From an uncultured bacterium (GTDB lineage: Bacteria > Babelota > Babeliae > Babelales > RVW-14): DNA of 64,000 nt. Below are positions 1 through 64,000 of the stretch, in pieces. Position numbers and translations under genes: made by a program. Positions within the stretch are counted from its first letter, which is position 1. Each line of letters starts with the position of its first letter. The stretch spans positions 1,353 through 65,352 of the forward strand of contig CAIKAH010000055.1 of the NCBI GenBank assembly GCA_903825355.1, given 5' to 3'. The notes below the pieces were generated by a model that was given only the letters and a program-made list of their open reading frames with translations, did no database searches and was not told where the DNA came from.

Positions 1-9295: not shown

Positions 9296-10136
9296 CCGCC
9301 TTGGCCTACATCTTAGACTAAAAGACAACTTAGCTACTCTGGTAGAAGAAGCGTTATTATTACAACTTTCATGCATACAGTTTTTTTTAGTAGAACAAAA
9401 AACTCATCAATACTTGAATTTTACCTCAAAAGATAAGCAACTTTTTTTACAAGCACGCCAAACTTTTTTAAAAGATGTTTTTATCCACAGCTCTTATTGG
9501 ATAAATGCTGCAAGCAGTAAAAAGGATGTGTTCAATCTTTCTCGATCGTTGCTTCGCCGTGAAATTCGGACCGCTAAAAGCCTCGAGGTTCCTTACTTAG
9601 TTCTTCACGCTGGTTCTTCAAAAGGGCACCTGGTTTCAGCAGAAGATCCCTTGGCAAAAGTAAAAGGACTTCAAAGCTTAGCACGTATGCTTAATTCATT
9701 ACTCAAGAAAGAAAACGACATAACATTACTACTAGAAAATGCTGCGCATGGAAACAAAACGCTGGGAAATGATTTAAACGATTTTGTTATATTAAAAGAA
9801 TTGCTTGATCAACCTGAAAAAATAGGGTTTTGCCTGGACACTGCCCATGCTTACGCTTATGGTTATAAGCTCGACCCTATAAACGACTTTTTAGCAACCG
9901 TAGATAAAACAATGGGGCTGGCAAGCCTTAAATTGATACATTTCAATGATTCTGACAACCTCTTTGGTAGCATGCTTGATAAACATGCCGCTCCTGGGCA
10001 AGGAAATATTGGAAAAGACGTTCTTTCCTCATTTTTACACCATAAAAACCTCCAGTCACTTCCTAAAATAATTGAAGCACCAGTAAGCAGTAAGCAAAAC
10101 CTACTCCAGATGCTGAAATTCATACGTTCATGGTAA
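9282..10136 (+). CDS. nfo: endonuclease IV
   Basis: Nfo-like blocks HSSYWINAAS, VLHAGS, LLENAA, CLDTAHAYAYGY, HFNDS. TTG start at 9282 is backed by AAGGAG (9271-9276) 5 nt upstream. Overlaps the upstream gene by 14 nt. Confidence 0.85.
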   Translation: MSSTNRLGLHLRLKDNLATLVEEALLLQLSCIQFFLVEQKTHQYLNFTSKDKQLFLQARQTFLKDVFIHSSYWINAASSKKDVFNLSRSLLRREIRTAKSLEVPYLVLHAGSSKGHLVSAEDPLAKVKGLQSLARMLNSLLKKENDITLLLENAAHGNKTLGNDLNDFVILKELLDQPEKIGFCLDTAHAYAYGYKLDPINDFLATVDKTMGLASLKLIHFNDSDNLFGSMLDKHAAPGQGNIGKDVLSSFLHHKNLQSLPKIIEAPVSSKQNLLQMLKFIRSW

Positions 10137-10228
10137 TTACAAACAGCCATTGACACCCCCCGTTGTTCAAAATGATTGTTACAGCATAATAGAACTCATA
10201 TTAAACTACATTTTAAGGAGGTTTTATT

Positions 10229-10876
10229 ATGCAAAACGTAACAAAACTAATCGCCCTCGCAGGACTTATCACCGCAAGTACGTACACAGCGGGGAATGCA
10301 ACAGTAAGCACTGCAAAACCTGATGCTTCACTTGATAGCATACGCACTCGTGCGTTTCACATATGCCAGAATGTATCAATCAATATCAGCGAAGATGCCA
10401 TAACTAAACAAGTTATGGTCCAAGCTAAAGGTGATTGGCCATTGCTAACCTGGCTGAGCAGAGAAAAAAAGAAAATACGGACAATGATTGACCGTCTAGT
10501 GGCAACCAGCAAAGCAACTGCTGATAGCGAAATAACTCCTATCGATAATGATCTCATTCAGGCTATAGTTTTAAAAACAGTACCTTTAGTGCGAGAAATG
10601 CTTACTGAGGTGCTTCATCTGGACGAAAAAGAAGCAGCTGTTTTCTGGCAAGCGCATGGAAATCGCATTACGATTGAAGCAACAACAGCCCTACGGTCTT
10701 GGTTGACCAATCACGAGGATGTACTGTATATAAAAAACATGCTTGAACACGCGCATTTTACTAAATTTATGCATATCATTGCACAAATTATTAAAAACCA
10801 ACTCAATACAGCATCACATTTGAAGGCTGCTGTTTCTGCATTCCGAAATGATATACGAGCTGCCACAGCAGTATAA
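10229..10876 (+). CDS. secreted hypothetical protein
   Basis: GGAGG-type SD upstream, N-terminal signal peptide (LIALAGLITASTYTAGNA). No recognisable domain. Confidence 0.6.
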   Translation: MQNVTKLIALAGLITASTYTAGNATVSTAKPDASLDSIRTRAFHICQNVSINISEDAITKQVMVQAKGDWPLLTWLSREKKKIRTMIDRLVATSKATADSEITPIDNDLIQAIVLKTVPLVREMLTEVLHLDEKEAAVFWQAHGNRITIEATTALRSWLTNHEDVLYIKNMLEHAHFTKFMHIIAQIIKNQLNTASHLKAAVSAFRNDIRAATAV

Positions 10877-11069
10877 AAAATGCAGTGAGCTAATTTTTTA
10901 CCATGAGTCTTTCAATATGATTCTGACGCTAGACATACACAGCAGCTCTGGTAAAATAGGAGCGTTCTCGAATATTGAGAGCAATCTTATTATTGCAGAC
11001 AGAAAATTAAATATATTGTTATCTTAACTGTTATTTATACAGTTTCATGACTGAAAGGCTCATGGTATC

Positions 11070-11396
11070 ATGAAAACTTTATTTGATACATACGCTATAT
11101 TCCAAGCTGGTGGCAAACAATACCAAGCTATTCCAGGTAAAACATTAGCATTAGAAAAATGTGATGGAAATGCTGGTGACACTATCTCATTCAACGAAGT
11201 TGTAATGCGTAAAAATGGCGACAGCAAGTTTGAATTCGGACAACCGTTTGTTAAAAACGCTACCATCAAAGCAAGCATTATCAAACAAACCAAAGGTCCG
11301 AAAGTAGTTATTTTTAAATTCCAACGCCGCAAAAAAGTAAGAACAAAAACCGGTCATCGTCAACCTATGACTGTTGTTCGCATCGAAAGTATTTAG
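11070..11396 (+). CDS. rplU: 50S ribosomal protein L21
   Basis: YAIFQAGGKQYQAIPGKTL ... FKFQRRKKVRTKTGHRQPMT is the canonical L21 pattern. Confidence 0.92.
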   Translation: MKTLFDTYAIFQAGGKQYQAIPGKTLALEKCDGNAGDTISFNEVVMRKNGDSKFEFGQPFVKNATIKASIIKQTKGPKVVIFKFQRRKKVRTKTGHRQPMTVVRIESI

Positions 11397-11403
11397 TTAA
11401 TTC

Positions 11404-12705
11404 ATGACGAAAAAATGCTCCTTTAATGATCTTGGCCTATCAAAAGAATTGCTTGCAGCTATTGCTGATCTAGGGTTTGAGGAAGCTTCTCCCATTCAGG
11501 CAGAAGCTATACCTGTTATTCTTGACGGAAATGATGTGATTGGCCAAGCAGCAACCGGCAGTGGCAAAACCGCAGCCTTTGCTATTCCCGTAATTGAAAA
11601 AATTAATACCACAAGCCGAAAACCACAAGCATTAGTGCTGTGCCCTGTACGAGAGTTGGCTGTTCAGGTTTCTGAACAGTTCAATAAGTTCAGCAGTCAC
11701 AAACGCGGCATAGTAATCCATCCTGTCTTTGGGGGACAACCCATTGAACGCCAAATACAAGCGCTTAAGCGTGGCGTACATGTTATTATTGGGACACCAG
11801 GAAGAATTCTTGACCATGTTAACCGCCGCACGATTGATTTAACAGCAATTGACATTGTTGTTCTTGATGAAGCAGATAAAATGCTTGATATGGGCTTTAG
11901 AGACGATATTGAGCACATTCTGAGTCTTGCCTCATCGCGTAAGCAAACATTATTGTTCTCAGCAACCATGGCCCGTGAAATTTTAGCACTTACCAAACGG
12001 TACCAAAAAAATCCGGTGCACATAAAGGTTTCGCATGAACAAGTGAGTGCTCCTGCTATTGAGCAGTTATACTTAGATGTTGAGCCCAACAGAAAATTAG
12101 AGACCGTAGTTCGTTTGATTGATCTTTATAACCCAAAATCATCAATCATTTTTTGCAACACCAAACGTCGTGTTGATGATGTCGTAAGCGACTTAAAAAC
12201 CCGCGGCTATGACGCTGTTGGTATTCATGGTGATATTACGCAAGACAAGCGTAATCGCATTATGATGAAGTTCAAAAAAGGTGGCGGCGAGGCAGATATT
12301 TTGGTTGCAACTGACGTTGCTGCTCGCGGCATTGACGTTTCACACGTTGAATGTGTATTTAACTACGATATTCCGCAAGATGAAGATTCTTACGTTCACC
12401 GTATCGGCCGTACCGGTCGTGCTGGTAAAACGGGAACTGCATTTAGCTTGGTTTCTCGCCGAGAATTCTACTCATTTAAGGATATCAAACGTTACACGAA
12501 AGCTGTCATCAAACGCATTGATATGCCAACTGATGCAGAGGTTGAAGCTACACGCTACGCCAAAGTGATGGATATCATCAAAAAAACTGTCAAGGATAGC
12601 AATTTAGCGCCATATGCGGCAGTCCTTCAAGAATTGTTGCAAGAAGATTATGCAACACTTGATGTCTGTGCAGCTTTGCTTAAACTGTACTCTGAGAAGA
12701 AATAA
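11404..12705 (+). CDS. DEAD-box ATP-dependent RNA helicase
   Basis: Q motif (F..LGL...L.AI..LGFEEASPIQ), AATGSGKTAAF, PTRELA-like CPVRELA, VLDEADKML, SAT, HRIGRTGRAG. Confidence 0.92.
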   Translation: MTKKCSFNDLGLSKELLAAIADLGFEEASPIQAEAIPVILDGNDVIGQAATGSGKTAAFAIPVIEKINTTSRKPQALVLCPVRELAVQVSEQFNKFSSHKRGIVIHPVFGGQPIERQIQALKRGVHVIIGTPGRILDHVNRRTIDLTAIDIVVLDEADKMLDMGFRDDIEHILSLASSRKQTLLFSATMAREILALTKRYQKNPVHIKVSHEQVSAPAIEQLYLDVEPNRKLETVVRLIDLYNPKSSIIFCNTKRRVDDVVSDLKTRGYDAVGIHGDITQDKRNRIMMKFKKGGGEADILVATDVAARGIDVSHVECVFNYDIPQDEDSYVHRIGRTGRAGKTGTAFSLVSRREFYSFKDIKRYTKAVIKRIDMPTDAEVEATRYAKVMDIIKKTVKDSNLAPYAAVLQELLQEDYATLDVCAALLKLYSEKK

Positions 12706-12711
12706 TTTTTT

Positions 12712-12822
12712 AAGGCATCCGCCGTCACTCATGCAGAGTTATGGCGCGATAAGCTCGCCGTCGTTGGATAGCCTGCTTCATTGCGTGATAGCTTAAACGA
12801 GCGAATACGGATGCCTTTTTTC
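12712..12822 (+). other. about 110-nt structured element closed by a perfect 10-bp stem and followed by a T-run (unusual terminator or small RNA)
   Basis: AAGGCATCCG (12712-12721) pairs perfectly with CGGATGCCTT (12808-12817) and is followed by TTTT. The interior has local hairpins (CTC-ATGCA-GAG, TTAT-GGCGCG-ATAA, GCTCG/CGAGC). It lies right after the helicase stop at 12705. Confidence 0.4.
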
Positions 12823-12842
12823 CTTATCAAGTAGCTAGATTT

Positions 12843-13778
12843 ATGAATACAAAACGCATTCTTTTATATTACAAATATATTACTATCCCAAACCCTCAAG
12901 CTGTTATGATGTGGCAACGTGAGCTGTGTCAGATGCTTGGCCTTACCGGTCGTATCATCATAGCAAGCGAAGGAATTAACGGCACCATTTGCGGAACACA
13001 AGAAAACACCGCAACTTACGTAGCTGTAATGTCTGCACATGAACTTTTTGGTGGCATTGATTGGAAAGATAGTATTGTAAATGGTGCGCATGAGTATTTT
13101 CCTAAGCTACAAATAAAAGTTAAAAAAGAAATCACTAATCTTGGCCTTGATACAGAAATCTACACAGCCGCAAAAGGGGCTGAACATCTCACCCCTGCGC
13201 AATGGCACGAAGCAGTAGCACAAGCCAACCGAGAAGATACCATCATCTTTGATAACCGCAATGCCTTTGAAGCCCGCGTGGGCGCTTTTGAAGGGGCAGT
13301 TATCCCTGATGTTGAATACTTCAGAGACTTCCCAGCATATGTTGATAAGAATCTCGATTTATTCAAGGACAAAGAAGTTTTGATGTACTGTACCGGTGGC
13401 GTACGCTGCGAACGTGCTTCAGCTTATTTGATTGCTAAAGGCGTAGCAAAAGGGGTTAAACAACTGGACGGCGGTATTCACCGGTATGCTGAGCAGTTTC
13501 CTGATGGTTTTTTCCGTGGCAAAAATTATGTGTTTGATGGCCGCATTACTGTCCCAGTAACCAATGACGTACTAGGGACTTGCGATGTGTGTGGTGTCGT
13601 TTGCGATGATTATACCAACTGTTTGAACGCGAAATGCAACAAACACTTCATCGGTTGCCCTGACTGTATACAGCGACTACAAAATATGTGCAGCGAAACC
13701 TGTGATCAACTGGTTCGTGAAGGAAAAGTCAAAAAGCGCCCACTCAGACAACGCGTTGATCCGACAATTTCGGAGTAA
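12843..13778 (+). CDS. trhO: rhodanese-domain tRNA uridine(34) hydroxylase (UPF0176/YceA family)
   Basis: N-terminal UPF0176 region (LLYYKYI...), rhodanese active-site loop YCTGGVRCERAS, Cys-rich C-terminal tail. Confidence 0.8.
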   Translation: MNTKRILLYYKYITIPNPQAVMMWQRELCQMLGLTGRIIIASEGINGTICGTQENTATYVAVMSAHELFGGIDWKDSIVNGAHEYFPKLQIKVKKEITNLGLDTEIYTAAKGAEHLTPAQWHEAVAQANREDTIIFDNRNAFEARVGAFEGAVIPDVEYFRDFPAYVDKNLDLFKDKEVLMYCTGGVRCERASAYLIAKGVAKGVKQLDGGIHRYAEQFPDGFFRGKNYVFDGRITVPVTNDVLGTCDVCGVVCDDYTNCLNAKCNKHFIGCPDCIQRLQNMCSETCDQLVREGKVKKRPLRQRVDPTISE

Positions 13779-13799
13779 GCACAACTGTTTTCCTCATAA

Positions 13800-14285
13800 A
13801 TACAATCCTCAATAATAAGCTTTATTGGCAGCATCAGAAGCTTGCTGGCAAATAAGCTTTATGCAAAAGCTTGTAGCACGCTTGATCCTAATAACCTTGA
13901 AGCATCTGCAACTACCTTGGCTTGCCGTGACTCCATAATCATAAGGTTTCTATATACAGTTGATGGCTTTTGAAAATTTATCAAACTTTATATAGAAATT
14001 GTACTTACACGGGCTATTACTGAAAATGGTCCACGGCCGATTATACGTACTGCAGCTCTAAGTAAAATTATTAGTGAAGATGAAGCACGTCGACTTATGG
14101 AAATGGTCATCGAGCGTAACAAAGCTTCCCACATGTACCGCGAAGAAATCGCTGATGAGATAGCAAAGCACCCACCAAAGGCCTACAAACTCATATTTTC
14201 TATTCTTGAGCGATTGCACCAAAATGTATTGGTAAAAGGATGCGAATATTACACCAACACTCGCATATATTCTCGCTCACTGTAG
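13800..14285 (+). pseudogene. eroded HEPN-domain gene (HI0074 / nucleotidyltransferase substrate-binding family)
   Basis: One frame, open from 13800, reads ...RDSIIIRFLYTVDGF*KFIKLYIE...IERNKASHMYREEIADEI... The RNKASH (Rx4H) HEPN motif and the RFEFT..WK..K.YLE-like block are present. There is an in-frame TGA at 13971-13973 where the family has a conserved Trp. No ATG lies near the 5' end. No cognate MNT gene is adjacent. Confidence 0.7.
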
Positions 14286-15181
14286 AACCAGCGAGCAAGT
14301 GAATCAAGACACATGGTGACTGATTCATATTGCGGTGACACAGAAAAGCCAACCGTTTCTAGGGAAAATCCCGCAGGTAATAATGCTCGCACAACCAGAT
14401 CTTGATAACCATTAAAAGGTTGATTAGAAACTGCTAAGCAAGAACCAGGCTGCGGCTGTTTTGTAAGCCAACAATCAATAGTATCTTTTGTATTTGGTCT
14501 GCGCCAAGAACCGTCTCCTTGTTGTTGCTTTGGAGCGTTAATTAGCACCATGGGCACCTGACGCATCGGCGGCGCCATCAGTAGATGATCATAAATAAGT
14601 TGCATGGCACCGTCTTCTGTTCCAGGCATCTCTTCAGGCTGTACTTGCCAGCCTGGCTGCATAGGAAAACGATCTTGTTTATCCGTAAACGAAGAACTAG
14701 TTTCTTCTGAAGGGTACAGATCACGTTGACCGGTTAATAAGATTAGTTTCTTAAACCGCACCCCCTTTTGCCACAGCCCAGCTAAAAATGCTAATCGCGC
14801 ACGCATCACCAAAATAGTAGCCCCATGTACTAATGCATAATCGTACTCTTTGTACTTAGGCAATACCTCATCAATCAAGCCGAGCTTTTGCAGCAAGGGT
14901 TTGAATTCGTGCATGCGGTTAGCGTACTTATCAGTTAGCTCGTAGCGCTCCATGCCAGCTGTTCTTAACCACTGTTTTTGTGTTGCAGTTATAATACTTT
15001 CTCTTGTTTTCTCACAAACTACATCAGCTTGCTGAAGTAGCGTAACTAAATCAGCTGAAGGCTTTCCTTGCTGGTCAAAAAACGGACTCTGGTAGGCTGT
15101 TGTCTCTTGCGCAACAGAACCACTGCAAGCAGCAAGAAAAATTAATAGAATAGTGAGCAAACTACGTCGTGCTATCATCAT
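14249..15181 (-). CDS. lipoprotein, possibly DUF218/YdcF-like
   Basis: Canonical lipobox (LLIFLAAC). The central YALVHGATILVMRARLAFLAGLW..LILLTGQR and distal CLAVSNQPFNGYQDLVVRA stretches resemble DUF218. Family call is tentative. Confidence 0.55.
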   Translation of the reverse strand: MMIARRSLLTILLIFLAACSGSVAQETTAYQSPFFDQQGKPSADLVTLLQQADVVCEKTRESIITATQKQWLRTAGMERYELTDKYANRMHEFKPLLQKLGLIDEVLPKYKEYDYALVHGATILVMRARLAFLAGLWQKGVRFKKLILLTGQRDLYPSEETSSSFTDKQDRFPMQPGWQVQPEEMPGTEDGAMQLIYDHLLMAPPMRQVPMVLINAPKQQQGDGSWRRPNTKDTIDCWLTKQPQPGSCLAVSNQPFNGYQDLVVRALLPAGFSLETVGFSVSPQYESVTMCLDSLARWFYSEREYMRVLV

Positions 15182-15196
15182 AATGGTGTCATTTTT

Positions 15197-15778
15197 CTAT
15201 GAAAATAATACTTTCACACTTCCGAATAAAATGAGCATAAAAAGTATTGCTAGTAGATTAAAATAGCGGTCAATAAACGTTTGTATTGGCTTACCCCATT
15301 TGTAAATGAGTCCCGCAAGCAAAAAGAACCGTATCCCACGTCCGAGTATAGAAAATCCAATAAAAGAAGCAAGGTCCAAGTGACAAAAACCAGCTGAAAT
15401 AGTCACTGCCTTGTAAGGGACTGGCGTTAACGCTGCAATAAGTACCGCCCAATGCTGATAAAGTGCATATTTTGCCGCAATACTATCAAAAACAGGCTGC
15501 GAGATCAAATGCTGCACAATCCAAGTCCCCACTGTACTCCACATAACCGCACCAATGGCATAACCAAACAGCCCTCCAAATACTGACGCCCCTGTAGCAA
15601 GCGCTGCATAGTAAAACGAACGTGATTGATGTTTTACGCAGTACAAAATTAAGAGGGGGTCTACCGGAATAATCAAGACTGATGCTTCGATAAAAAACAA
15701 AAACAATAGCCATGCAGTTGCCCAGGGGGAGCCTACCTTGCTGCCCATCCAGTCATAAATACGACGAATTATATTCAC
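15197..15778 (-). CDS. YqaA/DedA (VTT-domain) family inner-membrane protein
   Basis: About 190 aa, 4-5 TM. WATAWLLFLFFIEASVLIIPVDPLL matches the YqaA/DedA N-terminal re-entrant motif. Confidence 0.6.
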   Translation of the reverse strand: MNIIRRIYDWMGSKVGSPWATAWLLFLFFIEASVLIIPVDPLLILYCVKHQSRSFYYAALATGASVFGGLFGYAIGAVMWSTVGTWIVQHLISQPVFDSIAAKYALYQHWAVLIAALTPVPYKAVTISAGFCHLDLASFIGFSILGRGIRFFLLAGLIYKWGKPIQTFIDRYFNLLAILFMLILFGSVKVLFS

Positions 15779-15862
15779 TCATTCACCTTTTACCATAAAG
15801 GCCCATACTAACAAACGAGTATGGGCCTTTATATTTATTTTATATACGCACAAGTACATTGA

Positions 15863-17176
15863 TTATTTTGATATCATCAATCTATCAAGATAGCCCTGGA
15901 TATCACCAATAGCCACGCGCTCTTGCTTCATCGTATCACGATTACGAGCGGTTACCATGCCATCAGTTTCTGTTTCAAAGTCGTACGTTAAGCACACAGG
16001 TGTACCAATCTCATCTTGGCGACGATAGCGCTTACCAATAGATCCACCATCGTCAAACTGCACGCGGTAACCTTTAGCTTTTAAATCTAAAAACACCTTC
16101 TCTGCTTTTTCAGACAATTTAGTTGAAAGTGGCATAATTGCTGCCGTATAAGGGGCAACCGCCGGATGAAAGCGCAACACGGTACGTACATCTCCATCAA
16201 CTTCATCTTCATCATAAGCATCAAAAAGCAAGGTCAAGAACAAGCGGTCAACCCCCACAGAACATTCAACCACATGCGGCATATAGGAGGATTTAGTAGC
16301 TTCATCAAATACTCCCAGATCTTTGCCAGAATGCTTACTGTGCTGGGATAAATCAAAATCAGCACGATTAGCTATCCCTTCAAGCTCCTTAAAGCCAAAG
16401 GGGAATTCATATTCAACATCGATACATGCTTTTGAATAGTGCGCTAATTCATCAGATGCATGTGGACGCAAGCGAATACGTTCAGGATTAATACCAAGGC
16501 CCAAGAAAAATTGTTTGCGTCGTTCCACCCAAAGTTCAAAAAAGCGTGCTGCGTCTTCGCCTTTGCAGAAAAACTCCATCTCCATTTGCTCAAACTCACG
16601 CATACGGAACAAAAACTGCTTTGGCGTAATTTCGTTACGAAACGCTTTGCCAATTTGCGCTATCCCAAACGGAACCTTAACGCGAAAGCTACTCATCACA
16701 TTTTTAAAGTTAATAAAAATAGCTTGTGCCGTTTCAGGTCGCAAATAAGCGTCACTGGTAGCATCAGACATAGCGCCGAGTTCAGTTTTAAACATCAGGT
16801 TAAATTGACGCACAGCTGTCCATTGCTTATTCCCACAACTGGGACAATTTTTTTCTAGATCAACATCATCCGCACGATAGCGTTTTTTGCACTGCATACA
16901 GTCAACCATCGGGTCACTGAAATTATCCAAATGTCCAGACGCTTTCCAAACATCAGCGCTACCAAGCAAGGAACCATCGACAAGTACCACCTCTTCAGCA
17001 AAGCTCATCATATGCGTAAGCCAGCGATTCTTGATAGTATGCTTAAGTAAGGCTCCTAGAGGACCACAATCGTAGACCCCATTCAATCCGCCATAAATTT
17101 CACCAGACTGATAAACAAAGCCACGCCGCTTACAGAGCGAAACAATCTTTTCTAGGGTTGCTTTTGATGCTGACAT
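15863..17176 (-). CDS. glyQS: glycyl-tRNA synthetase, dimeric (alpha2) type
   Basis: KRRGFVYQSGEIYGGLNGVYDCGPLG, YLRPETAQ, FRNEITPKQFLFRMREFEQMEMEFF, and a C-terminal anticodon-binding domain. Confidence 0.93.
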   Translation of the reverse strand: MSASKATLEKIVSLCKRRGFVYQSGEIYGGLNGVYDCGPLGALLKHTIKNRWLTHMMSFAEEVVLVDGSLLGSADVWKASGHLDNFSDPMVDCMQCKKRYRADDVDLEKNCPSCGNKQWTAVRQFNLMFKTELGAMSDATSDAYLRPETAQAIFINFKNVMSSFRVKVPFGIAQIGKAFRNEITPKQFLFRMREFEQMEMEFFCKGEDAARFFELWVERRKQFFLGLGINPERIRLRPHASDELAHYSKACIDVEYEFPFGFKELEGIANRADFDLSQHSKHSGKDLGVFDEATKSSYMPHVVECSVGVDRLFLTLLFDAYDEDEVDGDVRTVLRFHPAVAPYTAAIMPLSTKLSEKAEKVFLDLKAKGYRVQFDDGGSIGKRYRRQDEIGTPVCLTYDFETETDGMVTARNRDTMKQERVAIGDIQGYLDRLMISK

Positions 17177-17409
17177 AGTACATTCCCTGTATTTAATAAA
17201 ACTATTCTTAGCTAGAGGGAAAATGTACCGCGATTTGCAGTTTTATGCAATTATGATAGCATTTCCCAGATACTTAGCCTTCTAGCTGTCGACCAAAGTA
17301 TCGAGCAAAAATTTTTTATGAGTCATACGAACAGAGGTCTCTACATACGCTCGAAGCATCTACGCATGTTTCATATCAATTCATCCCTTTTATTTCAAAA
17401 GGAGCCTAC

Positions 17410-18189
17410 ATGTTCAACGCCGATCTATCCATTCGTGGACTTATCATAACCTTACTATTTTTGACAACGGCTCTGTCTGCCACCAATAAGACACCACATT
17501 ACCCCCTACCAATCAACAAATACATCAGTGATTACACAGGCGTCCTTCAACCAGTTGACAGATTAAGCATTACTAGCACGCTCAATAAACACGAAAAAAA
17601 TAGCGGTATAGAAAGCTCTGTTGTTATTATTGATTCAATCAATAGCTATGCCCCTGGCGTTAGCCTTGAATCCTTTACTACCAACCTGTTCAATAAATGG
17701 GGTATCGGCAATCGATCAAAAAATAATGGCGTTTTATTGCTTGTAGCCTTACAAGATCGCAAAGTACGCATAGAGCTTGGCGCAGGATATGGGAAAGCAC
17801 ATGAAAAGGTTGCTGCTGAAATTATCAATAGCACCATGCTTCCATTATTTAAACAAGGTAAAATCACAGAAGCCATTATGGCTGGCAGCAATGCAATCAT
17901 TAAAGCGATAGCCACTCAACCCTCTTCGCCATGGGTTTGGTATTTGATTATTTTGGGCCTCATATTTTTTGGTATCATAGCGTTTTTTTCACTACGTGAA
18001 GCCTTACTGCACGATACTAGCTATGGTTTTACAGCAAAAGATACTGGTCGATCATGGCTGTACTACAGTTTATTTGGCGTTAGTAAACACAATAGGAACC
18101 AAAAAATCCGATCACGCTATTCGGGATACACAGGTAGCTCTTTTAGCGGTGGCCGCTCCAGCGGTGGTGGCGCTAGCGGCGGGTGGTAA
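17410..18189 (+). CDS. TPM-domain (YgcG-like) membrane protein
   Basis: Signal peptide, then a TPM block (ISDYTGVL..., NNGVLLLVALQDRKVRIELGAGY), a TM segment and a Gly/Ser tail ending GGRSSGGGASGGW. Confidence 0.75.
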   Translation: MFNADLSIRGLIITLLFLTTALSATNKTPHYPLPINKYISDYTGVLQPVDRLSITSTLNKHEKNSGIESSVVIIDSINSYAPGVSLESFTTNLFNKWGIGNRSKNNGVLLLVALQDRKVRIELGAGYGKAHEKVAAEIINSTMLPLFKQGKITEAIMAGSNAIIKAIATQPSSPWVWYLIILGLIFFGIIAFFSLREALLHDTSYGFTAKDTGRSWLYYSLFGVSKHNRNQKIRSRYSGYTGSSFSGGRSSGGGASGGW

Positions 18190-18344
18190 ATTAAATCTGT
18201 AAGCAAAGCAAAGCCCCTCTCATTTTTTTGAGCCTTAAGAAGGACCCCCCAAAGCAATATTGCTATTTTACGGTTTTTGTAAACGTGCTAAACTTGCGGC
18301 AAAGTAAATTCCCGTGGCCCTTTATGAATGAAAGAATAATTCTC

Positions 18345-20954
18345 ATGGATTCATTTCAAATACGTCAGAAGTACTTAGATTTTTTTGCTCGCAATGGCCA
18401 TACCGTTGTTGCCAGCTCATCCCTCATTCCAGCCGAAGATCCAACTCTTTTATTCGCAAATGCGGGCATGAATCAATTTAAAGATTGTTTTCTGGGTAAA
18501 GAAAAACGTTCATATACCCGAGCCACTTCTTCTCAAAAGTGCGTACGTGCCGGTGGCAAACACAACGACTTGGACAATGTAGGATTTACCGAGCGTCATT
18601 TGACGTTTTTTGAAATGCTTGGAAACTTTTCATTTGGTGATTATTTCAAAGAAGATGCTATTAGATTTGCCTGGGAGTTTTTAACTACCGAGTTACAACT
18701 ACCAAAAAATGATCTCTATGTTTCAGTGTTTCGGGACGACCAAGAAGCCTATGATATTTGGAATAAACAAATTGGCATTCCTGAGGAACGCTTAGTCCGC
18801 CTTGGCGAAAAAGATAATTTCTGGCAGATGGGCGATACCGGACCATGTGGACCATGTACCGAAATTTATGTCGATCGTGGCGTCAATCGTGGCTGCAAAG
18901 AAGCTAATTGTGCTCCTGGTTGTGATTGTTCACGCTTTACTGAAATCTGGAACCTGGTGTTCATGCAGTTTGACCGACAACAAAATGGCAGCCTCCTACC
19001 ACTAGCAGCAACAGGGGTAGACACCGGCATGGGCCTTGAGCGTCTCTGCATGGTACTGCAAGGTAAAGATAACGTGTACGGCACCGATATGATGCAACAT
19101 TTGATTAAACGCATTGAAGCATTAAGCGGCATTACCTACGCAACAGCCGATAGCAATACGCAAGCAGCATTCAATGTACTCACTGATCACGTTCGATCAA
19201 GCTCATTGATTATTGCTGATGGCTGCACACCAGCAAATGAAGGACGCGGCTATGTGCTGCGAAAAATTATTCGTCGAGCTGCCTTGTTTGCACAAAAGCT
19301 CTCTCCTGACTTGAACCTTTTTGTCGAACTTGCTGATACGTTTATTGATCAGTTTGGCTCTCTCTACCCGGAGCTTGTTGCTAGCCGTGTTCTAATCAAA
19401 AAATTATTATTAGGCGAAATTGAACGCTTCAATAACAATTTGATTCAAGGCCAACACATTCTTGAACGCTACCTTGAAGAAAATGCGAAGGCAAAACGCA
19501 CCCATCTTACCGGTGAGCAAATTTTCAAGCTTTATGATACCTACGGCTTTCCTCCTGAGCTGACGCGGGTATTGGCTCATGAAAACAATCTGACGCTAGA
19601 TATGCCAGGCTTTGAAGAAGAGATGAAAAAACAACAAGCTCAGTCTGGTAAAAAACAGAAGCAAACAGAGCAACTTCTGCTGGTTGCTGATAATGTTACA
19701 ACTACTTTTGTAGGCTATGAAAAAACGAATATTGAAAGCAAAGTTATTTTTGTCCATGATGAAGGCGACACACTCTGGCTTATTACCGAAGAATCACCCT
19801 TTTATGTAGAGTCAGGCGGACAAGTAAACGATGCTGGTACTGTCACCGTGAATGGAGCAACCTACCCGGTTCTTGATCTCAAAAAAGTTGGTGACCTTCA
19901 CCACCCTGCTATTGCAGTAAAAGTATCTGTAGCAAAGCGTACAGGCAACGCAACAGAGCCAATTACAGTTGGCAGCCAAGCACATTGCTGGGTTGACCCC
20001 GTTATACGTACAAATACAGTTAAAAATCACACCGCAACACATATGCTGCAAGCTGCACTTATGAAAATACTTGGGACTTCAATTAAACAAGCAGGCTCTC
20101 TGGTGTGTAGCGAATATTTACGCTTTGATTTTAATCATCACGAAGCACTAAGCAAAGAGCAAGTTGATATTATTGAAACGATGATCAATGATAAGATTCG
20201 TGAAGATATCCGTACTTGCATTTCTAACACCACCCTTGATGATGCAAAAAGCAAAGGAGTAATTTCATTTTTTGGTGAAAAATATAATCCAGAAAATGTT
20301 CGCGTTGTACAAATTCCGGGCTTTTCAGCTGAACTGTGCGGCGGCACCCACGTAGAAAGCACTGGAACAATTGGATGCTTCAAAATAACGAGTGATACGG
20401 CTCTTTCAAGCGGAACTCGTCGAATTGTAGCAATCACAGGCCCTGAGGCATTAAAACTATACCAGCAAACATTTAGTACAACCAAAAAGCTTGCTGAACA
20501 ATTTAAAGTTAAACAAGATGAGGTAGTAGCTGCAGTCCAAAAATTACAGGATGATTTTCACAAACTACAGACTACCTTGAAAACACTTAAAAAAGAGCTC
20601 ATTAAAGCACAATTACCAAACTGGCAACAAACAATTTCCCTTGTAGGAAAAGTGCCTTTCTTGTATCTTGCTGTTGATAATGCCACAATCGATGAGTTGC
20701 GGTTAATCGCTCAAGAGCTTGAAAAAACCAGCCCGGGTCTTTATCTTCTACTCAGCTCTAATAATGAGGAGCGCTGCAACTTCTTGGCTTATGCGGCTAA
20801 AGGCATTGAACAACAGGTTTCGCTCCGAGAACTTGGGGAACTCTTGAAACAGCATGATCTACGCGGTGGCGGAAACGCTACAGCAATTCAAGGAGGTGGA
20901 ACTACTATTCCAGCTAATCTTGAAAGCATATTAAGGCAGTGGTTACAGAAATAA
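18345..20954 (+). CDS. alaS: alanyl-tRNA synthetase
   Basis: The ORF track starts at TTG 18228. AlaRS homology starts at MDSFQIRQKYLDFF (ATG 18345). FANAGMNQFK, the editing-domain HTATHML ... CGGTH, and a C-terminal DHHA1-like region are present. Confidence 0.95.
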   Translation: MDSFQIRQKYLDFFARNGHTVVASSSLIPAEDPTLLFANAGMNQFKDCFLGKEKRSYTRATSSQKCVRAGGKHNDLDNVGFTERHLTFFEMLGNFSFGDYFKEDAIRFAWEFLTTELQLPKNDLYVSVFRDDQEAYDIWNKQIGIPEERLVRLGEKDNFWQMGDTGPCGPCTEIYVDRGVNRGCKEANCAPGCDCSRFTEIWNLVFMQFDRQQNGSLLPLAATGVDTGMGLERLCMVLQGKDNVYGTDMMQHLIKRIEALSGITYATADSNTQAAFNVLTDHVRSSSLIIADGCTPANEGRGYVLRKIIRRAALFAQKLSPDLNLFVELADTFIDQFGSLYPELVASRVLIKKLLLGEIERFNNNLIQGQHILERYLEENAKAKRTHLTGEQIFKLYDTYGFPPELTRVLAHENNLTLDMPGFEEEMKKQQAQSGKKQKQTEQLLLVADNVTTTFVGYEKTNIESKVIFVHDEGDTLWLITEESPFYVESGGQVNDAGTVTVNGATYPVLDLKKVGDLHHPAIAVKVSVAKRTGNATEPITVGSQAHCWVDPVIRTNTVKNHTATHMLQAALMKILGTSIKQAGSLVCSEYLRFDFNHHEALSKEQVDIIETMINDKIREDIRTCISNTTLDDAKSKGVISFFGEKYNPENVRVVQIPGFSAELCGGTHVESTGTIGCFKITSDTALSSGTRRIVAITGPEALKLYQQTFSTTKKLAEQFKVKQDEVVAAVQKLQDDFHKLQTTLKTLKKELIKAQLPNWQQTISLVGKVPFLYLAVDNATIDELRLIAQELEKTSPGLYLLLSSNNEERCNFLAYAAKGIEQQVSLRELGELLKQHDLRGGGNATAIQGGGTTIPANLESILRQWLQK

Positions 20955-20969
20955 CGTAAAGGAGTTTAT

Positions 20970-21614
20970 ATGAATATTGTATACAAAGGGTTATTCACAC
21001 TCAGTCTCTTAAGCAGTAATTGTTTTGCAGTAGATAAACTTAGCTCACTTTCGGACCGATCATCCTGCGCTAGCAGCCAATCGCTAGCATCTATGATGGA
21101 AGATGTGCCAGGAACACCATGCTGCTTTCCGGAACCGTCGCCGGTCTGCAATGATAGCAGTACGGCTCAGACAACTGTTTATCTAGTGAATAACACGGAA
21201 TTCACAATTGATATATATGATATAACAACAGCGAAAAGAATTTATATATCACCTACTACCGAACTCACAGACGCCCAGAAATTTATCTGTTACGGAAAAG
21301 ATCCTACTGTGCAGTTAAGTTCTAATGATTATCATCTAATATACCAGCTATCGCTTGTAGGAAGCTTTGTCGTGCTTACTATCACCAATGCTACCCCATT
21401 GCAGGAAAGCATAGAATTAGAAGAAAAAGACACCGAAGATGAATCTAAAGACGGTTTATCTGAGCTACCTTCTAAAGATGAAATTTCACGCAAATTAGGC
21501 GTATCTACCCCAGCAGGAAGCTGGTCCCCACTACCAGGCTCTCCTGTCATACGAGGATGGTCTCCAGCCAGTGGAAGCACGCAAATACTCCGACGAGGCT
21601 GGTCTCCCCAATAA
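20970..21614 (+). CDS. secreted hypothetical protein with a C-terminal triple (S/G)WSP motif
   Basis: GGAG SD, signal peptide (LLSSNCFA/VD), an acidic linker. The C-terminus reads AGSWSPLPGSPVIRGWSPASGSTQILRRGWSPQ. Confidence 0.6.
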   Translation: MNIVYKGLFTLSLLSSNCFAVDKLSSLSDRSSCASSQSLASMMEDVPGTPCCFPEPSPVCNDSSTAQTTVYLVNNTEFTIDIYDITTAKRIYISPTTELTDAQKFICYGKDPTVQLSSNDYHLIYQLSLVGSFVVLTITNATPLQESIELEEKDTEDESKDGLSELPSKDEISRKLGVSTPAGSWSPLPGSPVIRGWSPASGSTQILRRGWSPQ

Positions 21615-21656
21615 AGACCTTGTAACTTGAAAAAAGTTCTTTTGATATAAAGGGTT

Positions 21657-23546
21657 GTGTTGATTCATCGTATTACTGTAAGTGTTTCCATCATCTTTGC
21701 TATTACTCTTGGTCTTGCCACCGTGCTGATAGAAAAAGATTGGGTAGATTTTGCAGCGCTTGATATTTACACTATCGCACAACCCTCTATCGTTCTTGAT
21801 GATGAGGGAGCAATCATTGCAAAATTCGAATTAGATAAACGAGCCCCCATCGCCTTTGATAAACTACCTAAAACCCTTATTCAGGCTTTTGTAGCAGCAG
21901 AAGACCATAGTTTTTTTACGCATAGTGGCATTTCTGCTCGTGGTATTGTACGCTCTGCATTTGTTAATCTTATGCATGGTAAAGTAAAACAAGGGGCAAG
22001 CACCATTACACAACAAATTGCTCGCCTGATGTTTTTGTCGTACGAACGCACTTGGTTTAGAAAAATTCAAGAAGTATTTATTGCTATACAGCTAGAACGA
22101 CAGCTCTCTAAAGAACAAATTCTAGAAATTTATCTTAATAATATCTACTTTGGTCGCGGTATTTATGGCGTAGAGGCTGCCTGTCGCCGTTTATGGAATA
22201 AGCCACTCCAAGAACTTACACTCCCTGAAGCAGCGACGCTGGCCGGTGTTGCAGCATCTGCGCGCTTATATTCGCCACTTAATGCCCCAGGAAGTGCTAC
22301 CAAACGCCGCAACCTGATTTTGCAAAGCATGCTAAAACTTAATTTCATTACGCCAGATGAATACAAAAACGCTATCGCTAGCAAAATGGCAATCAACGAT
22401 TTTGCACCAGGCAATCCTATTCGTATGTACACCCAAGAATGGATTAGACAATGGGCAGAACAGACGTTTGGTAAAGATGTCCTCTACCAAAAAGGCCTAA
22501 AAATTAAAACTACCATCAACACACCTACACAAGAACATGCAGAACAAGCATTTAGCGATGTCGTCCATAAATTACGCATTAGATTAGGCGATAAATTAAA
22601 TGGCGGGCTCATTAGCCTTGAGCCAAGCACTGGCAAAATTAAAGCAATGATTGGGGGCTATGATTTTAGACAGTCTCAATACAACCGAGCCATGCAGGCT
22701 GAACGCCAAATCGGTTCAACATTCAAGCCTATTCTCTACTCTCTTGCCATGCGAGCCGGTATTGATATGGACAGTGTTTTTATTGATGAACCCATCGAAA
22801 TGCAAATGCCTAATGGCAGCATATGGCGCCCCATGAACTGGGATCATAAATTTAATGGCCCCATGACACTAGCACGTGCCATTACCAAATCAGTTAATAC
22901 CATTTCCATTAAATTATTCTTAAAAATTAGTGGTTCTTATGTTGCACCGTGGAGTCGCCAATTTGGTATTACTCGTCATTTAACCGAATACCCATCTGCT
23001 GCACTTGGTACAGCTGAGGCAACAGTAGAAAAAAATGCTGCAGCATTCAACGTTTTTGCTAATAATGGCATATATGTTAAACCCTACCTCGTTGAGTGGG
23101 TAAAAGACGAGCATGGGAATAAAATTTTCGAAAGCGCCATAAGCAGAAAACGCATTCTTGATGCACGCCTATGCAGCCGTATGGTAAACCTTCTAGAACT
23201 ACGAATGCTAAGCGCACAACGTCAATATGGTAAAAATTGGCTTTCATCTCAATCTATTGGTAAAACGGGATCTACTAATGGCGCTAGCACTACCTGGTTT
23301 GTGGGGGCTACTCCTACACTTACCACCGCCCTTTATATTGGCTGTGATGATAATACCCCGATGGGCAGCAGCCTACTAGCAAGCACTACTGCTTTTCCAA
23401 TTTGGCACCGTTTCTATAAACAACTGCCAGCAACAAGAAAGCATTTTTACAAAGACCCTTCCCTTAACGAGTACTACGTTAATTGGATCACCGGAGAACC
23501 TGCAGCAAATAAATATGAAGCTGATGTAATTACCTTGCTTCGCTAA
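21657..23546 (+). CDS. mrcA: class A penicillin-binding protein (glycosyltransferase + transpeptidase)
   Basis: GT51 motifs EDHSFFTHSGIS, GASTITQQ, RKIQE. Transpeptidase motifs STFKP (SxxK), SVN (SxN), KTGST (KTG). N-terminal TM anchor, GTG start. Confidence 0.9.
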   Translation: MLIHRITVSVSIIFAITLGLATVLIEKDWVDFAALDIYTIAQPSIVLDDEGAIIAKFELDKRAPIAFDKLPKTLIQAFVAAEDHSFFTHSGISARGIVRSAFVNLMHGKVKQGASTITQQIARLMFLSYERTWFRKIQEVFIAIQLERQLSKEQILEIYLNNIYFGRGIYGVEAACRRLWNKPLQELTLPEAATLAGVAASARLYSPLNAPGSATKRRNLILQSMLKLNFITPDEYKNAIASKMAINDFAPGNPIRMYTQEWIRQWAEQTFGKDVLYQKGLKIKTTINTPTQEHAEQAFSDVVHKLRIRLGDKLNGGLISLEPSTGKIKAMIGGYDFRQSQYNRAMQAERQIGSTFKPILYSLAMRAGIDMDSVFIDEPIEMQMPNGSIWRPMNWDHKFNGPMTLARAITKSVNTISIKLFLKISGSYVAPWSRQFGITRHLTEYPSAALGTAEATVEKNAAAFNVFANNGIYVKPYLVEWVKDEHGNKIFESAISRKRILDARLCSRMVNLLELRMLSAQRQYGKNWLSSQSIGKTGSTNGASTTWFVGATPTLTTALYIGCDDNTPMGSSLLASTTAFPIWHRFYKQLPATRKHFYKDPSLNEYYVNWITGEPAANKYEADVITLLR

Positions 23547-23628
23547 CGACTAGCCTTTTCATTTTTTGTATTCCAGGTATGGTTGATATTACAATCTTTT
23601 TTGTTCAACCATCACCTAAGAGGTCTGT

Positions 23629-25371
23629 ATGTTTGTTGTGCCGCTTTTCACTCAACTACTTACCAAACGTGATAAACGCGAACTCGCCCTACTCCTCCTT
23701 GCCTCCATGCTAGTTTCGCTTATCGAGACTATTGGGGTGTCAGCACTTATGATCTTTGTCAGCATCTCAACTAATCTAACTATCATTCAAAACAACGCGT
23801 ATTTCAGGTATTGGTTTCGCGTATTAGCATTTAAAGAGCCTAGTAGTTTTGTTATCTGTTTTGGTTTTTTACTCATTATTTTTTATTTTCTCCGCGCACT
23901 CATTAACGTAGCACACATTTATTATCTCAATCGGTTTGCACAAATGCGGCAATACGATTTTGCGAGCAAAGCATTTGCCCATTTTCTCAAATTGCCTTTT
24001 GGCGACTTCGCGCTCAAAAACAACGCTACAGTTGCCCATTTAATCAATACAACCTCGATGCAGATTACGCACGTTATAAGTGGAATACTAGCCATCTTAG
24101 CTGAGAGCTCAACTATCATTGCTATTTACGCCATGCTCTTTTATGTAAATTGGAAAATGACGTTAATCCTGACACTTTTACTATCTGTAAAAGTCTTTGT
24201 AATCATTAAAACATTTTCACACCGCATAACAGCTGCTGGTAAACAGTTACAAGGTTTTTCTCTTGCTCGTGATAAAAAGTATCAGCAAGTATTTGGCAAC
24301 TACAAATTTATAAAATTACTTAGTAACAACCAACAGCATACTGAGATATTTAATACTAATGCTCATGGATTTGCGCGTGCAAATAATATCAACATGGTCT
24401 GGCAATCACTCCCCAGATTTATTCTTGAGACAATAGGTTTTTGTATGCTAATTGGCGTTATTATGTACGTCTTATTTCGTTATAACAACGCGCATTTTGT
24501 TCTTCCTATTGTCTCTATGTATGCCCTAGCATTTTATCGGTTCTTACCTTCAATTACCAAAATTTTAACCAGCTACAACCAAATCGCATTTAATAAACAT
24601 GCTATTAAGCCTTTTCTCGCTTATCTTGAAACACGAACAGAACAACTCTCGTCAAACCCTATTGTATTCAATACGGCGATAAGCTTGGCAAATATTAATT
24701 TCAGCTATATACCGAATAAACCGATATTAAACAATGTATCTTTACACATTCAGAAAGGTGAAAAAATTGGATTTATTGGCGAAAGTGGCGCTGGGAAAAC
24801 CACATTAATAGATATTTTGGTAGGGCTACTTCCTGTAAGCAGCGGCAGTCTATTCGTCGATAATACCATCATCGACTCTGTTACCATTAAAGCTTGGCGA
24901 CAGCAAATTGGTTATATACCACAACATATTTATCTATTTGATGGAACAGTAGCAGAAAATATTATTTGCGGGCGAACTGCTGATGAAACACAAATTATAC
25001 AGGTACTCAAACAAGCCCGTCTCTACGATTTAATTATGGAAAAAGGAGGACTACAGGCCCATATTGGCGAAGCTGGTATTCAGTTGAGTGGAGGACAGCG
25101 ACAACGCCTTGCTATTGCTCGTGCGCTCTACGGCAACCCAGGGGTTTTAGTCCTTGATGAAGCAACTTCATCGCTTGATGAAGCTAATGAAGAACATATT
25201 ATGCAAGAAATCTATGACCATGCCACCGACAAAACGCTTTTTATTATTGCTCATCGCCTTAGCACCATCAGCCGGTGTGACCGTGTATTTAAAGTTGAAG
25301 ACGGAAAAGTCTTAGAAGTAAGCCTTGCCTCCGTACTACGTAACTTAGCCCCTCTCCAGCACCAAGCTTAA
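23629..25371 (+). CDS. ABC exporter, fused permease-ATPase (MsbA-like)
   Basis: Six N-terminal TM helices, Walker A GESGAGKTT, signature LSGGQRQRLAIARAL, Walker B LVLDEATSSLD. Confidence 0.88.
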   Translation: MFVVPLFTQLLTKRDKRELALLLLASMLVSLIETIGVSALMIFVSISTNLTIIQNNAYFRYWFRVLAFKEPSSFVICFGFLLIIFYFLRALINVAHIYYLNRFAQMRQYDFASKAFAHFLKLPFGDFALKNNATVAHLINTTSMQITHVISGILAILAESSTIIAIYAMLFYVNWKMTLILTLLLSVKVFVIIKTFSHRITAAGKQLQGFSLARDKKYQQVFGNYKFIKLLSNNQQHTEIFNTNAHGFARANNINMVWQSLPRFILETIGFCMLIGVIMYVLFRYNNAHFVLPIVSMYALAFYRFLPSITKILTSYNQIAFNKHAIKPFLAYLETRTEQLSSNPIVFNTAISLANINFSYIPNKPILNNVSLHIQKGEKIGFIGESGAGKTTLIDILVGLLPVSSGSLFVDNTIIDSVTIKAWRQQIGYIPQHIYLFDGTVAENIICGRTADETQIIQVLKQARLYDLIMEKGGLQAHIGEAGIQLSGGQRQRLAIARALYGNPGVLVLDEATSSLDEANEEHIMQEIYDHATDKTLFIIAHRLSTISRCDRVFKVEDGKVLEVSLASVLRNLAPLQHQA

Positions 25372-25377
25372 GTAAAA

Positions 25378-25406
25378 AGCCCCGCCAGAAACCAGCGGGG
25401 CTTTTT
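25378..25406. terminator. bidirectional rho-independent terminator between convergent genes
   Basis: AGCCCCGC (25378-25385) / GCGGGGCT (25395-25402), 9-nt loop, with an A-run upstream and a T-run downstream. Confidence 0.8.
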
Positions 25407-25433
25407 ACATTCTTTAAACACAAATCTAACGAG

Positions 25434-26603
25434 TTAAGAAGCAACTTCAGCTACAGACGCAACTGCTCGTTGCTCATCATCAAAAGCAACAAGCATTTCT
25501 TTTTCAAGAGCACTAGCTGCTCGTTTATATTCATTAGTATTAAGCTTAATTACTTCCTTCTCTTCATCGGTAAGATAAGTATTAACAGTATTAATCCATA
25601 GACGGAACAAGGTATAAACTGCTGCGGCACCCAGTGTCCATTTTGCAACAGTAACAGCTTTATCAAGGGCTGTTTGAACTGTTTCTGTATTTTTTACTTT
25701 TACATAAGCAGGCGTAAATACCTTATCTTTAGTGAAATTCCAAACAACCCCGCCAAGCCCCATAGCCGCTAATAGCATAAGTTCGTTATTTTTAAACTCT
25801 TTGTAGAGCCCTTCTACCTTAAGCAAAAATACTTCTGGTACGGTGTGAGCAATATAACCTCCTTTGCAACCAGTCTCTGCTGTATTGCGACGGAAATCAC
25901 GTTCATTGCGTAGAAATTCTTCAACTCCCGCATCAGAACGCTTGATTAACATAAAATACCTGCTCCAAAAATCAACATCTGCTTGAGATAGAGCTTCTGC
26001 AGAGAAAATTTGAAGTAATAACCATGGTTTTTCAGCTCGTGGTTGAATACCTTTGATAACAAAATAAGCTTGAAGCGCACGTAGTTGCTCTACGGTTGCC
26101 ACAGAAATAATCATCGGCATGCCAGCTACATACTCATCTTTAAAAAAGGTTCCGGTATACTCTTTTGCTTCAAGCAATCCTACCATCTGCATAGCATCTT
26201 CCAGAACAGCACTAATTGGTGCCTTCAACTTACGAAAACCATCAAATTTATGGTCAAATTGTTTTACATAATCAAAAAACGCTTGGTGGCGCAGTGGCTC
26301 CATATTAAGTAAATCATCTGCAGTTTTTACAGGCATAACTTTATTATTTAACTGCGGATAGCGCACCCCAAACTCAAAAATATAAAAGCCGCCCTTGCGA
26401 GGATCTGTAATCAAGGCTACTGGAGGAGCTCCCTTTTCAAGGGTAAAGCGCAATACTGGCTGATCACCTGCTTTAATCATCTCCTGAGCAGTAAGATGTT
26501 CCGGATTAAATACTGCATCTCTGCGCTGCGCAGCGTTTTCCTGTGCTACGACAAATGAAAATGAGGCTGCTAACAACAACCCGCTATTTCTTAGTATGTT
26601 CAT
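25434..26603 (-). CDS. secreted/membrane-associated hypothetical protein
   Basis: Signal peptide (LLLAASFSFVVAQ), two hydrophobic segments near the C-terminus. No recognised domain. Confidence 0.6.
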   Translation of the reverse strand: MNILRNSGLLLAASFSFVVAQENAAQRRDAVFNPEHLTAQEMIKAGDQPVLRFTLEKGAPPVALITDPRKGGFYIFEFGVRYPQLNNKVMPVKTADDLLNMEPLRHQAFFDYVKQFDHKFDGFRKLKAPISAVLEDAMQMVGLLEAKEYTGTFFKDEYVAGMPMIISVATVEQLRALQAYFVIKGIQPRAEKPWLLLQIFSAEALSQADVDFWSRYFMLIKRSDAGVEEFLRNERDFRRNTAETGCKGGYIAHTVPEVFLLKVEGLYKEFKNNELMLLAAMGLGGVVWNFTKDKVFTPAYVKVKNTETVQTALDKAVTVAKWTLGAAAVYTLFRLWINTVNTYLTDEEKEVIKLNTNEYKRAASALEKEMLVAFDDEQRAVASVAEVAS

Positions 26604-26819
26604 AAAACCCTCTTGTAAGTTGTATAATTACCTGCAAAGAGTATAGGGGAAAAAGATATTTTTTCATAATCAGACTTTAAAAGAATGTTTTTATTAACCC
26701 TGATTAGAAATTATTTTCTATCTGGATAATTAATACTCGGCCTCTCCTGAGAAAACAAACCCGCGCTTAAGCAAAGTAATAATATAAATCAAAATAGCCA
26801 GGAACTATCCCCTCCTCTT

Positions 26820-27461
26820 TTAATCCGTACACCTAGCAACCTTTCCTTTCCAGACAGGATTGATCCAACCCATTATCAAATCATCCTCTAGCGCACCTGT
26901 TTTACTAACTATTCTATTTTTTAATCGCCCTTCCTCGACAAAACCTACGCTGGTATACACTTTAATCGCACCTAGGTTAGAAGCCCGTACAAACAACTCC
27001 ACCCGAGCGACATCTGCATAGGCAACATCATCAAAGCATTCATCCTCAATCTTCCTTAAAAAGGTTGTCCACAATGCCGTCGCAACCCCTTTTCTAAACC
27101 AAGTAGGATGAGTAAGCGTTGTACCATCACGTAGCGTATGCCGAAGCGAATCAGGACCAGCACAAAACTTTGATACTGCGCCAATAATCATATCATCCGT
27201 ACACGCTACAAGCATTAAGCCTGATGTCAACGATTTATCAACCAGCTCAGCAACATATTCTTCTGTTATTTCTTCTGGTCGACGCGCCAAGCCTCCATCT
27301 ATGCCAGCTGTTGCTCGATACAACTCTAGCAAGCCCGCAACATCTTCTTTTACCACAGCCCGTACCACATAGGGAGATTCTGTTGCTATAGCTGTCGCAT
27401 TTATTTTCATCATTACACCTGTTAACAACATACCAATAACCACCATTTTAACCTTCATCAT
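26820..27461 (-). CDS. GNAT family N-acetyltransferase with a hydrophobic N-terminal extension
   Basis: GNAT C-terminal pattern (VELFVRASNLGAIKVYTSVGFVEEGRL). The N-terminus MMKVKMVVIGMLLTGVMMKINATAIA is signal-like. An internal start at M17/M18 (about 27413) is also possible. A 4-nt overlap couples it to the upstream Lrp gene. Confidence 0.65.
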   Translation of the reverse strand: MMKVKMVVIGMLLTGVMMKINATAIATESPYVVRAVVKEDVAGLLELYRATAGIDGGLARRPEEITEEYVAELVDKSLTSGLMLVACTDDMIIGAVSKFCAGPDSLRHTLRDGTTLTHPTWFRKGVATALWTTFLRKIEDECFDDVAYADVARVELFVRASNLGAIKVYTSVGFVEEGRLKNRIVSKTGALEDDLIMGWINPVWKGKVARCTD

Positions 27462-27928
27462 TTTAATCCTTCTTTAATAACCTCCGGAATATCTATAGCG
27501 CGTTCTTTGGGTACAGATAGCACAATAATTGTTCTTGTGCGCATAATGCCCGGGATTGATTTTATTCGTTCATTTAAAAAATAATCCAAATGTTTACTGT
27601 TCATACAGACCACTTTCAGCATGTAATCATCATCACCAGTCACATGCAAACATTCCAGCACCTCTGCTGCATTTTGCATCTGCTGGATAAATTCGGCTCT
27701 ATGCTGAGGATGCGCAAGCGTTACAAAAACCATAGCGGTCAAAGCAAAGCCTAGCTCCTGGTAATCAACCATAGCAGCATAACCCTGAATCACCTTGGCC
27801 TTTTCAAGTTTTTTGATTCGCTCCGTTATTGAGGGAATCGAAAGCTCACACTGTGCCGCAAGGTCAGTCAGCGTTGCTCGGCCATTTTTTAAAAGCTCAG
27901 ATAAAAGATTAAAATCTAATGCGTCCAT
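27458..27928 (-). CDS. Lrp/AsnC family transcriptional regulator
   Basis: LDALDFNLLSELLKNGRATLTDLAAQCELSIPSITERIKKLEKAKVIQGY (HTH_AsnC), followed by an RAM/ACT-like C-terminal domain. Confidence 0.9.
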   Translation of the reverse strand: MDALDFNLLSELLKNGRATLTDLAAQCELSIPSITERIKKLEKAKVIQGYAAMVDYQELGFALTAMVFVTLAHPQHRAEFIQQMQNAAEVLECLHVTGDDDYMLKVVCMNSKHLDYFLNERIKSIPGIMRTRTIIVLSVPKERAIDIPEVIKEGLK

Positions 27929-28087
27929 ACAAAAACTCCTTATTTTATAAACATATATTCATTGTATTTAAATATAAAATAAGTTCAAGTATTATTTTTA
28001 TATTGTATTTTAAGGCAAAATGAATTAACAATGTTAAAAATTGCTGTTTTATGCATTTCTGGCCTGTGGCCATTTTTTAAGCAGGAT

Positions 28088-28129
28088 TGCAGACTCAGGG
28101 ATGGCCTTGAAGACGGGCCTGAGTCTGCA
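28088..28129. repeat. perfect 12-bp inverted repeat with an 18-nt spacer
   Basis: TGCAGACTCAGG (28088-28099) and CCTGAGTCTGCA (28118-28129). It lies directly 3' of the truncated murJ copy (stop at 28139) and shares the CTCAGG/CCTGAG flavour of the dispersed repeat cores. Confidence 0.7.
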
Positions 28130-28138
28130 GATCTAACA

Positions 28139-29188
28139 TCATCGCTTTAAGAAATAGACGTTCACGCCAAACAATTTTCTGGTTGCAAACAGCAATCCAA
28201 TGGATCCTGCGGCCACAGCGATCGTGTACACCCAATAGCCAATGCCATCGGCAAGCATGCCTTGCGTGCCAGCAGGCAAAAAGTGAGACCCCAACTGAGC
28301 AACGGCATAAGCACTAAGAGCACAGAGCAGAATCTGGATCACATAGCGCATTAAGAAGCGCGCGTACATCCCCGCATGAAAATTAACGTGGTGCTTTACC
28401 TTCAATAGTGAAAAGAGCGTAATTGACATAGCAATTGCCGAAATACTATTTGCTGCAGCAATCCCATCCGCACCCCAGTAGTACATCCCCACCAAGTCAC
28501 ACCCAATATTGATACTTGCACACAGCGCCGCTGCCTTGGTTGCCGACCAGGTGTCTTTGAGAGCGTAGAACATACTCAGCAGCACTTTGTTCAAGCAGAG
28601 GAACAAAAGCCCCACGAGGTACAAAATCAAAATCACCCCCCCCTGATGAATCTGTTCGGGCGTTGCTTTACCGTTGAGCAGAAACTCAAAGAGCGGCTCT
28701 GCAGTGATAATTAAAAAAATAGTCGCAGGAATAATGACCCAAGTAACCAATTTGGTGACCTCCAGCAAGTAGAATTGCAGCCGACGTGGCGCGTACAGCA
28801 CCAAGCGCGAAAAATGTGGCAAAAGCACACTAGACAACGCTACAGCAAACATCCCCAGCGGAATATTCATAAACCGCGCGCCGTAATACAGCAGCGATAC
28901 CGACCCTTTTGGCAAGTACGAAGCAATGCTCCCACTAATGAACATGTTCAGCTCAAAAATACTGACCCCAAACAAGCATGGCAAAAACTTGGTGAGGACT
29001 GTTTTAAAAGCTGCTTTGGCGGCTGTATCGATAGGAGCAAAGGTAAATCCTTCTAGGCGTAGGCTGGAAGCTTGTCGAATGGGCGAAGTCCGAATAGAAC
29101 GAAAACAAGCGGGGCAAGCTTTACGTAATCCCTCTTTCTTGGCTCTTTGGCCGGCGGCGTTCAGAACTTGTGTTCTGTATTTCGACAA
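28139..29188 (-). CDS. truncated MurJ paralog (C-terminal lobe only); intact ORF, but possibly a pseudogene
   Basis: The last ~300 aa align without gaps to residues ~215-518 of the full MurJ (31988..33544) at about 90% identity. The first ~50 codons and the only available start (TTG 29188) come from dispersed-repeat sequence. The next in-frame ATG is well inside the homologous region. Confidence 0.6.
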   Translation of the reverse strand: MSKYRTQVLNAAGQRAKKEGLRKACPACFRSIRTSPIRQASSLRLEGFTFAPIDTAAKAAFKTVLTKFLPCLFGVSIFELNMFISGSIASYLPKGSVSLLYYGARFMNIPLGMFAVALSSVLLPHFSRLVLYAPRRLQFYLLEVTKLVTWVIIPATIFLIITAEPLFEFLLNGKATPEQIHQGGVILILYLVGLLFLCLNKVLLSMFYALKDTWSATKAAALCASINIGCDLVGMYYWGADGIAAANSISAIAMSITLFSLLKVKHHVNFHAGMYARFLMRYVIQILLCALSAYAVAQLGSHFLPAGTQGMLADGIGYWVYTIAVAAGSIGLLFATRKLFGVNVYFLKR

Positions 29189-29205
29189 GCTCAGGCTGAG
29201 CGTGA
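29057..29205. repeat. dispersed composite palindromic repeat, copy A (both arms present)
   Basis: The left arm AGCTTGTCGAATGGGCGAAGTCC (29069-29091) is the exact reverse complement of 33590-33612. The right arm is TTCAGAACTTGTGTTCTGTATTTCGACAAGCTCAGGCTGAGCG, with the core at 29181-29202. Confidence 0.8.
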
Positions 29206-29528
29206 TTCAAAATTCCTCATGGTTTCAAAAGAGGTCTAATTTTAGACCTGCAAAAGCCTATTTTGCAAAAACAACAAAGCCTTTTTACCTCTAGATCATA
29301 CAGTAAGGCTTTTGTAAATAAGGTGATTTTTCTGATAAACGCTAAGATTTAAGATTAGAAAAAATAACCCCGAGATATTACGTGCCAATCTTGCATTCAT
29401 CGATCCAGGGTAGAAATTACTCACTAAAAAAGTATTTTTTGAGCCTTTTATCCATTTTTTTGCTTTTTTAAAATATTCAAATAGAATAATAAATCTATAT
29501 TGGCTAATTATTGAAAATGGAGCCTGCC

Positions 29529-31094
29529 ATGAATAAGTACTCTTTAACACATCTAGTAGTTGGTTTTTTGCTAGCACTTGCTAGCACTACATCACTTGAT
29601 GGTGCCAAAAAAAATCTTCTAAAGCGTGAGCATTCTTCTAGTCCCGTCTTGGTTGAAAACCCATTATTAAAGCACCGCAGAGTCGCACCACCAGCAGATG
29701 AGCTTATCGATGCACCATTGACCATTCAACCAAGCACAAATACTTTACCTGCACGAACCACTGTTCTTATGCAGCCTGCGCCGGCGGCACCGCAAATAAC
29801 AATGCCAATATTTTCTCGAACAATGCATCGCGAAGCTGCGACCGTCAGAACAACAACTTCAGGTGCTGCAGTTATTGCTTCATTGCCAGCAACAGTTCCT
29901 ACTGTAACGAATCTCATTGAGGATACAAAAACAGGTAACGTCTTGGCAGTAAAACACTTACTAAGCTCTGGCGCAGACGTCAACCAGGTAGATGATGAGG
30001 GCTTTACGGCCTTAATATGGGCAACCTGCAAAGGACACCTAAAAATCGTCCGCCTCCTACTCGATGCAGGCGCTGACCCAAACGCCACTTCTCGCAAACA
30101 GCGGGTTACAGCTTATATGTACGCTCATTTCTACAAAAAAATAGCCATTGCTCGCAGTCTAAAAGAGCACATAGTGCGCCAGTGTGGTGACAACGAAGAG
30201 CTAGCCAGATCCATCATGATACAGCAAGAACTTGCACTGATAGAATCTAGAGGAGCACGCTCCACGAAAGCCAATCTCTGCCCCATATTAACGCAAGAAA
30301 TAGCTCCAGTAATTGCTCAGGTCAGCGCAAAAATGGGAGGGCCTGAACACTTCACTATCAAGTATGACAACTCAATATCGCCATCTACTTGCCCCGCAAC
30401 AGAGACCATTTTCATTACATCCCAAGTAATCAGACAGCTGCTGACAAATATTCCAGAAGGTAAAAAAGAACAGTATAGCGCTATTTTTGCTGACATAATT
30501 GCACACGAAATTGGTCATAACATTGATCCAGAGTGGCACCAAACCAAAGCGGTAATGGAAAACCGAAATACCTTTTTTAAAAAATTATTGTCCAGATTAA
30601 CTACCTTAAACCTCAGTGTTCCAGCTCTTCTCTTAGCACTTGCACACAGTGACACACATATCGAACTCGCAACAGCTGTTTTTACAGGAGCCATGTGCGG
30701 CTCGACAGCGCTAGTAGCACTTAACCAATTAAACAATCTTAGACTTCAACGTAAGTTAGAATACAACGCCGATCGTTTATCTTTAACGGGCGGAGAAGAT
30801 GTAGCTACCGCTCCCGCACGATGGGCTGAGCTATTCAAAAATGCAGAAAGGTACATGCACGACTTGATAAAAACAGATTGTGCTAACGCTCTCTCACAAG
30901 CGAAAGATGCTTTCGTACAAAAATCACCATCAATGCTTTGGGAAGCCACGAAAACAGCAGGACTTGCCGGCTGTAAGTGGCTTTATATGCACGGGCCAAA
31001 TTGGATTAGAATTCACCCTCATGATGAAAAACGCATTAAACACATTCAAAAACATGCTAAACTCATGACTGGGGCAGCGAATGCTGCCGAGTAA
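29529..31094 (+). CDS. secreted ankyrin-repeat + M48-family zinc metallopeptidase fusion protein
   Basis: ATG 29529 has GGAG 6 nt upstream (the ORF track starts at TTG 29511). Signal peptide (LVVGFLLALASTTSLDGA). Two ANK repeats (GNVLAVKHLLSSGADVNQVDDEGFTALIWATCKGHLKIVRLLLDAGADPNA). HEIGH at 30504-30518, two hydrophobic helices, EYNAD, and a C-terminal IHPHDEKRI. This is the HExxH / ExxAD / HPxxxxRI triad of M48 peptidases. Confidence 0.8.
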   Translation: MNKYSLTHLVVGFLLALASTTSLDGAKKNLLKREHSSSPVLVENPLLKHRRVAPPADELIDAPLTIQPSTNTLPARTTVLMQPAPAAPQITMPIFSRTMHREAATVRTTTSGAAVIASLPATVPTVTNLIEDTKTGNVLAVKHLLSSGADVNQVDDEGFTALIWATCKGHLKIVRLLLDAGADPNATSRKQRVTAYMYAHFYKKIAIARSLKEHIVRQCGDNEELARSIMIQQELALIESRGARSTKANLCPILTQEIAPVIAQVSAKMGGPEHFTIKYDNSISPSTCPATETIFITSQVIRQLLTNIPEGKKEQYSAIFADIIAHEIGHNIDPEWHQTKAVMENRNTFFKKLLSRLTTLNLSVPALLLALAHSDTHIELATAVFTGAMCGSTALVALNQLNNLRLQRKLEYNADRLSLTGGEDVATAPARWAELFKNAERYMHDLIKTDCANALSQAKDAFVQKSPSMLWEATKTAGLAGCKWLYMHGPNWIRIHPHDEKRIKHIQKHAKLMTGAANAAE

Positions 31095-31122
31095 TAGCTT
31101 TTTTAATTCAATGCCTGAGAGC

Positions 31123-31656
31123 TCATATCGCTAATACTGAATACCCCCAAGGTCCATATTGATACTCCATAGCCGCCGGGGCGCAAGCACCAAGCCAATG
31201 GCGCTGGCCACGCTGCTTATCACCCCCGCAAGGAATAACAGCCGCAGCCTTGCAGTCATCACATTTAATAGCAAATTCACGCGCTTGCCGCTGCATAAAT
31301 TCATCTATTTCTTCAACCGCTCCTACTTGATACACCGTTTTCATCACAACTAGAGGGGCTACACAAATTTTCAAATCGCTAGCTTCGCAGGCAAGCCCAG
31401 AAAGTACTTTATAAAATAAGGCTAATAAAACATGTGCATAAGATGTGGGTCGCATGCAGCTCGTACAGATAACTGTTGCTTTTCTACCTGGAAATCGTTT
31501 GTTTTCAAAATCCCAACAAGTATTCATAATTTCCTGACTTTCCGCGCCAGCCACCTCAAGCCGTTCCAAATACCATTGCGGATGGGGTGATATTGAAAAA
31601 CTGCTTAGGCTGCCCATACAACAAATTATAAATGCAAAAATTGCAAAACGTTTCAT
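31123..31656 (-). CDS. secreted Cys-rich protein, paralog of 31676..31945
   Basis: Signal peptide (FAIFAFIICCMGSLSSFS), about 12 Cys. Shares the pattern CxxC-x(~27)-VAP-x(~30)-CxxCK-x(2-5)-PC with the neighbouring small ORF. Confidence 0.6.
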   Translation of the reverse strand: MKRFAIFAFIICCMGSLSSFSISPHPQWYLERLEVAGAESQEIMNTCWDFENKRFPGRKATVICTSCMRPTSYAHVLLALFYKVLSGLACEASDLKICVAPLVVMKTVYQVGAVEEIDEFMQRQAREFAIKCDDCKAAAVIPCGGDKQRGQRHWLGACAPAAMEYQYGPWGYSVLAI

Positions 31657-31675
31657 CCCTTACCCCCCTCTTGTC

Positions 31676-31945
31676 CTACAAACTTTCTCCCTTATCCTCT
31701 ATCCGCTGCTCTATTACTGCATTCCAGCATGGCACTTTTTTGCATCCAGGACATTCTAAATGAAAGCCATTTGCTAGAGCAAGCATCGCACTATCTAGCG
31801 GCCCTCTGGTCATAAACTTCATTTTTAGTGCCTCTATCACTACTGGAATCAAATGCGGTGCAACATACTTGGCTAATTCTATCGCTAGTGAAACAAATAG
31901 CTCAACGCCATCAACTTTTCTTGCACACATACTGCACTCTATCAT
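31676..31945 (-). CDS. small four-Cys protein without a signal peptide
   Basis: 89 aa: CSMC ... YVAP ... CPGCKKVPC. Lies 43 nt downstream of murJ on the same strand. No clear SD. Confidence 0.5.
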   Translation of the reverse strand: MIECSMCARKVDGVELFVSLAIELAKYVAPHLIPVVIEALKMKFMTRGPLDSAMLALANGFHLECPGCKKVPCWNAVIEQRIEDKGESL

Positions 31946-31987
31946 GTTTACAGCTGGCAGGTAAAATCTCTAGTTACTTATTCATTT

Positions 31988-33544
31988 TTACCGCTTTAAA
32001 AAATACACATTTACGCCAAATAGCCGCCGGGTCACAAACAGCAACCCAATAGCACCAGCAGCAATAGAGATGGTATACACCCAGTAGCCAATGCCAGCGG
32101 CAAACATGCCTTGCGCTGCGATAGGCAACACTTTGCAAGCAAGATACGCAAGAACATAAGCGCCCAAGGCACATAGCAGAATTTGGGCCACATAGCGCAT
32201 TAAGAACAACGCATATGGCTTGAGGTGAAAATTAACGTGGTGCTTTACTTTCAAAAGAGAAAAAAGCGTAATTGACATAGCAATTGCCGAAATACTGTTA
32301 GCAGCTGCGATCCCATCGGCACCCCAATAGTACATTCCCACCAAGTCACACAAAATATTTATACTCGCACACAGCGCTGCCGCTTTGGTCGCAGACCAGG
32401 TATCTTTAAGAGCATAAAACATACTGAGCAGTACTTTGTTCAAACAGAGGAACAGCAAGCCAACCAAGTACAAAATTAAAATCATGCCACCCTGATGAAT
32501 TTGATCGGGCGTAGCCTTGCCATTGAGCAGAAATTCGAAAAGCGGCTCAGCCGTGATAATTAAAAATATAGTTGCAGGAATAATAACCCAGGTAACAAGC
32601 TTGGTTACTTCAAGCAGGTAAAAGTGGAGGCGACGCGGGGCATATAATACCAAGCGAGAAAAGTGTGGCAGCAGCACACTGGAAAGGGCCACTGCAAACA
32701 TACCAAGGGGAATATTCATGAATCGAGACCCATAGTACAGCAACGAAACCGAACCTTTTGGCAAGTACGAAGCAATGCTCCCACTGATGAACATGTTAAG
32801 TTCAAATATGCTTACGCCAAACAGACAGGGCAAAAATTTAGTTAGCACTGTCTTAAATGCAGCTTTTGCCGCCGGATCAATGACGCCAAACGTGAACCCT
32901 TGCTTAAAATACATAAATAGGTGCAGCAAAAACTGCACAAAGGCCCCAAAAATAATCCCTCCACACAAATACGTTGCTGGAAGCTGATAGCCCAAACACA
33001 ACAACAACGTGCCTATAAAAATCACATTCCAGAGAGGCGTGCCCAGCGCAGGAATAAAGAAATGATTTACTGAATGCAAAGCCCCACCAAGGAGCGCACA
33101 GCTGGAAATAAAGAGCAGGAATGAAAATAAAATTTGTACAAACGGGATGGCATAGCCAATTTGCTCAGCAGAGAACCCTGGTGCAACCACATTGATAACC
33201 CAATCGGCTTTGAGTAACACAAAACCGTACATCAGGAGAATGATGCCTTCAAAGAACAAAAATGAAAGCGTCATGAGCCCACTGGCCTCGCGCTTGTTAT
33301 TTTCTTTGACTGTTTTGACAATAACCGGCACAAACGAAGCGCTCAGCGCGCCTTCGGCAAAAACATGCCTGAAAAAATTGGGAATGCGAAATGCTGCAAT
33401 AAATGCATCAGATACGGCACCTACGCCAAAATAGCGTACCATTAAAAATTCTCGCATTACGCCAAGAATACGGCTAAAAAAAGTCAGAATAGCTACCTGA
33501 ATAGTCTTACGGACAATTGATCGTTTGCTGAGCTGCTGACTCAT
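31988..33544 (-). CDS. murJ: lipid II flippase MurJ (MviN)
   Basis: 518 aa, about 14 TM. N-terminal FSRILGVMREFLMVRYFGVG..SDAFIAAFRIPNFFR is the MurJ/MviN signature. Confidence 0.92.
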   Translation of the reverse strand: MSQQLSKRSIVRKTIQVAILTFFSRILGVMREFLMVRYFGVGAVSDAFIAAFRIPNFFRHVFAEGALSASFVPVIVKTVKENNKREASGLMTLSFLFFEGIILLMYGFVLLKADWVINVVAPGFSAEQIGYAIPFVQILFSFLLFISSCALLGGALHSVNHFFIPALGTPLWNVIFIGTLLLCLGYQLPATYLCGGIIFGAFVQFLLHLFMYFKQGFTFGVIDPAAKAAFKTVLTKFLPCLFGVSIFELNMFISGSIASYLPKGSVSLLYYGSRFMNIPLGMFAVALSSVLLPHFSRLVLYAPRRLHFYLLEVTKLVTWVIIPATIFLIITAEPLFEFLLNGKATPDQIHQGGMILILYLVGLLFLCLNKVLLSMFYALKDTWSATKAAALCASINILCDLVGMYYWGADGIAAANSISAIAMSITLFSLLKVKHHVNFHLKPYALFLMRYVAQILLCALGAYVLAYLACKVLPIAAQGMFAAGIGYWVYTISIAAGAIGLLFVTRRLFGVNVYFLKR

Positions 33545-33566
33545 GCGACTCCCCTTAAAGAATTTA

Positions 33567-33630
33567 GGCCCGCTCTTTTTAGCCCCAATGGACTTCGCCC
33601 ATTCGACAAGCTCAGGGTGTGAGCGGGATA
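33567..33630. repeat. dispersed composite repeat, copy B (in the lolD-murJ spacer)
   Basis: GGCCCGCTCTTTTTAGCCCCAATGGACTTCGCCCATTCGACAAGCTCAGGGTGTGAGCGGGAT, with the core at 33602-33627. Confidence 0.8.
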
Positions 33631-33654
33631 AAAAATAGACGCTGATAGCTTAAA

Positions 33655-34341
33655 TTATTTAGGGGGCTGGTCAAGCAAAAGAGCACCGTGCTCAAGCACA
33701 TAAACTATCTCCATGCGACGGTAGACTGCAGCGTCATGCGAACAGATAACCACACCCATTCCCTCGGTTTTATTTGCTTCAAGCAAAATATCAACCACCA
33801 ACTGAGCATTGTCTTCATCTAAATTGCCGGTAGGCTCATCGGCGAGCAAAAATGCTGGCTTATTGAAAAGCGCACGCGCAAGAGCAACGCGTTGTTGCTG
33901 CCCCCCAGAAAGTTCTGGCGGGAAGGCCTGTGCTTTATCACTCAGTCCAATCAGCTGTAGCAGTGCATGTGCTCGCTCCTTGCATAGATCATCAGAAAGC
34001 CCTTTTACACGCCCAGGGAGCATAATATTTTGAATGATGGGCAGTTCATTAACCAAATAATGAGCCTGAAAGGCAAACCCTATCGTATTTTGCAAAAACT
34101 CACGCCCCAAAGATGCAATCGATATATCATTAAGAAGGACCTCTCCTTGAGTGGGAACATCCAAACCACCAAGCAGGTGCAAAAGCGTAGACTTACCACT
34201 CCCTGAAACACCACGAATAGCATAGGTTTTCCCTTGCTGAAAAGAGCAGGATATCTTTTCAAAAACGGGTCCCGCCTGTGCAGAGGATTCATATATTTTT
34301 TTTACCGACTTGAGGACTAGATTTTTTACTAAATTGGCCAT
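33655..34341 (-). CDS. ABC transporter ATP-binding protein (LolD/MacB/FtsE-like subfamily)
   Basis: Walker A GVSGSGKST, signature LSGGQQQRVALARAL, Walker B LLADEPTGNLD. About 228 aa. No permease gene is adjacent. Confidence 0.85.
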   Translation of the reverse strand: MANLVKNLVLKSVKKIYESSAQAGPVFEKISCSFQQGKTYAIRGVSGSGKSTLLHLLGGLDVPTQGEVLLNDISIASLGREFLQNTIGFAFQAHYLVNELPIIQNIMLPGRVKGLSDDLCKERAHALLQLIGLSDKAQAFPPELSGGQQQRVALARALFNKPAFLLADEPTGNLDEDNAQLVVDILLEANKTEGMGVVICSHDAAVYRRMEIVYVLEHGALLLDQPPK

Positions 34342-34399
34342 AGGATCTCTTTCATTATGCCTGCATTTTATGCCTTACATTCGCATAAGCTACTAAATC

Positions 34400-34429
34400 T
34401 TGCAACCCAAATCCAAAATCTTCTACTAT
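34400..34429 (+). promoter_or_regulatory. candidate sigma-70 promoter for lon
   Basis: TTGCAA (34400-34405), 18-nt spacer, TACTAT (34424-34429), about 125 nt upstream of the lon ATG, which has a strong GAGGGGAGGGGG SD. Confidence 0.3.
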
Positions 34430-34554
34430 GACAATAGGACACCGCAGCAAACCTTGCAGGTTGTGCCTTCTACCAAAGAATACCATTTTTTGGCAGCATG
34501 GTACGCGGGCAATCAATATAATCTGCGCATAATTTATGAGGGGAGGGGGAACTT

Positions 34555-36915
34555 ATGTCACTTCAAAATCGCGACCATAACGCCGAAACAGATATACCTA
34601 ACATCTTACCAGTGGTACCAACCATAGATGTAGTTGTATTTCCGCACATGGTAGTACCACTACTTATCTTGGACGAAAAAATTATTAAAGGCGTTGAGGC
34701 TGCACTGCAGGGGAATAAAAAGATTTTACTCCTGGCTGCACGCCAACAAACGGCAGACTATCATGGTCCGATTGGAATCCACGATTTGTATCAAATGGGC
34801 ACTGTAAGCACCATCATGCGTGTTATGCACTTACCTGATGGCGGAATTAAAGTGCTAACACAAGGAACATGCAAAGCGCATGTAACTGAAGTTATTTCAG
34901 ATCAAGAGTTATTGCAAGCACGTGTCAATGTTATTAGCCCTGAAGAAGGACTCCAAGTAGAACAAGATGTGATTGATCTGCATATCAAAAATTTATTAGC
35001 TATTGTTGAACGTATGGCGAGTAGTGGTCGTATGTTTAGCCAAGACTTTCAAGTAATTTTAGCCCAAATTCAAGACCCTGAGCGCATCGCAGACTTCATT
35101 CTCTCTCACCTCAATCTTAATGTTGCCCAAGCACAGGTACTTTTAGAAAAAGAAAACATCGCGCTTCTACTCGAAGGTATTTACAACTTCTTGCATACAG
35201 AATATGAAATGAACTCTATGCAAGAACGCATTCGTAGCAATGCACGTGATTCTATCAATAAATCACAACGAGAATATTACCTGCGTGAACAACTGAAGGC
35301 TATTCAAAAAGAACTTGGCGAAGAAGGCGATATTGAAATTGATGACCTCAAAGAAAAGATTGATAAGCTTGCTCTTTCGCCAGAAGCGCGCGTGGAGGTT
35401 CAACGTCAAATGCGCCGCTTAGAGAAAACGCCACCAGATTCAATGGAAGCAACGGTAATTCGTAACTACCTTGAGTGGGTAGTGGCAATGCCATGGGGCC
35501 ATCAAACTAAAGATCATACCAGCATTGAGCATGCAAAATCAGTGCTCGACAAGCACCACTATGGGCTAGAAGAGGTCAAAGACCGCATTCTAGATTTCTT
35601 GTCAGTACGTTTTTTAAAACAAGATTGCCACACACCAATTTTATGTTTATTTGGTCCACCTGGCGTTGGCAAAACATCATTGGGTCAATCAATTGCAGAA
35701 TGCCTAGGTAGAAATTTTTTTAGAGTTTCGCTTGGCGGCGTATACGATGAATCAGAAATTCGTGGCCACCGCCGCACCTATGTTGGTGCTATGCCAGGTC
35801 GCTTTATTCAAGCTGTCCGCAAAGCAGCTAGCATAAACCCTGTCTTGGTAATCGATGAAATCGACAAAATTGGCATGTCAAACCGAGGAGACCCATCAGC
35901 AGCACTCCTAGAAGTGCTTGACCCTGAACAAAATGCTGATTTTTATGACAACTACCTAGGAGTACATTTTGATTTATCTAAAGTAATGTTTATTGCCACC
36001 GCCAACGATTTAGGCAGCATCCCTGGCCCATTACGCGACCGCATGGAAATTATTCAAATTTCTGGCTATACAGAAGAAGAAAAATTAGAAATTGCGCGTA
36101 CCCATTTAGTACCAAAAGCAGTACGCAATTGCGGCCTTGAAGGTAAAACTTTTGAACTTGCCGACAGCACGCTCCGCATGGTAATTCATAATTACACCCG
36201 TGAAGCAGGGGTACGTGATTTAGAACGCAACATCCAAAAACTTTGCTCTAAATTTGCACGTGCATTGGTTGAGACCAATAAGAGCCCCATTATTACAACC
36301 GAAAATCTACACGAATATCTTGGCCCATCAAAAATCAGCAGTGAAACAATTACTCTGGGGCATAAAATTGGGGTTACCAACGGCCTTGCATGGACACCAT
36401 ATGGTGGCGATGTGCTGCAAGTAGAAGCGGTGCTGATGCCTGGCAGCGGGAAACTCTTACTTACCGGGCAACTTGGTGATGTAATGAAAGAATCAGCACA
36501 AGCTGCCATGACATATGCAAAATCGCATGCAGATATTTTTGGGATTGGAGCAAAATTCTTTACAGAATATGACCTCCACATTCACCTGCCCGCGGGAGCC
36601 ATTCCAAAAGATGGCCCATCTGCAGGCATAACCTTGCTATCATCAATCCTCTCGGCATACACAAATCGTGCAATTAACGGCGAATTTGCAATGACAGGGG
36701 AGCTCAATTTACGTGGAGAAGTACTACCGATTGGTGGATTAAAAGAAAAAATCTTGGCCGCTAAACAGCATGGCCTTAAAAATATCATTATTCCTAAATC
36801 AAACCAAAAGGATCTTGCCGGCATGGATAAACTCTTTGAAGGCTTACAGATTCTATTTGTCGATAATGTCAGCGAAGTGCTTGATCACGTGCTGATGCCT
36901 CACATAATACGCTAA
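34555..36915 (+). CDS. lon: ATP-dependent Lon protease
   Basis: LON N-domain (LPVVPTIDVVVFPHMVVPL), AAA+ Walker A GPPGVGKTS, proteolytic site PKDGPSAG with downstream Lys. Confidence 0.96.
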   Translation: MSLQNRDHNAETDIPNILPVVPTIDVVVFPHMVVPLLILDEKIIKGVEAALQGNKKILLLAARQQTADYHGPIGIHDLYQMGTVSTIMRVMHLPDGGIKVLTQGTCKAHVTEVISDQELLQARVNVISPEEGLQVEQDVIDLHIKNLLAIVERMASSGRMFSQDFQVILAQIQDPERIADFILSHLNLNVAQAQVLLEKENIALLLEGIYNFLHTEYEMNSMQERIRSNARDSINKSQREYYLREQLKAIQKELGEEGDIEIDDLKEKIDKLALSPEARVEVQRQMRRLEKTPPDSMEATVIRNYLEWVVAMPWGHQTKDHTSIEHAKSVLDKHHYGLEEVKDRILDFLSVRFLKQDCHTPILCLFGPPGVGKTSLGQSIAECLGRNFFRVSLGGVYDESEIRGHRRTYVGAMPGRFIQAVRKAASINPVLVIDEIDKIGMSNRGDPSAALLEVLDPEQNADFYDNYLGVHFDLSKVMFIATANDLGSIPGPLRDRMEIIQISGYTEEEKLEIARTHLVPKAVRNCGLEGKTFELADSTLRMVIHNYTREAGVRDLERNIQKLCSKFARALVETNKSPIITTENLHEYLGPSKISSETITLGHKIGVTNGLAWTPYGGDVLQVEAVLMPGSGKLLLTGQLGDVMKESAQAAMTYAKSHADIFGIGAKFFTEYDLHIHLPAGAIPKDGPSAGITLLSSILSAYTNRAINGEFAMTGELNLRGEVLPIGGLKEKILAAKQHGLKNIIIPKSNQKDLAGMDKLFEGLQILFVDNVSEVLDHVLMPHIIR

Positions 36916-36931
36916 ACGTATTTCTTTTTTG

Positions 36932-36968
36932 ACGGGCTGCTGGGGGAAAAGCAGTCCGTTTCTTTTTT
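36932..36968 (+). terminator. rho-independent terminator of lon
   Basis: ACGGGCTGCT / AGCAGTCCGT stem (one mismatch), 8-nt loop, then TTCTTTTTT. Confidence 0.75.
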
Positions 36969-37032
36969 AAACCAATATCAAGCTTATTTCAAAGCTCTAG
37001 CAAAAGGTATAAACATACTAGACTGATGCGAT

Positions 37033-37130
37033 TGCCCCGCTTTTTCTCGTCCTATCGGACTTTGCGCATTCAGAACTTGCATTCTGTATTTCACCTTGCG
37101 GTATTCTTCGACAAGCTCAGGGTGAGCGAG
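37033..37130. repeat. dispersed composite repeat, copy C
   Basis: TGCCCCGCTTTTTCTCGTCCTATCGGACTTTGCGCA + TTCAGAACTTGCATTCTGTATTTC... + TTCGACAAGCTCAGGGTGAGCG (core at 37107-37128). The 61-aa ORF 36984..37169 is its spurious translation. Confidence 0.8.
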
Positions 37131-37260
37131 GATAATTTTATTACTGAAAGCCAATTTAGATAGTTTCAAAAAAGATCTAATATCTAATTATCTAATCTCG
37201 AAAAAAAGGTTATTGACACCCAACTCAAAAGTATTCGCTATATAAAAATATAATACACAA

Positions 37261-37635
37261 TTACGATTTATCACGCAAAAGAGCAAAACGCGCCTCTAGC
37301 TGAGCCACCAATAAGGCATTATCTTCTCTAATGGCAGTATCAACATCTTCATCAGAAAAAGACTCGCCTAACGGCACAGCATCGAGAGCCTCCCACCATG
37401 GGCCAATTTCTCTATCAAGCCGCTCCCAAGCAATCTTAAACGTAGCACCATTTGAATAATTAATTTCAAATTCCTCATCACTCAATAATCGACGTTTTAC
37501 TAATAATTCGACACTCTGCAAACTAGCATCATCTTGTTGCTTACGAACTTTTTCTATTTGTTTTCGCGTTGCTGCTATTGCTGGGTTCATAATGAGGGCT
37601 AGGCTCACCACAAATATCAGAATAATATTCTTCAT
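37261..37635 (-). CDS. small secreted protein (ORFan)
   Basis: Signal peptide (ILIFVVSLALIMNPAIA). Shares the motifs INYSNGAT, DAVPLG and DVDTAIR with the upstream gene's product. Confidence 0.6.
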   Translation of the reverse strand: MKNIILIFVVSLALIMNPAIAATRKQIEKVRKQQDDASLQSVELLVKRRLLSDEEFEINYSNGATFKIAWERLDREIGPWWEALDAVPLGESFSDEDVDTAIREDNALLVAQLEARFALLRDKS

Positions 37636-37653
37636 AAGTATTCATTCCCCTTA

Positions 37654-38421
37654 TTACTCTAAATTTTCCTTATTCCATTTTTCGATCTCATCACGAAAAA
37701 GTGCTCTTGCTAAATAATCTTGAAAAGCTGTATGATCAGCAATCCCGTATGGAACAAGAGCCCATGCATCCGGCTGATCGTTCATACCCTCTTGTCCTAC
37801 AGATAGCTCGCCACCATGTGGTTGCTGCACTAATGATGTTCCATTTTTATACCTTATTGTAGAAATATGCTCCACTGCAGGCCTAACTGCTGTGTCTACA
37901 TCATCATCGTCGTCATAGGCATGGGTCACACGTAATGAACGACAATACGCATCTTCCTCAGGGCTAATAGTTGAAAATACAGATACACGATCCGGAGAAA
38001 AAACAGAGACTGCGCCCTCAATATGGCCAGAGCCATCAGCGACTCTTCTAGCACCCCTATCTGCTGAAGCAAAAGGAACAATTTCGACCTCTGCTACTAC
38101 TGATTTCTCACAGGAGCTACTTTGATCATAGCCTTCGCCAAGGCTAACCATAAAAACACGCGGGGTAGAATGCGAATAAATTCTACGTTTTTCCGGACTA
38201 CCCTCGAAAGGTAAATGACACCCTTCTTCTGGTTGCATTATACTAGGGCCATTCGGCTGTTGTGCTCCCATCCATTCAGATTCAGAAATCCCTGAAAAAG
38301 GCCTCTGGGCTTTTGCCGCAATGCTCTGAGTATTATAATGTTTGCGAGCAGCAGAAGCGATTGGCTTAATAAAAATAAGCGTAACAAAACTGAGCATTAA
38401 GAATAATTTTAAATTTTTCAT
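37654..38421 (-). CDS. secreted protein (ORFan), distant paralog of 37261..37635
   Basis: ATG at 38421 (MKNLKLF...) has GAGG 6 nt upstream. The ORF track starts 4 codons earlier (38433). Signal peptide, poly-Asp, and the motifs DVDTAVR, IRYKNGTS, ALVPYG. Confidence 0.6.
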   Translation of the reverse strand: MKNLKLFLMLSFVTLIFIKPIASAARKHYNTQSIAAKAQRPFSGISESEWMGAQQPNGPSIMQPEEGCHLPFEGSPEKRRIYSHSTPRVFMVSLGEGYDQSSSCEKSVVAEVEIVPFASADRGARRVADGSGHIEGAVSVFSPDRVSVFSTISPEEDAYCRSLRVTHAYDDDDDVDTAVRPAVEHISTIRYKNGTSLVQQPHGGELSVGQEGMNDQPDAWALVPYGIADHTAFQDYLARALFRDEIEKWNKENLE

Positions 38422-38441
38422 AAATAACCTCATTAATCTAT

Positions 38442-38461
38442 CTTGTACCGGCTTGTACCGG
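38442..38461. repeat. perfect tandem 10-bp direct repeat (CTTGTACCGG x2) in an upstream region
   Basis: 38442-38451 and 38452-38461 are identical. A third CTTGTAC lies at 38480-38486. Located 20-65 nt upstream of the 37654..38421 gene. Confidence 0.6.
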
Positions 38462-38593
38462 ATTTACGGCGTTGATTTTCTTGTACTTCAAAAGAATGAT
38501 TGAATAAAAATTCCCCCCCTAGGCTTCATTTCCTAATTGTATTATAATTACAAAAAAACGCAAATAGCCCGAAAATCACTGTTTTCTAAAATA

Positions 38594-39073
38594 TTAGATA
38601 TTGCGCAGAATACGCTCAAGATCAATAATAGCTTTTTCAAGAACACCTGAATGGTCACGCAGGCAGTATGCTCGCTTGCGAGGAATTTCACCTTTATAAA
38701 AATAACGCACCTGAATGACATACCGCTTAAACCGCTCTTTTTCACGATAAAAATCTGCCAATATTTCTTTTATTTCTTTGATATCAAGACGATGCACCCT
38801 ATCCGTTTCATCAGTAAATTTAGCGTAATAAGCAGACTTTATTTCACGCAATTTAGTGAGCAGGACAAGCATGCGTTCATAATCGTAATAATCACCACTG
38901 TTTGCTACCACATCAAAAATAGGTTGCGACCCTCTAGTCATTTGATCGGCAAAAAAACAATCAGCTTCTCGTTGCTGATGCAGATGAATAGCATACCGCC
39001 CTATCACCAGCAGGGCAGCTACAATCACAAGATTGCGTATGATTTTTTTAATATTTATTGCCATATTCATCAC
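38594..39073 (-). CDS. N-terminally membrane-anchored hypothetical protein
   Basis: One TM (LVIVAALLVIGRYAI), then a charged helical domain. The overlapping + strand ORF (38651..39091) has a junk-like composition. Confidence 0.55.
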   Translation of the reverse strand: MMNMAINIKKIIRNLVIVAALLVIGRYAIHLHQQREADCFFADQMTRGSQPIFDVVANSGDYYDYERMLVLLTKLREIKSAYYAKFTDETDRVHRLDIKEIKEILADFYREKERFKRYVIQVRYFYKGEIPRKRAYCLRDHSGVLEKAIIDLERILRNI

Positions 39074-39340
39074 TTTTTTCGCCCAATTTAAGCTCCAATC
39101 CTAATAGATTATTTCTAATTGTAATACTTATACGCCTAAAGTACAAGTTATTTCTTAAGTTTTTTTTACAAAATCCAGCTGGGCAGGTAATGTAGCACTC
39201 ATCGATTCAAAATACTACGGCGTGCAAGTTGTCTTTACTGTTTGACTCATAGACGCAATTCTCGTACCATACATTCGTCTTTGTCCGTCTAGGCTAAAGC
39301 TTCTACGAGACAACGACCTTGTCCACCATAACCAAAAGTG

Positions 39341-39387
39341 ACGGATGGACGGATAACCGTCCCCACAAGACGAATACCGTTTTTTTT
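39341..39387 (+). promoter_or_regulatory. terminator-like nested hairpin in the leader of the OPT transporter gene (candidate attenuator)
   Basis: Inner hairpin GGACGG-ATAA-CCGTCC (39347-39362). Outer ACGG (39341-39344) / CCGT (39377-39380) is followed by T7. Upstream GTCCGTC could pair alternatively. It ends about 20 nt before ATG 39406. Confidence 0.35.
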
Positions 39388-39405
39388 GCTTTTTTAAAGG
39401 GCCCC

Positions 39406-41043
39406 ATGGAGCTATTTATTATTTTTGCCGGCTTGCTGTTTAGCGTTTTCGCCACCCTTATCTTGAGCTATATTTCAATAGCCACAATGGTTGGCCCCTG
39501 GATAGCCCCTACTGTTGTGCTTATTTGCCATATTTTGCTTGCTGGTATGCATAATGGCAAAAAAAAGACTTCCTGGCTGGTAAGTATCCAAGCTATTGGA
39601 GCAGGGGGCGGGATCATTGCTACCGGTATTGGCTTTGCCTTTCCTATGCTTTATTTTCTCGACCCGGCAACCTTTAAAACACTTATGGCAAACCCATGGC
39701 ATTTTTGCCTGCTGCTTTCGCTTTTATGTCTTATAGCAGGAGGATTAGGATTATTACTTGGCAACTACCTAACGCCCTCCCTGGTGGATGATCAAGCCCT
39801 TCCTTTCCCGGTAAGCAACCTAACGACGCAAATAGCCACCACCAACTCGTCTGGGGAGCAGACAGCAATGCTGCTAGGAGGAATCATCGGCACCGGTACC
39901 CTTTGTGCATTACGAGACGGAATATGGGCCTTCAAAGGTATTCTTAAAAAGACCTATTATCTTATGCCCTCGTTCTTCGGCAAGGAAGCCGCTTTGAGTA
40001 TTTGGCCAATCCTTTGGGCTATTGGATTCAGCGTAGGCCTCCCCATCACGATTCCCCTTTTAATTGGAATGATTGCTAAGTACACTGTTGTCCTGCCTCT
40101 TTCACAACATGCATTGTATTTACCCTTGAGTTTATTCAAGCCTATAGAGCCTGAAACCTTTGCTATTGCTTTTTGTAGTGGACTGGTAGCCTGTGAGCTC
40201 ATTCTTCAACTGCCAGGATTCATAAAAAAATTATACAGGCGAAAACAGTCTGCTGACCACGTCAGAACTCATGCCAAGCTACAAGCTTTTTATCAACAAA
40301 TCACTAATGCCGCACGCTCATGGTCCCCAGTAATGCTAGGCATCACAGGAGTATTACTTATAAGCACGCTGCTATTTTTACATATCTATGAGTTCAGTAT
40401 TATGGCACAACTATTGTTGCTTATTTTTTCAGGCATTGCAGTACTAAGTATTTGTACAATTGGCGGTAAAATTGGGATGATTCCCTTTGGCCGTTATTCA
40501 ACATTCATTGTAGTCCCCCTCTTTCTCATGTTCAGCCTCTCCCCGCTACAAACTACCATTGTATGCGTTTTTTTTAATATTGCTGCAGCCGCTGCTTCCG
40601 ACCTTCTCTTTGATATTAAAAGTGCTGATCTAGTAGGGATTAGCCGCCGCAAGATGTACCACTATCAATGGATTGGCCTTATTGGCAGCGCTTTATGTAT
40701 TGGTATGGTACTATGGTTGCTATTCAGCAACCTGGAACTTGGATCAGAGGCTCTTTTCGCTCAACGCAGTAAAGCAAAAGCACTTTTGCTGCAGTCTTTA
40801 AACCTAGATACCACGATTGTTTTTCTGGGCATTTGTTTTGGATGGATACTCAAACGATTCAAAATTAACAGCACGATGGTCTTTGGTGGCCTCGTGATGC
40901 CAAACAGCGTTACGCTAGGGTTACTGATAGGTAGCCTAGGCACTCTCCTGGTCAAAAAGCAGGAACGATGGGCGCCATTGTGCGCTGGCATTCTGGCGGC
41001 AGACTCCCTCTGGGTAATGGCCAGTATTCTATTCTCCAAATAA
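39406..41043 (+). CDS. OPT-superfamily oligopeptide transporter-like polytopic membrane protein
   Basis: ATG 39406 (MELFIIFAGLL) has AAAGG 6 nt upstream. The ORF track starts at TTG 39319, across the hairpin/T-run. About 545 aa and 14 or more TM. The OPT call is from overall pattern by eye. Confidence 0.6.
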   Translation: MELFIIFAGLLFSVFATLILSYISIATMVGPWIAPTVVLICHILLAGMHNGKKKTSWLVSIQAIGAGGGIIATGIGFAFPMLYFLDPATFKTLMANPWHFCLLLSLLCLIAGGLGLLLGNYLTPSLVDDQALPFPVSNLTTQIATTNSSGEQTAMLLGGIIGTGTLCALRDGIWAFKGILKKTYYLMPSFFGKEAALSIWPILWAIGFSVGLPITIPLLIGMIAKYTVVLPLSQHALYLPLSLFKPIEPETFAIAFCSGLVACELILQLPGFIKKLYRRKQSADHVRTHAKLQAFYQQITNAARSWSPVMLGITGVLLISTLLFLHIYEFSIMAQLLLLIFSGIAVLSICTIGGKIGMIPFGRYSTFIVVPLFLMFSLSPLQTTIVCVFFNIAAAAASDLLFDIKSADLVGISRRKMYHYQWIGLIGSALCIGMVLWLLFSNLELGSEALFAQRSKAKALLLQSLNLDTTIVFLGICFGWILKRFKINSTMVFGGLVMPNSVTLGLLIGSLGTLLVKKQERWAPLCAGILAADSLWVMASILFSK

Positions 41044-41165
41044 TTAACCGGCCCTTGCAAGTTTCCCACCTAGAAAGCCCACCCCTTTGACAGTCTGAAT
41101 GTTTTAATTAATACTCAAAGAACTTAATAGAAATTTAATTTAAAACTGAGTGGTACCAAATAATA

Positions 41166-41185
41166 CTGTTTTTCCAATAAAACAG
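41166..41185. promoter_or_regulatory. candidate operator: 7-bp perfect inverted repeat CTGTTTT-N6-AAAACAG
   Basis: 41166-41172 / 41179-41185, 55 nt upstream of the XRE-S24 repressor ATG. The half-site-containing 10-mer ATAAAACAGG recurs at 41219-41228, overlapping the SD. Confidence 0.4.
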
Positions 41186-41239
41186 GTCTTATTGGGGGGT
41201 GCCCTTAGGGAAACAAGCATAAAACAGGGAGGCAGTACT

Positions 41240-41935
41240 ATGGTTACTACTCGTTTACGCGTAAAAGAATTACTGAGAGAACGGCGCTGGACCACTAAAG
41301 TTCTAGCTGAAAAAACTGGCCTTTCTGAAAGTTATTTAACGCATATAAAAAATGGCACACGCCGGTGGAATGAAGATGCATTAAAAAAACTTGCAGAAGC
41401 ATTTGAGCTTAGTCCTTATCAAATTCTTGAAGACTCAATTGGAGCTCCTATGGCAGCTGAAGCTGCAGAGCAACAGTTACCTGAAGATCTGCTTGAACAA
41501 ACCAAAGCGCTCAACTTACAATTAAAAATTATCCCTGTTGTCGGACAAATTCCTGCCCAACCGTCTGAAGCAAATAACCGCCACACCCAGATTTCTACTG
41601 GTTATCGCGATCAATTTGTTCCAGTACTTGGGCAATTTGAAGACAACTCAATGTTCGCTCTGTGTGCAGAAGATAACAGCATGGCCCCTAACTTTGTTAA
41701 GGGAGACTTTCTCGTTATTTGTCCTGGCATGTGGACCAACTCTGGCGATATTGTTGCTGTTGAGTATGGCGAAGATGACAAACAAATACGCGCTATCATG
41801 CAAGTTAACTACATGGAAGACTTCATCGTTCTTGAGTCCGTGAACCATAAAAAGGCTCCTTTAGCCCTGGTTCGTGGCAAAGACCAATTCAGAATCATTG
41901 GTAAAGTCATCTATCGCTACCAAAAAATGGCGTAA
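41240..41935 (+). CDS. XRE-family HTH + S24 peptidase repressor (phage CI / LexA-like)
   Basis: ATG 41240 has AGGGAGG upstream. N-terminal Cro/CI HTH (LRERRWTTKVLAEKTGLSESYLTHIKNG). The C-terminal S24 fold has a Ser in EDNSMAP and a Lys in RIIGKV. Confidence 0.8.
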   Translation: MVTTRLRVKELLRERRWTTKVLAEKTGLSESYLTHIKNGTRRWNEDALKKLAEAFELSPYQILEDSIGAPMAAEAAEQQLPEDLLEQTKALNLQLKIIPVVGQIPAQPSEANNRHTQISTGYRDQFVPVLGQFEDNSMFALCAEDNSMAPNFVKGDFLVICPGMWTNSGDIVAVEYGEDDKQIRAIMQVNYMEDFIVLESVNHKKAPLALVRGKDQFRIIGKVIYRYQKMA

Positions 41936-42087
41936 TTTGACCACTGATTGATAAAAATCACATTTCTGTTAGCATAGAGGCTGGTTTTTGATGGGTTCCG
42001 TTAATAATCAGCCTTTTTGTTTGGTTTGATTATTATCTCCCCCACTCGTTTATAATATTAAACTAATTCTCTGGGAGAACCATTCCT

Positions 42088-42528
42088 ATGCTACGTTACG
42101 AAACACTGCTTCTCGGTAAAACCGAGATGACAGAAGACGATATCGCTATGCTTGAGCGCTCATTTGATAAAATCATTTCAGCAGCTCAAGGTAAGCTTTC
42201 TTCATTTGATAAATGGGGCAAATATCGCCTCGCTTTCCAAGTAAATAAAAACACCCACGGTGTTTATATGCTTGTTCGCTACGAAATTCCAGTTAACAGC
42301 GCTTCTAGTCTAATCAAAGAAATTGATGAGTTTTTGAAAATCAAATGCGACGAGCTCATTTTGCGCCATGTTAACAAACGCCTTGCAAAAAATGCTCCAG
42401 CTACTTACATGAAGCCTGAGTCACTTGATGCAATCCGCACTGGCTCTGTTGATGCATTTATCAAAGATAATAAAATTGATAACTTGCTCAGCAGCGTAGA
42501 TGCCGCTGGCGACGAATCTGTTAACTAA
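42088..42528 (+). CDS. rpsF: 30S ribosomal protein S6
   Basis: MLRYETLLL ... DKWGKYRLAF ... GVYMLVRYE is the S6 pattern, with an acidic C-terminal tail. Confidence 0.9.
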   Translation: MLRYETLLLGKTEMTEDDIAMLERSFDKIISAAQGKLSSFDKWGKYRLAFQVNKNTHGVYMLVRYEIPVNSASSLIKEIDEFLKIKCDELILRHVNKRLAKNAPATYMKPESLDAIRTGSVDAFIKDNKIDNLLSSVDAAGDESVN

Positions 42529-42554
42529 CCAAATTTCACTTACAGGATATTTTT

Positions 42555-42839
42555 ATGTCACGCAATAAATTGAAAATAAGCTCACGCTTGCTTAAGAAAA
42601 AAGTACGCAAACAAGCGTTTTTAAACCCTAAACACTGTCGTTTTTGCAACAATGTAGAGCTTGAACAGTCTCTGGATTACAAAAACGTTAATTTACTGAG
42701 AAACTTTATTACTGAACGTAGCAAAATTCTACCTTCACGTGTTTCTGGTAATTGTAGCTTTCATCAACGCGCTATCGCGACTGAAATAAAGACAGCACGC
42801 GCCATTGCATTGATCCCATTCTGTACTTTACAAGGGTAG
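42555..42839 (+). CDS. rpsR: 30S ribosomal protein S18
   Basis: CRFC...LDYKNVNLLRNFITERSKILPSRVSGNCSFHQRAIATEIKTARAIALIPF. Confidence 0.93.
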   Translation: MSRNKLKISSRLLKKKVRKQAFLNPKHCRFCNNVELEQSLDYKNVNLLRNFITERSKILPSRVSGNCSFHQRAIATEIKTARAIALIPFCTLQG

Positions 42840-42848
42840 TGTGCTTCT

Positions 42849-44657
42849 ATGAGTTTCAAACAACGATTAGATATTCGCAATATCGCTATTATTGCACACG
42901 TTGACCATGGTAAAACAACCTTGGTCGACCAGCTGCTTAAACAATCTGGTACCATGGGAAATGACACGACTGATCGTGTAATGGACTCTGGAGACCTTGA
43001 ACGTGAACGTGGTATTACCATTCTTGCAAAAAATACCGCCATTCGCCTCCCTGAAGCTAAAATCAACATCGTAGACACCCCTGGCCACATGGACTTTGGT
43101 GGTGAGGTTGAACGTACGCTGCAAATGGTTGAAGGCTTTCTCCTCTTGGTAGACGCAGCAGAAGGACCGCTTCCTGGAACCCGGTTTGTATTGCAAAAAG
43201 CTTTACAGCTAGACCTTAAGCCAATCTTGGTTATTAATAAGATTGACCGTAAAGATGCTGATATTGCTCGCACCGAAGAGATGGTCCATGAGCTGTTCTT
43301 AGACTTAGCTACCAAAGAAGAACAACTAACCTTCCCTGTACTTTACGGCTCATCTCGTGGTGGCTTTATGTCACTAAGCCCAGATAAGCACGATGGCACT
43401 ATGCAGCCGTTATTTGATACCGTTCTCAAGCACATCCCTGTGCCAAAAGAAGAGTCATCTGACTTACGATTGCTGATTACCAACTTAGATCATTCAGATT
43501 TCCTTGGCCGTATCGCAATTGGTCGTATTTTCAATGGTGAAATCAACCTGACCAAAAACGTTATTCCATGCAAAGGCGACTTTGTAGGCAAACCATGTAG
43601 AATAACCAAACTTTATCAGTTTGATGGCGTACGCCGTGTAGAAGTTGAAAAAGCTGAATTTGGTGATATCATCGCTGTTGCTGGTGTGGATGAGGACATT
43701 GCTATTGGTACTACTCTTTGCGATGTTGATAAGCCACAACCATTGCCATACATCGAAGTTGATGAACCAACCTTGTCTATCTTCTTCTCAGTAAATAACT
43801 CACCGTTTGCTGGACGCGAAGGTAAATTACTTACCTCACGCCAAATTCGTGATCGCTTACAACGCGAAATCAAAATCAACCTCGCACTCCGCGTTGAAGA
43901 TACCGACACCCCTGAAACATTCAAAGTTTCTGGTCGCGGGCAACTTCATCTTGGTATCTTGGTTGAAACCATGCGTCGCGAAGGCTTTGAGCTACAACTC
44001 TCAGCTCCTGAAGTTATTTACAAGATGGTTGATGGCGCAAAGCACGAACCTTTTGAGCTTTTAACCATTGATGTCGACGAAGAGCATCAGGGCATAATTA
44101 TGGAAAACTTGGGCAAACGCCGCGCACTTATGCAAAACATGATTCATCATGGCAATGGCAAAGTACGTCTTGAGTTCAAGATTCCTGCTCGTGGGTTGCT
44201 TGGTTTCCGTGGCCAGTTCTTAACTGATACACGCGGTACCGGCCTTATGAGCCATCGGTTCGCTGGGTATGAGCCTTATGTTGGCGACATCCCTGGTCGT
44301 ACCAAAGGAGCATTGATTTCTATGGAGCTTGGCCCAACCACTGGTTATTCACTTGATGGTCTGCAACCTCGCGGCATCCTGTTTATCGGACCTGCAGTTG
44401 AAGTCTATGAGGGAATGATTATTGGTGAACATAGCCGTGATAACGATCTAGATGTTAACCCATGCAAGGGCAAAAAGCTTACAAACATGCGCGCATCTGG
44501 TTCAGATGATGCTATTAAGTTAGCTCCGCCACGCGCCATGAATTTGGAAACAGCGCTTGACTGGATTAACCGTGATGAGTTGATTGAGGTTACTCCTGAA
44601 TCAATTCGTTTACGTAAAAAAGGCTTGAAGCCTTCTGATCGTAAGAAATACGAATAA
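42849..44657 (+). CDS. typA: translational GTPase TypA/BipA
   Basis: RNIAIIAHVDHGKTTLVD, DTPGHMDFGGEVER, NKIDR. EF-G-like domain order with the BipA-specific C-terminal domain. Confidence 0.94.
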   Translation: MSFKQRLDIRNIAIIAHVDHGKTTLVDQLLKQSGTMGNDTTDRVMDSGDLERERGITILAKNTAIRLPEAKINIVDTPGHMDFGGEVERTLQMVEGFLLLVDAAEGPLPGTRFVLQKALQLDLKPILVINKIDRKDADIARTEEMVHELFLDLATKEEQLTFPVLYGSSRGGFMSLSPDKHDGTMQPLFDTVLKHIPVPKEESSDLRLLITNLDHSDFLGRIAIGRIFNGEINLTKNVIPCKGDFVGKPCRITKLYQFDGVRRVEVEKAEFGDIIAVAGVDEDIAIGTTLCDVDKPQPLPYIEVDEPTLSIFFSVNNSPFAGREGKLLTSRQIRDRLQREIKINLALRVEDTDTPETFKVSGRGQLHLGILVETMRREGFELQLSAPEVIYKMVDGAKHEPFELLTIDVDEEHQGIIMENLGKRRALMQNMIHHGNGKVRLEFKIPARGLLGFRGQFLTDTRGTGLMSHRFAGYEPYVGDIPGRTKGALISMELGPTTGYSLDGLQPRGILFIGPAVEVYEGMIIGEHSRDNDLDVNPCKGKKLTNMRASGSDDAIKLAPPRAMNLETALDWINRDELIEVTPESIRLRKKGLKPSDRKKYE

Positions 44658-44680
44658 ATCGAATTTTAGATTAGATACTA

Positions 44681-44716
44681 AAAAGGGCTCTGCATTTTTG
44701 CAGAGCCCTTTTTTTA
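44681..44716 (+). terminator. rho-independent terminator of typA
   Basis: AAAAGGGCTCTGCA-TTTT-TGCAGAGCCCTTTT, a perfect stem followed by a T-run. Confidence 0.9.
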
Positions 44717-44837
44717 CTTCGGATACAGCCAAACAAACACAGGCCCCTTAGAAACCCTTTTCTGGATATATCTATACTGCCATCAAATGCAGCTAATCAA
44801 CAGCCTGATCGACATTCTCTTATTTTTGAGATTTGTT

Positions 44838-44865
44838 TTGCAAAAAGTATCCGTACTGCTAGAAT
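44838..44865 (+). promoter_or_regulatory. candidate strong sigma-70 promoter with an extended -10
   Basis: TTGCAA (44838-44843), 16-nt spacer, TGcTAGAAT (44857-44865). The nearest downstream ORF starts about 190 nt later (45064). Confidence 0.4.
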
Positions 44866-45063
44866 GATTACGTTATTTTACTAGCAATCTCCCCTCAAAA
44901 CGTGTGAGATATTTATGAAGCTTTCTACCATTGTCCTCTAAGGGACCAGGTTAGCTGCGATTCAATCGCCTTCTTGTCTCTTTCTTAAATAAAACACTGC
45001 CCGTCATTTTTAACGCGGGATCATTTTTATTACCTCAATTTTTCATACCCAAAAGGATTACGC

Positions 45064-45894
45064 ATGGCACACGCCACACGTGCCGTACTTTTCGCGTGTC
45101 TCTGCATGGCAAACGCCTGCACGCATGCGTATAACAACGAATTAAAAAAAGAAAGCAATGCTCACATGAATCAAACACAAATAAACAGTTTTGAAACAAC
45201 CGACAAAAATGGCAACAGAATTACCCTTGAATGGCAACAAAGCAGCTTTACGGACCCTGTTTTTGCACAGGCAATGAAGCGAGCTTGGGAAGTTGCTCGC
45301 CCTGCCTATGTGCCGGTTGAAATGCAATTCTTAAAGGCATTTCCAGAAATCGTTGCCACAGAACCGTATTTCAAAGCATTTGAGGCGCTATTTACCAACG
45401 GTATCGAACAGGTCGATTGGGTGGCCGCAGAAGCAATCATGACTAACATACTCCAAGGACACTTTATCTTTGAGCCTGCAATGCTAAGTGACGCAATCGT
45501 CAAAGCTTACGGGCAAGACAGCTGCATTGTGATCACCGCTAAAGATAGCGCTGGCACACTGCTTGGCTTTGCAGCCTTTATGACCAGAGCCACTTACCCA
45601 CAAGGCACCGTCAAGGTAATGGCACTAGGAGTATTACCCGAGCACCAAAAGCGCGGGCTTGGTAAAATTTTGATGAGTACGATTTTCAACATCATGCCAG
45701 CAACCACCAAGCTCTTTTTGTGTACACGCGTCACAAATAACACGGCACTTGCTGCCTACAAAATATGGGGATTTGTACACGACGCAGCCCCAATTATGGA
45801 CCATCTCTTTAATCTCGACCATTGGACGTTTTTAACATACAATCCAGCTGAAAAAAGCGTGTTGCAAACAGTTGCAAATACATTGAAAGTATAA
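45064..45894 (+). CDS. GNAT family N-acetyltransferase with a signal-like N-terminus
   Basis: Hydrophobic N-terminus (AVLFACLCMANAC). GNAT motif A (LGVLPEHQKRGLGKILM) and a C-terminal NNTALAAYKIWGF. Confidence 0.7.
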   Translation: MAHATRAVLFACLCMANACTHAYNNELKKESNAHMNQTQINSFETTDKNGNRITLEWQQSSFTDPVFAQAMKRAWEVARPAYVPVEMQFLKAFPEIVATEPYFKAFEALFTNGIEQVDWVAAEAIMTNILQGHFIFEPAMLSDAIVKAYGQDSCIVITAKDSAGTLLGFAAFMTRATYPQGTVKVMALGVLPEHQKRGLGKILMSTIFNIMPATTKLFLCTRVTNNTALAAYKIWGFVHDAAPIMDHLFNLDHWTFLTYNPAEKSVLQTVANTLKV

Positions 45895-45903
45895 CCACTA
45901 AAA

Positions 45904-45930
45904 AGCCTCCCAGCCGTTCGGGGGGCTTTT
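45904..45930 (+). terminator. rho-independent terminator
   Basis: AGCCTCCC / GGGGGGCT stem (one G-U pair), 8-nt loop, T-run. Confidence 0.65.
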
Positions 45931-45953
45931 ATTTCCTACTAGATTTTTTTCAA

Positions 45954-45975
45954 AACTGTAAATGGATTTACAGTT
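45954..45975. promoter_or_regulatory. perfect 10-bp palindrome AACTGTAAAT-GG-ATTTACAGTT
   Basis: 45954-45963 / 45966-45975. It contains CTGT-N10-ACAG and lies about 215 nt upstream of the ankyrin gene at 46190. Function unknown (operator or hairpin). Confidence 0.35.
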
Positions 45976-45996
45976 CCGCTCCTCCTGATCTTGTTG

Positions 45997-46098
45997 ATGG
46001 ACCCATCCGTAGGACGTGAAAGAGCGGCAACAAAGAGCTTTCTGTGGCGGCTTTTCACTCCTAACGGGACGTGCTTCGACAGGCTCACCATGAGCGGG
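45997..46098. repeat. dispersed composite repeat, copy D (degenerate)
   Basis: ATGGACCCATCCGTAGGACGTGAAAGAGCGGCAA resembles the GAAGTCCG...AAGCGGGGCAA module. The core TTCGACAGGCTCA-CCA-TGAGCGGG (46075-46098) keeps the GCTCA/TGAGC hairpin. ORFs 45939..46172 (-) and 45991..46260 (+) are its spurious translations. Confidence 0.6.
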
Positions 46099-46189
46099 CA
46101 GATAGCCGCCTGCAATAGCCTCTTTAATTGCGTTGATCTATGGGCCCTGCTAAGCTGCAAAAAATATACCACCCAAAAAGGAGCTCTAA

Positions 46190-46789
46190 ATGTTCAAGTC
46201 ATTACAGCTATTCGTTATTCTTTGCAGCCTAACCATCATCGCCGAATGCGCTACCAGTAAGACACTATCAAGCAATGTATCAATATTACGTACGCTCAAA
46301 AATCTTATTCAGCCAGACGGATACACTGTCACGGATGAAACCGCAGTGCTCACTAGACTCAACCAGGCGATTACAGACCAAGACTTTGACGTAAATACAG
46401 TTATTCCTCACCTCAAGATGTTTCGTTGCATCACTATCGAAAGTACCCCAGACGCAGTAGACGAAATTTATAATTACACACTACTGCATTTTGCTGTAGA
46501 AGCAGGAATGGCAGAAGTTGTCCAAAGATTATTGCAAGCTAGAGCAAACCCGAACATTAAATCTTACTCTAAAGGTACCCCGTTTCAGGTGCTCGTTAAC
46601 ACAATATCTTCAGAGTCTTGCACTGATACTTTGTTAACTATAGGGCAAACACTTATTAATTACGGCGCTAAAGTTACAACGGCTATGATAAGAAAGTTAA
46701 CTGAAACGTTAAAGCTTTCTGAGGGAGAGGTTGATACAACTAATCTAAAAATTCTGCTTCACGACATAGCACGATCAAGAAAGTGCTGA
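46190..46789 (+). CDS. secreted ankyrin-repeat protein
   Basis: GGAG SD, signal peptide (LFVILCSLTIIAECA). At least one clear ANK repeat (TLLHFAVEAGMAEVVQRLLQARANPN). Confidence 0.7.
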   Translation: MFKSLQLFVILCSLTIIAECATSKTLSSNVSILRTLKNLIQPDGYTVTDETAVLTRLNQAITDQDFDVNTVIPHLKMFRCITIESTPDAVDEIYNYTLLHFAVEAGMAEVVQRLLQARANPNIKSYSKGTPFQVLVNTISSESCTDTLLTIGQTLINYGAKVTTAMIRKLTETLKLSEGEVDTTNLKILLHDIARSRKC

Positions 46790-46791
46790 TG

Positions 46792-48471
46792 CTAAGAGCG
46801 ATGATAATATCGCGTATGATAAAATTTATCTTCCCGATATTTACTTAGCCAGTACAGCACATGCACTATAATTAAATTAATTGCTAGCGTTACTAACAAC
46901 GCAATCACTGCTGTCATTGTTGGCCCGTACGTATCAAGTAACAGCCCCACAACAAAATAGCCACACAAACTTGCAAATAGGGTCGGCAATGCAAGCATTA
47001 CCTGACTTTTGACTAAATCTAAATGATAGCAACCAACCATCGATGAGGTCATCAATGTTGTGTCTGCAACAGGAGACAATTGCTTACCCACAACAGCCCC
47101 ACAAGTAATTGCCCCCAACAATGCACTGATCATTGGTAACTGCGCAGGAGTTATAGGAAGTGACAAACCCAAAAATGATGGGACCATTTGAAATGCCAAT
47201 GGCACTAAAATACTAATCGTTACACCCATTCGACCAAGCAGCCCAGCAACAACTGTTGTCAAAATAAAAAACATAAATGGAAAAAATGCTGATGGCACTT
47301 GCCTCATCATAAGCTCAGCCAAAAATGATCCCGTCTTAAGATCGCTCACAATCATACGACTAAATACCCAGCTAAATATGAGAGCAATCAATGTGCTATT
47401 AATAAGGAGAAATCCATCAAGAATAATACCAAATAGTTGATTAAGATATAACTGACCCCGAATCAAGTAATAGAGCAAGGATAAAACGACCGCGGTTAAA
47501 CTACCACCGGCAAAAGAAAAAAAGAAATGCCCTTCACAGAGAGCACTAAAAAAACCTGCTGTCCCCCCTAGCAAGAACCATCCACCAGACCAGAGCATAA
47601 GAAGAATAATTGAAGCATATAACGTAACGATAGGAAATAAAAAATCTATTAGTTTACTGTTTTGTTTTGCAGCTTCAGTAGTATCAGCCCCTTGTGGTGG
47701 CATTAATGCTAGCTTCCCACCAAACAACTCGCCTGTTTTTGCTGCGTATAATTCGTGGCGAGCCACGACCCCATAAGAAATCCGCGAAGAGGTCATGTAC
47801 CAAACAATAAAAATAGTAACTATCGCATAGAGCATAAATGGCACAGAGGAGAAGTAAAGTCCTAACGGGTCTGCTTTAATAAGCCACCCACTCTGCCCTT
47901 CGCTAACACCAGCAGTCCGCAGTAAAATAATCAGATCAGCACCCCAACTCGAGAATGGCAATAGCATTGCCATGGGCGCTGCAATTACGCTGACCAATAC
48001 CGCAAGCTTAACCCGAGGAACACTAAATTGATCGGTGATTGGTCGCATCACTGAGCCAAGAGTCATACTGGTAAAATAGTCATCAATAGTCGCAATAAAA
48101 CCTGTCATAATAAGGGAAGCGGTTTCTGCCCCTTTAATGGTTTTTATCTTCTTCATCGCAAACGCCCCATAGACGTGGGCAGCCCCAGAGCGACGAATAG
48201 TCACCATTAAAATACCAAGCATAAAGGTAAAAATAAGTACAAATAGATACGAGCAAGACCAAAAAGCATCCGCAGCTGATAAGCGATCAAGCTGTGACAC
48301 ACGCCAAAATTTACCGATGGCATAATTAAAAGCCTCAACTGAACTGCCATTACTCATAATAAGCGAACTGGCTACAATCCCAAGAAAAAGAGCAAATAGA
48401 ATACGCTTAGTGTACGCGGCAATACTTATAACAATCAGCGGGGGCAATAACACCAACCACGACGCGTCCAT
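46792..48471 (-). CDS. NhaC-family Na+/H+ antiporter-like transporter (paralog 1)
   Basis: 559 aa polytopic. N-terminal WLVLLPPLIVISIAAYTKRILFALFLG and the overall pattern resemble the NhaC/MleN family. About 45% identical by eye to the adjacent gene. Confidence 0.6.
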   Translation of the reverse strand: MDASWLVLLPPLIVISIAAYTKRILFALFLGIVASSLIMSNGSSVEAFNYAIGKFWRVSQLDRLSAADAFWSCSYLFVLIFTFMLGILMVTIRRSGAAHVYGAFAMKKIKTIKGAETASLIMTGFIATIDDYFTSMTLGSVMRPITDQFSVPRVKLAVLVSVIAAPMAMLLPFSSWGADLIILLRTAGVSEGQSGWLIKADPLGLYFSSVPFMLYAIVTIFIVWYMTSSRISYGVVARHELYAAKTGELFGGKLALMPPQGADTTEAAKQNSKLIDFLFPIVTLYASIILLMLWSGGWFLLGGTAGFFSALCEGHFFFSFAGGSLTAVVLSLLYYLIRGQLYLNQLFGIILDGFLLINSTLIALIFSWVFSRMIVSDLKTGSFLAELMMRQVPSAFFPFMFFILTTVVAGLLGRMGVTISILVPLAFQMVPSFLGLSLPITPAQLPMISALLGAITCGAVVGKQLSPVADTTLMTSSMVGCYHLDLVKSQVMLALPTLFASLCGYFVVGLLLDTYGPTMTAVIALLVTLAINLIIVHVLYWLSKYREDKFYHTRYYHRS

Positions 48472-48530
48472 ACCTTAAAATCCTTCTTTAAGCGTTATTA
48501 CTGCACTAATGTGCCAAACTCATAACATGA

Positions 48531-50174
48531 CTATTTTTTTTTGCTTTTTCTATCAAGCGATTGTAATACGTGCAGCAATACAATATTCAGTAACAATCCG
48601 CTAGCAATAGCACAGACTGCACTGACAAGACTACCATACTGATCTAAAGTAAGCCCTACAACATAATAGGCCAATAAGCTTGCAAAAACTGTTGGGACTG
48701 TCAATTGAATCTGACTTTTTACTACATCTAAATGATATGCGCCTACACTCGTAGCAGACATCACCAGCACATCTGCTATAGGTGACATATGATTACCAAC
48801 AACAGCACCACAGATAATTGCTCCCAGTAGCGCACTCAATAGCGGAACTTGGGCAATATCAAGAGGAAGTGGCAATCCTAAAAACGTTGGCACCATGCTA
48901 AAGGCTAATGGCACTAAAATACCAATCGCTCCCCAGGCCGTACCCATAAGCGTTGAAATAAAAGCAGTAAGCCCAAAAAACATCAATGGAAAAAATGCAA
49001 GGCGAACTTGCCCTATGAGCAAATTAGCTAAGTAAGCACCGGTATTCAAATCATCGCGAATAATGCCGCTCAAGGTCCAAATGAGCACGAGCATTAGTAG
49101 TGATCCACCCATCAGCATAACACCCTCTCCAACGACTTGCGGAAGCTGCCTTATAGGAATACGCTTGCGAACAAGATAATAAACTATTGTAACGGCTACC
49201 GCGCCAAGTCCGCCAACAAATAAGGAATAAAACATACGTGCTTGCTGGAGCGTTGCAATTAAGCCATTTGCCCCACCACACACCAAAGATTCTCCCGTCC
49301 ACAAAATAAGTCCTATAGTGATGCTAAATAACAATGCCATAGGAACAACAAAATCAATAATACTACTATCTTTTTTTGCTACATCTGCAACCTCGGTTGG
49401 CCGATGTACAACAGGTATTTTACCTCCAAATAAATCGCCCGTAGCTTCTGCATGCCGCTCATGGCGGGCAATTATCCCATATGAAACGCCGGTAATAACC
49501 ATGTACCAGACAGAAGCAACTAGAATAATGGCATACAGCATAAAAGGGATTGCTGACAAGTAAAATGAATACGGATCGCAAGCAAGCACTATTTCTGCTT
49601 CATCAAGCCCAACACCAGAGTTACGCAATTGACCTAGTAAATCAGCCACCCAAGTAGACAAGGGAACCAAAATAGCAAGGGGCGCTGCAAGGGAACACAC
49701 TAAAAGAGCTAGTTTAACTCGAGGAATTTTAAAACAATCAGTAATTGGCTGCATCACTGAACCAATGGTAATGCCACTAAAATAATCATCAATAAAAAAA
49801 CAATGTGAGAGCATGATAGACGCGACCTGAGCACCTTTTGCTGTTTTTATTCTACGGAGCACAAACGCACCGTAAGCATGTGCAGCACCTGAACGACCAA
49901 TAAGAGTAATCAAAATACCTAGAAGCACCAAGAAAAGAATTACAAACAAATTAGAGCAGGATAAAAAACTCTCAAGGGATGTTATTTGCTGCAGCTGTGT
50001 TGTAAGTAGTACCCGTTTTAAAGCATAGGTTAGTGCATCAACAACATGCCAGTCGGTAACAATCAATGAGGCTGAAAGAGTACCAATAGTAAGCGCAAAT
50101 AAAATACGCTTGGTAATCGCAGCTAAAAGAATTACAATTAACGGAGGGACGATAACCATCCAACTCATATCCAT
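48531..50174 (-). CDS. NhaC-family Na+/H+ antiporter-like transporter (paralog 2)
   Basis: 547 aa, colinear with 46792..48471 (for example GRSGAAHAYGAF, PRVKLALLV, SAIPFMLYAI, HLDVVKSQ). Confidence 0.6.
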   Translation of the reverse strand: MDMSWMVIVPPLIVILLAAITKRILFALTIGTLSASLIVTDWHVVDALTYALKRVLLTTQLQQITSLESFLSCSNLFVILFLVLLGILITLIGRSGAAHAYGAFVLRRIKTAKGAQVASIMLSHCFFIDDYFSGITIGSVMQPITDCFKIPRVKLALLVCSLAAPLAILVPLSTWVADLLGQLRNSGVGLDEAEIVLACDPYSFYLSAIPFMLYAIILVASVWYMVITGVSYGIIARHERHAEATGDLFGGKIPVVHRPTEVADVAKKDSSIIDFVVPMALLFSITIGLILWTGESLVCGGANGLIATLQQARMFYSLFVGGLGAVAVTIVYYLVRKRIPIRQLPQVVGEGVMLMGGSLLMLVLIWTLSGIIRDDLNTGAYLANLLIGQVRLAFFPLMFFGLTAFISTLMGTAWGAIGILVPLAFSMVPTFLGLPLPLDIAQVPLLSALLGAIICGAVVGNHMSPIADVLVMSATSVGAYHLDVVKSQIQLTVPTVFASLLAYYVVGLTLDQYGSLVSAVCAIASGLLLNIVLLHVLQSLDRKSKKK

Positions 50175-50278
50175 GCAAAAACCTTTCGAAAAACAAAACT
50201 AGTTTTTGAAGTATAGCATGTTTGCTTATTTTTTATAACTTTGAACAGAAGCGCTGCACCTAGTGGACGATATTACGC

Positions 50279-50722
50279 ATGATAAAAGATCTTAAAAGTA
50301 TTATCAGCAAGATTATCCAGGAAGAACACTCCTGGAAAATTACCCTGCTTAAACGCTGGGCGTCTATTATCGGCCCACTGCATAACTTTATCAGCATTGA
50401 AAAAATAGATGAGACTACCCTTTTTCTGGCTGTCACCCATCCTACTTGGGCGCAAGAAGTGCAAAGTTTAGTGCCTACACTCCTGCTTAAAATTAATGCC
50501 CAGGTGAAGGGACACTCTATTCAGCAAATCAAGTGCGCTTACCGTCACCAGCGTCCGACAAAAAAAATTAGTCACAACCGTAAACCTGCAGCGCCCCCAT
50601 TAGTATTACAGCCATTATCAGCACAAGAAAAGCAGCTCCTTGCAACTATGCATAGCCCTCAACTAGAATCAGCATTTGCAGCATACTTAGTACGTTGCAA
50701 ATCATTAAAAGGGAGAGCGTAG
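50279..50722 (+). CDS. DUF721 / DciA-family protein (putative replicative helicase loader)
   Basis: WKITLLKRWASIIGPLHNFISIEKIDETTLFLAVTHPTWAQEVQSLVPTLLLKIN matches the DUF721 core (W..ivG ... tL.v.v.s..w.qel). Confidence 0.6.
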   Translation: MIKDLKSIISKIIQEEHSWKITLLKRWASIIGPLHNFISIEKIDETTLFLAVTHPTWAQEVQSLVPTLLLKINAQVKGHSIQQIKCAYRHQRPTKKISHNRKPAAPPLVLQPLSAQEKQLLATMHSPQLESAFAAYLVRCKSLKGRA

Positions 50723-50724
50723 CA

Positions 50725-52344
50725 ATGAATAAAATATACCTTTATACCGTCATACTTACATACCTGTCAATTATACACGCAGCAAACACAGATCAGAGCA
50801 AAACGCCCAAGCACATCAAATTAGTCCGCTCACCCAAAAACGCACATAATTATCAAGGCTTTTTAGTGGGAGCGTACAATCATTTTCGCGGTGACCACAA
50901 GGCAGCGCTTCATCATTTTCAACATTGTTTATCATACAGCCCATCAGCTTATGCTCACAGCGGCTATTTTCATTTGCTGCAGACGTTAGGAAAACCTCAA
51001 GAAATCATTGCTCATTATGAAAACAACCACGAATTGCACGACAAGCTTTATCACGATGTCGCAGCCCAAATTACTATTGCCCAAGCTTACATGGCAACAG
51101 GAAATACAGACAAAGCGGAATCTATGTTTGTTCGCTTAGGTGATTTGCACCCTGAGAACGAGCAAATTGCTTATTTTGCTACTATGGCGCTGCTAAAAAA
51201 TAATCAACTTGAAAAAGCTGATAAATTTATAGCCACGTGCCTTAAAACACCAACGCTTAAACCTAAGCACTTTTTATTTCATTTTTTACAATCTAAAATT
51301 CATTTCCAAAAACAAAATCTCGAAGGGGCTCTTGATAGTATCGAAAAAAGCCTTGCGCTCTCCCCCAAATTCCCTCAAGCACTTTTATTTAAAGCAATGG
51401 TAATGGAACAACGAAATGACATTGGTAATGCAATTAAAGGATATGAAGGCTTTGTCCATGCAACTAAATCTGATGTCTCTGTTGAAAAGCATATAATTCA
51501 GCTCCTCTTCAACAAAGGTGAATACAATAAAGCCATCAAACGACTTGAAAAATTAAACGGTAAAACCCCTGATTATTTTTATGATCTTGGACTCATGCAT
51601 TTTCATAACAAAAATTATAATAAAGCTTTATCCCTTGTTGAGCAGACTTTAAGTTCTGAGCCAACGCTTATGAATGCCATTTTACTGAAAATTAAAGTAT
51701 TAGCGGCGTTAGAAAAAACAAGTGACTTAGCACCTTTTGCACAAAAATTATTAATTCAACAACCAAATAACGTGCAAATTTTACAAACCTACTTGCTGCT
51801 CAAAAACATGGGAGTATCAACACGCACGCTCATTGAAGTTGGTTGTGCAGCACTTAAAGTACAAAAAACAGCCCGACTCATTGCGACGGTCGCTGATTTG
51901 TGCGTTGAAGCAAAAGAAGTTGGGCTAGCTGAAAAAATGTACGGATCAATTATTAAGCATAGTAAAAATGCACAAGTACGTGCTCGTGCTCGTTACCAAA
52001 CATGTTATGCTCTCTTCGCAGCAAATCAAGAAGAAGCCCTTGAAAAGCGTCTCCTAGAAGTACTTACAGACCAAGTCATCGACCCTGCTGTATACAATTT
52101 AGCAGCTTATTATTTTGCAACACATGACAAACAACTGGAGCAAGCATTGTCGTATGTAGATAAAGCATTAGCTCAACGGCCCGATTATCCACCCTATCTT
52201 GATACTAAAGCATATGTTTTGGTGAAAATGGGCAAAAAAGACGATGGGCTTGCACTACTACGCGATGCACAAAAAAAATCACCTCAAGATCGGATTATCG
52301 CAGCACGTATTTTATCGCTTGAAGGTGGCCTATGGAAATCGTAG
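50725..52344 (+). CDS. secreted TPR-repeat protein
   Basis: ATG 50725 has GGGAGAG upstream (the ORF track start 50695 overlaps the upstream gene). Signal peptide, then multiple 34-aa TPR-like units through to the C-terminus. Confidence 0.7.
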   Translation: MNKIYLYTVILTYLSIIHAANTDQSKTPKHIKLVRSPKNAHNYQGFLVGAYNHFRGDHKAALHHFQHCLSYSPSAYAHSGYFHLLQTLGKPQEIIAHYENNHELHDKLYHDVAAQITIAQAYMATGNTDKAESMFVRLGDLHPENEQIAYFATMALLKNNQLEKADKFIATCLKTPTLKPKHFLFHFLQSKIHFQKQNLEGALDSIEKSLALSPKFPQALLFKAMVMEQRNDIGNAIKGYEGFVHATKSDVSVEKHIIQLLFNKGEYNKAIKRLEKLNGKTPDYFYDLGLMHFHNKNYNKALSLVEQTLSSEPTLMNAILLKIKVLAALEKTSDLAPFAQKLLIQQPNNVQILQTYLLLKNMGVSTRTLIEVGCAALKVQKTARLIATVADLCVEAKEVGLAEKMYGSIIKHSKNAQVRARARYQTCYALFAANQEEALEKRLLEVLTDQVIDPAVYNLAAYYFATHDKQLEQALSYVDKALAQRPDYPPYLDTKAYVLVKMGKKDDGLALLRDAQKKSPQDRIIAARILSLEGGLWKS

Positions 52345-53387
52345 TTTTACTCGCTGTCGCTGCTGGATCAGGTGGCCATATTCTCCCCGCCATTACACTG
52401 GCATATGAGTGGAAACAAGAACAAGCAAACCGACGCGTTGTTTTTATTACTGGCAATTCTGCTCTTGAGCACCGCATCATGAAACAGCCAACAGCAGTCG
52501 ACCATGCACTCCACCTCCCACTAGCAAAAATATCGCTGCGTCGCTGGTACCGCCTTCCTCTTTTTTGCATACAACTTGCACACTTATTTTTAAAAAGTCT
52601 TTTTGCTCTCTGGGAACACAAACCGCAACGCATAATTTCTACTGGCGGCATTCATGCCATTCCAGTCTGCTTTGCGGCATGGATTATGCGTATTCCTATT
52701 GATGTTTATGAATTAAATGTACTACCGGGCAAAGCAGTACAAATATTAAAATACTTCGCCACAAGGCTTTTCTGTGTTTTTAAAGAAACGCAATCCTATT
52801 TACCGAAAAGCACGCTGATTTCATACCCGATCCGACATGAAATCAAACAAGCTCATATACCCCTTACTGATCTCTTGGCAAGTATTAATCAGCAACATAG
52901 AGAACAACCACTCTGGCTACCTTTTGAAATACAACGAAAAACTATTTTTATATTGGGAGGCTCTCAAGGGTCACAGCTTCTTAATAAGCTTATCAAAGCA
53001 TTTTTAGCAGAACATGAAACCTTTAGACAGCGCATTCAAGTCATTCACCAAACTGGTGCTTTTGAAGAGATGGACTGGCAACACTTTTATAAACATCAAC
53101 AAATTCCTGCCCTTACTTTTAGCTATGATCCACTGATTACTCGTTACTACCAATGTGCCGATCTTCTTATCTGCCGGGCTGGGGCTGGTACCTTATTTGA
53201 GATTGCCTACCTACAGCGGCCTTGTATTGTAATTCCCCTCTTGGCACACACCACTGACCATCAATTATACAATGCGCGCGCAATGGCAGAATATCATCCG
53301 ACTCTTTTTACTGTTATAACCCAAAAAGAAGTTGCCATACATCCAGAGGTTTTATTTAAAAAAATAAAATCCATTTTGGCATTTTAA
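52332..53387 (+). CDS. murG: UDP-N-acetylglucosamine--N-acetylmuramyl-(pentapeptide) pyrophosphoryl-undecaprenol GlcNAc transferase
   Basis: AAGSGGHILPAI (G-loop), GGSQGS, RAGAGTLFEIA. GT28 size and layout. Confidence 0.88.
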   Translation: MEIVVLLAVAAGSGGHILPAITLAYEWKQEQANRRVVFITGNSALEHRIMKQPTAVDHALHLPLAKISLRRWYRLPLFCIQLAHLFLKSLFALWEHKPQRIISTGGIHAIPVCFAAWIMRIPIDVYELNVLPGKAVQILKYFATRLFCVFKETQSYLPKSTLISYPIRHEIKQAHIPLTDLLASINQQHREQPLWLPFEIQRKTIFILGGSQGSQLLNKLIKAFLAEHETFRQRIQVIHQTGAFEEMDWQHFYKHQQIPALTFSYDPLITRYYQCADLLICRAGAGTLFEIAYLQRPCIVIPLLAHTTDHQLYNARAMAEYHPTLFTVITQKEVAIHPEVLFKKIKSILAF

Positions 53388-53578
53388 ACAAACCCTAAAG
53401 ATTTTCTGTTAGGCAACCATCTCTGCTTAAAAGCACCATATATTCCTAATTATACGCCCTCACCCCATCTGTTTGATTATGAGAACAGCGGGCAAGGCCG
53501 CCCTTAGAGTCCATTTGCCAAAAACTCCCATTTGAAATATAATAAAAAACTAAGCTATACCATTATCCTGAACATTAC

Positions 53579-54277
53579 GTGGAGGTTATTATGCCATTTT
53601 TAACATATGGCTTGCTCTTTTTGTATACTATTTCCTTAGCTTTATCACCAACAATCGAAGCCGCTGCAAGGCCTTTAACTACCAAAGAAAAAATGCTTGC
53701 TCGCTTAGATCGGCTCGGAACAAGAGATCTCTTACATACCAGAATAAAGCAAAAAAGCGACAAAGGAGTAGGCCTAGGTGATTTTTCTATCATTAAAGGA
53801 CAACTCAAAAAAGCTCAGAAAAAGTACCAACAGCGTCGGTCAGGAGTCACCAAAGATCAATTGCAAAAATACGAACAAATAGCCAGCACTTTTGCTCAAA
53901 AATTACATCGTCAAACATCACATACTCAACAGCGCTTTGCTCTGTTGGCAGATGGTATTGCTACTTACGCTGCACCCATGCACGCAGTAAATGATGCATT
54001 TGCCGCTGCGGCCATTGCTGGCCTTGATGAAATACTATTAGCAATTATACAAGAGGGAATGGAAGTAATTCAACTCGCACTCACCATTACAGATAGCATA
54101 CATGACGGCAACAGCCAGGTACTAATAATAGAAGATAAAGTTGTTGTTCCTCTTCTGGGTAATCGATTCAAAGATTGGATTCGAGCAGAAGCCGCAAAGG
54201 CGTCCGCAGCTAGATCTCAAAGTGAAGAATCCTCATTTCAAAGGCTCTTCGAAGCATTGACCTTGAAAAAAAGCTAA
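53579..54277 (+). CDS. secreted hypothetical protein
   Basis: Signal peptide (LLFLYTISLALSPTIEAAA), then a basic helical region and an Ala-rich hydrophobic stretch. The start may instead be ATG 53591. Confidence 0.55.
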   Translation: MEVIMPFLTYGLLFLYTISLALSPTIEAAARPLTTKEKMLARLDRLGTRDLLHTRIKQKSDKGVGLGDFSIIKGQLKKAQKKYQQRRSGVTKDQLQKYEQIASTFAQKLHRQTSHTQQRFALLADGIATYAAPMHAVNDAFAAAAIAGLDEILLAIIQEGMEVIQLALTITDSIHDGNSQVLIIEDKVVVPLLGNRFKDWIRAEAAKASAARSQSEESSFQRLFEALTLKKS

Positions 54278-54292
54278 AAATAAAATTCCTTT

Positions 54293-54327
54293 AACCAAGG
54301 GCCGGGAGTGGCTCTTGGTTACTTTTT
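54293..54327 (+). terminator. rho-independent terminator
   Basis: AACCAAGGGCC / GGCTCTTGGTT (one mismatch), loop GGGAGT, then ACTTTTT. Confidence 0.65.
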
Positions 54328-54393
54328 CGTAAGCGTGATTCACCTTGTCTCTCCTCCCACTTCTGGTACACTACTCCTTAAACCACCTATTTT

Positions 54394-55200
54394 ATGTTTG
54401 CTTGGAGGACCATGATTCCACATTTAGCCCATATATACGGCCCCATTTGGATTCAAAGCTATGGCTTTATGATTGCTGTAGGGCTGCTTATTTTTATGTA
54501 TCTCACGCTCAATGATCCCCGACGCAAACAATTAGCAAGTACTGAAGTGTATATCAATGGGTGCTTTTTTGGGCTTCTCTGCGGCGTACTTGGTGCGCGC
54601 ATCCTCTATGCATTATCGTATCCCGCTGAATTTGCTGGCCGATGGCATGAGTTTTTTATGCCTTGGGTAGGCGGCCTCACTGTTATCGGGGCCATTGCTG
54701 GTGTAGGGATTGGCAGTTTATGGTATTTCAAACGATACCATATCCCTGCCCTACCAATGTTTGACTTAGTTACGCTCTATGGACCGTTGCTACAAGGTAT
54801 TTCGCGTCTTGGCTGTTTAGCTGCAGGTTGCTGTTATGGCGCCCCAGCTGGTGACTTACTATGGGCAATCACTTTTACTCATCCTGATGCTCATGCGCCT
54901 TTATTTGTTGCTTTGCACCCCACACAGCTATATGCAGGGATTGCATCATTTATCATTTTTCTGGTACTGCTTTCACTTCAAAAATACCTGCTCAAAAGAC
55001 CTGGCTTAACTTTCTGTTGTTATCTGGCACTTGAAAACAGCGCACGTTTTATGGTTGATTTTTGGCGAGGTGACCGTGATCCGCTTATTGGTAATTGGGG
55101 CCCTTTCATTATTTCTCAAGTACAGCTCTACGCACTTATTGGCCTCTTCATTGCACTAACCGGCCTTTGCTGGCTACTATTTACTTCAAATAAATCATAA
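54394..55200 (+). CDS. lgt: prolipoprotein diacylglyceryl transferase
   Basis: IQSYGFMIAVGLLI, GARILY, GGLTVIGA, HPTQLY, DFWRGD: the Lgt signature set. Confidence 0.9.
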   Translation: MFAWRTMIPHLAHIYGPIWIQSYGFMIAVGLLIFMYLTLNDPRRKQLASTEVYINGCFFGLLCGVLGARILYALSYPAEFAGRWHEFFMPWVGGLTVIGAIAGVGIGSLWYFKRYHIPALPMFDLVTLYGPLLQGISRLGCLAAGCCYGAPAGDLLWAITFTHPDAHAPLFVALHPTQLYAGIASFIIFLVLLSLQKYLLKRPGLTFCCYLALENSARFMVDFWRGDRDPLIGNWGPFIISQVQLYALIGLFIALTGLCWLLFTSNKS

Positions 55201-55206
55201 GCACCT

Positions 55207-57009
55207 ATGTCTCTTTTCAATTTTATCAAACAACAAGTACCTATTCTCGATGTTATTGGCGAGTCAGTTAACTTAAAACCAGCAGGCAGCTACTGGAAGG
55301 GCTCGTGCATTTTCCATGCTGAAAAAGATGCCTCTTTCACTGTTAGCCCCGAGAAGCAAATCTATTACTGCTTTGGATGCCACGCCTCCGGAGATGTTAT
55401 TTCATTTATTGCCAAACTAGAAAACCTTAACCAACTGGAAGCAGCACAATTATTGGTCGATCGCTATCAACTTACAGTCCCTGCCGAATTTACTAAACAA
55501 ATGCACAGCAGCACAGCTGAAGAAAAAGATGCCAAAGAGCGCTACTTTCAAACCTGCAAAGCTTTTGCTTTATGGACGCATAAGCAGCTTTTTAGTCATC
55601 AGTTTGCAATTGATTATCTGCTGCAGCGCTCTATCAGTTTAGAAACTATTAAAGCATTTGAAATTGGCTACTTTCCCGGAGGGCAGCATATGATTGCACG
55701 ACTCCAAAAAGACTTACAACCTGAAGGCTTTCTTCTTAAAGATCTATACGATGTAGGAATTTTTGCAGAAGGGAAAGGCGCTCCTTATTCACCATTTGAA
55801 GAACGTATTATATTTCCTATCAAAGATACACAAGGCAGACACTGTGGATTTGGGGGACGCATTTTTCGGACAGGTGATGAACGTGCAAAATATTACAACA
55901 GCAAAGAAGCTGATGGCTTTGAAAAAGGTAAAATCTTATTTGGCTTTACCGCAGCAAAAAAGGCAATCCAAAGCGAAGAATCAGTTTTTCTTGTCGAAGG
56001 GTATATTGACTGCATTATGATGGCGCAGTATGGGTTTACTAATACGGTAGCGACCCTTGGCACCGCCTGCACCATTGATCATTTAAAGCAGCTTAGTAGG
56101 CACGCCCACACGCTGTATGTGCTGTACGATGGCGACCAAGCTGGCCAAAAAGCGATGCTCAGACTTGCCGAACTTTGCTGGGAGGTTAATTTAGAAATGT
56201 ATGTTATTACCCTACCCGCTAAGCACGATCCAGCCTCTTTTTTAATTGATGGCGGGGATTTAAACACCTATAAAAATAATGCTATAGAAATTATGCATTA
56301 CTTTATTAACTCACTGGGAGCAAACTTTTTAACTAAGCCCTTGGCTCAGAAAATGAGTTCCGCCGAAAAAATTGTTGCCACAATAGCAAAAATTAATAAT
56401 AGCTTTAAACAAGATGTTTTGCTGCATCATGCAGCCGCTGTCATGCAGATGCCATTTGATTCCCTTAAAGCCCTCCTTGGCACTCTCAATCGGAAAAAAG
56501 CTCAAAAAATACAGTTTGAAAACAAGGAAAAGATTCCTCCTGTAATCGTAACGCCTACTGAATCAGAAGAGCCAGACAATCAGTTACTAGAAGAAAAAAT
56601 ATTTTCTGGTATACTTGGCGGCATTGCAGCTGGTAGGCTGTTACACGTTCCTAATGATGTGCGGCCCTATTTTAGTTCACGCATGCAGAGCTTATTACAG
56701 CTCGTTGAGCAATGGCATAGCCATCATGATGGATCATCGTCGGTGAGTGAGCTACTTGCGTCCTTTGAAGCAATTCACAAGGATTGGGTAGTTCGGGTTG
56801 CGATGCAACACAATACGCAAACATGCCTCGAGTTATTTGATCGACTCTTGGATAGATTTTGCAAAGTTCACTGGCAAAGAATAGTCAAAGACATAAAACA
56901 GCAGCTGGTCAAAGCAAAACAAGAAAATGACATACAGACGATGAATGATGTGCTTGAACGTTTTTCTCACCTCAAACAAGGCATGATGCAAAGGGGGCTT
57001 GTACGATGA
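55207..57009 (+). CDS. dnaG: DNA primase
   Basis: Zinc ribbon [33 protein letters not shown] polymerase core, TOPRIM (VEGYIDC ... [11 protein letters not shown]). Confidence 0.93.
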
Positions 57010-59504
57010 AAACTGGTAAAAAAAATTCACAAAAATCCATACAAAAAACGAGTAAGAAAATAGTGGCCAAAAAACAAACAAGTACTAAAAAATTGGTTGC
57101 AAAAAAAACTCCCCTTAAAAAGGCACAATCAGCTGTAGTTAAAAAAAGTACACGCTCCAAAAAGATTACGGCTTTAACCAGCACTAAAAAAAGCGCGGCC
57201 ACCGCAAAACGCCATATGGATATAAAAAACCCTGCAAAAAAAGCCGGGATTAAAATTGCCAAACCAAATAAGCTTGCTGCGTTACGCAAAGGCTATCAAG
57301 AGACTACAATCATAGAAAAAAAAATTGTAGCAGCTCCAAAAGCTCCTATTGCAAAAAAACCAAGCAAGCCCGCTATTACAAAAACAAGCACAGAAAAACA
57401 GCCTACCCCTACGCTTGTTAAGGTAGGAAAGTCAAGCGTTGTTGCGGCTACTAAAGCTACACTCCCTCAAGCCTTTACTGTAGATTCAGATCCTAAAAAA
57501 CTTCTAACAAAAGCGACTATCTCAACAGAAAAAATTAAAGTCGCTAAGAAACCGGTTGCTAAGCCCTCGAACACACAAGTAGCTCCTGCACGGCAACAAA
57601 ATGATGAAGACTTGGAAGATTTAACTGCTCTCCTGAGCATTCCTGATGAAGAACAGCTCCTAACGCAATCGCTAAAAAGCATTGACAAGCATGTGGCATC
57701 ATTGCTCGAGCGAGGGCGTACCGAAGGCGTATTAACTTACGAAGAGCTTATGTCTTTCAACCAAAGACACCGACTCTCAGATGAAGACTCCAACGAATTA
57801 GTACGGATTCTTGAACGTGAAAATATTGATTTAATTTCACAAGATGAACTAGAAGCTGGCTCACAAGATTTTGATGGGCTCCTCGAAGCATCAACTACTA
57901 AAACGACCGCCTTTGAAAAATTACCTAGTGATATTGAAGGGAGTCTCGATGGCAGTGAAACAAGTGACGCTGCACATGATGATGACTACTACGATAAAGA
58001 CTTGGACAAGCTTAAGAGCATCATGGAGCCTAGCCAGCTTAATGACCCGGTCAAATTATACCTTAAAGAGATCGGTAAAATACCTCTACTAAACAAAGAA
58101 ACAGAAAAGATTATTGCCGACAAAATTGCCAGCGGCAAACGCGAATCGATTGAAGCAATTTCAGAGTTTCCATTTGTTGCTAAAGATTTAATGGGCTTTG
58201 AAGAACGCATTAACAAAGATACACTTTTCCTCAAAGATCTAGTCCAATTTTCTGATTTCGATGAAGATAATTCACCCAAATTTGAAGAAGAAAAAGTCAG
58301 ACTTATCGCCTCTATTCAAGGGATTAAAGAGCTGGCAAGCAATGAAGACAAAATTTACCGCTCATACCGCAACCAACTTGATTCTGAAGAAAAAAAGAAA
58401 GAGATGCTTGCCAAGGTTGAGCAAAATAAGCGCCAAATCGTACTTGCCATTCGCGCTATTAAAGTTTCTACTAAGCAGATCAAAAAATTTGGTAAGAAAA
58501 TTGAAAAACTTTACTACAAAATACAAGAAAAAGACGAAGAAGTGCGCAATGCTGAATCTAAGCTGGCATTCTACCGTAGCCTTAAAAAACCAAATGAAAA
58601 TGATCTTGAGCAAATAGCTATTCTAGAAAGCGTATGCCGCAGTGGCCAAAAGCTTGCTAAAAAAGTTGAATCTGAAGCAGGTATTCCACGAGATAAGATT
58701 TTTACTCATTACAAACGTTTTATTATTGCTCAAGCAAAAGATAAATCTGCAAAAGACGATCTTGCTCGTGCCAACTTACGTTTAGTCGTGAATATAGCTA
58801 AAAAATATATTAACCGAGGACTCCACTTTCTTGACTTGATTCAAGAAGGAAATATTGGCTTGCTTAAAGCAGTTGAAAAATTTGAATTTGAACGTGGCTT
58901 TAAATTTTCAACCTATGCCACATGGTGGATTCGTCAAGCAATCACACGCGCTATCGCTGACCAATCACGTACTATTCGTGTGCCTGTACACATGGTAGAA
59001 ACATTGAGCAAGATTAATAAAATCACCCGAACCTACGTGCAAGAACAAGGCCGTGACCCAAGCTACACCGAGTTAGCAAAAGAATTAAACCTTGATGAAA
59101 AGAAAATTAAAAACATCATCAAGATTTCTAAAGAGCCGGTATCGCTTGAAACACCGGTGGGCGATAGTGAAGACACTTACTTGAAAGACTTCATTGAAGA
59201 TGAAAACGAGTACTCTCCTGTAGATGCTGTTATCAATGAAGACTTAAAGGAAAAAGTGCGTGAAGTACTTAAAACCTTGACCCCGAGGGAAGAGAAAGTA
59301 CTCAAGATGCGCTTTGGTATTGACGTTGCATCAGAGCATACCCTTGAAGAAGTAGGTAAAGACTTTTCGGTTACGCGTGAACGTATTCGTCAAATTGAAG
59401 TAAAAGCATTACGTAAACTGCGCCACCCATCGCGCAGTAAGAAGCTAACCTCTTTCATTGAAAAAGATGTTGATGGTGGCTCTTCTAACGACCCAATTGA
59501 GTAA
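57006..59504 (+). CDS. rpoD: primary sigma factor RpoD with a long basic N-terminal extension
   Basis: Regions 2-4 are canonical ([27 protein letters not shown]; [30 protein letters not shown]). The first ~225 aa are Lys/Ala/Pro/Thr-rich. ATGA overlap with dnaG. Confidence 0.95.
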
Positions 59505-60625
59505 TGAAAATTGCTTATGTTATCAGTAGCTTAAAGATTGGCGGAGCTGAAATAGCGCTTGCGCAAATAGCCCCACGAATTAAAGAAAAAGGTCACGAAG
59601 TATTCGTGGCCTTTTTTCATGATGGCCCTATCCGTGCTCGATTGGAAGCAGCAGGCATAACGACCTTTTGCATAACCGGCCTACTCAACCGTTATGATAT
59701 GGTAGCCTGGTGGCGATTGTCTTGCTGGCTCAAAAGAAATCGCATTGAGCTCTTACACACGTCTTTATGGTCCGGCAATATTATTGGCCGTTTGCTAGGA
59801 CGCTGGCATAATATTCCTGTGGTGAGTGATTTACATGGTAATTGCCAGACAGAAGGAGCCCTCCGAAACTGGGGCGACCGATTAACCGCTCACCTGTCCA
59901 GCGTTACCATCGCGGTAAGCAATTCGGTAGCAGTTGCCTATAAAAAATATATCCTTAAAAAGCGCTTCATAAACATCGTTACCATCCCGAATGGAATTGA
60001 AACAGCTAATATTGTGAATGCCCCTGTCACAGCTCCCCTTCATCGCTCAGCTTTTAATATCCCAACTGATGCATTTGTAGTAGGTGCTGTTGGGCGCCTG
60101 GAACCAATTAAAGGATACGAGCTCTTAATCGAAGCCTGTGCATTATTACCAATAAATACGTACCTGCTTATAGTAGGAGATGGTAGTTGCCGAACAGAGC
60201 TAGAACAGCTTGCAGTAAAAACTGGGCTGGCAAACCGGTGCATTATTACCGGATTTAGAAACGACGCCTTTCGTTTTTATCAGCTTTTTGATTGCTTCGC
60301 CATTGCTTCACACAGCGAAGGGCTTTCGCTTGCACTCTTAGAGGCTATGGCAGCAGCCTGTCCGATAGTTACCACCAATCAATACACTACGCATGATGTT
60401 TTAACACACGACTGGACTGGCTTAATTACTACGCAGCGAGTTCCCAGCGAATATGCAAAGCTTTTGCAAATATTTGCCCGCAACCCTTCTTTACGCCATC
60501 GGATGGGCACAGCAGCTCAAAGACACGTTATTCAGCATCATGAGTTAAGCAGCGTCATTGAACATTTGGATTCACTTTATCGACCGCTAAAAATTCAACT
60601 TGAAAAAAACAGGTCGGTTGATTGA
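59504..60625 (+). CDS. GT4-family glycosyltransferase
   Basis: N-terminal GGAE-type loop (SSLKIGGAEIAL) and C-terminal EGLSLALLEAMAAACPIVTT (E-x7-E). TAATG overlap with rpoD. Confidence 0.8.
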   Translation: MKIAYVISSLKIGGAEIALAQIAPRIKEKGHEVFVAFFHDGPIRARLEAAGITTFCITGLLNRYDMVAWWRLSCWLKRNRIELLHTSLWSGNIIGRLLGRWHNIPVVSDLHGNCQTEGALRNWGDRLTAHLSSVTIAVSNSVAVAYKKYILKKRFINIVTIPNGIETANIVNAPVTAPLHRSAFNIPTDAFVVGAVGRLEPIKGYELLIEACALLPINTYLLIVGDGSCRTELEQLAVKTGLANRCIITGFRNDAFRFYQLFDCFAIASHSEGLSLALLEAMAAACPIVTTNQYTTHDVLTHDWTGLITTQRVPSEYAKLLQIFARNPSLRHRMGTAAQRHVIQHHELSSVIEHLDSLYRPLKIQLEKNRSVD

Positions 60626-60819
60626 GGCTTTTATGATTCTTTGCATAACAAAACATGGTGATACAATTACGTAAAAAAACATTTAAAAATCAGTTGCATT
60701 TTGACCAATCAGACAGTATCATTGATTTATAAATTTTAAATTTAAATCATATTTTTATTTTTGATAACCTCCATTTCCCCTGTCCGTGACGTTCGTCTGG
60801 ATGGGGGTTTTTCTTGCCT

Positions 60820-61599
60820 ATGAATTATTACAAAATTATCGTCGCCTACGATGGCACAGCCTTTCACGGTTGGCAAATACAGTCTCACGACTTAACACTC
60901 TGCTCTGCACTGCAAGATGCCTGGTACCGCTTTATGCGCGAACGTATCTCAATTCTTGGCGCTTCACGTACAGACGCAGGAGTACATGCACTGGGCCAAG
61001 TAGCACGCTTTGCGTCCAATCTACCTGCAGGAATTGCTCTTGAGCAATTGCGTAAGGCATGGAATCAACATGTACCGCCAGGTATTTACATTCGCTCACT
61101 AGAACCTATGCCACCAAACTTTCACCCATGCGGCAACGTACTACAAAAAACCTACTACTACACACTTTTTCTAAAAAAACCTCTACCAATGGTTGAACGT
61201 TTTGGGTGGTACCCTGACTTCATGCCGCATGTAGATATAGATAAATTTGAACGTGCATTACACCGGTACATTGGCACGCATGATTTTGGTTCTTTTTGCA
61301 AAATTGACCAAGACGATAAAAAAGATACAATCAGAACTATAGACAGCATCAAGCTTCGCAAAATTCCACGCTGGGGCATCTTACTAGTAGAAATCAAAGG
61401 AAAATCATTTGTACGTTTTCAGATCAGACGCATGATCGGATATGCATTAGATATTGCACACCGACCACATATGCCGGTAGAATACTTGGATGAGTTATTA
61501 AAAAATCCCAATCCTCGACAGCTTTTGGTCAAAGCAGAGGCCAAAGGACTATGTCTGAGGCGAATTATATATAAACGCCATGAACACACATCTGATTGA
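60820..61599 (+). CDS. truA: tRNA pseudouridine(38-40) synthase
   Basis: MNYYKIIVAYDGTAFHGWQIQ, SRTDAGVHA (catalytic Asp). ATG 60820 is preferred over TTG 60814. Confidence 0.9.
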   Translation: MNYYKIIVAYDGTAFHGWQIQSHDLTLCSALQDAWYRFMRERISILGASRTDAGVHALGQVARFASNLPAGIALEQLRKAWNQHVPPGIYIRSLEPMPPNFHPCGNVLQKTYYYTLFLKKPLPMVERFGWYPDFMPHVDIDKFERALHRYIGTHDFGSFCKIDQDDKKDTIRTIDSIKLRKIPRWGILLVEIKGKSFVRFQIRRMIGYALDIAHRPHMPVEYLDELLKNPNPRQLLVKAEAKGLCLRRIIYKRHEHTSD

Positions 61600-62254
61600 A
61601 CTACTTAAACGTTCACTTACTGGACTAGTACTGATTGTCAGTTTTGGCGGAGCGTATTTGCACTCATCGCTACTTTTTATTGCCGCTCTTTTGGTATTGC
61701 TGTGCATTACCCTCTGTTGGGAATGGCCACGACTGGTTAATCTTCATAAAAATTCACGCATGGCCTTAACCATCATGTACCCTATCGTGCCATTTGCAAC
61801 GCTTATGTGGCTTACTCACGAATTTTACAGTACTGATTTTTACCTACCAATCTTCCCTTTTCTAACGGCATGGGCAGCAGACACAGGTGGCTACATAGTA
61901 GGCAAGTTGATTGGTTTTCATAAAATGTGCCCCACCATCAGTCCTGGTAAATCCTGGGAAGGTTTTACTGGCAGTATCATAAGCGTGTTTGGAATGTGCT
62001 GGCATGTGCTACCCAAAATAGAGCTCTTCAAACCAACAATCCTAGTAACCAATCTAATAGCACTTTTTTTCTTTGCGCTACTAATCACCACTATCGCCTT
62101 CTTGGGAGGCTTTTTCCTGTCCGTGCTTAAACGGAAAGAAGGACTAAAGGATGCTGGCTCATTATTACCAGGGCATGGAGGCATTCTGGATCGATTCGAC
62201 GGGGTGCTGTTTGTTGGATTAACAACCGCTCTTTTGACTGTTATCTTTCGCTAA
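61580..62254 (+). CDS. cdsA: phosphatidate cytidylyltransferase
   Basis: SPGKSWEG and GHGGILDRFD signature. Polytopic. Overlaps truA by 20 nt. Confidence 0.9.
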   Translation: MNTHLIELLKRSLTGLVLIVSFGGAYLHSSLLFIAALLVLLCITLCWEWPRLVNLHKNSRMALTIMYPIVPFATLMWLTHEFYSTDFYLPIFPFLTAWAADTGGYIVGKLIGFHKMCPTISPGKSWEGFTGSIISVFGMCWHVLPKIELFKPTILVTNLIALFFFALLITTIAFLGGFFLSVLKRKEGLKDAGSLLPGHGGILDRFDGVLFVGLTTALLTVIFR

Positions 62255-62345
62255 GAGACTACTAATCAAACCATCAACAATAAATCATTTTTTTGATTTG
62301 AGCAGGTCATTTAGCAATAATCGTGCTCTTTAGCAAAGCAACCAC

Positions 62346-63128
62346 TTACAATAAGTCTAAGCGCCTTTTAAGCTTATGCATAGCATACCAACCAAAGCCA
62401 ATCGTGTAAGCTATTAAAACGGCTAAACAAAGCCAAAAATTAAGATATTCCGTTTGTCCCATAACAGCTGCCCGTACACCTTCGCACATATAGGTTAACG
62501 GATTAAGAAGCGCAATACATGCGATATAAGAAAACACCTTAAAACCAGTGAAAAAAGAAAACCAATAACACCCAAGCAGCTGCATAGGGGTATATACCCG
62601 ACGCCAAACACTATTAAAGGCACGATTTGTTGGAATCCAAGCAGCAAGCCATAGTCCAAAAAAACCAAAAAATGTTCCTGAGAGCAATACAACAAGCAAC
62701 AATTTAATAATTGACAATTGAGATAAATCCATACGACTACCAAGAATGAATTTACCAATCAGAAGTAAGGGTAATGAGATAATAACTGAATGAAAAGCAA
62801 ATGAAAACACACGGTAAGAAAGTACAAAACGATAGGAAGAAGTGGGCAGCGTAAAGTAAAAATCTATACAGCGCATAGAACAAAAATCACTAACTAATTC
62901 ACTACCCATACCTAGAGAAAGATAAAAAAAAGTAGAAGCAAGTGCACCTACCAACAAAAAAGTGCCATACTGCTGATTCATGCCAACGCTTGGCAAAACA
63001 TAGCCAAACGTAATAGCTAAAGACCCTGGCCACGTGATAGCATTAATTAAATCGCCTACAAACTCCCGGCTAAGCACCCGCATATCGCGACGCATAAGTT
63101 GTAAAAAAATAAGCGCATTATTCATCAT
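62346..63128 (-). CDS. ABC-2 type transporter permease
   Basis: 260 aa, 6 TM. The N-terminal cytoplasmic RRDMRVLSREF... resembles ABC-2 permeases. No ATPase gene is adjacent. Confidence 0.55.
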   Translation of the reverse strand: MMNNALIFLQLMRRDMRVLSREFVGDLINAITWPGSLAITFGYVLPSVGMNQQYGTFLLVGALASTFFYLSLGMGSELVSDFCSMRCIDFYFTLPTSSYRFVLSYRVFSFAFHSVIISLPLLLIGKFILGSRMDLSQLSIIKLLLVVLLSGTFFGFFGLWLAAWIPTNRAFNSVWRRVYTPMQLLGCYWFSFFTGFKVFSYIACIALLNPLTYMCEGVRAAVMGQTEYLNFWLCLAVLIAYTIGFGWYAMHKLKRRLDLL

Positions 63129-63178
63129 TATATTATCTCCCTAAGAAAATTTTATGCACAGCTTCAGTTTACTATGAT

Positions 63179-63892
63179 ATGCTGCTGGATAAAAGTGTGT
63201 TGTATAATACCTTGTTTTTGCTAGAAAGCGCCGTTATGATTACAAGAAGCGCATTTCCTTGGTTGCTATTATCTGCGACCGTAAGCTTTACAACTTTGCT
63301 TAACAGTAGAACCATTATGCTTGACCCTGCCGGCCATGCAAAACAGCCAGGCAGACAGTTGCATGAGTCATTTGAACGAGCAGAAACGTACAAATGTGCC
63401 GAACTAATCAAAAAAATTATTGAAATAAAAAGCAATATCAATGTGCTTATTACTCGCGCACCTGGAGAAGAGATTATCCCACTACAAAACGCTTCTTTTG
63501 CAAATAGAACCCATGCAGACCTCTTTGTAAATATCCATTTATACAAAGAAGACGCAGAACAGCCAAGTATTAATCTAGCATATCTAACGTATGATACGCT
63601 GCTAGATCCAACATACACTACTATTAAAAAAACTGACTTTATGCCAATTAATCAAGCACATTGTCCCGCATTAGCTACTACCAAGCGTTGGTGTGCTACG
63701 ATTATTAATACGCTAAAGACATCTGTTCCTGCTCGCTGGCATATTAACCCACAAGCACTCGCGTTGCCGCTTAAAGAGCTCCAGGGCGTTACCGCGCCAG
63801 CAATTACTATTGAGCTAGGCGTGCACCGTGATAATGAGTATCAAGAAATAGCTGAGCATTTGGCACTTGCATTTACCTCACTTAATAACTGA
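63179..63892 (+). CDS. N-acetylmuramoyl-L-alanine amidase (Amidase_3-like)
   Basis: IMLDPAGHAKQPGR, VLITRAP, ANRTHADLFVNIHL follow the Amidase_3 pattern (DpGHGG..., lTR, an...adlfiSiH). Signal-like N-terminus. The start is uncertain (63179 or the MITRS Met). Confidence 0.6.
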   Translation: MLLDKSVLYNTLFLLESAVMITRSAFPWLLLSATVSFTTLLNSRTIMLDPAGHAKQPGRQLHESFERAETYKCAELIKKIIEIKSNINVLITRAPGEEIIPLQNASFANRTHADLFVNIHLYKEDAEQPSINLAYLTYDTLLDPTYTTIKKTDFMPINQAHCPALATTKRWCATIINTLKTSVPARWHINPQALALPLKELQGVTAPAITIELGVHRDNEYQEIAEHLALAFTSLNN

Positions 63893-63933
63893 TTTAGCCC
63901 ACGTTTGCCTCCCCCCATTGCTAGGAGATCTTC

Positions 63934-64000
63934 ATGCTAGAAAACGCCCTTCTTGCTAACCTAACCGCCGTCCTCTTTTATGCTTGGCTAATAATTGGCA
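63934..64000 (+). CDS. 5' end of a gene running off the window (hydrophobic N-terminus)
   Basis: ATG 63934 has AGGAG 6 nt upstream. MLENALLANLTAVLFYAWLIIG stays open to the window end. Confidence 0.45.
   Translation, partial: MLENALLANLTAVLFYAWLIIG

Follow-up and report, generated by a model that had tools for sequence, protein, structure and literature searches.

The window analyzed here, a 64,000-nt stretch of DNA from an uncultured member of the Dependentiae (TM6), carries a full-length murJ gene and, downstream of it, a second, diverged copy of the murJ 3′ half. This half-copy, denoted murJ′, is probably a 5′-truncated piece of murJ from a different, unsampled Dependentiae lineage, that is, a xenologue, which was joined in as the left end of a 2.36-kb block of DNA. 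We read the event as an ordinary recombination scar at a hotspot downstream of murJ.

The two copies of murJ

The features that define the two copies are:

31988-33544, minus strand: resident full-length murJ, 518 aa (PF03023, TIGR01695, orthologue in the sister contig L008, solved structures)
28139-29052, minus strand: murJ′, 5′-truncated, probably xenologous murJ fragment, codons 215-518 plus stop (gapless match to 31988-32901)
29053-29188, minus strand: repeat-derived 5′ extension of the murJ′ frame, TTG at 29188 and then 45 codons (open reading frame list, sequence reading)
28088-28128, minus strand: strong stem-loop immediately following the stop codon of murJ′ (dG −18.1 kcal/mol, z = −4.0)

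Judging from its sequence, the resident gene encodes a predicted member of the MurJ/MviN lipid II flippase family. It matches PF03023 (2.3e-86, Pfam) and solved MurJ structures (E = 3.5e-50), passes the curated TIGR01695 cut-off over the full length (325.8 bits against 235.55, model positions 1-495), and shows 96% amino acid identity to the L008 orthologue. Direct reading of the upstream DNA identified a Shine-Dalgarno-like sequence, AAGGGGAG, ahead of this gene.

The diverged, colinear repeat of the murJ 3′ end described in an earlier, sequence-only reading of this DNA was confirmed: positions 28139-29052 match 31988-32901 at a constant offset of 3,849 nt with zero indels. The copies are 78.4% identical across 912 coding nt (79.2% over 891 nt by blastn, E = 0.0) and share 272 of 304 amino acids (89.5%), the differences being mainly at synonymous sites. 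murJ′ falls below the TIGR01695 cut-off (154.5 bits against 235.55), covering only model positions 205-496; the MurJ N-lobe (TM1-6), required for full-length membership in this family, is absent, and eight C-terminal hydrophobic segments are present. The break lies within a hydrophilic stretch, between hydrophobic segments 193-211 and ~237 onward, which we take to be the loop connecting the two lobes of MurJ. The stem-loop that follows the stop codon is probably the terminator of the donor murJ.

An indel block relative to the sister genome

The contig L008 comes from a sister genome with ~90% nucleotide identity to the window and shows the same layout, Lon-lolD-murJ-4Cys-4Cys-AnkM48-repeat, lacking only window positions 26693-29052 with murJ′, the hairpin, asnC, and the GNAT gene. 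By blastn, L008 6569-14486 is colinear with window 36975-29053 and L008 14584-21270 with window 26692-20000, and the 97 nt in between (L008 14487-14583) are missing from the window. The indel and its junction are thus directly observed relative to L008, the one sister contig that represents the “empty” state; from this comparison, we infer that the event was an insertion into an L008-like ancestor. The block and the segment between the two murJ copies comprise:

26693-29052: indel block, 2,360 nt in place of 97 nt of L008 (14487-14583; blastn colinearity)
27458-27928, minus strand: Lrp/AsnC-family regulator (asnC), within the block absent from L008 (Pfam)
26820-27461, minus strand: GNAT acetyltransferase, with a 4-nt overlap with asnC, within the block (Pfam, PHROGs, NCBIfam)
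29529-31945: accessory islet common to the window and L008 (AnkM48 and two Cys-rich open reading frames)
29529-31094, plus strand: ankyrin and M48 peptidase gene, AnkM48 (Pfam)
31123-31656, minus strand: Cys-rich open reading frame, 177 aa
31676-31945, minus strand: Cys-rich open reading frame, 89 aa

The segment between the copies had been described as a 2.8-kb accessory cassette. The islet genes are found in L008 as well, so this “cassette” is older shared sequence, and murJ′ belongs to the 2.36-kb indel instead. Its gene content was described correctly, with an ankyrin/M48 gene and two small Cys-rich open reading frames, except that BLASTP gave no clear support for the paralogy of the latter two (E = 0.024 over 27 aa). 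The proposed comparison of the lolD-murJ locus among relatives separated the two elements, L008 having the islet genes without the half-copy and L014 having neither; the islet genes are absent from both of the more distant contigs, L014 and L015. No integrase or recombinase was found among the open reading frames between the copies in Pfam, PHROGs, and NCBIfam searches, and an Rfam and a tRNA scan covering all of the window gave no hits, leaving no tRNA or structured-RNA integration target.

The block itself is a mosaic, with asnC close to its homologue in L017, and GNAT and murJ′ distant from everything sampled, so that a single donor and a single event may not account for the whole block. 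The asnC product is 92% identical to that of L017 (dS 0.51) and the gene has an ordinary GC3, whereas the GNAT protein is only 62% identical to the L017 neighbor. In L016 and L017, homologues of asnC have different surroundings, and the asnC-GNAT homology to these contigs starts only at 28016; positions 28017-28138 (~120 nt, including the stem-loop) have no counterpart in any fetched locus. The donor layout murJ-hairpin-asnC-GNAT was not found in any of five asnC homologue contexts, none of which has murJ upstream, nor in MurJ scans of genomes (7 loci) and metagenomes (12 loci). Identity to L008 is 80.5% over the first 200 nt past the right junction, against ~90% elsewhere. Each of the relatives examined has a different zone downstream of murJ, and the window and L008 share mosaic tracts of 98-100% identity which, at the level of sequence comparison, show that inter-lineage recombination is ongoing at this locus.

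The left junction and the dispersed repeats

The left end of the block coincides with a member of a small family of dispersed repeats:

29053-29115, minus strand: REP-A2, truncated MITE/REP-like unit, the last ~34 nt missing (in L008 these end in GGGTGAGCGGGG)
29129-29204, plus strand: REP-A1, second repeat unit, facing REP-A2; also in L008 (91.7% to L008 14337-14408)
33567-33630, plus strand: REP-B, between the lolD-like gene and murJ; also in L008 (93% to L008 9915-9985)
37034-37131: further related repeat unit

The units are 60-110 nt long, intergenic, and bounded by 7-nt terminal inverted repeats (CCCGCTC/GAGCGGG). Being short, non-coding, and present in multiple intergenic copies with such termini, they can be classified as putative REP/MITE-like elements. 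Four units fall in a span of 8 kb, and indel junctions relative to L008 coincide with two of the three repeat loci; the elements were seen in the window and L008 lineages only. They matched no Rfam family, and no transposase was noticed among the window open reading frames scanned. They had originally been described as palindromic but are not strong palindromes: single units fold no better than shuffled sequences (z −0.4 to −0.8), and the palindromic look of 29053-29204 comes from two units in facing orientation.

Homology of the short copy to murJ ends at 29052/29053, exactly at the start of a repeat unit, and a related unit lies upstream of the full murJ at 33567-33630, both as initially noted; the unit at 37034-37131 is another one. 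The first 41 nt of the truncated unit (29053-29093) are 100% identical to L008 14446-14486; past this point, L008 runs on into the element end and the window into murJ′. The junction cuts REP-A2, which is intact in L008, bluntly, and the joint (29053/29052; CCTAG followed by AAGGATTT) contains 0-1 nt of shared sequence. Because the unit is complete in L008 and truncated in the window, this state could not have arisen by simple deletion in L008. No repeat was found at the right junction (26692). REP-B is inverted relative to REP-A2 (a 23-nt perfect inverted match, 29069-29091 against 33590-33612), which excludes unequal crossing-over between these repeats as the source of a direct duplication. 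Thus, of the repeat-mediated rearrangement originally proposed beside murJ, the rearrangement and the breakpoint at a dispersed repeat stand, and mediation by homologous recombination between repeats does not.

The junction is reproducible across independent assemblies. L033, from a different metagenome assembly and another sample, spans the joint between the repeat and murJ′ at 99.9% identity, and the gene order is repeated in two further contigs, the entire layout being found in contigs of 12.5 and 3.3 kb from other samples. An assembly artifact, or the merging of two co-occurring strains into a chimera, is therefore extremely improbable, even though the contig is metagenome derived and short-read assemblies break at the 66 nt that are most similar between the copies (28385-28450), with an N-gap in L033 and the start of L034 at 28384; the joint itself offers no shared sequence that could mislead an assembler. 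An apparent 56-nt deletion in L033 proved to be a 10-N scaffold gap rather than a real variant. In one assembly (the third contig), only a 163-aa open reading frame is called for murJ′, and a 1-nt difference in spacing might point to a frameshift variant.

The most likely mechanism would be homology-facilitated illegitimate recombination (HFIR) with the homologous locus of a diverged relative. The block, consisting of the 3′ 913 nt of the donor murJ, the terminator-like hairpin, asnC, and GNAT, would have been joined into the variable region that separates murJ from the conserved 389-aa/ABC/PBP backbone. On the left, an illegitimate blunt end-join would have cut the MITE-like unit. The loss of recipient DNA would amount to 97 nt in all, and the donor fragment would start in the middle of murJ by chance.

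Ancestry of murJ′

Pairwise dS and omega values were estimated by the Nei-Gojobori method, and a neighbor-joining (NJ) tree was built with 300 bootstrap replicates. The dS between murJ′ and the resident murJ is 1.70 (omega 0.045), compared with 1.46 (omega 0.042) between murJ′ and P0001, the murJ of another species, and 1.60 (omega 0.050) between the resident gene and P0001. The divergence of murJ′, a directly observed pattern, therefore resembles that of functional orthologues from different species. Over the region equivalent to murJ′, the resident murJ and its L008 orthologue differ by a dS of 0.17 only. In the NJ analysis, murJ′ was the sister of P0001 in 239 of the 300 replicates and of the resident and L008 pair in 53, and never (0/300) of the resident copy alone. 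GC3 of murJ′ is 0.557, the top value among 53 open reading frames of the window (z = 4.0). In a sliding-window comparison with five relatives, no stretch of murJ′ exceeded 92% identity, suggesting that the donor lineage is unsampled. Gene conversion between the copies was considered and rejected, the longest identical runs being 32, 32, and 23 nt, with no extended tract.

These results overturn the original interpretation of the half-copy as a duplication of the resident murJ. In-genome segmental duplication was rejected because the copies are not mutual closest relatives, the orthologue from the sister genome being nearer to the resident gene. A variant of this scenario, in which an ancient, repeat-mediated duplication of the resident 3′ half was retained over a long period and then disappeared from the sister lineage, would account for the direct orientation, the indel-free colinearity, and the repeat units near both copies. 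We consider it very unlikely, given that murJ′ branches outside the resident and L008 pair and is a GC3 outlier, that L008 has an intact repeat unit at the position of the joint, and that the two repeat units are inverted.

A mirror-image event, analogous to C-terminal displacement, is unlikely. Under this scenario, the stretch murJ′-hairpin-asnC-GNAT-389aa would be the remnant of the former resident locus: an incoming segment from an L008-like relative, murJ-4Cys-4Cys-AnkM48-repeats with its end inside REP-A2, would have recombined homologously upstream and become joined illegitimately to the old murJ midway along that gene, whose 3′ half would thereby have been displaced downstream. Such a route gives the exact order observed, as well as an intact repeat unit in the donor, and similar logic has been proposed for orphan 3′ ends of Rhs and type VI secretion system (T6SS) genes (PMC5361080). 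The tracts in which the window and L008 are nearly identical (dS ~0.02) cover the 4Cys genes and the 3′ portion of the full-length murJ, and asnC has a native-like GC3 and diverges from L017 at the backbone level. However, a resident murJ inherited vertically is predicted to show the backbone dS of 0.4-0.5 relative to the murJ of L008, whereas murJ′ shows 1.9 and an outlying GC3. Furthermore, AnkM48 and the repeat region are only 68-92% identical to L008, so that L008 was not the donor, and at least one additional, earlier import is required. The import of murJ′ from an unsampled lineage remains our preferred reading.

Coding potential of murJ′

With the repeat-derived extension, the murJ′ frame comprises 349 codons and starts at a TTG inside the repeat, the sole upstream start. 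On reading the sequence of this frame, we found that it lacks a Shine-Dalgarno sequence and that no ATG occurs in frame ahead of codon 82. By our own estimate, ~11% of random 45-codon stretches are open, and hence the open frame of the extension is not significant. A promoter scan detected a promoter-like site at 29268-29239, with a hit rate at the chance level, the number of promoter-like sites not being above that in shuffled sequences. murJ′ retains all 34 of the 34 family columns conserved at ≥95% and has only 5 lineage-specific amino acid changes, which implies little time since truncation; the recent origin of murJ′ would explain both the intact frame and the conserved residues. We infer that murJ′ is probably not a functional gene.

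Expression of murJ′ from the repeat TTG as a stand-alone protein consisting of the MurJ C-lobe and TM13-14, acting as a modulator, decoy, or half-transporter, appears quite unlikely. The 349-codon frame is intact and other assemblies annotate it as a gene, with just the 163-aa open reading frame called in one. Every highly conserved residue of the C-terminal half is kept and omega is low, but divergence within a full-length gene of another lineage explains the low omega just as well. The break in the stretch assigned to the inter-lobe loop and the basic N-terminal tail (11 K/R and 1 D/E in the 45-codon extension), which is compatible with the positive-inside rule, would suit such a protein, as would the promoter-like site; against it stand the chance-level hit rate of that site and the lack of a Shine-Dalgarno sequence and an ATG start. 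There is no further murJ fragment in any of 32 related loci, and a protein search yielded no half-length members of the MurJ family besides contig-truncated ones. The more specific proposal that an eight-helix C-lobe (TM7-14) is expressed from the repeat 5′ end, either as a modulator or decoy for a MurJ-targeting factor or as a half-size MOP-superfamily transporter, is improbable. If it were true, the inter-lobe break and the conserved residues would reflect selection rather than recency.

The intact 304-codon frame, the inter-lobe break, and the omega of 0.04 are also expected of a selected half-gene and, as such, count against a remnant.

Implications and comparison with known systems

The locus provides evidence of recombination between lineages of uncultured, host-dependent Dependentiae, with a hotspot beside murJ that combines illegitimate joins with near-identical tracts, and a small family of MITE-like repeats at two indel junctions. 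For annotation and binning, caution is warranted since the 349-aa “MurJ” open reading frame is a fragment, within which short-read assemblies break. The significance would be greater only if the half-protein is made and selected. A literature search on Dependentiae plus MurJ found no papers.

The integrative elements e14 and phage 21 replace the 3′ end of Escherichia coli icd. As in that case, a diverged, mostly synonymous direct repeat of the 3′ end of a gene brackets a DNA segment at the murJ locus. The repeat here is 913 nt long and ~21% diverged, in contrast to the icd system. A site-specific integrative element with 3′-end replacement was rejected, given that no integrase or recombinase is encoded between the murJ copies and that L008 has the bracketed genes without a second copy. 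The repeat units resemble REP/MITE repeats in being small and intergenic, with terminal inverted repeats, and in lying at rearrangement breakpoints, and differ from them in having no Rfam match, no stable hairpin, and no transposase noticed in the window.

Orphan 3′ modules produced by C-terminal displacement are known from effector loci of the Rhs, CDI, and T6SS types (PMC5361080, citing Jackson et al. 2009). The arrangement is similar: a full gene is followed by a direct, 5′-truncated, diverged copy of its own 3′ part with different cargo. However, murJ is a housekeeping flippase rather than a polymorphic toxin, and there is one fragment and no array. Assignment to this type was rejected, there being no toxin tip/immunity pair; the downstream genes encode an AsnC regulator and a GNAT protein (Pfam).

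HFIR has been described for Acinetobacter, Streptococcus pneumoniae, Pseudomonas stutzeri, and E. coli (PMC3240628); primary references are listed in PMC5361080. Here, unlike in those cases, the event is deduced from comparative genomics of uncultured organisms, and the homologous anchor tract is not clearly visible. The murJ locus resembles HFIR products in the net insertion of foreign DNA with a short loss of recipient sequence (97 nt here), in the single illegitimate joint with 0-1 nt of microhomology, and in the apparent source, the homologous locus of a diverged relative.

Gene order and reality of the truncated murJ copy

By its MurJ homologues, the window belongs to Candidatus Dependentiae (TM6, Babeliales). 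The locus carries a full-length resident murJ and a 5'-truncated second copy (murJ') in the following order:

Lon, divergent from the minus-strand array, first in order
33655-34341, minus strand, lolD-like ABC ATPase
31988-33544, minus strand, resident murJ
after resident murJ, minus strand, two small Cys-rich ORFs
after the Cys-rich ORFs, convergent, ankyrin and M48 peptidase gene (AnkM48)
between AnkM48 and murJ', repeat units
28139-29188, minus strand, murJ' (frame including a 5' extension)
next after murJ', minus strand, asnC, then GNAT
after GNAT, minus strand, 389-aa ORF
end of the array, ABC exporter, class A PBP and AlaRS

The two murJ copies form a colinear, indel-free match at an offset of 3849 nt, as the sequence-only reading had observed: identity rises from a background of 0.2-0.3 to 0.6-0.97 over 28139 to ~29050 and then drops. 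No other self-match found by blastn in the window comes close to this one (891 nt, 79.2%, E = 0.0). Elsewhere, 46792-48471 and 48531-50174 (minus strand) are tandem paralogous Na+/H+ antiporter-family genes (559 and 547 aa; ~66-69% nucleotide identity), and ORF 6116-7807 contains a 51-nt direct repeat (6560-6610 and 6638-6688, 84% identity) encoding a low-complexity Pro/Thr/Ala/Val-rich segment.

The murJ' junction is not an assembly artefact. L033, a contig from a separate assembly (ERZ18644840), covers window 29343-28451, including the joint, at 99.9%, and then 28384-27123; it is interrupted only by a 10-N scaffold gap (L033 894-903) over 28385-28450, the 66-nt stretch of highest similarity between the murJ copies. 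Another contig, L034, begins at 28384, and gene order is the same in contigs from ERZ1426820 (12.5 kb) and ERZ1426837 (3.3 kb). Together, these contigs make an assembler chimera an unlikely explanation. Short-read assemblies break or N-gap exactly at 28385-28450 (L033, L034), a practical hazard when binning or annotating the locus. On the ERZ1426837 contig, the fragment is annotated only as a 163-aa ORF (equivalent to ~28139-28630), and the distance between AnkM48 and the stop codon is greater by 1 nt; either a frameshift variant or a scaffolding artefact may account for this.

Origin of murJ'

The products of murJ' and resident murJ share 272 of 304 amino acids, and the genes show 37, 16 and 144 differences at codon positions 1, 2 and 3, respectively (dN 0.076, dS ~1.7, near saturation, omega 0.045). 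Full-length murJ orthologues from separate lineages differ in the same way: against P0001, the murJ of another species, resident murJ shows dS 1.60 (omega 0.050) and murJ' dS 1.46 (omega 0.042), whereas over the same region dS between resident murJ and the orthologous gene of the sister contig L008 is only 0.17. Among 300 neighbor-joining bootstrap replicates, murJ' was sister to P0001 in 239, to the resident-L008 pair in 53, and to resident murJ alone in none. The GC3 of murJ' (0.557) is the highest among 53 window ORFs (mean 0.363, sd 0.048), and in a sliding-window comparison with five relatives, no stretch was >92% identical to any sampled lineage. Thus, murJ' is a xenologue from an unsampled source lineage and not, as initially proposed, a duplicate of the resident gene 3.8 kb away. 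The match seems to stop at the stop codon because, with dS saturated, homology of non-coding flanks is undetectable.

A probable younger indel beside an older cassette

The sister contig L008 (JGI, 43.8 kb; dS per gene versus the window 0.25-0.5) encodes Lon, a lolD-like protein, murJ, 89-aa and 150-aa ORFs, AnkM48, a 386-aa ORF, ABC and PBP. By blastn, its positions 6569-14486 correspond to window 36975-29053 (91.9%) and 14584-21270 to window 26692-20000 (88.6%). The sole structural difference across these alignments is that 97 nt of L008, absent from the whole window, are replaced by window 26693-29052, a block that contains murJ', then ~120 nt of unique sequence including a strong hairpin, and finally asnC and GNAT. 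Since L008 contains the cassette (AnkM48 and the Cys-rich ORFs) without the block, the cassette genes would be older, common sequence and the half-copy part of a separate, younger indel; bracketing of the cassette by murJ duplication as one event is not upheld. Among more distant relatives, L014 has murJ, a 323-aa ORF and ABC, with neither cassette nor block, and L001, L003 and L013 carry still other genes downstream of murJ; this zone is a variable hotspot.

Codon 151 of the Cys-rich ORF 31123-31656 (minus strand; window 31204-31206) is a sense/stop polymorphism, CAG (Gln) in the window (177 aa) and TAG in L008 (150 aa), in DNA otherwise 99% identical. A third repeat unit (37034-37131) lies at another indel: Lon and the next gene are separated in the window by only 345 nt (36916-37260), which contain this unit, and the L008 region compared with it (5490-6628) includes a 320-aa ankyrin gene.

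The repeat noted at the 5' end of murJ' was recovered, with relatives at 33567-33630 and 37034-37131 (repeat 23-mer: two occurrences versus zero expected). In murJ sense, the left joint reads ...GGACTTCGCCCATTCGACAAGCTTCCAGCCTACGCCTAG / AAGGATTTACC...; L008 is the same for the 41 nt up to the joint and continues with GTGGCTACGGCGGACAGGCAGGGTGAGCGGGGGG, which is how units of this family normally end (as at 37034-37131). At the joint, the last ~34 nt of the unit are cut off, and usable microhomology is lacking. The missing repeat end could not have been regenerated by a deletion in L008, so the L008-type site is probably the older state here. The unit upstream of full murJ has the opposite orientation to the cut one, and the right junction (26692/26693) contains no repeat; unequal crossing-over between repeats is therefore excluded. 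Of the suggested repeat-mediated rearrangement, the position of the breakpoint within a repeat stands, but the repeat was the breakpoint, not the recombination substrate. Overall, the initial observation holds and its interpretation was right only in part.

Homology of asnC-GNAT to L016 and L017 starts at 28016, and relatives carry this module in different surroundings; in L016 it again adjoins the ABC exporter and PBP backbone. The asnC gene is close to that of L017 (dS 0.51), whereas GNAT is only 62% identical, and murJ directly upstream of asnC was not found in any sampled lineage (contexts of five asnC homologues); the block is therefore mosaic. Compared with L008, the window shows alternating tracts of high (98-100%; 33176-32377, 31976-30977 and 29976-29577) and lower (68-92%) identity, and the Cys-rich genes show dS 0.02 versus 0.4-0.5 for the backbone. 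The locus appears to recombine often between lineages, and the mosaic identity in 29577-33176 suggests that Dependentiae lineages have recently exchanged DNA by homologous recombination. The 3' part of AnkM48 (30377-30977) is 68-82% identical to L008 and the 5' part 95-99%; in this putative secreted effector, the contrast reflects a recombination tract or else local hypervariability.

State of the fragment

MurJ consists of an N-lobe (TM1-6), a C-lobe (TM7-12) and TM13-14. The fragment corresponds to residues 215-518, and the break lies within a hydrophilic stretch between hydrophobic segments 193-211 and ~237 onward, which, by alignment to solved MurJ structures and this architecture, can be assigned to the TM6-TM7 cytoplasmic loop. 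All 34 family columns conserved at ≥95% and 90 of 92 conserved at ≥80% are kept, with only five lineage-specific changes; the score is under the TIGR01695 cut-off. The frame runs 45 codons into the repeat, to TTG at 29188, which no Shine-Dalgarno sequence precedes (compare AAGGGGAG before full murJ and AAGGAG before asnC), and promoter-like sites are at chance level. Given the undecayed sequence and lack of expression signals, recent truncation fits best, the low omega probably having been acquired mostly in a full-length gene elsewhere. A functional half-MurJ has a low probability; nothing specifically supports it, and a second murJ fragment is absent from all other loci (32 related loci). 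Directly 3' of the murJ' stop codon lies a very stable stem-loop (28088-28128, minus strand; dG -18 kcal/mol, z = -4); the ~120 nt in which it sits have no counterpart in any of the loci compared.

Mechanism and comparison with known systems

We favor homology-facilitated illegitimate recombination, a type of event described previously (PMC3240628), whereby a murJ-locus fragment from a diverged relative would have been inserted into an L008-like ancestor. The mirror image, C-terminal displacement, for which Rhs and T6SS loci serve as the model (PMC5361080), would yield the same final map but requires a former resident murJ diverged like the gene of another species, in a backbone with dS of only 0.4-0.5, and thus ranks second. 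As the product of recombination, murJ' is a scar of an already known kind.

Follow-up and report, generated by a model that had tools for sequence, protein, structure and literature searches.

A gene fragment that encodes only the C-terminal part of the lipid II flippase MurJ, lying with an open frame beside the complete gene, raises the question of whether a half-flippase is being maintained or whether the fragment is a relic of recombination. The first-pass annotation of the window (the whole stretch of 64,000 nucleotides analysed here) left both readings standing: selection on the short copy, or divergence that built up in a full-length and perhaps foreign murJ before a recent truncation. 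Based on the comparisons described below, we judge it likely that the short copy, here termed murJ', is an orphaned 3' fragment of a sister-lineage murJ left by recent recombination.

Layout of the two murJ copies

The two copies and their extents are as follows.

28139..29053, minus strand: murJ', the truncated copy; 304 codons plus stop, homologous to murJ codons 215-518 (TM7-14)
31988..33544, minus strand: murJ, the full copy; 518 codons, 14 TM segments, Pfam MurJ family PF03023

The open reading frame containing murJ' comprises 349 codons (28139-29188, minus strand). Both copies lie on the same strand as direct repeats 3,849 nt (~3.8 kb) apart, with murJ' downstream of murJ; nothing else is duplicated between or beside them. 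They align without gaps (28139-29053 against 31988-32902, which encodes residues 215-518 of the full protein), and the 304 codons of murJ' contain no gap, stop or frameshift. The hydropathy profile places the start of murJ homology at residue 215, past the sixth peak (193-211), and murJ' thus comprises TM7-14 only. The initial description of a truncated copy keeping TM7-14 with its frame intact is therefore confirmed by the ungapped 304 codons and the agreement of the hydropathy peaks.

The short ORF matches the PF03023 profile at 163.5 bits (cut-off 27.4) over positions 178-439 of 451, and the full protein aligns to solved MurJ chains over residues 12-485. The window belongs to a Dependentiae bacterium (candidate phylum TM6, Babeliales-like), and these are also the names borne by the closest database proteins to its MurJ. 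Compared with the MurJ/MviN lipid II flippases of the MOP superfamily (PF03023; 5T77, 6CC4 and 7WAW), murJ' is clearly MurJ sequence, with 163 bits over TM7-14 and the conserved YYxxR motif region of TM8 included. It differs from them in having no start signal of its own and in lacking TM1-6, so that the two-lobed cavity cannot be formed; the complete 14-TM architecture, in which an N-lobe (TM1-6) and a C-lobe (TM7-12) enclose one cavity, is absent from murJ'. The N-lobe of MurJ contributes the essential residues Arg18, Arg24 and Arg52, as well as half of the central cavity.

Divergence between the copies and among full-length orthologues

Pairwise comparison of murJ' and murJ revealed 197 differences in 912 nt, of which 144 fall at third, 37 at first and 16 at second codon positions. 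The DNA identity of 78.4% agrees with the earlier estimate of roughly four-fifths, and the proteins are 89.5% identical. A recount over the 120-nt stretch 28441-28560 (versus 32290-32409) reproduced the 19 nucleotide differences given by the first-pass annotation. Its figure of about eight replacements over the first ~215 residues was right in that they are few; the exact count is nine. Altogether 32 residues are replaced, 23 of them within residues 441-507 at the TM13-14 end. The Nei-Gojobori method gave a pS of 0.672, a pN of 0.072 and an omega of 0.045, far from 1, with a dS of ~1.7, so synonymous sites are near saturation. Given that non-synonymous sites make up 693 of the 912 (~76%) and yet account for only ~25% of the differences, the synonymous excess is not due to chance. 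A search for gene conversion between the copies found no tract of high identity, every 90-nt window being 64-90% identical.

We compared both copies with full-length murJ DNA from L004 (P0001, 96% amino-acid identity), L040 (P0002, 91%), L006 (P0003, 86%) and L008 (P0005, 79%). Pair statistics over a common set of 299 codons were as follows.

murJ versus L040 (two full-length orthologues): pS 0.659, pN 0.071, omega 0.047
murJ' versus murJ: pS 0.676, pN 0.067, omega 0.041
murJ' versus L040: pS 0.637, pN 0.054, omega 0.039

Against the murJ of L004, murJ' has a saturated pS of 0.70. By these sequence measures, murJ' behaves like a further orthologous allele, diverged to about the same depth as the P0002 lineage. 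Since its dN/dS equals that of full-length orthologues, the low omega provides no evidence that a half-flippase is maintained. Most likely, the signature was inherited from selected full-length genes and reflects ordinary divergence between lineages. The pattern of purifying selection seen at first reading is thus real (omega 0.045) and does not show selection on the fragment as such, given that full-length orthologues yield the same value. More generally, if a gene fragment and the intact copy beside it come from different allelic lineages, a very low dN/dS between them is no proof of selection on the fragment, because the comparison then measures selection on their full-length ancestors.

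In a neighbour-joining tree of all nucleotides, murJ' clusters with L040, the carrier of the P0002 lineage's murJ, and not with the full copy plus L004 (bootstrap 90%). The same pairing received 79% from codon positions 1+2, 69% from position 3 and 61% from amino acids, and shared derived nucleotides number 39 for murJ' with L040, 28 for murJ' with murJ and 18 for murJ with L040. The tree, together with the orthologue distances between lineages, places murJ' in an allelic lineage different from that of the intact copy. The base composition is also distinct: GC3 is 0.56 in murJ', 0.48 in the resident C-lobe and 0.36 on average in the genes of the window (sd 0.05), and synonymous AT-to-GC changes exceed GC-to-AT changes (52 versus 30, p = 0.02). 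A protein search with the fragment and a scan of JGI metagenome loci yielded neither a closer donor allele nor a murJ-AsnC-GNAT arrangement; the best match to murJ' is P0002, at 90% amino-acid and 81% nucleotide identity.

We propose that the last 912 nt of this allele evolved within a full-length, functional flippase gene of a sister Dependentiae lineage, which would be about as distant as the carrier of P0002.

The junction of murJ' and its age

L004 is the closest relative, and its backbone genes differ from those of the window by a dS of 0.25-0.68, typically ~0.4. Its gene order is lon-lolD-murJ-89aa-150aa-Ank/M48-386aa-ABC-PBP; that of the window is the same plus murJ', AsnC and GNAT, which lie between Ank/M48 and a 389-aa gene. 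The DNA of the two runs collinear between 36975 and 29053, and collinearity resumes from 26692 downwards. The synteny break at 29052/29053 coincides exactly with the onset of murJ' homology, and the boundaries are the same in L053, which is from a sister sample. The elements at and around the junction are the following.

26693..29052, unstranded: window-specific block of 2,360 bp, comprising murJ', its 3' flank, AsnC and GNAT; absent from L004 and L053
29053..29190, minus strand: copy A of a small palindromic repeat (terminal inverted repeat of 12 bp, GAGCTTGTCGAA / TTCGACAAGCTT); truncated at 29053, at the join to murJ'
33568..33625, plus strand: palindromic repeat copy B, in the lolD-murJ interval; inverted, with 23 nt exactly shared with copy A
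37034..37140, plus strand: palindromic repeat copy C, downstream of lon

Where the window has the 2,360-bp block, both L004 and L053 carry an unrelated 97 nt, and the 97 nt of L004 gave no significant match to the 2.36-kb block of the window (score 32; shuffled maximum 34). No 23-nt exact match such as that between copies A and B is expected by chance. The 97 nt of L004 hold the 3' end of the repeat (CAGGGTGAGCGGGG..TAATTTT), as copies B and C do, and the repeat is complete in L004 and L053; copy A lacks this end. Given its presence in L004 and in copies B and C and its absence from copy A, the junction in the window is derived. As judged from this comparison, an insertion or replacement cut the repeat, leaving the window arrangement as the derived state. 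A derived junction must be younger than the split of the window from L004, at ~0.2 dS per lineage. Since it post-dates that split, while murJ' and murJ differ by a dS of ~1.7, the two copies had diverged almost to their present extent, as full-length genes, before the truncation took place. The idea of a full-length and possibly foreign murJ, truncated only recently, is accordingly supported by the orthologue-like dN/dS, the tree position and the derived junction.

To the right, identity to L004 is 82-84% over the first 300 nt and ~91% beyond, with no clear switch point; to the left, mosaic blocks are present that have no clear link to the murJ' junction event.

An old tandem duplication, kept in the lineage of the window and deleted in that of L004, would explain why the copies are same-strand direct repeats at a spacing of 3,849 nt. 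However, the deletion in L004 would have to begin at the first base of murJ' and recreate the 3' end of the repeat. Furthermore, the duplication would be restricted to murJ, the truncated copy groups with the gene of another lineage, no stretch of gene conversion joins it to its neighbour, and a neutral frame would have stayed intact over a dS of 0.2 with a probability of only ~0.001. We regard such a history as extremely improbable. In the explanation that we favour, the sister-lineage piece would recently have entered the variable region downstream of the resident murJ through illegitimate joining, probably at one side only and with homology as the anchor, and this would have cut the palindromic repeat and replaced ~97 nt.

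Neighbouring genes and the mosaic locus

Downstream of murJ' and between the two copies lie the following genes.

27458..27928, minus strand: Lrp/AsnC-family regulator (profile match)
26820..27461, minus strand: GNAT acetyltransferase, overlapping the AsnC stop codon
29511..31945, unstranded: variable island between the copies, with the ankyrin/M48 protein, a 177-aa ORF and an 89-aa ORF
29511/29529-31094, plus strand: secreted ankyrin/M48-peptidase protein, within the variable island

The 177-aa and 89-aa ORFs of the island lie on the minus strand and match no family. The island is shared with L004 and is not present in the more distant L006 and L008, and different ankyrin genes follow murJ in each lineage; the region downstream of murJ thus appears to be a hot spot for the turnover of ankyrin-type, effector-like genes. 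Between the window and L004, the blocks 33100-32350, 31900-31000 and 30100-29500 are 97-100% identical, against 65-88% in adjoining blocks, and the 89-aa and 177-aa genes have a dS of 0.02 against 0.4 for the backbone. Along murJ itself, codons 149-407 differ from L004 by a pS of 0-0.12 and codons 38-111 by 0.55-0.79, whereas codons 408-518, like the DNA at 29053-29500, show backbone-level and not recent divergence. On this evidence, murJ itself is a recombination mosaic against L004. It seems that DNA exchange between these uncultured, host-associated Dependentiae and related lineages is frequent enough to leave mosaics on the kilobase scale. A tRNA scan of 20000-40000 and an Rfam scan of 26000-34000 gave no matches, and family matches revealed no site-specific recombinase among the ORFs between or beside the copies.

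Homology of the AsnC module to the relatives L035 and L039 begins at 28016, so that murJ', together with its 122-nt flank, may form a unit distinct from AsnC-GNAT. In L035, AsnC-GNAT adjoins the same ABC-PBP genes, and the AsnC relative in L039 shows backbone-like divergence (pS 0.37) and has an upstream neighbour other than murJ. Given this divergence and the synteny in L035, AsnC-GNAT may be of native origin, and the block may have been put together from more than one source. Among GTDB species genomes, AsnC relatives were limited to matches of <=36% identity from unrelated phyla, and none of the Babeliales relatives in a large protein collection has murJ directly upstream. Two ORFs considered as murJ-AsnC links, one upstream in L039 and one downstream in L040, proved unrelated to each other and to the window.

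These neighbours bear on a second version of the relic, in which murJ' is the resident's own C-lobe pushed downstream. Here the ancestral order would have been lolD-murJ-AsnC-GNAT-389aa-ABC. A donor segment, murJ(3' part)-89aa-177aa-Ank/M48, would have recombined by homology within the N-lobe of murJ and, through an illegitimate join at codon 215, rebuilt an intact murJ with its current, foreign C-lobe and left the native one as a non-functional relic. Such a displacement would put murJ' where the 3' end of a native murJ belongs, directly upstream of AsnC-GNAT-...-ABC-PBP, and it accords with AsnC-GNAT lying beside the same ABC-PBP genes in L035 and with the pS of 0.37 for AsnC in L039. It would also suit a resident murJ whose codons 149-407 are nearly identical to those of L004 and whose codons 38-111 are as diverged as murJ', together with ankyrin genes that vary by lineage downstream of murJ, and its mechanism is documented for the orphaned 3' regions of Rhs/T6SS loci (PMC5361080). 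On the other hand, the flanking backbone differs from L004 by a dS of ~0.4 only, against a pS of 0.70 between murJ' and the L004 murJ, so that murJ' does not look like the backbone's own allele. Backbone-level divergence of murJ codons 408-518 and of 29053-29500 further suggests that the island was already present in the common ancestor, and murJ' is an outlier in GC3 while AsnC (0.38) and GNAT (0.35) are typical of the window. We therefore think a displaced native tail unlikely.

The evidence, including divergence profiles along the right flank and the murJ N-lobe, leans, without being decisive, towards foreign import from a P0002-like lineage into an L004-like arrangement. This preference is based on the tree position and GC3, and on the finding that parts of the island and the junction-side DNA have diverged to backbone level and not recently. 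Under this import, AsnC and GNAT would probably have arrived together with murJ'. We infer both the direction of transfer, foreign fragment rather than displaced native tail, and a single event for murJ' and AsnC-GNAT. In either version, the fragment is a by-product of recombination.

Time since release and alleles in other assemblies

Of 206 columns that are invariant in five full-length orthologues, murJ' has changed two, one of them the junction codon, and in this genome it carries no surplus of replacements. In simulations of unconstrained change, two or fewer such differences arose with a probability of 0.58 at 0.005, 0.15 at 0.01 and 0.004 at 0.02 substitutions per site, and the frame stayed open with a probability of 0.70 at 0.01 and 0.001 at 0.2 substitutions per site. 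Thus, the fragment was either stranded less than ~0.015 substitutions per site ago or kept by selection, and we consider selection the less likely alternative. The undamaged state of murJ' would then be owed solely to its very recent stranding. That events of such an age have taken place at this locus is shown independently by the blocks of near-identity to L004.

The murJ' sequence was found in at least four metagenome assemblies. Another assembly has the identical 349-aa product annotated among the same neighbouring genes, and contigs from two further samples match the window at 99.9-100%. The fourth assembly may carry a damaged allele at the following run.

28636..28643, minus strand: G8 homopolymer (C8 on the plus strand) inside murJ'; the full copy has no such run

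In that assembly, the gene (P0165) is called as 163 aa with its start just past the G8 run, and 1,602 nt separate AsnC from the Ank/M48 start, compared with 1,601 in the window. The P0165 allele may therefore contain a +1 frameshift at the run. L054 seemed to have lost 56 nt of murJ', but its scaffold has a gap of 10 N at this point, where the two copies are most alike, and the apparent deletion was therefore discounted as population evidence.

Coding potential of the murJ' reading frame

The frame of murJ' extends upstream into the repeat and is followed by a hairpin.

29054..29188, minus strand: 5' extension of the ORF, 45 codons upstream of murJ homology; intergenic repeat DNA
28087..28133, minus strand: strong hairpin just after the murJ' stop, with a 12-bp stem (z = -3.8) and no U-tract

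The equivalent of 29054-29188 in L004 has two 1-nt indels that break the frame and is not coding, and the frame of the 45-codon extension is thus not conserved. The first reading had placed the TTG start in repeat-derived sequence, and this codon, at 29188, indeed sits in the small palindromic element. It is preceded by GAATCACGCTCAGCCTGAGC, in which no Shine-Dalgarno-like motif is found, and an in-frame TGA lies six codons upstream; the ORF offers no other start upstream of TM7. By comparison, murJ, AsnC, GNAT and the 389-aa gene all have AAGGAG-like Shine-Dalgarno motifs, and murJ' lacks a translation start of its own with a ribosome-binding site. Upstream of the junction, matches to the promoter consensus on the minus strand are weak; this DNA could nevertheless hold a promoter that transcribes murJ'. 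The 122-nt 3' flank that contains the hairpin (28017-28138) matched nothing in any relative fetched. Most likely, murJ' is not translated into a working protein; we infer its non-expression and non-functionality from these features.

A functional stand-alone C-lobe, with TM7-14 translated from the TTG at 29188 and kept by purifying selection, for example to partner or regulate MurJ or to act as a transporter itself, would be consistent with several of the observations. These are the intact frame over 304 codons, the mere two changes at orthologue-invariant columns, and the recurrence of the sequence in at least four assemblies. In addition, the terminal branch of murJ' carries five amino-acid changes to 40 nucleotide changes, similar to 4/35 and 2/28 in full-length genes (Fisher p = 0.75). 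However, inheritance from full-length genes together with recency fully accounts for this signature. Moreover, the N-lobe is missing, the start lies in non-coding repeat DNA with no Shine-Dalgarno motif, L004 and L053 are without the fragment, and one assembly has a possibly frameshifted allele (P0165). Among relatives, no further C-lobe standing alone came to light in 5.8 billion proteins or in JGI metagenome contigs; the short matches were fragments at contig edges with 43-53% identity. The suggestion that a half-flippase is maintained hence gained no positive support, given the absent Shine-Dalgarno motif, the non-coding extension and the absence of isolated C-lobes from the searches, and we hold it to be very improbable. 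A functional murJ' would be without precedent as an isolated C-lobe of MurJ, but none of the results requires it.

Relation to known systems

Rhs, CDI and T6SS effector loci contain orphaned 3' regions, in which a divergent 3' fragment is stranded beside an intact copy (PMC5361080). Homology-facilitated illegitimate recombination (HFIR), in which a conserved gene serves as the homologous side of the exchange and the other end joins illegitimately, is described for Acinetobacter, S. pneumoniae and P. stutzeri (PMC5361080; PMC3240628). Like the Rhs/T6SS orphans, murJ' has an abrupt start of homology at an internal codon beside unrelated DNA, a derived junction, a mosaic locus and effector-like neighbours. 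It differs from them in that murJ is a housekeeping cell-wall flippase and not a polymorphic toxin, and in that there is no array of successive orphans. Moreover, the flanks of murJ' gave no clear homologous anchor, the searches turned up no donor, and its host is an uncultured member of the Dependentiae, which are not known to be competent or to have another route of DNA uptake. With these differences, the sequence features of murJ' fit orphaned 3' fragments as a class already known to arise from illegitimate recombination, whether or not homology facilitates it. Compared with pseudogenes and gene remnants of host-associated, genome-reduced bacteria, murJ' is likewise a non-functional remnant beside intact genes, in a lineage of intracellular lifestyle rich in ankyrin-repeat proteins, but it is not decaying in place, being young, undamaged and of a different allelic lineage.

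Duplicate gene ends also occur where prophages or islands have integrated into protein genes, as at E. coli icd with e14 or phage 21. There, as here, part of the 3' end is found a second time, displaced from the full gene but on its strand; the two differ mostly at synonymous sites because both evolved within working genes. Unlike the icd case, the DNA between the murJ copies and near it contains no integrase, excisionase or tRNA, the duplicated part (912 nt at 78% identity) has no att-like identical core, and L004 has the island without the partial copy.

It is also most doubtful that murJ' is kept as an expressed 8-TM modulator of MurJ or as a silent cassette donating sequence to murJ. The cassette idea would fit the mosaic murJ alleles in the clade and the concentration of replacements in TM13-14.

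Blocks of 97–100% and 65–88% identity alternate sharply when window positions 29500–33450 are aligned with positions 10100–14050 of the closest relative, L004, and these blocks extend into murJ itself. Between the window and L004, dS is 0.02 for the 89-aa and 177-aa genes, against ~0.4 for the backbone. Given this identity mosaic and the low dS of the two genes, sequence comparison indicates that homologous exchange is frequent among uncultured Dependentiae lineages. The variable island between the partial copy murJ' and murJ contains the following gene.

29511–31094, (+), gene for a secreted protein that combines ankyrin repeats and an M48 peptidase domain (HExxH)

Both ends of this gene are 99–100% identical to L004, whereas its middle (~30100–31000) is just 65–88% identical. 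Moreover, the ankyrin genes adjoining murJ differ from relative to relative (L006 and L040). In sequence terms, it looks like an effector-type gene undergoing diversifying exchange.

A family of small palindromic repeats, MITE/REP-like, has three window copies around lon-lolD-murJ. Its features include a 12-bp terminal inverted repeat and a 23-nt exact match between copies, and a comparison with Rfam gave no match for the family.

Copies of the palindromic repeat family
29053–29190, (-), window
33568–33625, (+), window
37034–37140, (+), window
9933–9976 and 14340–14530, L004

These copies are situated at edges of variable segments and may be recombination hot spots.

The third-position GC of murJ (31988–33544; 0.47) is the highest among all 50 long ORFs of the window (mean 0.36, s.d. 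0.05), and that of murJ' (28139–29053) is 0.56. In all four relatives, murJ reaches 0.40–0.49, above the mean of the window, which serves here as the yardstick in place of the relatives' own backbones. The sister-sample contig L053 (JGI 3300020196), from a strain otherwise identical to L004, carries a sole murJ (878–2423) with an 11-nt deletion at nt 685–695 (codons 229–232). The deletion yields two ORFs of 231 aa and 243 aa, split near the lobe boundary, and could be either a genuine disrupted allele or an assembly error.

The metagenome scaffold L054 has a 10-N gap at 894–903 (window 28385–28450), coinciding exactly with the stretch of highest murJ'/murJ similarity (~90%), which shows that short-read assembly was confused by the duplicate. 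Three further contigs (L001–L003) all end within the ankyrin/M48 gene. In addition, murJ' contains a G8 homopolymer at 28636–28643, a run that the resident murJ lacks. A 163-aa gene call for murJ' in assembly ERZ1426837 (P0165) starts immediately downstream of this run, on a contig 1 nt longer; this allele may represent a slippage frameshift at the run.

Elsewhere in the window, a 157-nt direct repeat (47063–47219 and 48772–48928) shows 73% identity, with one copy in each of two neighbouring ORFs of similar size, which are probably tandem paralogues.

46792–48471, (-), ORF with one repeat copy
48531–50174, (-), ORF with the other repeat copy
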